Below, piece by piece: positions 1-64,000 of a DNA stretch of 64,000 bases. The stretch's first letter is position 1. Every line of letters begins with the position of its first letter. Made by a program: the position numbers and the translations under genes. The DNA lies in the NCBI GenBank assembly GCA_000165425.1, contig CT868053.1:62001-126000 (forward strand), written 5' to 3'. This stretch comes from Paramecium tetraurelia (Eukaryota). Under the pieces are notes generated by a model that saw nothing but the letters and a program-made list of their open reading frames with translations, was not told where the DNA came from and did no database searches.

Positions 1-1876
1 ACAGACTTTTCATGTATCCCATGTAACAGTGAGCAAGGATTATTTTCTTTAAAAATTGATTCTTAGAAATGTGAAATCAAAGATGATATCTCAACAATAA
101 GTGTTTAGTCTGCTTTATTGAATTTAAAAGCTGGATATTGGAGACCATATTTTGAAACCAATCGAATTAGTAATTGCATAAACAAACCTGAGAATTGTTT
201 AGGAGGATGGATTGAAGGTGATACATCATGTCTCAAAGGCCATATAGGGGCTTTATGTGAAGAATGTGATTTATATGCTATTAGAGAAGGAACTCACTTT
301 TCAACCAGTTAAAAGTACTCCTGTGCTTCATGTTAAGAAACATCTAGGAATTTCATCTTGATCGCTTTTGTGACTATATGGTAATTATTTAGTGATAAAT
401 TTAAGGACTTTAATATCAATTTTCATATCAGTTTAAAGTAATCTAAAGTCTATTAAATAATCAATTAGAGTCACGAGTGTCCTTCTTATTAAATTAGCAG
501 CAATTTAAATCAGTAATTAATCAGCAATTTTAATCAAAATATTAACTAACTATCTGCAAATTTTGGCTGCTATCGCTACATTTAAATTGAAATTACCAAT
601 CTAATTTCAAAGTACTATTGATACTGCAGGATCGCCAGTTTAAACAATGACATATTCAATGGATTGCTTTTTAGCTACCCTTTTCTCATTTGAAATTCAA
701 TATGCCCGAATGATTTGGTAAATTATACTGCCTTTTATTTATATCAGTTTCTTCTTCACATGCTACTTAATTGCAATTAAATTTAAACTTGCTAGTTATA
801 ATAAGAGCGTTATTACAACCACTATTATATACATGTACATCTATTTACAAACGAGTTTAGTCGGAGGATTTGCCCAACTTATATCCTATAGAAACATTTC
901 AGGATACTAGTGGATCTAAGCAAATACTTCCTAAAGATTCGACACCTCTTATCACTATAGGTGGATTCTCTAATTTTGTATTCCTATGCTTACTCTTTTA
1001 TCAATTATAATCCCATCTTATTTCCTATTTAGTTTGAACAGAAACTCTGAAAATTTGGATAAGAATCATGTAAAATCATAATGGGGTTATTTGTATAATG
1101 AATACAAGTACAACGCTTATTTTTGGGAATTAATCAAAATTGCATAAAAATAACTAATGATGATTTGCCTAATTTATTATGATGATAATGTAATCTTAAA
1201 AGCCACTATGGTTGCAATCATTATTGTAGTTTATTTAGAATTAAGTAAGAAATATAAGCCCTATAATCGTGATTAACTAAATAACTTAGATTGTTAAACT
1301 ATGAATACATGTTTGGCCACAATAATTTTAGCAGCTGGCATTTATATTTCAGAATCCACTAATGTGGCTGAAGTAAAAATTCCATATTTTATGTTAATTG
1401 CTATATTGAATATCTTAATTTCTTATATTTTAATATCCAAAATTGTAGTGGAATATTTCAAAAAGGCAGGTCTTACGATGGAAAGAGTAGAAAAATTCAA
1501 ATAATATATCAGAGAAGTCTTTCCTTTTCTTAATAGAGTTCCATTTATATCAAGATTATTAATGGACAATAGAAATAAAAGAAAAAGAATTGCAGAATTA
1601 TATATGAAATTAAAATAATTTTTAATATCATAAGCTAGAGAGATAATTTTATTCAAGAGTTCTTAGTTGAAACTAGACAGTCATAGAAGTTCAGATCAAT
1701 AAATTCACACAAATCAATTAAGCTTAAGAAGCTTACATCTTGGCAAAGATTAAGAATATTTAATTAGAGAATCCTTAAAATAATCTTCATTAAATACTCC
1801 TAAGAATGTTTTGGATTCAAATGTTTTCGATTAAATGTATTATATAAATCTATTATAGAAATTTAAAACGAAATGA
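1..1876 (+). CDS. 3' part of a large ciliate Cys-rich multi-pass membrane protein (5' truncated by window)
   Basis: Open frame under code 6 with a 25-nt intron at 381-405. Cys-rich segment (CLGGWIEGDTSCLKGHIGALCEECD) is followed by several TM helices and WGYLYNEYK..YFWELIK. Ends at TGA 1874-1876. Confidence 0.8.
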
Positions 1877-3224
1877 ATAATTGAAGTCTAAATTTAATAC
1901 TTAAACGTAATTAAATAATAACGAGAAATTTAATGATAATAAGGAGGAATGAGGGATTTTACCATTTATTGAATTTACAATTATATATAATTTCCATTTA
2001 ATAATTAACTTTTATAACATAAAATTCATCTTAATTTTATTAAAATAATTGAAGTGACACTTTTTTAAAGTAATGTTTGGTAATATTATCTATTTTTTAT
2101 ATGTTTAAATAACAAATACAATATTTATTTTATAATATTATTATTTATATTAAGAATGACTCCATATATAATTATATATAAATGCTAATTTACTTAAATT
2201 TTGATATATCTACAGCATCGAAAATTCCTGAATATAGCTACTAACGATATAACTTAGTTGAATTATTTTAGTTGTATTTATTTCTTAAAGATCTACCAGG
2301 ACACTAAATTTTAACACTAATTTATTTTAGGTGTTAGCTGTTCTATATATCTATATCTACCAAGGGTTTGTTGTCTTAATTCGAGGAATTTTCAATTTCT
2401 TAATAAAAGTATCGGAGACTCCGAATTTACTTTCTCATAGACCTCTTTTGTTATAATTTTTAATTTCAATATTTTAAAAGGGTGAAAATTCTAGAGTATT
2501 ATGGAGAGTGAATGATATAAGTTATAGTAAGTAAACAATTGCTTTAGACGCTTGTACTTTAAATTTAGCATTAATTAAGAGTTTTTCTTTGATGGATGCT
2601 TTCATAAATTATTTTATGATTACAATATTCTCAAATATTTAAAGTATGAATTTTTCTTTGCATTGTTTTACTGATTAAATAAAACATTAATGTATAAATT
2701 ATAATTATTCATTTAAGCTTCTTGTTTTATAACAGAAATACAATTCTATAATCCAAAAAGATTCTTCTATTTTTAATTTCGGTTTTTGAAATATAAAAGG
2801 GATATGTTGGACGATATGATAATTTTGTTTATTAAATCTTTCTTCTAAATCAGAATAGTTTAAGTAGTTAATTCAAATTACTACCCAAAAATTAACAATA
2901 TTAAGTATCCAAAGTCTCAAATTTCTAAGAACACTTTAGAGACTTGTTTCTTGAATGAGGTAGATAATTAGTGAATTCTTAAAGGAGTTATTTTGCTTAA
3001 ATTGTAATGCTTAGTGATGATTGGAGATTTGTGGTGATAATATTTCTTTTATTCTGAACAAATAAAGAGCATCCACATATTTGTTTATAGTTCTTAGGTT
3101 CAACTTTAAAGCAGTATATAATTTAGTAATGACATTTTGATCCATTACAGAAAGGTCCTATATAGTTCTTATTATATAATTAGCCATGAATTTAATTTTA
3201 AGAAACTAATAAATTATTTAAAAG

Positions 3225-3975
3225 ATGTTTGTAAAAGAATAAAAATAACCTGATGGTAGCCTAATTCTCTTTCCAAAATCAGAACATAAATATTCATTGA
3301 TTTGGGTAATGTAACAATTTATAATTAGATGCATGGATTGGGGGATACTGCTTATGGATTCTTAAGCATGTTTTAAAAATAATAAATTGTCAACCCAGAA
3401 ACCAAAGTACTTCTACTGTAAGCACCTAAAAGACGAGTTACTATAAATAAAGGCCATGTTAGTTCGAGTTGGTTTGATATTAAGGTACCGGAACCAGATA
3501 TTGAAAAAAATTCAGATTTGGAATATTTTAAAACTGTAAATCTATTATTCATAATTAGACTGTATCTATAGATGAAATTGAGGAGTCAAAAATGATAATC
3601 AATAAATATTTAAATGAAGAGGTAGCTAAGGTATAAGCAAAAAATGTATTCATTGGAGGATTTTCATAAGGTTGTTGTATGGCATTAGAAGTTGGTTTGA
3701 GTTATTCTTAAAAACTTGGAGGCATAATTGGTTTATCAGGAGATCTATTTACTTCGACAAAATTATAGGAAATTTAAGATCAAACTCCACTTTTGATTAT
3801 TCATGGAAAGGATGATTCAGTGGTTCCCTGTGATTTTTTATCACGAAGTCTTGAAAGACTGAAAACACCTAATCGCATAAATTATAATCATATCATACTA
3901 CCAAATCTAGAACATGAAGTTAGTTATAAATGTGTTTAGTTAATGATCCAATTTTTCTAAAAAAATCAGATTTGA
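3225..3975 (+). CDS. acyl-protein thioesterase / lysophospholipase-like alpha/beta hydrolase
   Basis: Motifs W-M-HGLGD, SWFDI, IGGFSQG (Q=TAA), HGKDDSVVP and LEHEV give the Ser-Asp-His triad. Two ~23-nt introns. ATG 3225, TGA 3973-3975. Confidence 0.9.
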
Positions 3976-4638
3976 GTCAATTTATGAAAATGTATATTTT
4001 AATAATAACATATTTAATTGTAATAGTCTCCTTCTTCATCAGAAAAACAATATAATTTAATAACTTTATAGATTTTCTACAATTTAGAAGGAAAAATTGA
4101 AATTATTATGTCAATTTTGCTAATTGGACTGAACAACTCAAAATTATTAAATATATTTGAAATCTTATGTGAAAGAACATTCCTTAGTAAATTATCAAAT
4201 TTAGAATAAATTATTTTTATTCGTTTTACTTGTTTTTTCAGGGTTTACTACGATTATTTTGAATAAATCACAAATATGAATGAACATTACGAAAATAGAT
4301 AAAGATTTAACCAAGATCAATCATATTAAATTTTTAAATGAATAATTATCTACAAACAAACATTCATGATTTCATTTTCTATTAAAGTATTTATCTGAAT
4401 TATTATTATTATAGCTTATAAAAGGTTGAAAGTGGTTCTTTTCAATAAAGAATGATTTCTATCAGGTTTTGAAAACAAATTTTTATAAAAATTAAATATA
4501 TAAATAGGTCAGAGTTGCAACTCACAAAGAGATTTTTGGGAGATCACTAAAATCAGCTTATATTTAGCGTTTAACAAAGCTACTTGTAGTAATTTGGAAC
4601 AGCGCTGTGAATATCAAATTTGATTATAATTAATTAAT

Positions 4639-6122
4639 ATGATTTCATATGCGTCAAATTAACCAGAGTTCTTGATTTCAAAGTTATAGAACTAAAATGT
4701 AATAGAATAGGAAGTTGACAAATGGGATTATAAAAAAGCGAGACTTGTAAAAACTAAAGTTCAAATCAGAATTACTTCAGAAAATAATCTTATTTACTCA
4801 ACATTAGAAGGTGTCGTTTTGAGAGAGTAAGTGATAATTTATTAAGTTTATAAAGAGAAATTTATTAAGACAATTTTGGGTATTTGGAAGTTTTGAAAAA
4901 TATTGAATAAATTGCACATCTCCAATGGCATGGTGAATATGGGCAGAATTATAGAAAATTAGGTAAATGGGAAGCCACATGGGATGGAGAAACTCTTTAA
5001 AATGTTGGAGGGTACTACTAAGAAGGTTTAAAGGAAGGTTTATGGAAAGAGCCAATTAAGAATTATTGGAGGTATGTATAACTAAGGAATGTAAATATAG
5101 TAAAGCCTAAGTATTTGAAAGTGGAGAATATTTTCACAATAAAAGGTAAGGAAGATGGAATTTTACCTAATAAAACAAAAATATGTATTATTATTGACTA
5201 TTAAAGTAATTAAACTATTGGTGGTGGATCATACAATGAGTAAGCTAAGAAAAACGGTAAATGGACAGAATTACATGAAGGGGTATATGATGATTTATAA
5301 GTCACATGGGATGGCGAATACAAAAATGGTTAAAAAGTGGGTAGTTGGAATATTATGAATGACAATTTAAAGATGTAAACATATTAAAATAAAGGCTTAT
5401 GATAATAAATAATATTTATAGTGGAGGTGGATCGTTTGGAGATGGTGATGGATTTAAGTAGGGAAGTTGGGTTGAATTATGGAATGGATTCACTTGTTTT
5501 AGCTGGGTGACTGAAAATGGAGAGTATCAAAATGGTAAAAAGGTTGGTAGATGGGATATGTGGTATAAGGACTATGATAATAAGCAAAGCTTTAAAATGT
5601 AAAAAAAACCATAAGTTTTATGCTGAAGTGGTGGTGGATTATATGATGAAGGAGGCAATAAATTAGGCAATTGGGTGGAACTATCAGATGGTTTTTCTGA
5701 AGGTTCTTAAGTTACTTACGTCGGTGTATATAAAAGTGGAACAAAAATCGGTCAATGGAATATTTGGTACAAGATGGAGTATGGTGATGAGAAAAAAGAA
5801 AGGCTGTAAAAATTCTATATAAAACTTGCATTTAATAATGAAAACGATTATTTTTTTTAGTGGAGGCGGATCGTATGATGAAGAAGGCAATAAGTTAGGA
5901 AATTGGGTGGAAGTATCAGAAGATTTTTCTGAAGAATCTTAAGTCACTTATGTTGGAGTGTATAACAATGGAAAAAAAGTTGGTAGATGGGATATATGGT
6001 ATCAGGAGGATGATGAAAACATTAAAATGTAAGAAATAAAATACAAAGTTCATTATGTATGTTATAGTGGAGGGGGATAATATACTGATGGGATTAAATT
6101 TGGTAAATGGTTGGAAGAGTCG
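4639..6122 (+). CDS. Paramecium-family Gly/Trp-rich beta-repeat protein (MORN-variant/YwqK-like repeats), 3' end lost in N gap
   Basis: Repeats of GGGxYDExGxKxGxWVExxxxFxxxSQVTYxGxYxNGKKVGxWxI, each encoded by its own exon. Introns at 5185-5206, 5375-5421, 5599-5628, 5806-5860 and 6029-6067. Confidence 0.8.
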
Positions 6123-6272
6123 NNNNNNNNNNNNNNNNNNNNNNNNNNNNNNNNNNNNNNNNNNNNNNNNNNNNNNNNNNNNNNNNNNNNNNNNNNNNNN
6201 NNNNNNNNNNNNNNNNNNNNNNNNNNNNNNNNNNNNNNNNNNNNNNNNNNNNNNNNNNNNNNNNNNNNNNNN
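6123..6272. other. assembly gap (run of N)
   Basis: About 150 N between two convergent multigene-family sequences. Confidence 0.99.
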
Positions 6273-6968
6273 CATATTTTTGTATCAGTACCATCCAGTT
6301 TCTCTGAAAATTCCATCCTTCCATTTAATGTGAATTTTATTCATAATATCTTTTTATATTTTCTAAACTTAGTTCTCTATCATCTAATCGATCTTTTAAC
6401 TAATTATCTGAATAACAAATACCATGTCGTAGTAAAATTTTATAGATTTTTATCTAATTTAGAGATTTAGTTTGATAGATTTGAATTGAGTTTTTGAAGT
6501 GTAAATAATTTTTATTCTTTTATTTTAAGATGAGCAGTTAACTTAACACCTTCTAAAATGTCAACTAAAATATTGATATCATGCCAAGATGTATTGCTCA
6601 ATGCTATGTTATCTGTCAAAAATTTGTAGAAAAATTACTCTTAGGACTCAATTTCTTGATACATTTTTAGTGTTGTTTATCTGATAGTTTAAATGAAGAC
6701 TTTAAATTTCTATTCCAATTCGTTAATCATTATTTAGAATCTAAGCCTTTAAGCTTTTAATTGAGACTGATCACTAATTTATAATTCATAGTAGTCTTGC
6801 TTTTAAACGTTCTTAAAATTTTTATATTGTTAGGGTTTTATCAAATGGAATTTTGTGAGTGTAAAGGCAATCTGAGCATAGCATTCTTTAACATTCATGT
6901 TTGGAAATACAAATAAATGAAATTTGTTTCTGAGTATGATTTTTACAATAGACTGGAATGGAAGCCAT
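6273..6968 (-). pseudogene. frameshifted B-box-like zinc finger + coiled-coil family gene
   Basis: MASIPVYCKNHTQKQISFICISKHECQ/RMLCSDCLYTH needs a frameshift. In-frame TGA near 6786 and a second shift, then a coiled coil (..DINILVDILEG..). Runs into the gap. Confidence 0.65.
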
Positions 6969-9032
6969 TAATTTATCAATACTATTAAATTATTTAGTAA
7001 ATAAAACTTGTGAAAGCTAATTAAAAATAGGAATAAATTCTTAATCTAAGGATAAGATTATATATTCTTGTATACATGTTATAATTAAATGAAATTAGAA
7101 TAGTCTACCTTCAATTATATTATCATTTAACTTTAAACAGAGATATATATATATATGTGCGGATGAATCAATTAGAATCTAATAGTAATAATAAATTTAA
7201 TAAGGAAATTTATGCTCCCTTAATATATCCTATTAAATTAATTTAATTTCTTTGTTGATTAATCATTAATATTGTGATTATCCTCCCAAAAAGTATCAGT
7301 TAAAGTCTAATATTCTCAGAGTTTGAATTACCTTCCTTTTTTGCTTCTAAAAATGATTGATAATTTATTCGTTTTTAATCAGACATCTTGCGAAATCCTA
7401 GCCCTAATAACATTTGATGTAGAATTGTTTAAGATCGTAAGTTCTAGTTATTTAATATAAATTCTTAATAAATATGGAAGAATTTATTACTCAGTATTAT
7501 GGAAGTATGTAATATTCACAAATTTCGAAATTATTTTAACTCATATATGTATTAAATTGTTGTTTTATTTCTATAGAGTGAAAATAATTAGAAATTTTAA
7601 TTAATATTTACTTGAACGATTGCGACATTCAAACTATTTTAGGATAGTTGCACAAATGTAAATATAAATTAAGACCATAATTATTTAGACTTTGCTCAAA
7701 TTAGTGTAAATACAGATTTCATACTTATGAAGATTAATAGTAGAAACAAACATTTTACAATATTAAAAGCAATGAAATAAATATATCTAAAATAACAGAT
7801 ATTCTCAATCATTCCTAGGTTTAATAAGCACAATTTTGTGGGTAAAATTGAGGAAAAAACTAAAGATATTAATTTTGAAATGTATAAGCATATAATTATA
7901 CTTTCAGGAGTATTTTATAATGTTAATATAATGAGGATCAAATTAAATTTTATTTAATTGTTTATCATAATATTCTAATATATATTACTGAAATTTCCTA
8001 ATTTTTAAAGCAGATAGAAATGCCTTAAAGAAACAAAATTATGTTGATATCCAAAATAGTTATATTGCTATTTCAGAACTTTTGGTGTTAATTTTAATAT
8101 ATAGAAATAATTTAAAAAAAAAAGTGTTGTTAATATTTTTATAGAAATATAATTATGATAATCTTAAAAGCATAAGGTTTATTATATACAAGTATTTTTT
8201 TTGATCTTACAGATTGATGTCATTAGAATAATTATTATATTATTCACTTATATCCTAATAATTCTCAACAACATGTGTTAATTGGAATTCAAACTGTTAA
8301 TTTTTTTTATTACGTAATTATATTATAATGATTTTATATTGTCATTTCATAATGATCTTCAAATTCAAAAGAAGTATTCAAGGAACTGCAAATTCTATAA
8401 GAAGTTCTATTAGGCCTTATTTTTTATGCTTCTGGCCCTTGTCATTTACTGGTTTGCTGTTAGTGATGGAAATATGTGCTAGATGATCCGTTTTGCTCTT
8501 TCTTCATTTTCCAATTCACTAGAAATTGTCCTTCATAAAAAGAATTAATCAAAAGACAAAATTATGTGTTTGAATACTAACACAAAACTTTAACAAGTAA
8601 ACTTCTTGTAGTATTTGTAATACTTTGTATAAATTTTTTGGTCTTTGAAGACCATTATTCCTAACTTCCAATCATTTGATTCTGCAACCTAACAAAGGTT
8701 GTTTTTTGCTTGGTGCAACTAAGTTTGTTTAACTAAAAAAATATTAATATTATTTATGCTAAAAAATGGAATATATTCACATAATAAACTAGGAATAAAT
8801 TGGTAATATCTAAGAAGCCATAAAGTAGATGAATTATCATTTAATCATTATTGAATTAGTTAACTTAAAAGGGGTCTTTTAAATACATTTAATGAGGTGT
8901 TTTGTATAAATAGCAATAATTTGAATCTTTATTAATTGAATCATTTTAATATTATTTGAAAAATAATACTTATAGTAATTTATTAGAAATGCGCAGATAT
9001 TAAATTATTTTAATTATCTTAAGATAAATAAT

Positions 9033-11733
9033 TCAACCCTTTCCAGCAAAAGATGTCATGTTTGCGAGTGTGGATTGCAATATTCTCAATTTTCTTTGGC
9101 TTACAGCAATATCAGTTTCTAAAATGCCATGTTTGACCATTTTCTTAGCTTAGTACAATTGCAATTAATTCAAAGTTCTGAATGTTTAGAACTTTTAATT
9201 GACTTCCATATTCATCGATTATAATTGGCACCCCAGATGCTATTTCCAAATTGCAATCATTGGAGTACTATTATCACCTAAGCCTAATTAATCTAGAATT
9301 TTCATCAAAGCTGCTCTCCCCTTTTGCATAGCTTAAAAATAAGGGTTAGTTGAGTCCAATCCAACTTCTTACTTTGCAAAATCTAAGTCACATCTTCTGG
9401 CCATTAGAGCATACATGTAAAGCATGTATTTCATATGGGGATGATTATTATAGTAATAATTTGCTATTTTATTGATTAGTTCTTCTGGAACTCTATCCCA
9501 ATAAGCTAATTCTGGGTGAGTGAAGGAGCATCTATCGCTATTGCAATATGCTTGAACTATGGCTCTCTGATTCTTTATACTTTCAAAAGGCTTAGCAACC
9601 TCTCTGCTTCCTGCAAAATTGAAAGATTCAACCATAGTTTTGACAACTTAATTTTTCACATACAAGTCGTTGTACTCTTTTGTCTTTTACATTGCTCTTT
9701 AAGGAACTCCAATAGCATTATCTACACTATTACCAAAAATTTACCTAATTCAAACAAAAAATCCATGTATTCATAGGAAGGTTCGAAATCATCACTATAA
9801 TTTATATTTGATAAGCCATTTAACAAAAACGTAAAGGCAACATCTTCGCTAGCAAACTCTGAGGTAAAGTAGTGACCTTAGATAGTTCTTATATGCCTTT
9901 TTCGTTGTGCTCTCGTCAAGGCTTAATACTTAGTATGGATCAATGTGTAAGGCCCACCTCCTCTTTCTGGAGTGATACCCTACCCCATATAAATATACTT
10001 CTCTGGATTCCTTTTGTATTCCCTCATATTTCTAAGTTCTGTCAAGATCAAGCCATCTCTTTATCGCGTGTCACTACTGGCAATCATAGTTATTTTAGAA
10101 TCAGTATTGTTTGATGAAGAAAAGGTTTCTAACAATGGCACTATTTCTACATTCTCCACCTTATACTGGTTAATTAATTCATTAACTAAATCATACTATG
10201 ATTAAGTTTGGAAATTGGCAATAATAATCATGTCTGCTGCTTAACCATTGGCATTTAAAAGCGAGAGTTCTTTGAATATATTCTTGATCATTGGTTTGAT
10301 TTTGTTAAGCTAAATAAGAATATATAAGTATTTATACATCTGTCAAATCTTCACCAGCCAGTCTAATTTGTCCCAATACTCCTGTTAGTCTGAAAATAGA
10401 ATAGAGTTTCTTCAACTTTAAAGCAATAAAGTATTCTTTAGAATCATCATTTTTAGCCAAGATGTGATCTAGAATTTAATTAATTTAATCCTCTATCTTT
10501 TTAATATTGAAAATAGGCATTTATTAATAAAATTCTTCAAGTGAAATCTCCTTCTTGACTCTAAATTTTTCACTTAAATCTCTTATGTCCTTGCTATAAT
10601 CCAAAGCTGATTAATATAATTCTAAAATCTTCTTAAAATCTTCATTCTCCTCCAATTTTGCTTCAGCAATATACTCCTTGTACTATTACAATGTCAAATC
10701 AATTGTCAATCCATGTGTATAAGACATAATACCAATTTCCTAATGAATAGAAATGAGAAGTCTACCATTCCAGGATGATTATCAAAATCAAATGTCAACC
10801 AAGTCCCAGGAGTTTCAAAATAATACTCAGGGTTTTACAAACCAAGTTCATAAGCCTGAGCTACAGCCTTAATAAGATTTGGTAAATATTAGGAATGATA
10901 GATTAATGATTCTTCAATGTAAGAGACTTTCTATAATATGTGGTGTTAGAATATTTACATTAAATACTCTTTGTTTGTTGGATTGGATGAATAATTTGGC
11001 AGCATACTTAAGATACTTGTAGTCATTTTATTCGATCCCTTGGAGCATTCTACTTATAGCAATTAACTAGGTCAATGAATTTGGTTGTGTAGGATGAGAA
11101 GTAAACACATACTTCACTCTGTTGACTTTTGACTAAAAATTTATACATAATAATATGTCGGTACTTTGTCTCGTTGATTAAAAAATTCGATAATCCTAAA
11201 CTACTCCAAATACTCATAACGAGCATAATGACTGCTCAGTCTATCAAATATCATTAAGCTATAGATATGCCATAATAATGGTTCTGGAAAGTCCTTGTCC
11301 TCACAACTCAAGTTTTCCATATCCTTCCCTTAATACGTATTATCAAAATAAATGGATAAGGCATCCTGAAAGAGTTAGGCTTCTTCTGAAGTCAGGTTAT
11401 CAACGTATGCATCTAAGAGTTATAGCATAGTCTTTTTCTTTCTAGGGTTAATGTGTCTGAAGTAATTATTTCCCAGGTCCATTAATCGAATTGGAGATTA
11501 TTCTAGTAATGGTTCTTCTTATATGAATTTTTGAATTTCTATAATCGAACATCTTTTATCACTATAGTTTATTGAATTGATGATTACTCTGCATTGGCTG
11601 CTATCCAAAGCATATCATTTTCTCTTAATTACTTTTCTTTCACATTCTCAGACAACAAGTATTTTGGTAAGTATCTTGAGGCTTAGTAAATGCGAGTTGC
11701 ACTTTTAAGGTGGGATGCAATTGATCGTATCAT
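9033..11733 (-). CDS. highly divergent phosphoenolpyruvate carboxylase-like protein with predicted mitochondrial presequence (~845 aa, 6 introns)
   Basis: PEPC motifs occur in the correct order: VFTSHPTQ, GTWLTFDFDNHP, GQIRLAG, IVPLLET, MIASSDTRQRDG, YMGQGITPERGGGP, RTIQG, FAGSREVAK..KNQRAI, and C-terminal ..AGKG*. N-terminus MIRSIASHLKSATRIYQASRYLPKYLLS is Arg/Ser-rich with no acidic residues. Confidence 0.8.
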
Positions 11734-12308
11734 AGTTTGTAAATTAATTATAATTGTTCGAGAATAGTGATAATATATTCTGGTTTTTGGTAATATAAAT
11801 CATAAATTACAGAGCAAGTCTAATTGCATGGTATCTATGGGTTCTTGTAATTTAGGAATTTGACTTATTTGAGTAATGAATTATTACACTGATATTTATT
11901 AATGATTGAAGTAAAAGTAAATTATAATTGAATAATTAATTCAAAATGAAGATGTCCTAGTTGTACGATTTATGCTACCAGACTACAGGCATTACTATTC
12001 TTATAAAATAATAGTTACAAAATAACTGTTATTAATTATTTACAGTTATTTTATTTAATATTATCATTACAATAAGATTTATAAAATTGATTATTATAAT
12101 ATTTCTATTTAAGTTTCATCTTATAACTCAAATATTGTCATCTTTTAAATCATATAATCTTTATATTATGATATTTATTTTATTATTTATTTAATACAAT
12201 TACTACTCATTATAGAATCTATTAGGAGAAACATAAACATTACTAATTAAAATTAAGTAGATAAGTAAGATTCTACCATATGTCTGATATGTTATTTTAT
12301 TATTTTAG

Positions 12309-13261
12309 AATAGGAACCCAAAAATTAAACATGTTAGCCAATAAGAATTATCAACATGTATTTCGAATGAAAAGTTTTGTGTCACTAGAGGAACTGGTTA
12401 CTAAGCTACAAATTAGGCTTGTTGTATTACTTCATCAAGTGGATTACTTTATGAATGGGTAATTACGCAAAGGTTTTGTACTATAAAAGTTTTCTTACTG
12501 CTCTCTTAAAATTGATTGCTGAAGAAGAATGCATCAATTATTTGACCAAATTTACAGCTAAAAAAGGTGGGGGGATGTATTGTTAAATCAACTTGTGTAG
12601 GTACTTTGATTGAATCTGCTTGCACAACCGCTTTGAATGGAACCGTCAGCTCTTGGAACTCTGAACTACAAAAATGTATAGATCATGATTGATTAGATTT
12701 TGGTGGAAATTCTCACCTTGATTGCCAACTTAAGAAACCTGTTTATACGCAAGAATCTAAAATTGCGTATAAAGGATGTGTGTCACTTAAACATCAACTT
12801 TGGAGGGAACATGTAGTTTGATGACTGGTTATGCATCTGCAAATATTGATTAAAATTCTTATTACATCACTAGAGATAGATGTCATTGGCATAAAAATAC
12901 AACTACAAATTCAACATCATGCATGATTCATGATTCATACAGGTGAGACCAATTAGGATACAAATGGAGCTTCCACTAAATTTTCAACTGGGATAAGAAG
13001 ATATAATAAATTTGTGCAGTTCACACAGGAATTTGTCAAGCAATTGATCCATTGGCATTAACTAACGATGATTGCTTCTTGATTACTGGCTACACATATA
13101 TATGGAACACTTCAGATAATAAATGTGGAGTCTGTGCAACTGATAATCAAGTTAATAATCCCGCAAACAACAACAGCAACTAAACAGTTAATAATACTAG
13201 TACAGATTCAGGGTATCTTTTTGGAGAAACCATAATTATTGTTGGATATCTCATATCTTGA
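12309..13261 (+). pseudogene. decayed Cys-periodic surface-antigen-like (mini-antigen) gene with GPI-type tail
   Basis: Cys/Thr/Trp-rich fragments in shifting frames with internal TGAs. The end is intact-looking: CQAIDPLALTNDDCFLITGYTYIWNTSDNKCGVC..TDSGYLFGETIIIVGYLIS*. Confidence 0.6.
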
Positions 13262-13677
13262 AGTGATTAATATAAGAAATGTATATTCAAATAATGATAA
13301 AATATCTTCACCTTCTTAAAAAGCATTATATTGGATATCTTTAAAAGTTTATATATATTAGGTTATTCTAATTACTTGTTTCTAATTTATAAGTGAAGTT
13401 AAGTGAAAGTGAACGAATAGAATTAGAAGTTGTGGCAGTTAAATTCCATAGAACAGTATTGATTTTCAATATGCCAGATATAGCTCTAAAATTCATTATG
13501 ATTATTTTAAGTAACACTTTCCTAAGAAGAAATAATGCAAAAAAAAGTATTGATCGTTAATTAGTTCATCTACATTGTTGAATATATAATATTAAATTAT
13601 CTAGTTCTACAAATCAATTTAGTTCATTGAATGTCGCCACCTATATATTAAAGCTAGTTAGATAGATTAATCAATGT

Positions 13678-13750
13678 GGGGTAGTAGCTCATTTAGTAGA
13701 GCGCGTGATTTGCATTCACGAGGCGCCGAGAGCGAAGCTCGGCTACTCCA
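13678..13750 (+). tRNA. tRNA-Ala(UGC), copy 1
   Basis: Full cloverleaf: acceptor GGGGTAG/CTACTCC with the G3:U70 Ala identity pair, anticodon arm CGTGA-TTTGCAT-TCACG, T stem CCGAG/CTCGG. Followed by a T-run terminator. Confidence 0.92.
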
Positions 13751-14428
13751 ATTTTTTACTTTTATTTTTATATTCATTAAAATTTATTTTTGTTTTAAAA
13801 TTTTACTATTAATATATTATTTTCTTACTTTAACCTTATATCGAAATTCAAAGTCATTTTTCTGAAAAGATATTGTCAGATAATTTTTAGATAACTAGGG
13901 TACAAGAAAGGTATTAATATCATTATGAACTATTGTTATGCAAATTTATTAATTAGTATATGTCTAATCATTTAACACTTTTAAACATATGATTATATAA
14001 ATTAAAATTGTCAACAGTCTATTTGATCATTATACAATATTAGTATAACTAAATAGAAAAAATTTATTTTTCCAACTTAGCTTCTGTAAAAATTTATAAG
14101 TTATTTAAAACAATTTTTTTTCTCATCATATTCTTACGATCTTAATATTATTTCTTAATGAAGATATAATAAGGGTACATGGAAAAATAAAATTTCATAT
14201 AATTTTTCAACCTGCATATGATCATATAACTTTAAGCAATTTAAAATTAATTTTAAAGAAATTTAACAGAAATTGCACTCACATTATTAATTTAACTACT
14301 ATTATTATTTATTACAGTTGACTAAATGTCTTGAATTTTATCCTCAAGCATTCTAAAGATTAATATCGATAGATTAATTTTAAATTTCAAACTATTCTTA
14401 AAAGATAGTTAGATAGATTAATCAATGT

Positions 14429-14501
14429 GGGGTAGTAGCTCATTTAGTAGAGCGCGTGATTTGCATTCACGAGGCGCCGAGAGCGAAGCTCGGCTACTCC
14501 A
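14429..14501 (+). tRNA. tRNA-Ala(UGC), copy 2
   Basis: Identical 73-nt sequence to copy 1, followed by T-runs. Confidence 0.92.
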
Positions 14502-14865
14502 ATTTTTACTTTTTATTTTTTATTTTTTATTCTTTTAATCGGAAAATGCATCACTAAGATACTTTACTTATACTATCTTAGATATATTAAAAAAAATTGA
14601 TAATAAACAAGTATTATCATATGAAGTCTTCGAATTCTTACTTTCCTATATCTAATTCTTAATCATTTAAGCCAAAATATATAGAAAATAAATAATAATT
14701 TCTTGAAATCTTTACATAACAATTAGTAAAATTTATTAAACTAATATTAGCTTCATATTTATAAGTTCAAATTACATTAAGTAATTTGCTTGAATAATTC
14801 AAAATAAATATTTCAATAAACATATACAAATACAATAGACATCATTAACTTAGCCTCACAGATTC

Positions 14866-16314
14866 TCATTATTATTTTAAATAATCAAACATTAATGCAT
14901 AAAATTAGATGATATCTATTTTTTCTTATGAGAACTATTTGAATGCTTATTTCAGTGGGATCTCCTTTTCCTAAAAAAATGGGAGAATATCATTTAGTTT
15001 TAGATATTATTGTTAATTGGAAAAGTGTTAGAATGCTTTTGTTAAGTTTTTTTTTGTAATAATTGATCTCTTATCAGTAAATCTAACAATTAGTTCAATG
15101 TACTATAATTCTTATTGTGATTTAAAAATCTAATTGACAGCAAATAAAGATTAAGACTAGTTATATAAATGTTTAAATTATTTTCGAACTAAAGTTGCTA
15201 GTTGAAATCGAGTTATTCGTTTTGTATTTTTTAATTAAGCGAGATATTCAAGAGAATTATCACTAAACATTTCTGCCATCATATAAAAAAGTATCTGCTA
15301 AAGTGGAACCATAATAATATTGTTAGATTTTTGTGGTAAATTTAATTAAAAAGAGTTCATCAGCGAAGACTCTAAAATTTCAATCATTGAAATTCTGTTT
15401 TGAGGGTTTACTTCAATCATTTAATTGAATAAGTCTTGGATTTCACAATGAAATGAATCATTTATGAAAGGAATCTAATTTCTTCTTTCTTATAAAACAT
15501 CTTCTTAAAAGTCTCTTAAAGAATTTCCAGTAAAAAGTTAAAAGTTATAAACTAATCGAACTCCAATGATTCCTAAAGACCAAATATCATCCTCATAGGT
15601 TGGTTCGATTATTTAATGGTCAAGGTGTGCTTGTAATAACTAAGGGCTTGAATATCTTAGCTTCAATTAAGGTTTTTTATCAGAAATAAAAGTGGAATGT
15701 AAATCCACCAGTTTTAATTAAAATTTTGAAGATTAATCTACAATCTCAAAGCTTTTTAATGTTAAATTACCATGAACAATATCTTTTGAGTGTAAGTATG
15801 AGACGACATTAAAAATCTATCTTAAAATAACTTATTTTTAATGAATAGTAAGATGCTTTGATTCATTTAATATTAATGATTCCAAGCTTCCTCCATTGCA
15901 ATAATTCTTAATAATTGTATACTATGAGCAATGGCAATATATTTCAACAAATTCCTATAAATTTTCATGAAACAAGTTTGAAAATCTGTTAATATAATTA
16001 TTAGTTTTTTCGTTATGGTCTAAAACTTCGGCGATAAAAATTTATCTGGTCAAAATATGCTAAACAATTATAGAATTTTAATTTTGAATGACTTTATCCA
16101 AATGTCTAATCTAATTATAATATTTTAAATAATTCTCTTCGATCACATTCGTAGGTTGAATCACCTCATCTGCGTAATTAAAGTCTAGTTTATGATCTTT
16201 TCTTTTCGAGAAAATTAACGTGGGGGATGCAGGACCTTCTGAAATTAGATTGTTTTGAAGATTTCCTAGATTAAGGCATTTTAGAGTGGATTTCTTTGAA
16301 GAGCAAGCGCCCAT
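14866..16314 (-). CDS. N-acylated CDPK-like pseudokinase
   Basis: MGACSSKK start. Kinase-fold remnants YCNGGSL, YLHSKDIVHGNLT (HRD->HGN), LKLVDLH (DFG->DLH) and DIWSLGII. No GxGxxG loop. Confidence 0.7.
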
Positions 16315-16444
16315 ATGTTTAAAATAGAACTTAATTAATGTTATAAGATATTAAAAAATAGAAACTTAATATATTGAAATATCACAATTTAGTTGTAACA
16401 TCCTAAAATAATATGTACATATATAGAACTCAATTTGAATGATT

Positions 16445-17518
16445 TCATTTTAATTAATAGTTCCTCGTAAAATAATTATGCCCGCATCCTCTCTATTCTT
16501 TCAATTTTCATCAAAATGAAATGAATAAATTTATTTCTTCGTTTGCTATGCTTTTAATAATAAAAACGACTGATATATTATGTAAAATAATATTACAAAC
16601 CATTTACGAATTAAATGCCAAGCCAAACAAAATATGAAGTTCTTACATTATTTTCAATAATCATTTTGAATGTTCAAGTGGAAGGTGTAAAATGGTTCAG
16701 CATTTTTTGATGTTAAAGTTTAAACAAAGAATAGTGCGAAATTGACACTCCTCTAAACTAATCATTCATTAAGGTTTAAAGTAACCAAGAAGAAATCCAT
16801 TTTGCTGCTTTCTATATTTAGAATTTATTATGTTGGAATAAGTGTAGAAGTTCTTAGAATTTTTTTTGTAAACATACGATAATCATCATTCTCATGAATT
16901 CTAATAATATTATAGATATTTAAATTAGACTAGATAAGAAGATTAATATTGTAATCATTCATTTCTAATTTGAAATGATTTAGTCTTTTAATGTGCTATT
17001 CTTCTAAGTGGTTTTTAAGTCTCAGAGATTTCTTGCTTGTCTTAATTTCCTGTTTCGATATCAATCACAATTAAAGATTTCTTAAACTCCACTTTTTTTC
17101 TTTAAAATTTTGTTACTGGTGCCAATATTTTTGAATCTTATCTTTTTAGGAATAACTTAGTTCGTTTTTAGTGTCTCTCAAATTCAGCAGGAGATGCGTT
17201 TCGCGATTCTTGGACTATGATAGGAATTTCAGGTAAAGATCTCTAAAATCTCTTTGGTCTGGCTGGGACTATTTTAGGTAAACGGAAATGATAAGGAATT
17301 TCGATAAGTGGATCACTCTCACATTGAGTGTATATTTTATTTCCTACATTTCTTTCTGTAACTTCTCCCTCAGTTTTTAAAGAATAAGGAAGAACATCAA
17401 GTTAGTTTAAGAAAAGAGATGGTCTCATCGCTCTTGTAGTTGTTGCCTCTTTTTTTGGTGAAACCTCTTTCGAAGCAATACAAGGAAGATGAAATCTATT
17501 TGAGGTTAGATTAGACAT
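16445..17518 (-). CDS. hypothetical protein
   Basis: MSNLTSNRFHLPCIASKEVSPKK.. with long code-6 frames. Exon boundaries and 3' end are approximate. Confidence 0.45.
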
Positions 17519-17786
17519 AAGGCTTCAATTTTTATTTTAATAAATGATTTTAGAAATTAATTTATTTAAGTATTATATATTCAAACTAATTAAACTGTTG
17601 TTATCTGTAAATTACTTATTATCTAATACTAATATTATTAATAATAAACTCAATTTAATCATATATAAGAAATTAAGGAGTGAGATAATTTTAATTGATA
17701 TTTTCAAATCAGTTCGCAAATTGTTAGAAATAAAAGATTATTAATTTTAAAAGTTTTTAACATTTCTGAATTATTTTAATTATTTT

Positions 17787-20027
17787 ATGAATTGGAATTA
17801 ATTTGAGGCAATTCACTAAGAGGTTATATAAAATCTAGAAAATAATGGATTCGCTACTCCAACACCTGTATAAGTTGAAGTTCTTAATAATTACCAAAAG
17901 CATAAGCATATTATCATAGCATCTTAAACAGGATCAGGAAAAACATTGGCATTTGGAATTCCATTAATTTCTGAGATCTTGAAGAACATGGACAAATATC
18001 CAGCTAAACAAATCATAGCTTTAATCCTTACTCCGACCAGAGAGTTGGCAATGTAAATTTATAAACATTTGAAAGCAATCACAAACTTGTCTATTGGTTG
18101 TTTAGTAGGAGGGATGTCTAAAGAGAAATAAAAAAGAATTATAAATGCAGCTCCAGTGATATTAATCGCAACACCAGGCAGATTGTGGGATTTCATTGAA
18201 AATGAAGAAAATGACAAAATAAAAAACTTGAATCTCATTAAATTTTTAATTATTGACGAGGCTGACAGAATGGTGGAATTGGGTCATTTTCCATAACTCG
18301 ACAATATTATGACCAAAATTACAACTCCATCTTAAATAACTCATGACAAAGATCGAATTCTTTCCATGATGAATGAACAAAGTGAAGCAGCTTATCTGAA
18401 CAATTAAAAAATTACATTTGAAGTTGAAAAACCAGTTGAAATGTCTTATGAAGATTTTATTAAATTATAAAATGGTAAAGGTAAGATTTACATTGATAAT
18501 GATGTAATTTAAAATGACATAGAAGAAATAAATAAAGATGATGAAGTAGAATAAGAAGGATAAGAAGAATAAGAAGTAGAAGAGGAGGAAGAATAAGAGT
18601 AAGAAGATGATGTGGAAGAAGAGGAAGATGAAGAAGAAGGAGAGGAAGGAGAAGAAGAAGATGGTGAAGAAGGAGAAGATGAAGAATAAAATGAAGAAGA
18701 TATTTAAGAAGAAGAAAATGAAGATGAAGATGATGAATAAATTCAGGAGGATGAGGATGAAAATGATGAGGTAGAAGAAAATTAGCAAGGAAAAAGAAAA
18801 GCAAAGAAAGAATAAAAACAGAAATAAAAGAAGAAACCTTAAAATTTTTAATAATAGGAATACACCTTAAAGACCAGAAATGAATTAAGAACATTTTTAG
18901 TCTCTGCCACATTAACTCATTAATTCAAGACTGGGTCAAAATTCTAATTCTTGAAGACTTCAAAAAATGATTAATAAAACTCAGCAGATAAATTATTAAT
19001 GAAACAGATGAAAGCTACTGTTCCTAAATTATAATCACTCTTAGGTAAATTGAAGGTCAAAGAATAACCCTATATAATTGATTTAACATAGTAACTAGTA
19101 TTCCCAGAGAAATTATAATTCTATAAATCATTAATGGAAGAGGATGATAAGCTTTTACACATCTATCATTGGTTTAAAAACAATGAAGATTAAACATTCA
19201 TCATCTTCTTGAATTCAATTACATATGCAAACAAAGTGACATCCATGCTAAAAGTTCTTGGAGTAATAATATTATGTGATTATTTTAGCTTCCAGCTGTT
19301 ACTTTACATTCTTAATAGTAATAAAGATAAAGATTAACTAAATTAGATTAGTTCACAGCCAAAAAGAGCAATATCATGGTTTGCACTGATGTAGCTGCAA
19401 GAGGTCTTGATATTGTGGGTGTTGAAAATGTTATTCATTATCAAGTTCCCTTTACAGCTGATACATTTGTCCATAGATGTGGTAGAACTGCCAGAATCAA
19501 TAGAGAAGGAAAAACCTTAGTTTTAATAGGACCAAAAGATATGGCAAGATTCGCTAAATTGGAGAGTGATTTATTAAGCAGTGGAATTAAATTCGAAGAT
19601 TTCAAATTATCGTTTAATTAAGTGAAAAAGACCAGAGACATGATCAAGTAAGCCTAGAGATTGGAGAAGGAGGATCACTCTTTGAAAAAGAAGAAGAATA
19701 TGAAGGATGCTTTATAGAAGTAATTAAAGAACGATGACTTTGATTTAGATGAAAAAGAATTGAAGTAGGAATTGGAAAATGTATTTAAATTATTAATAAT
19801 TATAGATTGAAGAGGAATTAATTTAGAAGAGGAAGAAGTTGGATCATGAGAAGATGCAATACTAATAAATAGTATCATAGAAGAACAAGTTAGATGGTAG
19901 ATTTGATAGGAGAAGAAATGGATTATTCTTAACTCCTGAAGATACACTGTAATTAGCTGAAAGATTGAAGCATCAGAAAGAGATGCTTCAATAAAAATAA
20001 TAATACTAAAAAAACAAAAAGGGTTGA
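17787..20027 (+). CDS. DDX24: DEAD-box RNA helicase DDX24/Mak5-like
   Basis: Q motif GFATPTPVQ, SQTGSGKT, PTRELA, DEADRMVELGHF (DDX24/Mak5-type), SAT, TDVAARGLDI and HRCGRTAR. TGA 20025-20027. Confidence 0.85.
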
Positions 20028-20102
20028 TTTATTATTATTAGGTTACAAGAGTTTTATTGTATTTTTTTAATTAAATTAAAATAAAAATAAATTAATTCTG
20101 GC

Positions 20103-20455
20103 ATGTAATCACCCAATCCAGCAGGAGCTTAATTGTAATAACAATTGGAAATTTTGTAAAAAGGATTTGAATAACTTGTTCAAAGAGTTCCAGAAACTAT
20201 CCATTTATCTTGTTTATCCTAAAATAGCAAAGATGTCAATAGATATTCAGATTGTAATTTGTTAAATTAATCCAAGGCATGATGAAAAGAAGTAAGAGAG
20301 TAGATAAAGAGATGAGATTATTTGATTTCAAGATGGTCTTCATGGGAAATCAATTTGAAAAGTGCATTTAATCAGGTGACACTGATAAATGTGTAGAATC
20401 AGCTAAAGCAGATGTCTAGAGATATATCAATGAATTCCAAAAAAATATAAATTGA
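20103..20455 (+). CDS. small 4-Cys helical protein A (109 aa)
   Basis: Intron 20254-20276 lies inside a Cys codon. Pattern C-x13-C-x28-C-x8-C. Confidence 0.8.
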
Positions 20456-20827
20456 TAAAATTATATATTTCATGAATTTTAAATGATACTCAAATATTAA
20501 AATATCTCTTAATACAAAAAAAATATCAAAGAAAGATCTCAAAACATATTTGGTTCTTACAATAATTATTTATTGAGTTTATGTTCAAGTAGTATTAGTC
20601 ATAATCTTAGAAATTTATACGCTATTAAATAATTAAAATAGAGCTATATCAAGATTAATTAATTTTTATGTCAGATTATAAAATAATTAATCTTTAAGAA
20701 CATAATTATCAATACAATCAACAAATGGTTTTCTAAAATAACAGAGATTAGATTACCATTATATCTAATGATTTTAACATATTTATAGAAACAATTTTAT
20801 GAATTTATTATAAAATAATTATTATTT

Positions 20828-21200
20828 ATGGCTGAGTAGAAATAGTAATTGTTTCTAAAATAATTAACTGTTAATATGTAATCCCTCTAACGATACATTT
20901 AAAAGGAAACTAATGAATAAAGAGAGAAATGCTATCAAATTTATTTGTAATCCAATCAAAATTATGATGATTATTCTAAATGTAATTGCTATTCTATTAT
21001 TAATAGGCATTCAATAATTATAAACTAAGAGAAAATCAGTAGATTGTACTTATGAATTAATGGTTAAATATTGGCCTTTTTGGACATAAAATTGTTTTGA
21101 GAAAGCAGACTCTAAAGATTAATTTTTGAATTGTTAGTAACATACAACAGAATCTTTAACCAATTTTTTATAGAACTCAATCAATTAATTATAAATTTGA
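20828..21200 (+). CDS. small 4-Cys helical protein B (115 aa)
   Basis: Intron 20982-21006 lies inside a Cys codon. Pattern C-x16-C-x28-C-x12-C, plus one extra Cys. Confidence 0.75.
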
Positions 21201-21418
21201 ATCATATAGATATATGAACACATTATAGATTTATTATGCTTAGGTTCTAATTGAATTTTATGAATATCATATAGTAAGAATGTTCCAATTTTAATATGAA
21301 TTGTAATTAATATTGAATGAGATCATCCTCAAAATTAATGAATAATGTCTTTATATTAATTAGTCAATTTTTCAAGACTAATTTATTAATATTATATAAT
21401 TTAGAATTCCAAAACCTA

Positions 21419-22314
21419 ATGCTTATTAGTAAACTACCTCTATTGGAATAAGCAACATCATAAAAAGCACTTTTCAATAAAACAAAAATAAACTACGAAA
21501 TCTCAAATAGTTTAAGTGTGGAGAAAGCTTACAGATAGACAAACGCACTTAAATCGAAAAGACAGTTAAGTATTATAAAGCAATCCAATGAGAACAAAAA
21601 GCAAATACCCACATAAAATGATGAATCTATTTTAAAAAGAATTTAAGTAACCAAATCGTAATCTGATTGCCAGATTATGGAGAGACTACAACAAGAATTT
21701 GAACAAAAGTATTAGGAACAAGTAAATAGAGATTTTGGTTATTTAGGTTAGGATTTCTGAGGATTTAAAACTAGAAAATGTTAAATTAAAAATGCAGTTA
21801 GAGGAGTAGGAATAATAAATAATTTATCTAAAATTGATAAATAGTGATTTACGATACTAGATAGATAACTCTACTTTGGCATAATAACTAAAGAAGTTGG
21901 AGTTAGAATATAAGGATACTTATAGAAGAATGGATGATACTTTGAGAAAAGCGATTGATGAAAATTACGAAAGTTAAATAAAAATGAAAAATTTATAAAT
22001 AAAATCTCAACAGTTAGAATAATTTACAGTAAGAATTATACTAATGAGATAGTTTTCTTTGAGACAGCAACTTACTTGCAAATTCTGTAGAAAGGAATTG
22101 TAGAACACAATAACTGTGATTCCATGTGCGCATAATTATTGCTAGCGATGTGTTTCTGGATATGTGGGGAGATGCTTTGCTTGCAATGATGATGTAATTA
22201 TTTAATATATTGAATTAGAGTGTTGTTTAAGCTACTTATCACAATGAATATATTAGCGATTTAATAAATATGTATAAAATATTTGAGAATATTATGATTA
22301 TATTAAAAACTTGA
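21419..22314 (+). CDS. coiled-coil + C3HC4 RING finger protein
   Basis: LTCKFC..VIPCAHNYCQRC..GRCFAC follows a long Q/E/K-rich coiled coil. Three short introns. Confidence 0.75.
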
Positions 22315-22389
22315 TGATAATTTATAAAAAGTTATTTTTAAGAAACTATAGAATATTAAAATTTATTGATTAAATATATATAATAAAAG

Positions 22390-22766
22390 TCAGAGGTTAA
22401 GTAAACCTTAGTAGTATTCATTATAGACATCATGTAATTATGATTCAATTCTTTGATGACATCTTTCATATTCTCGATCATTAGTATTTCCTTTGTAACA
22501 TTCAAGAGCTTGTTTTTCAATGAAGAGCATCTTGATGGAGAGGTATTTTGCAAAGTTGTCAATTTTACCTTCATGTCTTTCCATACCTAAATATGTTGAA
22601 TAAGAAATTTACATGTGGCAAAGAGTTCGAAGGTTTTTGAATTTCTGAGACAAATTTCCTTCTGTTTTTCAGCCAAGTCTTTTTGTTTGAGCATTTGATC
22701 TATCGAGATTGAACCGTCTTCTTAGAAGTTTTTGAAGTCATTTTCATATTACTATTTTCTTTACAT
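22390..22766 (-). CDS. small 4-Cys helical protein C (116 aa)
   Basis: Intron 22587-22612 lies inside a Cys codon. Pattern C-x12-C-x28-C-x12-C. CLRNSK..KMLF resembles CLSQNSK..KMVF of protein A. Confidence 0.8.
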
Positions 22767-22953
22767 TTGTTTTTGTGTATTTAATATTGATTTAGAGAGA
22801 TAAGATATTGGTTGGTTTTGAATTATGATAATTCATCATAACAGTATATTAATTTCCAATTTAGATGATTTATTATGCAATAACATATTTCGTCATTTAT
22901 TAAAATCATTTATTTATTTTATATTTATATGATGATATAATATAACAGGCTAA

Positions 22954-25006
22954 TCACACTTATGTGGGTAATGTATCAAAGTTGGGTTTTCTTTACATCT
23001 TGAGAATCACAAATTCCAAGATCGTATCAATAGCTATGAGTACGAGGAAGGTTATTGTCCAAATGAAATCAATTTCAAATAGTAGAAGAATAGAGATGTT
23101 TAAGGCTAGAGATAGGATCAGCTCTATGATTTATATCCACTTTCTGTTTGACTAAAAGAATCTAAATATCTGGAGTATAATTAAGTCAATGAGTCCAGAA
23201 ATTGAAAAATGTATATTTAATTGAAATAAACACCCAATTAAAGCCTGTGAAATTATAATTCTAATTAAAACTCTATAAATTATGTATGAATTTTGAGATT
23301 TCGATTTGTTACTCTGACTTTGTTGTTTGACTTCCCCTAAAAACTTGATATCACACTGTCTAACAGAGTCAGGTATTTCCTATAACGAAGGATTTGTCTA
23401 AAGATTGATAATATTTCTAGATTGTATAATTTGTTAACCAGACTATTTCCTAGTCATGGTTGGTGTTTTAAGCAAATTCTTCATAGGTGAAACAACAGTC
23501 ATACTATTTCTATTCTAAGTACCTGATTCGGGAACAGTTTAGATGGTTATGGTACCCTTTTTTGATAATGTTCGATGGAGACGGAGGGTATTTTAAAGTG
23601 TAAAGTCTGAGGATTACCCTGAATTTCTAGTGAGTCGTTATTGAGGATTATGCGTAGGAGTTGATTTCTTAAGGGTAAGGTTCGATTGAGTTGTTTATAA
23701 GTTTGATTAGTTTATTTAGTTCAGTTAGTTAGTTTTGAAATGCATGTGATAAAATAGATAGAGCAAGATAATGAATACAAAGGCTGCAAAAGATATGTGG
23801 ATGATGAAGTACATAAATTATAATATATAAATAAAATATTCTTAGTAATCACCAAGAGCTTTTTGAAGGAATCTTGGAATTCCAATGAGGATTCATCAAA
23901 CACTTTAACTGAAATGAATTATCATCAGTTCTTGTATCAATTGTTAGTATAGTAACACGTATGTAAATATTATATTTTAATCATTCATAGTAGTGCTCCT
24001 TGGCTGATGAGGAAATCAAGAGTTTCCAAATTATCAGTTGGATTCCAACTTATTAACTATAAGGATAGATGATTCGTAGATATCATATCAAATAATATCA
24101 GTACCAGAGTTACTCTCAAAATACCGTACCAGTACCAATTCTAATATATTTTTTAATGTTTAAATTATTAATATGATCTCTGGTACTCTTAGTAATGATG
24201 CTCATTTCAATTCCCAATTCAAAAGTGTTTGTAGTTTCTCATGGTATGTGTTGAGCTTTACTATCTAATACATCTATGAGACATTACCATTTTGAATGGT
24301 GTGCTTTGATAAGACTGACTTTTCTAAGCCACACTAAACATATTCAGTGAAAAGATTACCTAGTGAATACAGTCTACTATAGGGAGACTTTAGTGGACTA
24401 CTTAGTTAAACGAGCAATATTAGTTATCAATCTAATAGCATAATTATAAAGGTCTAGAAGACTATTAGGGGGCATTAAGTTTTTATTTGCTGTCTTATAT
24501 AATTTTCGTTATGGGGTTTAATGTTCTATGAATTGAGAGTTCCTTATTTAAGTTCTCTTAAACCTTTTAAAGATTATCACCTTTCTTTAGGTTTTTGATG
24601 TTTATCCATACATACTAGTATACCTATTAAATAAATGACTATAATTTCAAAAATGAGCATCTTAATTAAGAAAAGGTTTCAAATTTCAAAAATATTGTAT
24701 GTAATAAATTACGTTTGTTATTATAATTCCCTGAATGATGGATATACTCTTACTAAACCTTTGCGTTCTGAATGTATAAATTTCATCATTTCATTTAACA
24801 AATACTAAACCTCTTAATATTCACTGATTTCTCTGATTCAAATTCTAATCACAATCTCTTATAGCTTTTCTAATTTGTTTTAGTGGATATGTTCCTACCA
24901 TCTTTTGATTTTAGTTATGTTTCTTTTTAATAAACTTTTAGAGGACTAAGCTACTTTTTGTATTTAATAATTATAAGTTAAATATTTCTGATTCATATTG
25001 TTACAT
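22954..25006 (-). CDS. hypothetical protein with C-terminal transmembrane segments
   Basis: Spliceable code-6 frame from MQQYESEIFNL. Hydrophobic C-terminus IIELILSLALNISILLLF..IWTITFLVLIAIDTIL. 5' exon structure is tentative. Confidence 0.6.
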
Positions 25007-25237
25007 TTTTAACTGCCTCTATTGTCTCGGTTCTTATTTAAAATTCTAAATAAATCACTATATATCGCCTATAAATCTCAATAGATGACGCAGTATATTT
25101 GATAAAAGGATACAACGTTGAAAATCTATTTCCAACGTCATAAATTAATAGCAAACCAAATAATATGAATCAGCAGATCTAAGTGTTTATGGAAAATTAA
25201 TAAAATCTTTTTATATATCTAAAACAAAAGAAAAAAT

Positions 25238-26673
25238 ATGAAAAATAGTCAGAAATTAAGTGGCAATCAAAAAATTTAACAAATATACAACTATGAGGAG
25301 ATGCTTGAATAGGAAGAGATGTCAAAATAACTTAAAAATCAGTTAATAGTTATATTAAACACTTCAAATGAATAGATTTCGGTCAAGGATGCAGTTGAAG
25401 CAATTAAATCTGAAAATATTCTAGAAGCTCATAAAGCATTAATTTAATTGAGAAAGACCTTGTCTGTATTATTGTTTCAATAATTTAATAAGAATTTTGA
25501 TTAAGCAGAAATATTTACTAATGAACTTGTACCACTCCTTTTTTATTTAATCGAATTTGGAAGCACATACATAATAAAATTGGAAGCTACATGTTAAATT
25601 AATTGTATATATTAGAAATCATCTCCATTTTTGCAGGAGGAAAGAGTGATATTTCAAGAATAATCTTTGAAAATGGAATTGTTTAACTGGCTTTGTCCAT
25701 TTTGCAAAATGACAACCCAGAATTATCAATGTTGCTAATGGTCATATTGGGCAAATTGGCAGGGGATTCAATCTAATACAGAGATTGCATACTTCAAGCC
25801 TGTAATTTGGATAGAATTATATTAAAAATGGAACTAAGATACGAAGCAACCTACGTCTGGTGTTTGGCAAATTTATGTATTGGAAGACCCAGTCCAAAAT
25901 TTGAAATGATAAGACCAGCCTTTAATATATTCGCTAAAGTAATTATATACGAACCCACACAAACTAATATCAAAATGATGAATGATGCAATCTGGGCACT
26001 TGGTTATATGTTGGATGGGGAACCCTCTCGAATAACTATACTAATAGATCAAGGAATTGTCAGTAGGTTGATAGAATTGATGCATCAATGCAACTTTGTT
26101 TCCATTTTAAGAATTTTTGAATGTATTTTTCAAGGGAATCAAGAATAAATTCGTTTTTTATTGGATTGTGGCTTCCTATCACAAATTAGAAATATTCTTG
26201 ATCCCAAGAGTCGAGAAAAGAGTAGCAATATGATTTAAACATTTGCTGCAACCGAAACCTTATTCAAAGTATTGTCTAATCAGAATTTCTTAATATCGTT
26301 ATTTAATTCTTTATAAGATCAGAATTCAGAACTCAGAGGAGATGCTTTAGAAATTATTGGTAATGCGGTATAACATGGGACTAATGAGGACGTAAATCAA
26401 ATGGTTAAGAATAAACTCATTTAGAGTGTTTTATAAATGTTAGAGTTAGCATAAATAATGGAAATACCATCTATTCATCTTAAAAAAGGATTAGAAATTC
26501 TAATTAAAATACTGCGGAAAGGTGAAATCAGATCAAAAGATAGGTAGAACAATTAGTATTTTACAGTATTCATGCAAATTAATGGAAATGATGTAATATA
26601 AAAGCTATTATCCAATAAATAGGATGACGTTGAGAAATATGCTTACATCTTTAAATAGGAATTCACCTTATGA
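25238..26673 (+). CDS. importin-alpha-like armadillo repeat protein
   Basis: LRKTLS, ILGKLAGDSIQYRDCIL, WCLANLCIGRPSPKFE, DAIWALGYMLDG, and a C-terminal NDVIQKLLSNKQDDV region. Confidence 0.8.
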
Positions 26674-27645
26674 ATACATAAAAATTATAAAATATATATT
26701 AATTTTCCTTGAAAAATTATCACATTTTTTTAATACTGGTTGCGTTAAAACTCTCTTCATTCTAAATGATTGCTTAGTTGTTTAAATGATTATTTTTAAA
26801 GTACGTCATCCAAATAGTTAAGTCGATATAAAATATAATTCATTCTCCTCCTCAGTCTAATTGAAAAATCAAACAATGTAAAAATACTCTCCATTTTTAT
26901 AGTGAATTTTTAAATATAAATCTATCATTTCCTTAGAAATAAAGAATAAATGTTGATTATTAAGTTAATAGCTGCTTCTCTCTCATTATTTATATTTCTT
27001 TAATTCTATATATATTTTTTTTTTACAGTATATTCCAAAAATCTTATATTCAGCAGATTGCTCAGAATGCTAGATTGGATGTTTATTGTATTTGTAAACT
27101 ATTGGATTCAATTGATATTTTATAATAAATTTTCATTTTATTTCTGTCTTAATTTTAATTATCACTCCTGATTTCTAAATTTCTCAACAAAAATATTGAA
27201 TATTTACATAAAGATCAAGTCTAATAAAAAATATATTATTAATGCATCTTAACATATATGTTATTATGCTCCTATTAGAGAATTTTAATTAAAAATTATT
27301 TGATCATCAAAATGAAGTAATGACAGTATTATTAACTTTATTAAAAGAGGAATCATAATTTATTATATTTAGAAGTGTCTAATTCATGAATATCAATATC
27401 TAACTTTCAAAGATATTTTTTGATTTTATACTATTGATCATGATATGCTTGTTTTCTCGTAAAATGAATTAATGATTCAATAGAATAATGAGTCCATTAA
27501 GTGTAAAGAGAATGTATTAGACCTTTTAGTAGAGCAAATGTGTGAAAAATGAAAATAAAATCATAGATAACTAATACCCATTTAATAAAATGTTTTTTTC
27601 TGATTAGATTCTAATTAAATAATTATTTTTTATATCTTATTGATA

Positions 27646-29570
27646 ATGCCCCCTAAAAAAGCAACAAAGAAAAAGACACCATCTCCATCACCTCCCCCTG
27701 CCAAAAGGTCAACGAGATCAAAAAAAGAAGACAAAGTTGATGACAAGAAAAAGTACAAAGTCATAAAATAAATTATAGAGATGTGGTAGCAAAAGTGACA
27801 AAGGGCTAATCCATATCAAAAGGAAAAGGTAAAGCTAAATAGAAGACTCCTTCACCATCACCTTCACCTCCACCAAAAAAAGCCCCTGTAAGAAAGGATT
27901 CAAAGAAAAGTAACAAAAAGTCACCATCACCCTAACCAAAGAAAACAGTAAAGAAATCCCCATCTCCAGCTAAGAAAGATGAGGAATAGAATCTAAAGAA
28001 ACTTGTATTTACAGGCAAAGCTCCTGTTGATGAATTTGTTAATAATAGAGATAATTATGTAGTATATGAAGATGCAGCAAAAGTATATGACTGCATGATG
28101 AATCAAACTAATATTATTGGATCAAATAATAATAATAAATTCTATGTAGTGTAATTATTAAAGAGCAAATCATCAGGTATCTTATTCAAATATATAAATT
28201 AGATACATATTTTGTATTTACCAGATGGGGTAGAGTTGGTGTATCTGGGTAATAAGCTTTACAACCATGTGGAGGTAGTCTAGAAGCAGCCAAAAGTGGA
28301 TATGAATAGAAGGTTAGGGATAAGAGTGTAAAAGGAGATTATAGAATCCTAGACAAGGATTATAGTATTAATACAGATCCTAAGGATGCTGAGAAGTTAG
28401 AAAAATTAAAAGAGGACAGAGAAAAGGAGTCTTATGATAAGAGTAAGTTGCACACAAAAATTAAAGAGTTAGTAAGGTTAATCTTTGATATGAAGATGAT
28501 TAATAATTAAATGAAAGAGTAATTTAAATTATATTGTATTTTTTAGAATAGGTTATGATGCTAAGAAAATGCCTTTAGGCAAATTGGCAGCTTCAACAAT
28601 TAACAAGGGATTTGATGTCTTAAAGAAAATCTCGGAAGAGTTGAATAAGAAGTCTCATAATACTACAACTTTACAGACATTGACAAGTGAGTTCTATAGT
28701 CAAATTCCTCATGATTTTGGCAGGGAGAAGGCACCCGTGATTAATACAGCTCAATTGGTAAAGTAGAAGTTAGAAATGTTGGAATCTATTTAGTAGATCT
28801 AAGTAGCAACCAAAATATTGGAAGAATAAAAGGATGATGATACAAACGTTATTGATGAAAATTTCAAGAAACTTGGAATAAATATGCAATATTTAGACCC
28901 ATCAGAAGATAAAGTTAAAATCGTCAAAGAGTTTGTCAAGAATACCCATTGTGACACCCATAAGAATTATGATTTAGATGTACTCGACGTCTTTGAATTA
29001 TAAAAAGATTAAGATGATAATAGATTCAAGAAAGACATTGGAAATAGAATGCTTTTATGGCATGGTTCAAGATTAACCAATTTTGTTGGTATTTTAAGTT
29101 AAGGATTGAGAATTGCTCCACCTGAAGCTCCAGTAACTGGATATATGTTCGGAAAGGTAAATTCTAAATTGATTCTTTCAGGGTGTTTATTTTGCAGATA
29201 TGGTTTCTAAATCAGCCAATTATTGTGCCGTTACAAGAGAGAACAACACAGGATTGATTTTATTGTGTGATGTGGCCCTAGGAAACACAAATGAAAAATT
29301 CTACTCTGATTACTATGCTAACAATTTGCCACCTGGTAAGCACAGTACCTGGGGTAAAGGTAAGACTATGCCACCACCTGCTTAAAATATTCCCTTCCCA
29401 GGTATGCCTGAGGTCTAAGTGCCTATTGGTAAAGGAGCTCCATCAGGAGTTGCAAATGTAAACATTATATGTATAATTAGACCTCTTTGCTTTACAATGA
29501 ATTTATAGTCTATGATGTTGCTTAAATTAGATTGAAATATTTAATCAAAATGAAGTGGAATTATAAATGA
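27646..29570 (+). CDS. poly(ADP-ribose) polymerase, PARP2/3-like (basic SP-rich N-terminus, WGR, regulatory and catalytic domains)
   Basis: NNNKFYVVQL..TRWGRVG, KMPLGKL, FYSQIPHDFG, LLWHGSRLTNF, GYMFGKGVYFAD and YNEFIVYD. The H-Y-E triad is intact. Confidence 0.93.
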
Positions 29571-29649
29571 TGAATATAATTCATATAGATAGATATTAAA
29601 TTTGATATTAAATATTATTCCAACCTAATTTTATTGCTGTACATTAAAC

Positions 29650-32600
29650 ATGCTATTTATGTAATATTATAATTCTATTGCATCTGATTTGGTAATATAA
29701 AAAGAAATTCATAAAACCACAGTATTACCATTAATATAAGAGGACTAGATTCACAATATTGATGATTTAGAAATCACCTTAAAAATTGAATGTGGTTAAT
29801 ACTTAATTGGATTGGAAAACAATTATCTAAATAAATGTGATCAATATGATTTGATGGTTGAAATCAAATTGAAGAATGGTTTCTGGAAGTGCTACAAGCA
29901 ACCAGAGATAAGATTGAATTAAAGTTTATTTGTAAATAATGATTATAGATATTTTTAATAATGAAAAACAAATGTATTCAAACAGATATCAGTTATTTTA
30001 GATGCAAAACTGATTAAACGTAAACAATTGATCATGATTTCGAATAAGCATCACTATAGTAGAGCTATCCTAGAATGATTTCGATTAAAGAATAATTTTT
30101 GCAATTGCAAGACATTTACCCTTATGATATTCATTTGAATTATGAAAAAGAGGATTCAATATAATTTCAATTACAATTAAAGAGCTTTTTGGATGAGCAA
30201 TCTACATCTTAAATTGTGCTTTTGATCAAAGGTCCTGCATTTTCAATTGATGTATTATTTAATTCAACATTTTTGCAAGATGAGAAATAAGAAATACTAA
30301 ATTTGGTTTCTGAGTGCTCAAATTAGAATCTATTGGAAACAATAATCTAATTAGAAACCAAGTTAACTGAAATGGATAAAGAATTTATAAAAAGAAGAGC
30401 AGTAAACTAATTTAAATTTGTAAACAATTATTAATAAGTGGAATAATACAATGAACTTTAGATTACAAGAGGTATATCAAACGTATTCGGAAGTGTAAGT
30501 GAAGAATTGGACATGAAGTAATCTGTTCTTGGTTTTGACATAATTAAAGATCATCTGGTGGAAAAGTATGACAATACAGAACCTCAATTTAACCCCGTCT
30601 CAACAGCACTTCCAATAGAGCAACTGTCACAATTATAAGCGTGTAGTTTCTCAAGATTTTAATAAGACTTTGATGAGATACAACTTATTGGAAGTGGAGG
30701 CTTTGGCAAAGTGTTCAAGTCTAGAAACAAATTCGATGGGAACTATTATGCTTTAAAGAGAATCGTCTTGGATTACTCGAATAAGAAATTAACCGAAAAA
30801 ACTAAGAATGAAGCCGTTTTATTGTCAAGAATCCAACATCCTAATATAGTGAGATATTATCAAGCATGGACTGAAGAGTACATTAAGGATTAATATGAAA
30901 ACATTGAAGACGACGAAGAATTTGTGGAAGATTCTGAAGAGGAATCTGAGGAGGAAGATCCATAAATGCTGAGGAAGGGAAGCAGTATTAGTTAAGAAGA
31001 GTATTATGAGGATGATACACAATTTGAAGATCAAGAAAACAATGATATGGATTTTCAAATTGAGTGGGTTAATTGTGATCCACAAATTCAAGAGGAGTCC
31101 ATTCAAACTCCAGAAGTCAAAGCTCATGAACCTAAATAGAATAGTAACAAACAATTGCTCTACATTTAAATGGAGTATTGCACAGGGGATACTTTAAAGA
31201 AGAAGATTGATGAACGCAATCTCACTTCAGAACAAAAGAAGAAGATCATTCGACAAATCTTGGATGCATTGTATTATCTACATAAAAACAACATCATTCA
31301 TAGGGATCTGAAACCTCAAAACATCTTTTTGGATGGAGATCTGAATGTCAAGTTGGGTGATTTTGGTCTGGCTACAGAAATGAAGCAGGAAATCAAATTC
31401 ATCGATCACAAATTAATGAGAAACTCCTCTACGGTATAGAACAATCAGAGTTAAAAGTTGAGTTTGACCTCAGGAGTTGGCACCTTCCTATACTTGGCAC
31501 CTGAATAGGAATAGAGCCAATATGATTCCAAGGTCGATATCTACTCTCTAGGTATCATCTTATTCGAGACGTATTATCCCTTCAAAACGGATATGGAAAG
31601 AATCAACTACATCACTCAACTAAGAGAACAATGCAAATTCCCTAAGGACTTCGACCAAAAGGTCGGTATGGCAGATAATGAAATTCGAGAGAAGATAACT
31701 GCTCTAGTGAACAAGGATCCTTAAAAACGCCCTACCACTTAGAGTCTCCTTAATGAATACAAAGACAAAAGAGTTTAATAGGTAATTAGATCTATTGCTA
31801 ATCCTAATTGTCCTGATTTTAATGAGTTAGTTTAAACACTTTTTGAATGTAAACAATTAAAATAATAAAATAATTTCTTTACTTCCTGTCTAGAGGAAGC
31901 CATTAGTTAAAGTCCTACCCTATTTTTTAAAAATTTTCAATCTGGCATCATAGAACTATACACAAGAGTTGAGAAGATATTTAAACTCAGAGGAGCATTT
32001 TAATTGAATCTGAATCCCCTTATTCCGACTCAAAACACTTTGAAATTTTCATCAATCTTTGGTCAAATCGAGGAGTATGAAAACTGTCCTCATCAAAATT
32101 CAAGTTTTAGATACATCACCCAAGAAGGGGAACTCGTGCAATATTGTCAGAATCTGCTGTAGCCAGTGATTTATTGGTTGAAGTTGCTTCCACTTAACAA
32201 TTTAAGAAGATACACTTTAGGAGAAGTCTAGCACTCCGACAGGCTTCAACTCTCGAAACACAACTGCGCATCATATGACATAATTTCAGAACAGGATCCA
32301 GGACCAGTGAAACTTATCGAATTATTAAGTATCTCCCGACATGTGATTAATTAATTTCATAATGTGAATAATTTCGAATTGAAAATCAGTCACACTTAAT
32401 TCTTTGAATTAATTCTATTAGAATTAGATTTCAATTCCCAAACGGTCATAAGAATGTTGAGACATTAAACCATTTTACAGAAGATTGCCAAGCTCAATTC
32501 CATCATTAATCGGAGTCAACAATACCGAGATCTGGAAAAAGAGATTTTTGTGATCTTGAGTGAAGAGTTCAATTTCACTGATGACAAGACGGATAAGTTT

Positions 32601-33638
32601 CTGGGATTCATGAAATTGAAAATACCCTAGATCTACATGAATGAGACTCATCAGCAAATGAAAAACAGTGAAAGTGGTCGGAAAACCTAAGAGCCTAAAC
32701 AAAAGAGAACATTGAGAGAATAGTTAAAGGGTTACTTTACAAAACAAGAGGCAAGATTCTAATAGATCATAAGTGAAATTGAAAAGTTTGAAGAACTCGC
32801 TAAGGAAACCAAGGTCTTGTGTGATTTTAAGATAGTGTACGAAGTATTCTAAATGAATGAGTTATGGTATTATTATTCTGGAATATGTTTTGAGGTAAGA
32901 TATTTAAATAATATGCATTAGTTTGTTGAGATTACGAAAGAGTTAACAAATCTAGGTAAGAATATGCAACTTGAGATTATACATTCAAGATCTGAGCCTG
33001 TTCCTAAAAACAAGTATGTAATGCTAATTGATTAGTTGTTTGAAGAGACATTAGAAGGGTAATATTGATAGTTTTATCATCGGGGGCAATTACAGTCATT
33101 ACATAAATAATAAAGACAATGGGAAACATGCATGTGGGATTCAAATATACATGGATCAATTCTACTATCGAAAATTTGTGAATCATTTGAACAACAATTT
33201 CAGTGGTAGAGTTTAAAAGACATTCGATCTCTTCAATTGGCCTGATTCTTTGATTAATTTTAAGAGTCTGACCCTGAGTGTGTTGATTGTGGTGGAGGAT
33301 TTGTCGATGAAACAAGCTTTGGATTTGGCTGTTCGATTTTGGAATCATGGAATAGCTGTAAATCTATATTGTAATTGTGATAGACGATGATTGTGTACAT
33401 TAAGAGCATCAACAATTCGGCTTGGAGTTATAAGAGGTCTGTGGAGATCAAGTTGAGTCTATCGAAGAAGTTCAATGAGGTGAAGTGCATAATGAAGAAG
33501 TACAGGGAGAAGAAGGAGGAGGAGGTTCCATATCCGGAGATCTTCTAAAAGACCAACAGTTATTTGAGGGAGTATGTGAAGAATGAGAGTGTTGAATATA
33601 AAGTCAGTAAGAGAGCATAATCCAAATAAAAGTAGTGA
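29650..33638 (+). CDS. GCN2: GCN2-like eIF2-alpha kinase (RWD-like N-terminus, kinase with acidic insert, degenerate HisRS-like domain)
   Basis: [78 protein letters not shown]. HisRS-like YYSGICFE and [15 protein letters not shown] follow. The start at 29650 is tentative. Confidence 0.8.
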
Positions 33639-33733
33639 TTATTATTAACGACGATAATTTAATAAATGCATTTGAAATTTTATTTGGTCATTATTTAATT
33701 TTTTAATAAAAATTTGAAAAAAGAAGATTAGCA

Positions 33734-34836
33734 ATGGTTTTAAAAATATTTAAGTCATTATTAGTCAAGAACAGGACCAAAGAATCAAGTGCTATTCGAC
33801 GGGGAGAAGAGGAACTCGATAAGAACTTACAATGGTATCACTGTTCTTTGAGACAATAGATAATGTGAACAACAGACAGGGATTCAAAATAGGATGGGAT
33901 GTCGATCAAACAAGAAAGGAAGATTTGAAAATTGCAGGCAAAGTAGGTTAAGATCAGAGAAACAACAATAATGGTAATGCCTACCAAGGAAATCCATATC
34001 AAGCCCAATAAGTAAATATTAACAATATCAGTAAAAGTAAGACGATGATTATATGAAGTAAATGTACTACCAAGAGATGAGCAAGAAGTAAGAACAGGCT
34101 GGAATCTAACACAAACAATCAGAACAATATTATTAAGATTCTCTCGACCAATACAATAATGGAAAGCCATATGGAAATTACAACTACAACAACTAAGACA
34201 ATCTTAATCACGATTACGAACACTAACAACCATAACTATTGTAATAATCCAATAAATACGATCATTATCAATAACCGAATGATGACGAGGCTCTCTATTA
34301 AAAAGTATAACAGTTATTTCGAGTATCTAGTATAAACAAGGAAACAGTGGCAATAAATCATACTCAGCAAAACCACCAGTTGCGCAATACAATCCAATCA
34401 CCGGAATCGCCTATGCCAATCCCAACAACTACAATCCAGATGCCGCTAATAATTATTAAGGGGCTGCTCATTAAAAAACTAACCCCTATGAACAACCATA
34501 ACAAGATGATGCTCTCAGTCAATTTAGTTAATGTATCAGACACTCTCTTAACCATTTAGTACAATAGCATAAAATCACTTCCATCAAAAACAAGAGTTCC
34601 AACATCTTCAATACCGATCTCCAAGAAACTGAGAACATCAATAATACTCGATAAAATAGCAGAATTTTGAATCGAAAGAAGGAATTGGATGATGCTTAAT
34701 ACAAAGGCTATGGTAAGTATCTAATATAACTGAAGGACAATTTTATAAGACTCCTATTGAATCGGCTCCAAATCAATACAAAGAATAGAAATTTGTTAAC
34801 AGAAACAAAGTTGACAACCACATATTTCCAAAATGA
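33734..34836 (+). CDS. hypothetical low-complexity Q/N/Y/D-rich protein
   Basis: ATG is followed immediately by a ~28-nt intron, then MSRTGPKNQVLFDGEKRNSIRTY.., QYNPITG and SSNIFNTD. TGA 34834-34836. Confidence 0.65.
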
Positions 34837-34937
34837 TTATTTATAATTATATTAATATTTTATAAATAATTATTACACGTATATTGCAATTATATAACTT
34901 AAGTAATATTGCCATGTGATTCAATAATTAAAATAAA

Positions 34938-35184
34938 ATGAGCTAAGAGACTCTCAATGGAATCAATGGCATCTTGTCTGACGTCCAAGGTTTCGGCTAG
35001 GAAAGTTATAGATTCCTCAGAAAATGCACCAAACCAGACAAAAGAGGTATCCATAATATTCAATTTAGAATACATCAAAATTGCCACATCATGCGCTATT
35101 GGATTCGCAGTAATGGGAGCTGTTGGATACTTCATCAAATTGGTCTTCATTCCAATAAACAATATCATTTTGAGTGCAAATTGA
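34938..35184 (+). CDS. SEC61G: Sec61 gamma subunit (SSS1)
   Basis: [49 protein letters not shown]. One short intron. Confidence 0.95.
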
Positions 35185-35247
35185 ATCAATTTTACATATT
35201 AATCTATATATTATTTATATTTATTTAATGAACAAATAATGAAATGA

Positions 35248-37145
35248 TCACCAACATGATGCTTCCTTTAATTATTCAATGGCTTCATCTATAAAGGAGT
35301 TGAATTGTTCTTCTTCTTTGAACATATCAATGATTTCTTCAGTTGTGTAATTTGTCGGGTCTGACAATATTTCACTTATTCTCTTCCAGTGAGCCTCAGT
35401 GTCAGTACTAAGTCTAGCCTTAATTCTGTAATAAAGCATTTGTCTAAATTGATATTTGAAATGTCTTACTGAATTTGTCTGAGTTGTTCGTCTTAGGATT
35501 TAGCTTTGAATGTTTCGAAATTAGCCAACAAATCTATTAAATCTTATCTCTAATTGAAGGGAACAGCTTGAGGAGGAGCTTGTTTTTGGGCCTCAGGCTA
35601 TTGAACAGGAGGAGGGATGTTTGGTCTAATAGGCTAAGTGAATCCTGGGATTTGTTATGGGAATGGTCTTCTCATTTATCCAGGACCTTGCATTCTTTAT
35701 TGCATTTGATAGGGAGGGAATGGCATTCTCTAACCAAATGGTGTAGGACCTTAAGGCATAGAATACATCCTTCTATTGGGGGATTGTCTTTGATTATTTC
35801 TTCTTTGTCCTCTTTATTAGGATTATTGAGGGAAGAGATGTTAGAAGTATTTGCCACCTGCAGTTTCAACACTTGGATCAAAGAGCTTTTTGATTTCTTC
35901 AAATTTCTCGTTTTCCTTGAAATTCTTAACCAATTTGTTGGCATCAGAAGCTTAATCGAATACAATGTATCCAATTCTGATGATCTATTGGAATCCTTAT
36001 TGCATTTTCTCTAATCTAATCTAACAATAATAGAAACAAAGGAATTACTGTTTGAATATCTCCATATCCGCATTCTTTGAGAGTAGTTCTGATCATTTCT
36101 TCAGTGACATTTCTTGAGAGATGATCAGCATAGATATATTTAGCAAAGACATTATTGTCTCTTTGTTGCTTTCTATCTGTCTTGGTCTAAGCCCATCCAA
36201 CATACATCATTCTACCAGTGCTCAACGGATCCCTTTTTTGAGTTGTACCAAGAGTCCTTTAAGCTTCCTTAGCATCTTGATGTCTATTGAAACTAACGAA
36301 TGCAAATGGAGCCTTTCTTTCCACATCAATTTTGACTAGGATTGAAACAATGGATCCATAACCACTGAACCACTCATTTAATTTTTCTCTCATTTCTTTC
36401 TCCTAAAATGATGAACCTTAATCTTACCAATGATTCACGAACTTCTGCGTTATCCAAATCATAATTTTCGAGTGATGGCCAGAAGTTCTTAATGTAAAGG
36501 TTATTTCTCTTGTCTTCTCTGTCTGTTTGTCCTTTCTTCACAAATCTCTTGACTATGACCTTTGTTTTCTCATTGTATGCAATTGTGCCATCTGTACTGT
36601 CAGCCAACAAGGCATTAGCTTACTCCTTCTTCTCATATTACACCCATCCGTAACCTAAATGTGAATTGATATAGTACCTCGGCTTTTCTTATTCTCATCT
36701 GTTGACAATTTCACACTGACAACTTGACCCCATTTTAAGAAGAATTCTTCAAGTTGCTTTAATGTTACAGTCAATTCGAAGCCTGCAAAGAATAAGTTAG
36801 CATCCTTCTCGTATTCTTAGATGTAAGTGATACGCATTGGCTCTCTTAAGAGTTATTTATAATTCATTGCTTCCTTAGCTTTACGAGCCTCTTCTTGAGA
36901 TGAGAAATAAATGAAAGCATAATGCTTTGATTTCCCAATGAAAGGATACCTATTTTAGGATTCATATTCATACCTATGCAATTTTACAAAGCTGATTTAT
37001 CCAAACTTTCTGAATTCCACAAATAATTATTCCTCTGTGATACCTTCCTCTAAGTCAGCAATATGAAGTCCATTTTCTGATTGTTTGTTTTGATCCTAAT
37101 ATCCTGGGAACCTTAACACTAATACAATAACTCAAAGACCTTACT
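35248..37145 (-). CDS. polyadenylate-binding-protein-like multi-RRM protein
   Basis: RRMs: LHIADL..KSKHYAFIYF, NLFFAGF..GYGWVQY, NLYIKNF..FAFVSF and NLYANHL. Pro/Gln/Gly-rich linker and an MLLE-like C-terminus (..FIDEAIEQL). The ATG is split by intron 37119-37144. Confidence 0.8.
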
Positions 37146-37195
37146 TTGAATCCGATTTAATAAATAAGATTTAAAATTTCTTTAATTTTTTCTTG

Positions 37196-37815
37196 ATGCT
37201 ATTCCCGCTTTTGCAGAGATTTTATTTATGCACAAAGACAAAGAACTTAAATTTTAAAAAGAAATCCCCATCCAAATTTAGAATAGCATCCTCACTGATC
37301 AATGGGGTCACCAACACTAGATCCACACTCAACAACCAGACATCGAGGATGCTAATATCTATTAAATTCTTTGAAGGAATTCCATCTCAATTCAAAACCA
37401 AACTCAATAACAAGGATGAAGTCTAAATGTACATAAAAGAACTAAATGTAAAGGTGAGAGTATCAAGACTAACATTACAATCAACTTGAAAGAATAAATT
37501 AAAAAAAGTCAAAAGAAGAAGTTGCTATTTTAGACAAACAAATCAAAAAGAAGATCATAAAATTCAATTAAGTTTTTCTAAAATCTGGCTAAAAATACAT
37601 ATTAAGCAAAGAGATCATATAGCAATTAAAAAAAAAGAAGGTGATAAAATACCTCAAAATAACACAGAAATCACTCATAATTAAATCTAGCATATCAAAT
37701 TTTTGAATTATTTAGCTATGGTATAAGCAAAGTAATTATTTTCAAAATGGAATCTGTTATTGAGTATTTAAAGAAACAGAAAATCAAAAGTGACTAATTC
37801 TTTAATCTAATTTGA
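37196..37815 (+). CDS. hypothetical basic protein
   Basis: MLFPLLQRFYLCTKTKNL.. long frame. Downstream exon structure is uncertain. Confidence 0.4.
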
Positions 37816-37841
37816 AATTAATGAATTAACAATTATCATTT

Positions 37842-38185
37842 TCATTTTAGTTATGCCTTAATCTTCTGGTATTCATCTTTAAGTTATCTCAATTCATCTG
37901 CGATCTCTTACTTTTCCGTTGTCTTCTTACCCAAGTTGATCTCACTTATTGCCAAAGCTGTCTCCAACTCCTTATTCACCTTCTTCTTCTTTATCTCAAT
38001 CTAGCCATCCAAATCCTCGATTGTCTTCATGAGAGCATCCAGAATGAGATCAGCCTCCTCTATCGTAGACATCTTCTCAATTTTCTGCGACAACAGATCA
38101 TTCAAGTATTCCTTCACATTCACATCCTCCTCCTTATGTGCTACCTTAATAATTATACTTCCAAATAATTGTAATCAATCTACAT
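37842..38185 (-). CDS. small coiled-coil protein
   Basis: MQIDYNYLE|EEDVNVKEYLNDLLSQKIEK..QKIKAQLK* with one 26-nt intron. Confidence 0.65.
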
Positions 38186-38222
38186 ACAAATTTATATATA
38201 TTAAAATAACGAAGTAAATAAA

Positions 38223-39207
38223 TCAATATATATTTAGTAAATACTTAATCCATTACACCGAAGGACAAGCCTTTCTTACTTAAGGAAATTGGTTCCTACA
38301 CACTTTTTTACAAAGCATTTGAATAATCACTGAGTGTTTCCCTAGTTGCTACACTCCTTAGATCCAGCTTCTGGGGAGGGTTCTCAATATCAACTCTAGC
38401 TGATCTTGTCTGATTCTCTGGATAGTTCAACTTCACAAAGGAATACAGAATCATATCCAAAAATATGTTAGAGATTTTCAAAATTGTAAACCCAATTAAT
38501 GCAATATTTGCTTCTTGCTAATTTAATTGATATTTGTATATATACATTTGCGCATTCTGCCACGAAGGTACAGCTGACGAATAGTTCACAAAAGATGTAA
38601 AAGCCCACTATCAGGTGTGTCTCATCTGCCAATCTTTTTTGAGGATAAACCTAACACACGATACACAAGATCAAAGTGATGGCCTCCATCCCTCCAGAGC
38701 CTACTATCGAAATAGCTCTGTTGAAGTTGAATTTCCCCAGAATGTAACTAAATCTCAATCAAAAAATACTAAAAATAAAACGACATCAAGTCTAAAACAA
38801 CTGCAACTATATATATTTGAATTTAAATAGCCAGGCCAATCATCCTATTTGGCAATATAACCAACGAGCAGATCATCCCAATCGATAAGTATTATAGTAT
38901 CATAAGAATCAAACTTTCCTTTCTAAAATTCGCTATATTTAAATAGAGTGAAATCCCTAGAAATAGTAAAATGAAGCAAATTATGTAGGTTTTATTAATG
39001 GCATATCTAGGTCTAACAAAAGCAAGCCCCAAGATGATCATACTGATTAAAAACTATAAAATTCCAAAAGTTAGTGGCAACTACTATTCAGAGTAACTTA
39101 GATTAATGTATTTCTTACTTCTCCATTTGCAAAATGAAATTAATCAGACCAATTAGGCTTGTTAACACATGGAACTAAGGAATGGCGAAAACGCACATGG
39201 ATTGCAT
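38223..39207 (-). CDS. hypothetical multi-pass membrane protein
   Basis: Several hydrophobic helices after splicing of 22-28 nt introns. 3' end is approximate. Confidence 0.5.
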
Positions 39208-39401
39208 CTTTAAAAAAAATTATTATTGGAAAATTATGTTATTATAATATCATAAATATTGTCAATTTTATAACATCATCAATCGTAATAAAACAATATA
39301 ATAATATTTAATTTTGATATTATTTAATATTTAAAAAACACTATTAATATAACATCTTCATCTAGGTTTGTTAATTAAATTTAACAAATTTTATATATAT
39401 T

Positions 39402-41443
39402 TCACATTCTTAATTTCAAAAACATTCTCTTGAACATTCTTGCTTCATAAGATACTGTATGCTTCTCATCCATCTATTCCAGAGGATTGATCACCTAAAT
39501 ATTAATTATTGGAATTACAGAAGGTATGGCCTTTGCCAAAGGAATCTGCTGCATCCAAGGAAATCCAGCATTTCACGTGTAAGAGGTATCTTTTAATATG
39601 ATCATATGTTTTGCCAAGACTTCAATAAGTGCAAGAAAACATCGCTTTGCGTAATACCAGGTGTCTGTGTTAATCTAATTGGAATATTTCAATAGACTAC
39701 TTTTTTATTATAAGGTTCCAATGACTTGATTACTCTAGACACTCCAAACTCATAATTGTTTTTTGAACAATACAGTGTTCCAATAACTAAATTGACGATG
39801 CAAAGATGATAAACAGATTTTTCAGGCTCCTAGTATTGTGATTTTTATTCCTCAGCCTCTAATTTTCGCATCAATTCTTCAGCATCCTCATTTTAATTAA
39901 CCATAATGTAACTGACACATAAATTAGCAATAACAATAGCAGTTAATGATAGTAAATTATCATTATTTTTCTTAACAATTGGTTCATAATATCTAATAGC
40001 CTCTCTATATTTATTATCTTAAACAAAAAACACATGAGCGACATTCAATTTCCAAACCTCGTGATCAGCACAAAACTCTGCTGACTATCGAAATAGCTTT
40101 TCAACTTGTTAATAATTATCCTTATCCCAATAGATTTTGGCTTAAGCCATCAACACAGGAATGTATTTCTCAAGACATTCATCAAACTCCTTCAATGATT
40201 TCTTGATACCCTCATTGTCTCTATTTAGTCTAGCATCTTAAATAGATTTTGTAATTCTCCTTAGAGTGTCAATGTGCTTATTAGCTAATAATTAGAATTT
40301 CCTGAATGATTCCTCTGGACTACTGGCTGTTAAGATTAGAGCATCGACAAATTCAAAATCGTCTTGACTGATGGTGTTAAATGTGAGATCAGCATTCTCT
40401 GCTAAGATGTCTGCAGCCATATCAAAATATCCGTATTTGCAATACAATAGTAATAAGTTTGAAAAGGTCTCAGGTGGAAATGGAGGATTCTATAATAAAT
40501 GGTTCAACTTTTTGAATCCTTCAGCTGTTTTCTCTTCAATATTCATCAAAGCTTGATTCATCAAAGAGACTGGATCTAATTCATCTTCTTCTCTTGGAGG
40601 CATATCGATTAGAGCTTCTTTGGCAGCTGCATAGTTTTTAATTGAATATTCAATAGCAGCCTTCAAATTAAAGGCTTCGATAAGGGCTGACTCCTTCAAT
40701 GCTTATGAATTTCCAACACTTTTGACTTCAATTCCTTCCGCATTTGATCCAACACCCAATTGAGGATGCTCTCTAACTCCCCTTTCAATAATTTCTGCAA
40801 TGAATTTCAATGACTATGCCAATTACTTTTATTTATAATAGCAAAGTGCAATGTTGTATGACAATTCACATGAATAGCCTGTCAGATTCATTGCATCTTG
40901 AAATCTTTGTCTAGCCTCTTCAAATTTGTTCTCTTTGTACAGAATGCAAGCCTCGTTGATTATTGAATCAGGGTCATCCATGTCATTTTATTTGAGTAAG
41001 GTTTTGGCATGCTGGAACTCATTCTTCTCGTATCGAATCAAGGCTTGGAGCTACAAGATTTTACCCTAATATTGAGGGTTTTCAACAGAAGCACAAGTTT
41101 TGAGTGCCTCGTCATATAAACCTATATTTGAAAATAGCATTATAGATTACTATCTTTGTAATACGCTTAGGCCAAATAGATTTTGTAGTCATCAATTTCT
41201 GGATAATACTTGACTAATTGTTCATAACTAGATGAGATAGTATGATATATACATTGCCACAGCTTGGGAGAAATCTTGATTCATATAATGACAATATGCC
41301 AAGAGGGAAAGAGCTCTGCTTTTCGGACAAAATTGTAATTCGTAGTTCAAATAATTGATGGCATCTTTATATTTCTAGTCCTTAATTAAAGTATAAATGG
41401 TTCTTGTGCGTTATCCTTCTGCAATAGGTTGGACCGGTTGCAT
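39402..41443 (-). CDS. IFT70: intraflagellar transport protein IFT70/TTC30 (TPR)
   Basis: TIYTLIKD, EAFNLKAAIEY, DMPPREEDELDPVSLMNQAL, PFPPETFSNLLLLYCKY, HLCIVNLVIGTLYC and WYYAKRC. Apparent 3x1-nt insertions lie near the 3' end. Confidence 0.92.
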
Positions 41444-41556
41444 TTTTATATTTGAAATGATAATAATAATTATATAAATAATTAGTAATCACTTTATCAT
41501 TTGCATTATTTCTTTTTTAAATAACTTAATTTTTGAGTGTTCATTATGATATTAAT

Positions 41557-42623
41557 ATGTTTTGTGGATCTTCATTATAATATAAAAACAATCCATATTA
41601 TTAAAATCATAGACAATTCAAGACCGTTTCACAAAGATTTCAAAATGAAAACTAGTTCGTGTTATTCAACATATAAGAAACTGATACTTTATCTAACTCC
41701 CCTTATCTAACTACCCTGAAACCAGAGAGTTAATTTATGTCCTACTTTTGAAAGATTGATTTTAGAATTCTAATTTATAATCAAAGGATGGGTTAAGGGT
41801 TGATTCTCTCGAAAGGAGAGAGTATAAACGAATAATCGTATATTCCGTTTAATCTAACCTACTTAATTTGCTAATTTGAATAATTTATAATGGCATATCT
41901 CGATTAATTTTTATACTAGAAATGTAAGAATATCTCAAATCAGGAAGGTCATTGCATTTTGCTTAATAATAAGATGAATTCCTCAATAAAAAATACTCTG
42001 AGTTCGACCCAGCATCTTTTCTCAATAACTTTGATGCCTTACCCGATAAAAATTTGAGGTTCAAAACTGAAAGCATTTCTCTATTGACCAAATAAGCGGA
42101 TTAGAAAAAAGAAATGCAAAAAATAACTGATCCCAAAATTCTAGTCCTCCCTAAAATTAATTCCAAGTTCATTCGAGATGAAGCTGTTGAGGAAGTGTAC
42201 TTCTTACCTGAAACGAAATAGAATTACTCAAAAGCAAATCGACTGATTTTATCTAATAACATGCTATAACCCTCTACGTATAGGATTAGCAAATCCTCCA
42301 GAAATCTTAATTAACTATAGGCCAAAAAAAAAAGAGTTGAATTCAATACTGCTTTGGAAATTGTGGATTTTGAAGGAAGAGTTAGCACTGAAATAATATC
42401 TCCTGAGTAATAAGCTTTTAAAAAATCAGCAAGATTTTCAAGACTCAAAACTCTTGAATGCTGAAAAATTTGCAAAATATTATATAATTTATTTTCTTTC
42501 ATATAATTGATTGGTTGATTCACTTTAACTCAGCATTTAAGTATGTCAGTGATGAATTCAATAGAGAAATTAAATCAACAGTTTGAATTATCAAGTGTCA
42601 GAAGAATCTTCAAATTTTAATGA
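41557..42623 (+). CDS. hypothetical protein
   Basis: Code-6 open frame with one 20-nt intron (about 41924-41943). ATG and TGA are in consistent phase. Confidence 0.6.
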
Positions 42624-42963
42624 ACTCTTTAATTAAATTAAATATTTATAATCTTAGATAGTTTAGTTTTCTTCTAGCAGATTGCAAAATATTTAATATG
42701 AATTACTTAAAAATTCAACATTTAACCAACTATAGTATTTTATATTTCTTAAGTTGTTTGTTCTACAGATTTTGTTGTTAAACATAATTTGAACCATCAA
42801 CTTTATATTTATGTTAGTTTGAAATATAAAGAATACTTATTCTTTTTATAATAAGAGAATAAGAAATTGGGATATCATTTATATATATATATATATGATA
42901 TTTGAAACAAATAAAAATAAATAATTAAAATTCAAATTTATATAATTTTAACATATTACAATT

Positions 42964-45847
42964 TCAACCGTAACTTGGCCTCTTTTTAGCTTAGGATGAA
43001 TTGCTAGGTCCATCTGATTAATTTATGAGAGATTTAACTCTGACATTCATAATACTGAACTATGGTCCAAATAGACCCAAGAATATTGGCAGTAATACTA
43101 AACCCTAGAAATAGTTTGATAATAATTTACATTAAAAGCACCCAAAACGACCATCAAAATGTACATTCTGAAATAGTAAAGTTTAAAAAGAGTAGATGGA
43201 GCAAATCCAAGGACAGCCACTCCGATGAATTTAGTGCAAGCAATGCCTACGAAGACTGAAGTTCCCATAGTTGACATAGCTCCAGTAACTCTCTCCCATC
43301 TTTTACCGTCACACAATCTGAATTTGATAACAATATGAGCTACAAACTCAACAGCAAGACCTATACAAGTAACCAAGTTAACAACACTCACTGCATTAAT
43401 TTCAATCTACAATAAGAAAATATGATTACCACAAAACCTCCGAAGATAACATTGGTTAGCCAGATAGTTCCAATGAGATTGAATGCAATCAAAAACACAA
43501 ACAACACCACTATGATAGCACAAACAACATCTTAAACAAGTGTCATAGTGAAGAAGATAGTGGCTAAGGCAAGGAGCACATTTGTTATAGCAACAGCACG
43601 AATGTAGGAATATTGATCGTAGAAAACATATGGCATTGAATAAGGATAGACCTTCTGATTTTCTTTAAGATTGGCATCCTTAACTACTTTATCAATGACT
43701 TGTCTGGTTTATTCTAAGGATAGTATATATCCTGCTGAATTATGAATAGGTCTATGTTAAAATCTGAGTCTACTGGTTTTGACATAACCTTATTCATTCA
43801 ATACGATATCAGCTTCGAAAGTTTCACCGCAAATACCGAATCTTTGACAACATGGAGAATTGATTCTGACTCCCAAGAATCTCTTCAATTGAGTAGGTAA
43901 GTCATAGAGTGCAATATCCTATGTTTCACAAGCTTATGTCCATTCTGCCTTCTCTCTAATAAAGAGGTTGAAAGATGCCACCCAACTGTAAATGGGAGGT
44001 TGAACTGTTTCATTCAATTAAGATAATGAATTGGACAAATTGGCAACCAATTCTAGATCATGTTGATTTTAATAATCTAGATTCTCTAAAATTAAATAAG
44101 CCAAAGGTCCGATTTCAATGTACTTCTTCTCCAGAGTCATATAATTGAATAGATTTGATCCTTCAACCATTGACACTTATTCATCTAAACCAACCTCTAA
44201 TTTGGTTATTCCCACACAACTGATGGCAAATAAGGCTACAAAGATGACTATAGTAGTAATCACACAGGCTGGTTTCTATATAAATGGAGAGTAGTGTTTT
44301 TTGAAGAATGTTTGAATCAGCTTTCTGTCTTCTTTGATTGCATAATTTGGGTCCTATTTGCAAATCATTAAATCGTATCTTTTGTGCTTCTTTCTTTATT
44401 CATCCAAGGTGAGGAAGGCCACAAACATAGTGATTTACAACAGATAATCAATAAATACACCGACTGCTGCTTAAATGCAGAAGGATTATAGTGCTGGCAT
44501 CTTGGTTAATGAACCTACTAAGAAAGCGAGTGTCTCACAAATGGCTGCGATTGTGATACTGGGACCTACTTACTTTAATGTATGTCCCATTCTCTCAGGC
44601 ACAGTTGGATGCTTCTACTTTTTGTAGTTGTGAGTAATGATGAACATGTTGTCAACTCCGATAGCCAAAATAAGGAAAGGAATAACCTTGCATATTAGTA
44701 TCACTTACTTCTAAACTGATCATTGTCAAACCGATGCTGAAGTAGGAGACCATTCCGATACTGCTGATCATGGAGACAGCCACTATGAAGATACCACCCA
44801 AACCCAATGTAAATCCGTTATAGATCTTACTTGGAAATTGACCAATGGCAAAACCAATATACATAAACATCATAAAGTAGGAAACAACTACAATCCAAGC
44901 ATTTTGATTGGTCTCATCATCTATTTCATCTGAGACTGATCTCTCTGCCATAAATGCCACTCTATATTGGTCTAACAGTTATTCACGAGGAGCAGGCATT
45001 AAGGTTTTATCGTAGTACTTGTATAGTTTAGCATATTCTCTCTTATTCAAGGCATCCAAAGTATCCATCCAAACTTCCTTCTCCCACTATTCAGCATCTT
45101 TCTTGGTGAATTCATCGTTCATCAATAAATAAGTTACTGCCATAGTCTTGGCTTGTATGTAACAATGGTCACATGGCTGAGTGTCATTTGCTCTTTCTTC
45201 ACAATCTCTAGTTTTGTTTATACATCATTGTATACATTCCACCAAATACTGATTCCAAAATAATGGGAATTCCATTCTTGTCACTGCAAGGGATATTCGT
45301 TTGGTTCACATCAATTGATTCTGTGCACAGAGTTGTGAATTGAATGTCCTCGTCTTTCTATTATAGTAATATTATTATCTAACTTCTAATAGGGAAGGAT
45401 CCTGTAACCATATATCCATTGGACTTGGCACATAGCACCCTTTTGCAGATATTGGTCTGTAGCACAAATCATCCAGAGTTGTGTTCTTCCCGCCTATCAA
45501 CACCTTTCTGTTTCTTATGATGTTCTATAAAAAGTAGATCACTTTTAATCCATCCTTTTGAAATACATTCACCCAATCCTCATTTTAATATGCCAGTATA
45601 AATTAATTGGTTCTGTAGAAAGGACCATAATTTTCTGCAGAACTCTCCTATTCCTGATAGGTTCTGCTGCTTGATGATACCCATAATGCTAAAAAATATT
45701 ATTAAATATTTTAAACTAAGGATCTGTCAACACAGTCAGATTGTATAGTCCCAAGGACATTATGCCTGTCACTGTCATGCAAATCACAAACACTAGACAT
45801 GGATATTTGGCTCCGAAATACCCTATATTATAGAAGAGGCCAGACAT
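42964..45847 (-). CDS. NPC1/Patched-family sterol-sensing RND protein
   Basis: TDPQ|ALWV..YGPFYRTNQ, AERSVSDEI, EVIPFLILAIGVDNMFI, GPSITIAA, NAVSVVNLVTCIGLAVEFVAHI, GTSVFVGIACTKFIGVAVLGFA and YYFRMY. Confidence 0.9.
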
Positions 45848-46388
45848 TAAATCTTATTAAAATAATATTATTGAAAATATTATTATTCATAAATTCCAAT
45901 ATTTAAATCTCATTTATTATTCTTAGATATTTCGAGTTCCACATTCTAAATCAACATATTTACTCACTTAATAATGAATAACTAACTTACTGTTAATCTT
46001 ATAATTCAATCTTCCTATTTTATTTATTTCTATATTAACAACTTTCGTTGAATTCAAAAAATACATTCCAAATACTCTTGTACTAAAATTGTGATCTTTA
46101 CAAGAACGAATGCCTTAATGATTCAGATGATATCTCTAATTATCTGAACCTTAAATTCAGATAGGAAATTTAAGGAAAATTAATCTTATCTTAAATGTTC
46201 TGAATTTCTTATATTACATCACGAGTGGAATTCAATTAAAATAATAATCGGAAAATCATGGAAAATCAATGTTATATTCACAACACAGTTAGCTTAGGAT
46301 CAAGGATTCCAAGTCTATTAATTGTATGAAAACTCATTAAGAACTCACATATATATATATTTGCTATAATAATAATAATTAATAAAAA

Positions 46389-48392
46389 TCATCTTTTAGC
46401 CAAAATTAATTAATGTTTTTAATAAAACTCATTTAACTGTACACAAAAGAATTAATAAGAGAATGAATCTTCATCTACCCTAGAGACACCCATAGCGAAA
46501 TCCATAATATTATTGATCTCCTATATTGATAATTCTGTTAGATCTCGCAGTATTTCAAACAATAATTCCTTGCTTATATTGCCACACTTTATTTTATCGA
46601 AATCTTTCAGTACCAAACAAAGTTGATACACTGCTTTTTCCGATTTCTCATATTCATTCTCTCCTGTTATTTTGAATTGTTAAATTAGATGATACTTCAA
46701 CTTCTCCAATACTTCTCTGTCATCCAGAGGCTTAATCTGGAAGGCTTTATCAGGATCCCTTACAAACTATCCATCCTTATAATTGAAGGTGGGTTCGAGT
46801 TCTTTAAAACTCGGCCCTGGCTTGTCATAAGGGACCAATTGTGGAGCAGGCAACTTGATTTCATCGTTGAACCTGGCTCTAAGTTTCTCAATTAATTCAG
46901 GAAAATAAATCATTCTTAGAGGTTACTGATATGAAGGTTCCTTATTATGCTCTAGAGATTGAATAATCATAGTCACACTAGCTTGATCTACCAATAGCAG
47001 ATCCTCGTTAATGATTTTCCTCAATTAGACTTCATCAATCAATTGATCTGCTTGCATCATCTTCTAAGCCTTGTCCTCATACCTTAATAAAATGGATAAC
47101 ATAATTGATTTGAAAAGAGTTTGGTAAGCCTTCTCCAAATCAGTTAATTCTGTTTAGTCATGCTTCTCAAAGTTTTCTTGAACCAAAGTTTGCAAGAACT
47201 CCTAAACCTTTAATAACAATTACTATTGCTTGGAAAGTGTAAACAACCCATGATTAGCTAAGTAATATCTGAATTCATTAAAATCTAGTTAAGTGTATCC
47301 GATTTCTAAGGATCGAATTACTATCTTCAAATTTTCTAGGGTGCACAACCCATCACTTTAGAAAGGCTTGAATGCTTAAGCAAGCATATTTGTGGTATAT
47401 TTGCTTGCCATTTCTTGAAATTCCTTTAAGATCTTGGGTAATTGCATTATTTCAAGATGAGGTTGTTTTGCATCATACATTTTGATGATTTCCTTGAAAT
47501 ACAGTGGTCTACACTCCATGATAAAGTGAACAAATGTCAGAAGATTGAATTCTCCAAAATTGTTTCTCTTCCAAATCAAGTAATACAACAGACAGGATTC
47601 ATCATAAGTCATTTCTACATTGTACAATTTGACTTTTATCAGTTATATGAATTGGTCTTTCATAAGAAACGGAAACATTTTTTAATTTCTTCTGATGCCC
47701 AAGAAATCAAATAGAGCCATTTCGATTTTCTCAGGAGCTATAAATTAGAAGGCCAATTAAGGTAAGGCTTGAACTGATATCTTTTTGGCAATTAAAATTT
47801 GGAAATTCTCCAAAATGATATTATTATTGTGTCTGGAGAAGTTAGCCATCTTCTCTTGAACAACGTCATCGAACATTATATTAACTGCATTTGAACTCAA
47901 CAATTCTAAATCCAATAAATTCAAATTAAAATGTTTGAAATCATAGATGGCTTTACGATCAAAGTAATTTGAGACTTCCTCTTCAAAATGCTTCTGAATT
48001 TCTTCCAAGAATAATTTATTTGAAGCTGAATTCTACTTCTATCTAATAATTGCATTCTTGAACACATGGAATGAATTCTTTGGTGCTTCACACTCCGTTA
48101 AATACTTGTACAATTCCCTATAATCGATATTCCTATTGGAACTATAAGGAGCTTCTTTCAATATGCTTGCAATATCAAACTCTGTAAAATAGAATTAACT
48201 TTTTGAAACTTCAACCAACACATCTCTCAATACCTTCTCTTGAATAGTACCATCTTTGAATTGATCATATCGAAAACATAATTCTATGAAATCAAACTTA
48301 CAATAGTAGATGTACTCCCTCAGCACCTGCATGCCCTCGCTTAGAAATTCGGGGTGATGCAGCTTGTAATACTTATCCAAGTTATCAGTCAT
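46389..48392 (-). CDS. hypothetical EF-hand-containing protein
   Basis: Long code-6 frame. EF-hand-like YDQFKDGTIQE and LKDFDKIKCGNISKELLFEIL..VDEDSFS. Confidence 0.65.
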
Positions 48393-48413
48393 TTTTATTT
48401 TATTTAATATTTA

Positions 48414-49901
48414 ATGTTTTTTACCTTTTTATTGATTACGCGTCTAGCACTTTCAATAAACATTAAGGATATTTATCACTCCAATATTGATAACTATTAT
48501 ATACATCAAAATCAATTAAGTACTATTTTGACTCTCCCAGAGGCGAGAAAAATATCTATAATCTAATTATAGGAACAATCAATATGCAATGCCAAAGAAA
48601 GAACGTTAGGATTTCATACTTAGTTATATCAACAATTTGATGAAAATCAATACTTGCTTGCCTTAATTCAACTTACCCCAAGTTCCTATTTAATATTTTC
48701 CTCAAATAATCGTCTCATTTACAGTGACAGTGATACAGCTTAGCACCACTAATTTTCAATGGATAGCAGTCAATAAATCTCAATGATAAAATTAGATTTG
48801 GATGTTCTCATTCTTTCAAACACTCAAGCCTACCTTTTGGAACTGGAAACCTTAGCTACCAGATCAGTAATCTATCGAGAAGTCAAAGATTGGCAATAAC
48901 GGGCTTATCGAAGATTGACAAAATTGATTCGTATTTAAAATAAATAGTTTTTGCTATCAGCCATCGGAGAAGAAGGATTAGAACTCTACAGTGTTGAGGG
49001 CAGAAACATCACGTTCATCAAGTAATTCCAGACCTACAAAAACATAGTTGATTTCGCTGAAGTGAATAACAATGTCTACATCCTAGACTCTGAACAAGGC
49101 CTTATTTGGTGTTACGTTGAATCCGCCAATCTCACTACTCAAATCACAAAAATCGATAACATGCAGGGAGGAATTGCTGTTGACTCTTACAACGGAGTCA
49201 ATGTCTTCGTGGCCTATAAGTGGGTACGCTATGCAGTTGTTGAATACATTGTAAATCAGACATCTAAATATTGGTATAAACATAATATGATTTACACAAA
49301 AAAGATCTATGACGTAGATGCCCTAGCTGACTTTGCAATAATTTAAGGACAATATCACCATCTAGTTTTGTTCAATTATCACTTATCTGACGAGAACACC
49401 TACCTTAGACACTTTCGTCTATCGGACTTCCAAGTGTATTATCACGAAGATAAAATTTATTTTAGTGGCATAACATCAAAGTCCTATGTATTCTCCGAAC
49501 TTTACGTTCTGCCTGCCTAAATCATTTGCTTTTCCAGTCACACACCAGTTAGCTTCTCATATACTTTATAATATATCGAGTAGATTACTAAAAGTAAATA
49601 CCAAAGACATCATCAAACGATTTAGATTAGGGTTGTTGACACCTATGTTTATGAAGATTAGGCATTTTTGGTAGTCTTAGGCTGTTTGTTGTTTCTAATT
49701 CTCTTTATTTTGCTTTTAGGTTTTTTGATAAAAAAAAATAAATCTATGTAAGCATAAACCCAGGAGTTAGAAAATATTATTTAAACCAAATATAAATAGG
49801 ATGTGCTCAAAAAAGAAGATGATCCTCCTTAGATCATACAATCGAACTTAATGAGTGTTAGAGAATCAAAAGATATAGAACATTTGAATATTTAATAGTG
49901 A
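48414..49901 (+). CDS. type I membrane protein with beta-rich (propeller-like) ectodomain, paralog 1
   Basis: Signal-like MFFLPFLLITRLALS, GGIAVDSYNGVNVFVAY..IYDVDALADFAIIQG, and a single TM AFLVVLGCLLFLISLFLLLGFLI followed by KK. Confidence 0.7.
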
Positions 49902-49911
49902 ATTAATTTTT

Positions 49912-51653
49912 ATGAACTTTTTATTGATTTCTTTGATCACCCAATTCACGAGATACTCGTTGGCATTCACTATAACTGAGGTCGAAGAGCCTCTAACTTC
50001 CATTAAAATACATGCGAATGAGCATCGGACATTGAATTTAGATGATGCCAGAGATGCAATTCTATTATCATATAATCATAGCAGAGGTTGTGAAGTAACC
50101 CCATTGCAACTCCAATTCGAAACTCAAGAATTCAGGATCATTCAACCATATGATTTTACAGAAAAGGATTTTGAATCAGACACTATTCTCAACTTTCGTT
50201 AATTTGTGTCGATGGTTCATATAAAAGACGGCATGTTGGCAATCACTTCAGATTCAGTTGCCTATCTTCTTAAATTTAATTACAATACTGTTTTCGAACA
50301 TGATTTTGAAGAGAAGGGATAAAAGTTTGCTAGAATTTTATGGAAAGCAGATCTTCAGACTATTGCACCGTCTTTGGTTGCTAAGAATGAATTACCGCAA
50401 TTATTGTTCTCTCCTTCTACCAATCTAGCATTTTTACTCTTTAGTGATACTGCTCAGTTGTTTAGCATGGAACAAATGGAATCACAAACCACATCACTTG
50501 ATGTTTACCAAGTGACTGATTGGAGAAAGAGAGGATACAGAGGATTAACCAAAGAGATTGACGGATTAGTATTTAGTGCAGTTGGTAGAGATGGCTTAGA
50601 TGTTTATAAGATAGTGTAAAAAGATCTAAGATTTATTAAGAATCTCAAATTAAAGGATTTTGGTTTGAATTCTACGATTGAGATAGTTGATTTTGCTATT
50701 GTAAAGCATGGGACTGCGGATGGATATTACTCAATGTTTTTATTGGATAGGGAGTGTGGATTATTGTTGATAGATGTTCATAGAGATCAGTATGTGAATT
50801 TTGGATTAAGATCTTGGATTAACTTTTAATCTGGAGGAATATCAGTTGATACCCGAAATGGTAGAAATGTATTTATGGCCTATTAATCCATGAATCACCA
50901 TTATGTACTTGAATACTATGTTGATTTAGATAATGGAAATTCGTTTTCAATTAGAAAAAAGAGGATAGATAACAGAATTATCGATTTGGATGCCACCGAT
51001 GATTTTGTCATCGTATAAGGTGTCAATTAACATTTAATTCTATTTTCAAATGGATATGATTATGTTATGAATAATCATTAAGATCAAGTGTTTAAACATT
51101 TGGGTTTACGAGATTTTGCTTTCTTTAATCAATCTTACAAATTGGAAGATATGGATGATATCAAAAAAGAATACCAATATGATGATTTCTTTTTTGGGAT
51201 CACTGCTTAGAGTGCATTTCTGACTAGATTCTAGATGCAGCCTATTAAATTGAAGTGTTTCTATCATTAATCTGATGGTATAGTAATTGATAATATTAAG
51301 TTGGGCAATCTTTTACGTATATTCTGCAATATAATACAACAGTGGAAGGTGTTTCAGATCTGGTAGTCAGACACACACAAATGGTGAATATTGAGATTAT
51401 AAAGACATACTTCTATGAAGCAGAGTATTACTTATTGTATTCGGTTTGTTTCTTGTTGGGATCAGTGTTGTTGATGGGGTTGGGATATGTGGGCTATTGG
51501 TTTTATAGTAACTAAAGGTAACATCAGATTTTGGTGGAATATATTGAGAAAACAGCTCGGGAGAAGGGCATAAAGTAGATCAATGGATCAACTTTGTAGA
51601 AGGGAGATGAAACTTCAGTATTTTAATAATAAAATAAATCTATGTTACCCTGA
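49912..51653 (+). CDS. type I membrane protein with beta-rich (propeller-like) ectodomain, paralog 2
   Basis: Signal-like MNFLLISLITQFTRYSLA, VFSAVGRDGLDVY, GGISVDTRNGRNVFMAY..IIDLDATDDFVIVQG, and a single C-terminal TM. Confidence 0.75.
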
Positions 51654-51675
51654 TAAAATTCAATAACTATATAAC

Positions 51676-53277
51676 TCATTTAATTTAAAATTTAGTTAGC
51701 CTTATTAATCCGATGTTTACTTTTTTTCATGTATCAAAGAGAAATCTATGTTCGTATTTCCATTCATTATTTTACTTCTAGTTAGACACATCTCCATCAT
51801 GTAATCTAATAAACTGAACACATCATTCTCTTTAGCACTTTGTAACACTTGTTTGGAGATGCTGATCACTCTCTCCTTGATTATCTTTTCGACTGAAATT
51901 AGTTAATTTAAACCTAAATCTCCACCTTCAATAAATTAAGAAAAGTCAGCAGATAATCTAAGATTGGACAGTAATCCTATGCGATCAAAATACTGCATTG
52001 TGTTTTGAAATAATTCCGATGCCAATTGACTTTCCTGTTACAATTGACTGATAAATCGAATGTATTCTGCTGTCCTTTTGTACTGTTCGAATAAGGCAAG
52101 AACATTGGACTATAGCAATTTAAATGAGTTGGATGTAAATTTGGCAGACAACAAACATAGCATTTCGAAATGCATCTCCTTCTTTTAGTATTGAGCAATG
52201 CTTGAAATATGCTAGGTCATTTCCACATTAACAAAATGAGAAAAATTGATTTACATCCTTTATAAATTATAGTTATTCAATTGACACAGAAATTTCTAGG
52301 AAGAAGCATCGCTCTATTGAATTTATTGAGACAAAGGTTGAGGTTAGACTAAAGGTTAAGATTAAGGTTAAGGTTAATCCAATATGTAACTACCATTCAT
52401 ATTTGCATTAAATTGAATAGCTCCTAAATTCTATTCTGATTCAAACATGGCAAACAATTCTGCCCATTCCATTCGCTTGCTCTCTTCTTTCTCCAAAGCT
52501 CTGCTCAAAAAACCCTTTCCAAAATCTGATAACTGAGTGCTAGCTGGAAATCTTAAGGGCTGCTTCATCACATTCATAGTTAAGCTTTTCTCATCTACAC
52601 CTGTCCACGGAGCCATCCCATAAATCATCTCGTAATAGATTACTCCCAAAGACCAAATGTCAGATTTCGTCGTATATTTTTCTCTCTTCAATATTTGAGG
52701 AGCCATGTATAAGGGTGAGCCTACACAGGTTCTCAACAAGTCTCCACTAAAGTTGTCCACTATCTTGGCAAATCCAAAATCTGCTATCTTTACCACACCT
52801 CTATGATTCATTATATTTGCAGGCTTCAAGTCTCGATGTATGATATTTGCTTTTACTAACTCTTTAAAACCACTTGCCAATTAACAGAAAATCTAATTAA
52901 CTTCAGATTCTGGTATACGTCTTCCCTTCATTATATTTCTGAGATCGCCATCTGCACAATACTCTGTTACTATATAGATTGACCGATCCGTATTAAATTT
53001 GTCTATAAACTTCACAATATTAGGATGATCAAGTTACTTCATTATTTGGATCTCGAAGTCTAAAACATTGTCATTCTACATAGATACTTAATGCATCAAT
53101 TAGATATTGATCCTTATTGATCATTGAACTATCTATTTTTTTTATAGCTACTTCCTAGTTTGTAGTCAGCTTACTTCCTCTATAAACTTTACCAAAAGCC
53201 CCTTCTCCCAATAGATATTTGGTGTCAAATTAATAATCTCCCAATCTCCTTACACTTTATTCTAATTACTGCTACAT
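51676..53277 (-). CDS. Ser/Thr protein kinase (ULK/CAMK-like)
   Basis: LGEGAFGKVY, VAIK, HPNIV, HRDLKPAN, DFGFAK, CVGSPLYMAPQIL and DIWSLGVI. Confidence 0.9.
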
Positions 53278-53325
53278 AGTAAATTATAAATTTATATAAT
53301 CATTTCTATAAAATTTTTATTGATT

Positions 53326-53791
53326 TCAACACTTAATCCTCATCACCCATTTTCTTCTTATTCTCCACGTACTCACTCAATTGCAATCTCAATTATGACC
53401 TGCTCATATACTCGCATTAAATATCGAGCAATTCATTCTTTATATTCGCTAACTCTTAAACTTTTCGATTGTTCTTCAACTCCAACATTTTGAAATCCTC
53501 CTTCACGTCTTCAATCTTAGATTAGCTGAACTCTGAAATTTACTAGTGATCCTATTTCTGTTACTCTCTTCTAATGAAGATTGTTTCAGCCAAACTATTT
53601 ATCCGATCCAACTCTTTATTTATTGGTTATTTGGTTTATAAGAGTGAGTGATCCCAATTCAAAGTGTCTATCTTGTTTTACTAATAATAATCTAAAGGGT
53701 TGCGTGATTCTATTATTCTATCCTATGTTTTTGGTTTATAGGTTGACAACCCTTGATATTTACTAAACTAGTTCAATTCACTATTAATCAT
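53326..53791 (-). CDS. small hypothetical coiled-coil protein
   Basis: MINSELNQFSKY.., one intron, E/K/L-rich second exon. Confidence 0.5.
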
Positions 53792-53869
53792 GCTAATAAA
53801 ACGATCTTATTTAGTTTAAATTAATCAAGATCGATGTTATATATTGATAAAATTGAAAGAAATATAAGA

Positions 53870-55357
53870 TCATTCTAAATCAAGGTGTTTTCGAGTTCTT
53901 ACATTTAATTCATTGAGTTGAAATGGTATTAAAATATATTGATTTAGATATAACTAAATTTTAAATTACTCTACTATCTAACTTGAACTAATCAAATTAA
54001 TATAATCAGATATTTGTCTTAATGCTCTCTTTACTTTCTCTTTGTCAAAATTACCTGAAATGTGAAGCCATCTCTAGTTTTCTTCTTCATTTGTCAAACA
54101 AATTGAAATTTATAATCCTTAGGAATTTTCAGCTATTATTAGCAATATCAACAAAAAGATATTTGAAATCGTATTGAAATTACTGTTACCGCTTACAAAT
54201 GCCTTAATGGATAGATGAGAATACAAATTGTGTAGAATTTATGCTAAATTATATATGTTAATTTCGCTTTCTCGCAATTTGGAGAGTCTTAGATCCTCAT
54301 ACAACTACAAGATTAAGAGTTTTCTTTCGATCAGACGGCATTTAAATGAAGATAACCTATCAATGTGACCCAAGACTTTAAGAAGGAGTTTAATAAAGTT
54401 TCTGTGTCTTTGTTCATAGATTGATGTGTCTGGCTTTTTTTCATTCAGGAAATCCCTCATTAGAAGCAGTATAGTTGGTTTATTTCCATAATAAATCGAA
54501 CATTCGATTCTTATCATTTTTCTGAAGTATTCCACCACTAAAGTCTTATTAAAAACAGATGCCCTATCCACTCTATATTTCTAGATTTGCATAAACAAGA
54601 ACTTCTCTAATTGGTTGCCCTTGTACATTGCATCTCTGATAAAGTTGGACCCATCAAATAATCGGTTAAAAAATTTATGGCATTGAGCCTCTTGTTTCAG
54701 AGCAAATTGCATGTTATCCTCTATAAAGGATAAGACTAGGTATGGTTGCTTAAATGCAATGGAAGTTAATATTTTCTCCCAGTGCGAATCATTCAAAGCC
54801 AATAGGAATTGACTGCGCATTGCCTTATGAAAATGGTACAAGTAACGAATTGTGTATATGATTACAAGCACAGAACTTATGATTGTGGAGTAAAGTAAAG
54901 AGTTAGTTGAAACTTACACCAAAATTATTTTGATAATTCCAATAGTTATGACTGAGATGGCTGCATCCAGGAACTCACCTGAAATTAGCATCAAAAAGTT
55001 TGCTCCCATGACGTTGCTTCCCTTGAGGAAACTATTGTAAGAATCATCCACTTCTGATACTTAGAGACTGAAAAATACTGAGATCAGGTGATTCAATAGG
55101 ATGATGGCAAATCGGATATATTTTGTGTGCTTCTTCATTATACAATATTAAATAATCAAGTAGCATATAAACAAACAGTATTTTTAAATGGTTTGATATT
55201 CCTTGAGTAAAATGCTCTCGATAATTTTAGTTATTGCCACAGCCAGAAGTCCCAAAGTCATAATAGTAAGAGTGAAAACTCTAAAGTTTTGTTAGGTTAT
55301 GTTTTAATAACTAGATTCGATCTCTTTGTCTTTGAAATTTAATGTATATTTATTCAT
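53870..55357 (-). CDS. multi-pass membrane protein (N-terminal TM bundle resembling ciliate sensor-kinase families; no intact catalytic motifs seen)
   Basis: MNKYTLNFKDKEIESSYQ start, about 5-6 hydrophobic helices and a long soluble C-terminus. Confidence 0.6.
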
Positions 55358-55445
55358 GATTGGATAAAATATAAATAAGTGTGTAATATAATGATTTCAT
55401 ATATTAAGTAATTGTAATTGAAATATTAAGAACATATAAAATTAC

Positions 55446-57216
55446 TCATCTTAGTAATTCCATCATCCGAATGAACTAATCTAAAGTTAACTAATATGAT
55501 AAGCGATACAAATTACTTTTTTCTCTGGCGCCAATTCATCAAATTGAGCTTCCAATTCTTCATTGATCACATTGAGATACTTGGTAACATTATTAGCATG
55601 AATTTCTGATTTGTTATTACTAAGAAGATTAAACACAGTCTCAAGATTAGTTTATGTAAGCAACTAATCCCTAGGAGCAGCTAGCGATAAAAAAGTGAAC
55701 TAAGCCATCTACTCTTCTTTTAGTGAATGAGACACAAATATTTTATCAATTTAACTCTCTAGATCCTTCAATTTGGTATATTTTTGAAACATCTTTATTA
55801 GTTCTTCCTTACTTATTATGGTGTCCATATCCCCATCGAATTCACTGAATATTTTTTATAATTGCAGAGCAGTTTCCTGCTCGAACTCTTAGATCATTAT
55901 TTCAAGAATAGCCTACTGTAGGAGGCAACTATCCTTTTAATTTAACATGTTCGTTAACAGTCTCTCCTACAAAGGAATTTCTTGATATTTCAGATCAACT
56001 ATCCATTTGTTTGCTTTTAGTTCTTCTAAAGTTTTCCTTTTTTTTGGGTACTTTTCTGCCACCACTGACTGCAATATACTTATAAAGTCTTTTGAGAACT
56101 TTTTAATATCCGCTTCCACATCAAAAGTAGTATGCAACATTAATTACTTTACAGAAGGAGCATCATGTAATTATTAAGGGGGAATTTGATAAGGAAGACT
56201 CCCCTTCCCCAAGGTATATAGGATAAGCATGACTGCCCACAAGTCTCGTTCTGGTTTGAATTCCTCTTTGTATAATTATTCTGGTGGCATGTAACATATT
56301 ACATCAATATCTTCCACCTTTTTGGTGGAGATTGATTTGATGTCAACCAGCTTAATAAATACTTAACCAGATATGAAATGGTATTCCCAACTATTCATGG
56401 TTAGGTTGCCATGATTTATTGATAAATTTTTAAAATAGCTTAGTACTTGAAACATTTGGTCAGCAATATTTGCTAAAACTATTTCTGTGAGATCTTCCGA
56501 GTTCTGTAATCGAGATAACTTCCAGCCATCATAATCTTCCAAGACCAATTAATATGCATTATTGTCTTAATGGACTTCCAAGTTCTTTAGGATGTGTTTA
56601 TGATCCTATATATATATTAATAGTAATAATTGTTACTAATTGATTAGATTTTAACCAATAAATATATTTGATACTATCCTGTTCTTCTTTGGACAACACC
56701 TCCAAACGAGCTTTCTTTCCATTCTTGTTCCCTTGTATGAATGACAATTCTGGCTAAAATAAATCTAACTTTAAGCCTTACATTTCTCTAACACTCTTTG
56801 TTGTGCAGGAATGAATATTTTTTTGAAGCATTCGTACTAAAAAATTGGACGCCTGGTTATAGGGAACCTCTCTACGAAGATGAAGGTGATCCGGGAATGT
56901 TCAGGGATCTCAGTGATCCAGATCTAATATTCCTGGAGCTGTTTTATTTTAATGGTTTTTCGGCTTATTTAGACAAGCCATGTGAGAGCACTGATTTTCG
57001 CTTATCCTCAACAACATTCACAGGAGAATGAATGCTTTATTAGCTATTCTGAATAGCAGGAGTATTCTGAGCAGAAGCTTCTCTATTCGATTAATTTTAA
57101 ACTTATATTTCAGGTTTAGGTTCATCAATAGATTTGTTAGGAAGGATGATTTTTAACTATTGTTTTTATCGTGGATTTTTTTAATTCGAGTTAGACTAAG
57201 AAGAACAGATTCCCAT
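55446..57216 (-). CDS. N-acylated CDPK-like pseudokinase with degenerate EF-hands
   Basis: MGICSS start and S/P-rich linker. INHGNLT (HRD->HGN), KLVDIKS (DFG lost), YMPPE, DLWAV, and EF-like FSEFDGDMDTIISKEEL. Confidence 0.7.
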
Positions 57217-57324
57217 ATGTTTATTATTACTTTATATTAGAGTAAAATGATATCAATTTAAAAGAAGCATTTATAAATATTATACTTCCCGTATTTAATA
57301 TTAATTATATCTTGGAAAAGAGGA

Positions 57325-58340
57325 ATGGCAGTCTCGAATAATTATTGCCATAAGGTCTAAAGTAACACTTCCAATAAGCCAGCTCAATTGCAAAATTACA
57401 AGGATAATATTGCCAATCCAATTGGAATGATCCCAAAAGAACATGAAATCAAATACAACGATTATTAAGCTCAATAGTTAGGTAGATGGGATTAACAAAG
57501 GTAGAGATCAGTATCCTCAAAGCAAGAAGACAAAATCAAATCCCTTTATCTGCAGCCTGAACCAATTTCTATTAACCAAAACAACTTATATTACTCCAAT
57601 TTTGAGCCATATCCATTGAAGCAGCCAAATTAGGGATATAAATCGAATTAGAATAATAACATAATAAATAATAATCAATACAATGCAAATAAAGTGTTTT
57701 CCTAGAATTCTCAGAAGAGACCTTAAGAACTTTATGACCAACTAGACATCGCCTTAAATTAACAAACATACCATTCTTAAAGTAAAAAAAAGTAATTTGA
57801 ACCTGACATTGAGAAGAGGTAGAAATTCGATTCAAGTTATTTGATCTTTTTATGAATGAAATCAAGAATCCAAATCACATGGTACAATTATAAAATTCAA
57901 AACCTCCTTCAAAATAGCAAGAAGAGAAAGAAGAAGATTCTATGAATTGCACACAAGCATCGTTTATGAAAACTTAAAATTCCAAATGCATTCAATGCTT
58001 ATAGGATATTTATGAAAAGAAAATCAACTTAGTTTGCTGGCATAATTATCATACAGAATGCCTTTCTTAAATAGTAGGTTTACAAATTCAATTGTCTGAC
58101 GTAAGGAATCTGCCAAAATGTTTATGCGGAATCAAAATCAAACAAAAAACCATCTATCAGTTACAGAATGGGAGAAAATTGATAGAGGTCTTGATGAAAA
58201 AACAATTGGATACAATTTTCAAGTAACATCACAATTATTTCAAAAAATGCCCGAAATGCGAATTCCGATTCCTCTTAGACAAAAGATTAGGAAAAACATG
58301 TTATTGTGACAACTGTGGAAGTGAGTTCAAAATTTAGTGA
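57325..58340 (+). CDS. RING-H2 + zinc-ribbon (IBR-like) protein
   Basis: CIQC..VCWHNYHTEC..KCLC, followed by CPKC..CYCDNC. Confidence 0.65.
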
Positions 58341-58402
58341 TTAATAATATTCTTGATTATATAAACTATACGAAGTTTAATTTGATAATTAATTATTATT
58401 TA

Positions 58403-59995
58403 ATGGTTAAGCGCAGCAAGGAGTAGTTCTTTAAGAAGAAGATGAATACAAAATTTAAAGCTTCCTAAAAGGGCTCAAAGAGTGGAGCCTCTACCAATCC
58501 AGATAGAAAATTGCCTGAAAAATAATTGAATGCTAAGCACTAGTTCTTCAGATCCAAATAAACTATTTAGAGATTAAATCTGTACAACGAGAAACCCAAT
58601 AAGTATTTAATCATTTGAATGCTTAGAGAGGAAATGTGGAAACAGGCAACTCAACCTGCAAGAATTGATCCCAATAGGAAATGGTTTGGAAATATCAGGA
58701 CCATTGATCAATAATAGCTTGATAAATTAAGATAAGAAATGGCTAATAGAACTCATGACCCTAGAAGTGTTCTGATCAAAGCCAAACAATTGCCATTGTC
58801 ATTATTAGTGGAGGCTTAGAAAAAGAACAAGAACGTGCCCCTTTTGGAATTGGAGAGTTATGAAGTACATATATCCTTTTACAATTTCTAGGATACTTAT
58901 GGACCCAAATCCAAAAGAAAGAGAATTAAGTTAAATGTGGAAACAATGGAAGGGTTAGCAGATCATGCTGAGTAAAAAGAGTAGACATATGCAGTTGAGA
59001 AGGATTAGAAATTGAATCCTGTAGAGGTAGTGCAGCAGGAAAGTAGAGATAAACGACTGATGGCTGGTTAGTCAAAGAGAATTTGGGAAGAACTGTATAA
59101 GGTGATTGATTCATCCGATGTGTTGGTTTGTATCCTGGATGCAAGAGATCCTATGGGCACAAGATCATATCATTTAGAGAACCACATCAAGAAGAATTGT
59201 CCACATAAGCATTTGGTGTTGCTAATCAACAAATGTGACTTGATACCTACATGGTTGACATCTAGATGGGTTCAATATCTATCAAAGGACTATCCAACTG
59301 TTGCCTATCACGCTAATGTGAATAAGGCTTTTGGTAAGGGTCCATTCATAAATCTGTTGAGATAGTTTGACAAATTCCATAGAGATAAATAAACTATCTC
59401 AATTGGATTTGTGGGATATCCAAATGTCGGAAAGAGTTCTGTGATTAACTCATTGAAAAAAAGAAAGGTTTGCAAGGCTGCTCCAGTTCCAGGAGAAACA
59501 AGAGTATGGCAGTATGTTGCATTGACAAAAAGAATTTACTTAATTGATTGTCCAGGAGTTGTGTATCAACATGAGGGAAAGGATGACGTTGAAGTTGTAT
59601 TGAAAGGTTGTGTGAGAGCTGAGAAGTTGGAAGATCCTGAATTTTACATTCCAGCATTGTTATAAAAGGCAAGGGCTTCAGACTTAAAGAGGATTTACGA
59701 TGTTGATGATTGGGTAGATGAACACGATTTTTTGAAGAAGGTGGCCGTAAAGAAAGGAAAGTTAGCAAAGGTAAATAATCTACTTATATATCTATAGGGT
59801 GGCGAGGCTGATACGAAGTCTACAGCTAAATTGATTTTGATGGATTGGCAAAGAGGTGAAATCCCTTTCTTGACCTACCCTCCTGATTATGTGTAAAAGG
59901 AAGCTGTTGAAGAAAATGTAGATATGGAAGTTTTGGAATAATAATAAATAGAGTTGAATGACTAGAAGTTATAAGAAATACTGAAGCAAAATTGA
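58403..59995 (+). CDS. NOG2: nucleolar GTPase NOG2/GNL2
   Basis: [12 protein letters not shown] (NGP1NT), [49 protein letters not shown], and [15 protein letters not shown]. Confidence 0.95.
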
Positions 59996-60076
59996 ATTGT
60001 GTAGTTGTTTATTAGTTCTAAATATTTGTTTTAAATTGTTTAGTTTATAATATTATTTTAATACTTTGTAATAAGA

Positions 60077-61081
60077 ATGATTTCATCAGAACGAGAATAT
60101 CTGAATGTGAAAGGATAATAATACCAAGCAATTCATTCTAAACGTTTCAATTCCCCAGGCGAGGGTACACTCAGCATTAGCTAAATGCCTTCTCTTCCAT
60201 AACTCAATTTGTAAGCTAAACAAAGTCTATCTAAACCTCTCTCAAAAGATTTCTCCTCTATGAGTTCAATCCATCTAAAACCCTTGATTTGCAAGAATAA
60301 ATCCTGCATTTACTTGGTTCGAAATTTGGAAGATAAGATTCTGAAATGCATTTTAAGGATAAAAGAAATAGCTAAAGAAAATAATTTGTTAAGGAAGAAA
60401 CTGCAAATGGATTAAGTTATCGTCGATTAACTCATACCCTCAACACATAGGTCTTAAAAGTCAATGGATTTCAATCAACTTCCAGATGACTAATCTTAAG
60501 TTATCAGATCCAACATTCCGAGTGTACATGAAACTTACCAATTTGCTAAGTTTCACAATGAAATTGTTACTACTAAACTCAATAAATAGATCAAGGATAT
60601 TTTCAACAATTTAAATTACGCTATGCAATAGCCAATTTTAGATTTGAACTGGATAAAGAACAATTAACTAAGCAATTCTTAAATACAAATTCATAAATGT
60701 TTTAAATGTTCGAATAATAGCAACAAACACATGATAGAATTAGAGTGCAATCATTTCTATCACAAAACTTGCTTCTGTGAACATATTATATCTTCCTAAA
60801 ACTAGGTCAACATTTGGTGTCTATGCAAACAGAAAATCAATGAACTCGATATGCTTCAATTAGCCAAGACACAGAGTATCATCATATAGGAAATGAAGCA
60901 CATTCAACAATTGTGCTTGTTGATAAAATCTCCAGATAAATTCTCATTTTTTAAATGCGAACTAAATAGTTGTGCCTTCATCATAGGGTCAAAATAGGAA
61001 AATCCATCAGGCATCCAATCTTATTGCTAATCTTGTTTGGAATATAGACAATTCTATAAATAAGAACAAAATCTTAAATGA
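60077..61081 (+). CDS. RING-H2 + zinc-ribbon (IBR-like) protein
   Basis: CFQC..ECNHFYHKTC..WCLC, followed by CELNSC..YCQSC. Confidence 0.65.
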
Positions 61082-61130
61082 TTCAGTATTTCTATAAATA
61101 TAATAATAACATTTAATCAAAATTCTAAAT

Positions 61131-62314
61131 TCACAAACAACAAGAGAAAAGAGAGGAACTCATATTTCGTTTCAACATATTGATTATTTCTTGATTTTAA
61201 GTTGCCTTCGTTGCTGATCTCAATTCTGCATTACTATATTTATCAGCAGCCAACAACAATCTCACACATTCCAAATGATGCCATCTCGATGAAACCTCTA
61301 ATGGACTTTCAGTGAGATCCTCAAAGATGCGACTTCTGATATGAGTATTGCATTCAAGAGACAACAGAAACTTTATTACTTGAGCATTCCCATTCTTAGA
61401 TGCTATGTAAAGAGCATTTTATCCATATTGATTGAGGGAGTTTATGATGTGATTTGGATCCTGGGGATTTGTCAGATTACTGGGAATAATATGGATCAAT
61501 ACCGTTTGGGATCTCTTTGGAGTATCTTAATCATGTTTTAAATGTCTTCATTTGAACCTTACATTGAATATTATGTGAAGAGGCATACCAATTTGAATTA
61601 ATTGAAAAGGTCCATCAATCGCATTTCCTGAGAATCCGTAGCTGGATGGACCTTTTTATAAGCATTTTTCGTATTAATATGACGCTGAGTAGATCCAAAA
61701 TTATCATAAAATTATTCCTAATTATATATAGTTCTATCTTACTGTGGATGTGATAGGTTCAACTACATTTTATTATAATCTCCAAAGTCCCAAAAACATG
61801 TTTCCAACAGCTTTGAGCTTATTTTTTTAGGGCGGAGTTGCCAATACAATTATATCTGTATTATGAGATTCGTAATTCCTGTCATATTTACAATATTGTT
61901 GATCATCCTCTTTTTGTGCTATTTCTGAATTAGATTTAAGATCTCTATTGAATTCCATGAGTTCAGAACCATTCACTAGAAAATTTAATGAATTTATACA
62001 ATTCTGATTAAATTGTAAGATATTTTCAACATTAATTTAGAACTCAGATTCTACTTGCTATTGAGTCAAATTAGAGTTCTTACTTAATTCTAAATCAAGG
62101 GGTTTGTTAAGTTGCATTCCTTCTTAGCAACTTCTACTTGAGTGTGACTATTCCATCTTTCATAGTACCCTTTTGGATTACTTAAGCTATAGGTTCTCAT
62201 AATATTAGTATCAAAACTGACATTGTTCTATTGAGTTTAACACTATTCTGATTAAGGAATCTTATGTATTCCATTTTTCGAGTGGAAACTATAATGCTCA
62301 AATTTAGGATTCAT
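61131..62314 (-). CDS. ankyrin-repeat protein with C-terminal SCCL
   Basis: TPPQKNKL.., MPLHIIF.., and SPLEVSSRWHHLECVRLLL ankyrin consensus. Ends ..LFSCCL*. Confidence 0.65.
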
Positions 62315-62385
62315 AAAATAATAATATAATTATTCTTTTCATTTTTTTATTCAATTTGGTGTAATACGTAAATATAATCGAATTT

Positions 62386-64000
62386 TCATTATTTCTAATA
62401 CTCTTCCCAATACTTGTTATAAGACTGGTGGTTCTTAATCAATTCATCGTGAGTTCCCTATTCTAGAATTCAATTAAGTTACATATTCGTATTGACAATT
62501 CTTCCCCAGATACAGAATCTTGTCTGCTACTTTAGTCAAATGCAATCTATGAGTAATGATCAAAACTGTCAGATCTTGAATCTTTAACACTTATTCCAAG
62601 GTTTCAATGAAGAATTACTCATTGTTTTGATCCAAAGCTGATGTAGGTTCATCCAATAATAATATTTTGGCTCCTCTCAATAAACATCTTACGATTTATA
62701 ACCTCTATTTCTCACCCCCAGAAAATTTATCTTAATACTCTAAGACATCTTACTTGCTTAATCTCCCATCTAAGTGTCATATTGATTTGGCAATGATTCA
62801 ATCAACTTAGACAATTTCAATTATGCACACAGTCTTTTCATCTCCTCTTCTTTCTACTTGATCATCTCAGGTGTAAGATCATAAATCAAATCTAGACCGT
62901 ATAAAAGGTTGTTTTTGATGGAATCATTAAAAAAGTACGATTGTTATGCAACAATTCCAAAATACTTTCGAAATGATTCCAACTTTAAAGTCTTGATATT
63001 CTAATCATCAATAGAAATATTTCCTTAAGAAGGATCCAACAACCTGAACTAAATGTTTAGTATGAAATAGTTACTATTAAATTAAACAATGTAGATTTTC
63101 CAATTCCACTTTCACCCACAATCACAATCCATTCCCCTCCTTTGATTTGCAAATTAAAATTCTTAAACAATTATTTATTTTCTGTATGCTCAAAAGAGAT
63201 ATCTTGGATATTAATTGAGCCTGTTTTGTACATGAAATCCTTTGCATCTGGTAAATCTTAGATTTTGGGAACTCTTGTCATTATCTAAAGCAGATCTTTC
63301 ATGTCAATTGCTGATTCAACCCATTCTCTATGCATAGTTCCCAATAGAAATAAGGGTTGAATCAATTGAAGCATTAAAGATTAAATAAGTATCAAATCTC
63401 CTGGAGTGATTATGCCAGCTTAGACTCCACTAACTCCTAAGACTAAATTCACTGTCAATCCTATAGAGAGTATTAATCTTTAGATGGCATTCAGTGTGGC
63501 TAATGTTCTGAAAGTGTCGATTGACGATTGTTGCAATTTCTATGTTATTTATTTATAAATCTTTTACTTCTAGCAAGTTGTTGTATCTTTTTAACTCGTA
63601 TTTTTCTGCACTAAAATATTTTACTGTGAATAGATTATCCAAAGCCTGAGATATTGTAAAGTCAGCCAATTTTTCTTGCTTCTTTCTTTGTGATATAATC
63701 TTTCTTCTATACTAAATAGATAGATCTTTACAAATTTTACATTTGAATAGCGGATTGTGAATGCCGAGTAAGCAACAAATGTGGCCAGAAACGATGTAAA
63801 AAATGGCCATCCAAAATTAAAACAGAGTATGGTAGTTGTTAATGAAATGTCTGCTAAAAGAGGCATGAAATATTAGTTCAATGATCTCAAGTTTGACTCA
63901 ATTCCTTTCTGTGCTTTATAGAGGGAGTAGATGTTAGATCTCGAGGAAGTGCTCAAATGAAATTCAGCATCCAAATATAATAGATGCTCATATGTTTGCA
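62386..64000 (-). CDS. mitochondrial ABC half-transporter ATM1/ABCB7-like (5' truncated by window)
   Basis: [40 protein letters not shown], Walker [10 protein letters not shown], signature [18 protein letters not shown] and ITHRL. Confidence 0.85.

Follow-up and report, generated by a model that had tools for sequence, protein, structure and literature searches.

A seven-exon gene lies on the minus strand of a 64-kb stretch of Paramecium tetraurelia DNA (here, the window, meaning the whole stretch analyzed), and its location at 9033 to 11733, as originally predicted, is confirmed (Table 1). The exons are separated by six GTA...TAG introns of 23 to 32 nt and together comprise 845 codons followed by a TGA stop. 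Within the frame, 32 TAA and 6 TAG codons are read as reassigned Gln codons, and it is because of this reassignment that the gene was missed in the standard-code open reading frame track. There is no other ATG in the 16-nt 5' leader, and no second copy resembling phosphoenolpyruvate (PEP) carboxylase (PEPC) was found in the 64-kb window.

Gene structure, expression, and identity

The gene is expressed. Transcript contigs from two RNA runs (X4, 2595 nt; X7, 2554 nt) lack exactly the six introns, and oligo-dT RNA-seq reads span positions 9001 to 11727 (863 reads in run X20 and 877 in run X21), with the first mate on the plus strand in almost all of them, as for a minus-strand mRNA. A synonymous C>T at position 10283, in exon 6, is seen in all four RNA runs. 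The product is identical at 845 of 845 residues to P. tetraurelia CAK67653.1 (UniProt A0CA36; GSPATT00036432001; our P0257). This is a nuclear (macronuclear) P. tetraurelia gene with a full-length product, and the species retains at least three paralogues, A0CA36, A0CEM0, and A0BC60 among them. The Tetrahymena orthologue is XP_001021914.1.

Table 1. Positions in the window of the gene, its exons and introns, and the motifs that it encodes
Feature	Position	Strand	Description
Whole coding region	9033..11733	-	ATG 11733-11731, TGA 9035-9033; 7 exons, 845 aa
Transcribed region	8992..11749	-	Extent of run X4 contig; 5' leader ~16 nt, 3' UTR ~41 nt
Exon 1	11588..11733	-	First ~25 codons (11733-11659) encode N terminus MIRSIASHLKSATRIYQASRYLPKY
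Intron 1	11562..11587	-	26 nt, GTA..TAG; spliced out in contigs X4 and X7
Exon 2	11165..11561	-	N-terminal helical region, conserved among ciliates
Intron 2	11133..11164	-	32 nt, GTA..TAG; 12 + 13 spliced raw reads and both contigs
Exon 3	10959..11132	-	VFTSHPTQ at 11085-11108; catalytic His194 codon 11094-11096 (E. coli His138)
Intron 3	10931..10958	-	28 nt
Exon 4	10766..10930	-	WLTFDFDNHP at 10772-10801 (E. coli WMGGDRDGNP)
Intron 4	10740..10765	-	26 nt
Exon 5	10338..10739	-	GQIRLAG at 10353-10373; Arg420 (E. coli Arg396)
Intron 5	10310..10337	-	28 nt
Exon 6	9745..10309	-	Catalytic core: IVPLLET, SSDTRQRDG, YMGQGITPERGGGP, RTIQG
IVPLLET (exon 6)	10124-10144	-	Glu489 (E. coli E506)
SSDTRQRDG (exon 6)	10052-10078	-	Asp508 (D543), Gln511 (K546), Arg512 (D547)
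YMGQGITPERGGGP (exon 6)	9950-9991	-	Met536 (H579), Gln538 (R581), Arg544 (R587)
RTIQG (exon 6)	9875-9889	-	
Intron 6	9722..9744	-	23 nt
Exon 7	9033..9721	-	GSRE, QRAIVQ, C-terminal FAGKG; stop codon 9033-9035
GSRE (exon 7)	9600-9611	-	Arg656 (E. coli R699)
QRAIVQ (exon 7)	9552-9569	-	Arg669 (E. coli R713)
FAGKG (exon 7)	9036-9050	-	C-terminal end; replaces canonical (R/K/Q)NTG

Relationship to known PEP carboxylases

Curated libraries and single-sequence searches do not recognize the protein. The Pfam PEPcase model PF00311 (curated gathering cut-off, 22.4 bits) had no match even at E<=10 in six window exons or in nine full-length family proteins, including Paramecium sequences 92.7% and 84.5% identical, and the NCBIfam ppc equivalog NF000584 (threshold, 815 bits) had none for P0257 at E<=1. 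The best E value of a BLASTP comparison with E. coli Ppc was 0.24, and neither phmmer nor a ciliate-only profile retrieved a PEPC from the PDB. When the ciliate-only profile was aligned by hhalign to E. coli PEPC alone or to enterobacterial PEPCs, which are too similar to each other to make a useful profile, the register was right and the probability was 6 to 7%.

Other profile comparisons gave significant matches. An alignment of 34 ciliate-family proteins (A1) matched one of 13 PF00311-positive PEPCs (A7) with 99.0% probability and an E value of 5.2e-18 over 631 columns (query residues 153-811). The ciliate-only HMM scored 26.9, 21.0, and 17.4 bits on three Pfam-positive proteins (L017, L014, and L019, respectively), versus 4.8 bits for the best of 500 shuffled decoys. 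A profile combining the ciliate proteins with short bacterial forms (see below) matched 12 distinct bacterial/plant-type PEPC sequences in the PDB (E values of 3.4e-19 to 9.2e-14). In a feature search of a protein atlas, the best three clusters listed are PEPcase, and tallies of 19 and 11 account for all 30 matches; the score was 0.92, with 196 of 256 features in common. When PEPcase families were left out, the best score was 0.84. The motifs are collinear with those of PEPC over 498 to 631 alignment columns. By these profile comparisons, the protein is a very divergent member of the bacterial/plant-type PEPC superfamily; the prediction of a highly divergent homologue is borne out by the alignment of A1 with A7, by the catalytic residues kept, and by the replacement of K546, H579, R581, and the RAIPW tail.

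This family assignment was already known, from UniProt and from a 2014 paper, and our result is mostly confirmation. A0CA36 is named “Phosphoenolpyruvate carboxylase” in UniRef, and UniProt gives the same name to A0CA36, A0CEM0, A0BC60, and Q6BGM2. CAK67653.1 forms the row “PEPC, ciliates” in Table S2 of Chi et al. 2014 (PMC4196954), which describes a ciliate clade in a PEPC tree, branching after the archaeal PEPCs, and states that ciliate PEPCs do not have the usual C-terminal tetrapeptide and fit no known type. That paper contains no residue analysis, localization, link to short bacterial forms, or biochemistry (PMC4196954). Our literature search, which covered main texts, found no enzyme assay, structure, or localization for any family member and nothing on ciliate PEPC function. 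With an identical protein already named and placed in a published tree, and with a mitochondrial PEPC known from diatoms, the novelty originally claimed was overstated.

We found no support for the suggestion that the protein mixes bacterial and archaeal types, as its length and architecture are bacterial/plant-type. In the profile search of the PDB, bacterial/plant-type PEPCs matched at 3e-19 to 9e-14 and the archaeal-type enzyme of C. perfringens (3ODM) at only 0.0041, a match 10 to 15 orders of magnitude weaker, which places archaeal-type PEPC in the same superfamily as a remote relative. The archaeal-type models gave no match: PF14010 (PEPcase_2) to the window exons or the nine full-length family proteins, or TIGR02751 (NCBIfam) to P0257. 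A PF14010 search of 151 Bacteroidota genomes returned only cross-matching bacterial-type PEPCs and no archaeal-type sequence. The Gly-rich loop of archaeal-type PEPC is likewise not known to have equivalents of H579 and R581, and the loop form GxGxxxxRGG is common to divergent bacterial PF00311 proteins and is therefore not specifically archaeal. Archaeal-type subunits are about 55 to 60 kDa (PMC8100219), compared with 845 aa for the ciliate protein.

A distinct lineage, as predicted, is supported by the tree, in which the ciliate clade is separate. The ciliate proteins and a set of short bacterial PEPC-like proteins form one clade (support, 100/99); the nearest outgroup to the ciliate clade consists of two proteins, P0047 and P0261. 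Ciliates and Rickettsiales are alike in being AT rich, which bears on the bacterial grouping. The short forms, annotated as hypothetical proteins of 573 to 739 aa, come from Rickettsiaceae MAGs (L003-L007), from other genomes of the same order (L009-L012), and from Caballeronia (WP_250479991.1); a search of 1.84 billion proteins with the ciliate profile matched them at E values of 1e-18 to 1e-4. They share the ciliate motif variants and, in most, a shortened segment between the R396 and E506 equivalents (65 to 70 residues). Their His motif lies within the first ~14 to 91 residues, whereas some 190 residues precede it in ciliates; most or all of the preceding N-terminal region is therefore missing from them. 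They also lack the conserved C-terminal GKG, and no conserved gene neighborhood was found around them.

Active-site and regulatory residues

All 11 motifs quoted in the original prediction are present in the order given: VFTSHPTQ (starting at residue 190), WLTFDFDNHP (283), GQIRLAG (417), IVPLLET (484), SSDTRQRDG (506), YMGQGI (535), MGQGITPERG (536), ERGGGP (543), RTIQG (569), QRAI (668), and RAIVQ (669). In length the protein resembles the E. coli and plant enzymes (EC 4.1.1.31; 1FIY/1JQN, Flaveria 3ZGE, Arabidopsis 5FDN, and maize 1JQO), at 845 versus 883 aa, and it has in common with them the TxHPT His, W..D.D, the R396 equivalent, PLxE, SD, Arg587, TxQG, GSR, and RAI. It differs from them by H579M, R581Q, K546Q, D547R, R253F, K620E, P716V, and W717Q. 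The predicted shortness of the Glu-to-Asp spacer held, with an exact length of 18 residues instead of ~17, versus 36 in E. coli; the R396-E506 segment has 68 residues, versus 109.

Conservation was scored in a 39-row alignment with 14 ciliate rows and in the full family alignment of 34 rows. The catalytic His194 is His in 14/14 ciliate rows and 33/34 family rows, and the equivalents of H138, R587, T611, Q613, and G614 are kept in all 14. Those of R396, E506, D543, R699, R713, W248, L504, and M538 are kept in 11 to 13 of the 14, the exceptions all falling in three degenerate rows. The metal ligands Glu506 and Asp543 are thus represented by Glu489 and Asp508. Arg396, Arg699, and Arg713, to which we presume a substrate-binding role as in E. 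coli and maize PEPC, persist as Arg420, Arg656, and Arg669, at sites invariant in the 13 sequences of A7. The hydrophobic pocket of Trp248, Leu504, and Met538, which we take to surround the carbon that becomes carboxylated, is kept as Trp283, Leu487, and Met503. WLTFDFDNHP retains the equivalents of W248, D252, D254, and P257 but has Phe in place of R253.

The replacements fall elsewhere. In the Gly-rich lid loop (FHGRGGxxGRGG), Arg587 is kept as Arg544 in 34/34 rows, and His579 and Arg581 have become Met and Gln. Lys546 of GYSDSxKD is Gln511, as in 11/14 ciliate rows, with Arg next to it; two basic residues close to the metal-binding Asp, Arg510 (13/14 rows) and Arg512 (12/14), are conserved and new. 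In E. coli, His138, His579, and Arg587 are described as important for catalysis in passages of one report (PMC11832675). The Met at one of these three, His579, and the halved Glu-Asp spacer weigh against the ordinary reaction.

The allosteric site and C terminus also differ from the canonical ones. The C-terminal end is FAGKG, not (R/K)NTG or QNTG, with GKG ending 14/14 ciliate rows. At K620, K773, and R832, which together with N881 we take to serve the aspartate/malate site in E. coli, the ciliate residues are Glu (14/14), Arg (14/14), and variable, respectively; N881 is unaligned. Flaveria equivalents of the site residues have been named (PMC3586729). Absence of the canonical aspartate/malate-site residues suggests that there is probably no classical feedback regulation, and the protein is probably an active, allosterically unregulated PEPC.

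Predicted function and localization

We consider it reasonably probable, taking the residues and the N terminus together, that the protein catalyzes the ordinary PEPC reaction, is free of classical feedback control, and has an N terminus suggesting mitochondrial import. Glu489 and Asp508 would hold Mg2+ or Mn2+, and Arg420, Arg656, and Arg669 would bind PEP. Phosphate would be transferred to bicarbonate, and carboxylation of the enolate would take place in the pocket formed by Trp283, Leu487, and Met503, yielding oxaloacetate and Pi; His194 and Arg544 of the lid loop would play the same parts as in E. coli. The enzyme would be imported into mitochondria and there top up oxaloacetate.

The N terminus is acid free, basic, and rich in S/T (MIRSIASHLKSATRIYQASRYLPKY), a putative mitochondrial presequence. 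The first 25 residues of the window protein include 0 acidic, 5 basic, and 5 S/T residues, and the N terminus has no hydrophobic signal-like segment. In the first 25 positions of the 31/34 family rows that have an extension (775 positions in all), acidic residues number 12 (99 expected; P = 6.5e-31) and basic residues 153 (97 expected). These 25 residues are 56 to 88% identical among seven Paramecium copies, versus 93.7 to 98.4% for the rest of the protein. An acid-poor, basic N terminus that is not conserved in sequence is the classic presequence pattern, and the acid-poor, basic, fast-evolving N terminus found here suggests mitochondrial import.

The same bias could instead belong to a regulatory extension. 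It is quite possible, though we lean away from it, that the protein is an active but cytosolic PEPC whose N-terminal extension is a regulatory or disordered tail; plant PEPCs carry an N-terminal phosphorylation domain. An amphipathic-helix test was not significant (203 of 1000 shuffles reached the observed hydrophobic moment), the extension ranges from 30 to 234 aa among family members, long for a presequence, and Lys/Asn/Ser-rich low-complexity tails are common where genomes are AT rich. The literature search of main texts, moreover, found no proteomic or imaging evidence of location. Against a cytosolic enzyme stand the eight-fold depletion of acidic residues in the first 25 positions of 31 members in which the sequence itself is unconserved and the precedent of diatom PEPC2, which has a predicted mitochondrial presequence (PMC2173943) and was detected in a proteomic fraction of mitochondria (PMC6683858). 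Both are eukaryotic PEPCs with a putative presequence; BLASTP does not detect the ciliate protein, whereas PEPC2 is an ordinary bacterial-like enzyme with ~40% identity to bacterial PEPCs (PMC2173943).

We judge it unlikely that the PEPC fold and its PEP/metal site serve altered chemistry, such as hydrolysis, use of another acceptor, or action on a different enol-phosphate, rather than true carboxylation. That idea draws on the rebuilt bicarbonate side: H579M, R581Q, and K546Q, the newly conserved Arg510 and Arg512 beside the metal-binding Asp, and the halved Glu-Asp loop. Replacements are concentrated in the Gly-rich loop and in the tail of the SD motif, and because H579M, R581Q, and K546Q sit on the bicarbonate side, the second half of the reaction could be altered. 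The short bacterial forms carry the same replacements, and H579 and R581 are also absent from six divergent PF00311-positive proteins examined, all uncharacterized. Yet this last observation also tells against altered chemistry: residues unconserved even in six Pfam-positive divergent PEPCs are not universal requirements. The hydrophobic pocket is kept, moreover, and all 14 ciliate rows retain the equivalents of His138 and Arg587.

A pseudoenzyme was also raised originally; we regard this, or a regulatory subunit that is not itself catalytic, as highly improbable. Several near-invariant canonical residues are replaced, and degenerate members do exist: 9/34 family rows are paralogues that have lost 5 to 10 of the 12 catalytic and pocket residues. 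All 12 are nevertheless kept in 25/34 rows, namely, the window protein and 24 others, including every Paramecium copy, despite ~45 to 55% sequence identity; this contrast between intact and degenerate members argues that the catalytic sites are under selection here. The retention of the paralogues in P. tetraurelia and the expression of the gene likewise speak against a pseudoenzyme. Chance motif resemblance, for which one could cite the absence of PEPC from the Pfam, NCBIfam, BLASTP (E of 0.24), and phmmer-versus-PDB results and the 7% probability obtained when only enterobacterial PEPC was set against the ciliate-only profile, is rejected as having a negligible probability, given the PDB profile matches, the decoy test, the A1-versus-A7 alignment (E of 5.2e-18 over 631 columns), and the collinearity of every motif.

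Significance and short bacterial relatives

The importance of these findings is modest. An entire PEPC lineage spread across the ciliates escapes Pfam and NCBIfam and is recovered only by profile-profile methods; as a result, an anaplerotic CO2-fixing step could be left out in error when ciliate metabolism is reconstructed. If the enzyme is mitochondrial and lacks aspartate/malate control, PEP-to-oxaloacetate anaplerosis would proceed inside the organelle by an unregulated enzyme. A larger scenario is conceivable but decidedly doubtful as a whole: a separate PEPC-like clade shared with short proteins of Rickettsiales-type intracellular bacteria, with the gene exchanged between ciliates and such bacteria, would comprise mitochondrial, allosterically unregulated enzymes with a rebuilt bicarbonate-side loop, and in some ciliates these might form a hetero-oligomer with a paralogue that has lost catalysis, much as in the plant class-2 PEPC complex. 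Small new leads are the catalytically degenerate ciliate paralogues and the link to the short, unannotated PEPC-like proteins found in Rickettsiaceae and other bacteria; two of these proteins (P0087 and P0094) have a signal-peptide-like N terminus.

Gene model and identity

The window is AT-rich (21 to 34% G+C) and with code 6 reads as ciliate nuclear DNA. The intact, spliced frame of about 845 aa claimed under that code by the original prediction holds: the joined frame of the PEP carboxylase (PEPC)-like gene has 845 codons, 32 TAA and 6 TAG sense codons among them, and its sole in-frame TGA is its end. RNA data confirm the gene model. The six introns, and no others, are missing from the transcript contigs of two runs, X4 (2,595 nt) and X7 (2,554 nt), which span 8992-11749; two oligo-dT RNA-seq runs gave 863 and 877 reads over 9001-11727, with the first mate nearly always on the + strand, and 12 and 13 reads cross the 32-nt intron. 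A synonymous C>T at 10283, seen in four of four runs, is the only difference between RNA and window. Because the 16-nt leader contains no upstream ATG, the N-terminus is correct as predicted.

Features of the window and bacterial loci with short PEPC-like genes
Feature	Position	Strand	Details
PEPC-like gene	11733 to 9033	-	7 frame segments joined through 6 GTA...TAG introns, 23-32 nt
tRNA-Ala(TGC)	13677-13751	+	Rfam 51.9 bits
tRNA-Ala(TGC)	14428-14502	+	Rfam 51.9 bits; 751 bp from the other copy
Run of 150 N	6123-6272		inside long open frame 5511-6497 (+); assembly gap or masked stretch
Adjoining long frame 1	48207-49901	+	no Pfam family; stretch similar to one in frame 2, e.g. DWQQRAYRRLTK
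Adjoining long frame 2	49888-51387	+	no Pfam family; stretch similar to one in frame 1, e.g. DWRKRGYRGLTK
Neighbor frame	14866-16500	-	
Neighbor frame	17493-19625	+	
Neighbor frame	29943-33068	+	
Neighbor frame	39689-41188	-	
Neighbor frame	43388-44719	-	
Neighbor frame	51660-53120	-	
Neighbor frame	55463-57007	-	
Neighbor frame	58619-59995	+	
Short PEPC-like family, Rickettsiaceae MAG contigs	L003:6001-7990; L006; L007		

PEPC-family membership of the product is already known. All 845 residues are identical to P0257, that is, P. tetraurelia CAK67653.1/XP_001435050.1/UniProt A0CA36 (GSPATT00036432001), whose UniRef name, "Phosphoenolpyruvate carboxylase," is shared by the other P. tetraurelia copies A0CEM0 (94.1% identical) and A0BC60/Q6BGM2 (about 84.5%). 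In Chi et al. 2014, Table S2 has CAK67653.1 as the row "PEPC / Paramecium tetraurelia / Ciliates"; that paper publishes the identical protein within an unclassifiable ciliate PEPC clade, and according to its section 8 the ciliate enzymes lack the usual C-terminal tetrapeptide and their clade branches after archaeal PEPCs (PMC4196954). The Pfam PEPcase members listed by Peng et al. 2012 include a Tetrahymena protein (PMC3521007). The family call is therefore already in print and in UniProt, and what remains is modest: an uncharacterized enzyme, its connection to short bacterial forms that carry no annotation, and the degenerate paralogues.

Homology to bacterial/plant-type PEPC

Single-sequence searches find no PEPC. 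The best BLASTP E value against E. coli Ppc was 0.24, phmmer matched no PEPC among PDB sequences, an NCBIfam scan gave no match, and neither the six exons nor nine full-length family proteins matched Pfam PEPcase (PF00311) or PEPcase_2 (PF14010) at E ≤ 10. A1, a profile built from 34 ciliate-family proteins, likewise matched no PDB chain. Against 1.84 billion representative proteins it gave 88 matches, including full-length proteins of 587 to 739 aa that make up a second tier; when 14 tier-2 sequences (proteins and fragments) were scanned, 3 had a weak PF00311 match of their own, and one, P0107, reached the cutoff (22.9 versus 22.4 bits). A mixed profile, built from 11 ciliate sequences and 13 of tier 2, retrieved 12 distinct bacterial/plant-type PEPC sequences from the PDB (3.4e-19 to 9.2e-14), the first non-PEPC chain following at 0.025.

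The cleanest test leaves out the tier-2 intermediates and aligns A1 with A7, a profile whose 13 PF00311-positive members are the E. coli PEPC, 3 PEPCs of enterobacteria, 4 of Bacteroidota, and 5 divergent ones of the order to which the Rickettsiaceae genomes belong. The two align with 99.0% probability (E = 5.2e-18) over 631 columns, query positions 153 to 811, and the A1 HMM scores three divergent A7 members at 26.9, 21.0, and 17.4 bits, against 4.8 for the best of 500 shuffles. In a protein-atlas feature search, the best three listed clusters were PEPcase, and the tallies (19 + 11) add up to the full 30 matches, at a score of 0.92; without PEPcase families the maximum was 0.84. Profile methods settle the predicted PEPC homology, and the original description "highly divergent" is supported.

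A mixed bacterial/archaeal type, also proposed originally, is not supported in that form. Length and architecture are bacterial/plant-type; the archaeal-type structure 3ODM is matched by the mixed profile at 0.0041, 10 to 15 orders of magnitude more weakly than the bacterial/plant-type structures; and neither PF14010 nor TIGR02751 matches the window protein. The GxGxxxxRGG lid-loop form is common to this protein, the bacterial short forms, and divergent PF00311 proteins.

Bacterial relatives and phylogeny

In a Rickettsiaceae MAG, a 206-kb contig carries the gene for tier-2 protein P0087, which is present in two more MAGs as well. In a sample of 201 genomes of the order that includes the Rickettsiaceae, 15 matched, 5 of them with full-length short forms (frames of 580 to 685 aa). 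All seven others scanned (L013 to L019) encode divergent PEPCs of 557 to 1,074 aa, PF00311 positive at only 60 to 194 bits, that are intermediate between canonical PEPC and the short forms. A Caballeronia "hypothetical protein" is another short form, and together with those of the order it makes up an unannotated family of 573 to 739 aa. Pfam found no family in any of four locus-encoded short forms (L009 to L012), and only a few of the metagenome members have PF00311 matches, which are weak. In the P0087/P0094 subgroup the N-terminus resembles a signal peptide, and the L003 gene is broken into three frames by stops. Locus L005, labeled as a Psychroserpens MAG, lies on a contig 85% identical to the Rickettsiaceae gene, and its label may be a binning error.

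We built a quick tree (LG+C20 PMSF, 39 rows) and a careful one (LG+G4, 38 rows; minus pepc_P0167, cil_P0001, cil_P0015, and t3_L017, plus three Bacteroidota PEPCs). Both have many long branches, contain neither other eukaryotic nor archaeal-type PEPCs, and carry the caveat that AT-richness is common to ciliates and Rickettsiales. In both, ciliates form one clade (100/99) with P0047 as sister (100/99), both nested in a larger clade that includes the short bacterial forms (100/99), and divergent Pfam-positive proteins fall between this clade and canonical PEPCs. The product of the window gene represents a strongly diverged lineage within the bacterial/plant-type PEPC superfamily; the original reading is right in most respects, and the distinct lineage it proposed is retained, its novelty having been preempted by publication.

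Catalytic and regulatory residues

Residues are numbered as in the window protein, which aligns without gaps to P0001; E. coli equivalents are in brackets. Kept are His194 (His138), Trp283/Asp287/Asp289/Pro292 (Trp248/Asp252/Asp254/Pro257), Arg420 (Arg396), Leu487/Glu489 (Leu504/Glu506), Met503/Ser507/Asp508 (Met538/Ser542/Asp543), Arg544 (Arg587), Thr570/Gln572/Gly573 (Thr611/Gln613/Gly614), Ser655/Arg656 (Ser698/Arg699), and Arg669/Ala670/Ile671 (Arg713/Ala714/Ile715), almost exactly the set invariant across the 13 PEPCs of A7. Replaced are E. coli Arg253 (by Phe), Ala545 (Arg), Lys546 (Gln), Asp547 (Arg), His579 (Met), Arg581 (Gln), Lys620 (Glu), Pro716/Trp717 (Val/Gln), and Lys773 (Arg); Arg832 is variable. 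This agrees with the initial reading of the motifs, in which the catalytic His, the metal-binding Glu and Asp, and the Arg residues were kept. Six divergent PF00311-positive proteins, the six checked of L013 to L019, also have other residues in place of His579 and Arg581. The short Glu-to-Asp spacer, put at about 17 aa, measures 18 residues in 14 of 14 ciliate rows versus 36 in E. coli. The window protein ends in FAGKG (GKG in 14/14 ciliate rows) and probably lacks classical allosteric control.

Roles given to residues other than His138, His579, and Arg587 are those we take to hold for E. coli PEPC. Twelve catalytic/pocket sites were scored: His194, Trp283, Asp287, Asp289, Arg420, Leu487, Glu489, Met503, Asp508, Arg544, Arg656, and Arg669. 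For the E. coli enzyme, His138, His579, and Arg587 are reported to be important in catalysis (PMC11832675), and the PEPC mechanism is described as having three steps (PMC8100219, section 9). All 12 sites are retained in 25 of 34 family rows, including every Paramecium row; the other nine (P0028, P0029, and P0031 to P0037) have 5 to 10 replaced yet strictly retain the GQGxxxERGGG loop and RTxQG, and look like catalytically dead paralogues. Degenerate rows are also the sole exceptions in the 14-row ciliate conservation table. Because some paralogues do shed these residues, their strict retention in Paramecium argues for catalysis and against the pseudoenzyme originally offered as an option; the window protein is probably active, with moderate confidence. 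Intact and degenerate members share the same longest contig size in two pairs (P0008/P0033, 6,211 bp; P0015/P0031, 13,822 bp), which may be tandem neighbors.

N-terminus and localization

The first 25 residues of the window protein include no acidic, five basic, and five Ser/Thr residues. An extension of 30 to 234 aa precedes the first conserved block in 31 of the 34 family rows; in these, the first 25 positions contain 12 acidic residues where 99 would be expected (P = 6.5e-31), and 153 basic ones where the expectation is 97. Among seven equal-length Paramecium copies, these residues are 56 to 88% identical, and the remainder is 93.7 to 98.4% identical. No hydrophobic signal segment was found. 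The pattern matches that of a mitochondrial presequence, but a helix-moment test was not significant (203 of 1,000 shuffles reach the observed value); the protein is possibly mitochondrial. Such a location has precedent, since a presequence is predicted for diatom PEPC2 (PMC2173943), which was found in a mitochondrial proteome fraction (PMC6683858).

Genomic neighborhood

The eight neighbor genes are ordinary (four protein kinases, a DEAD-box helicase, a TPR protein, a Patched/sterol-sensing-domain protein, and an NGP1-type GTPase), and none is functionally linked to PEPC. The two adjoining long frames are likely tandem paralogues of an unknown protein, and the helicase contains an acidic AAGAAG repeat tract at 18535-18730.
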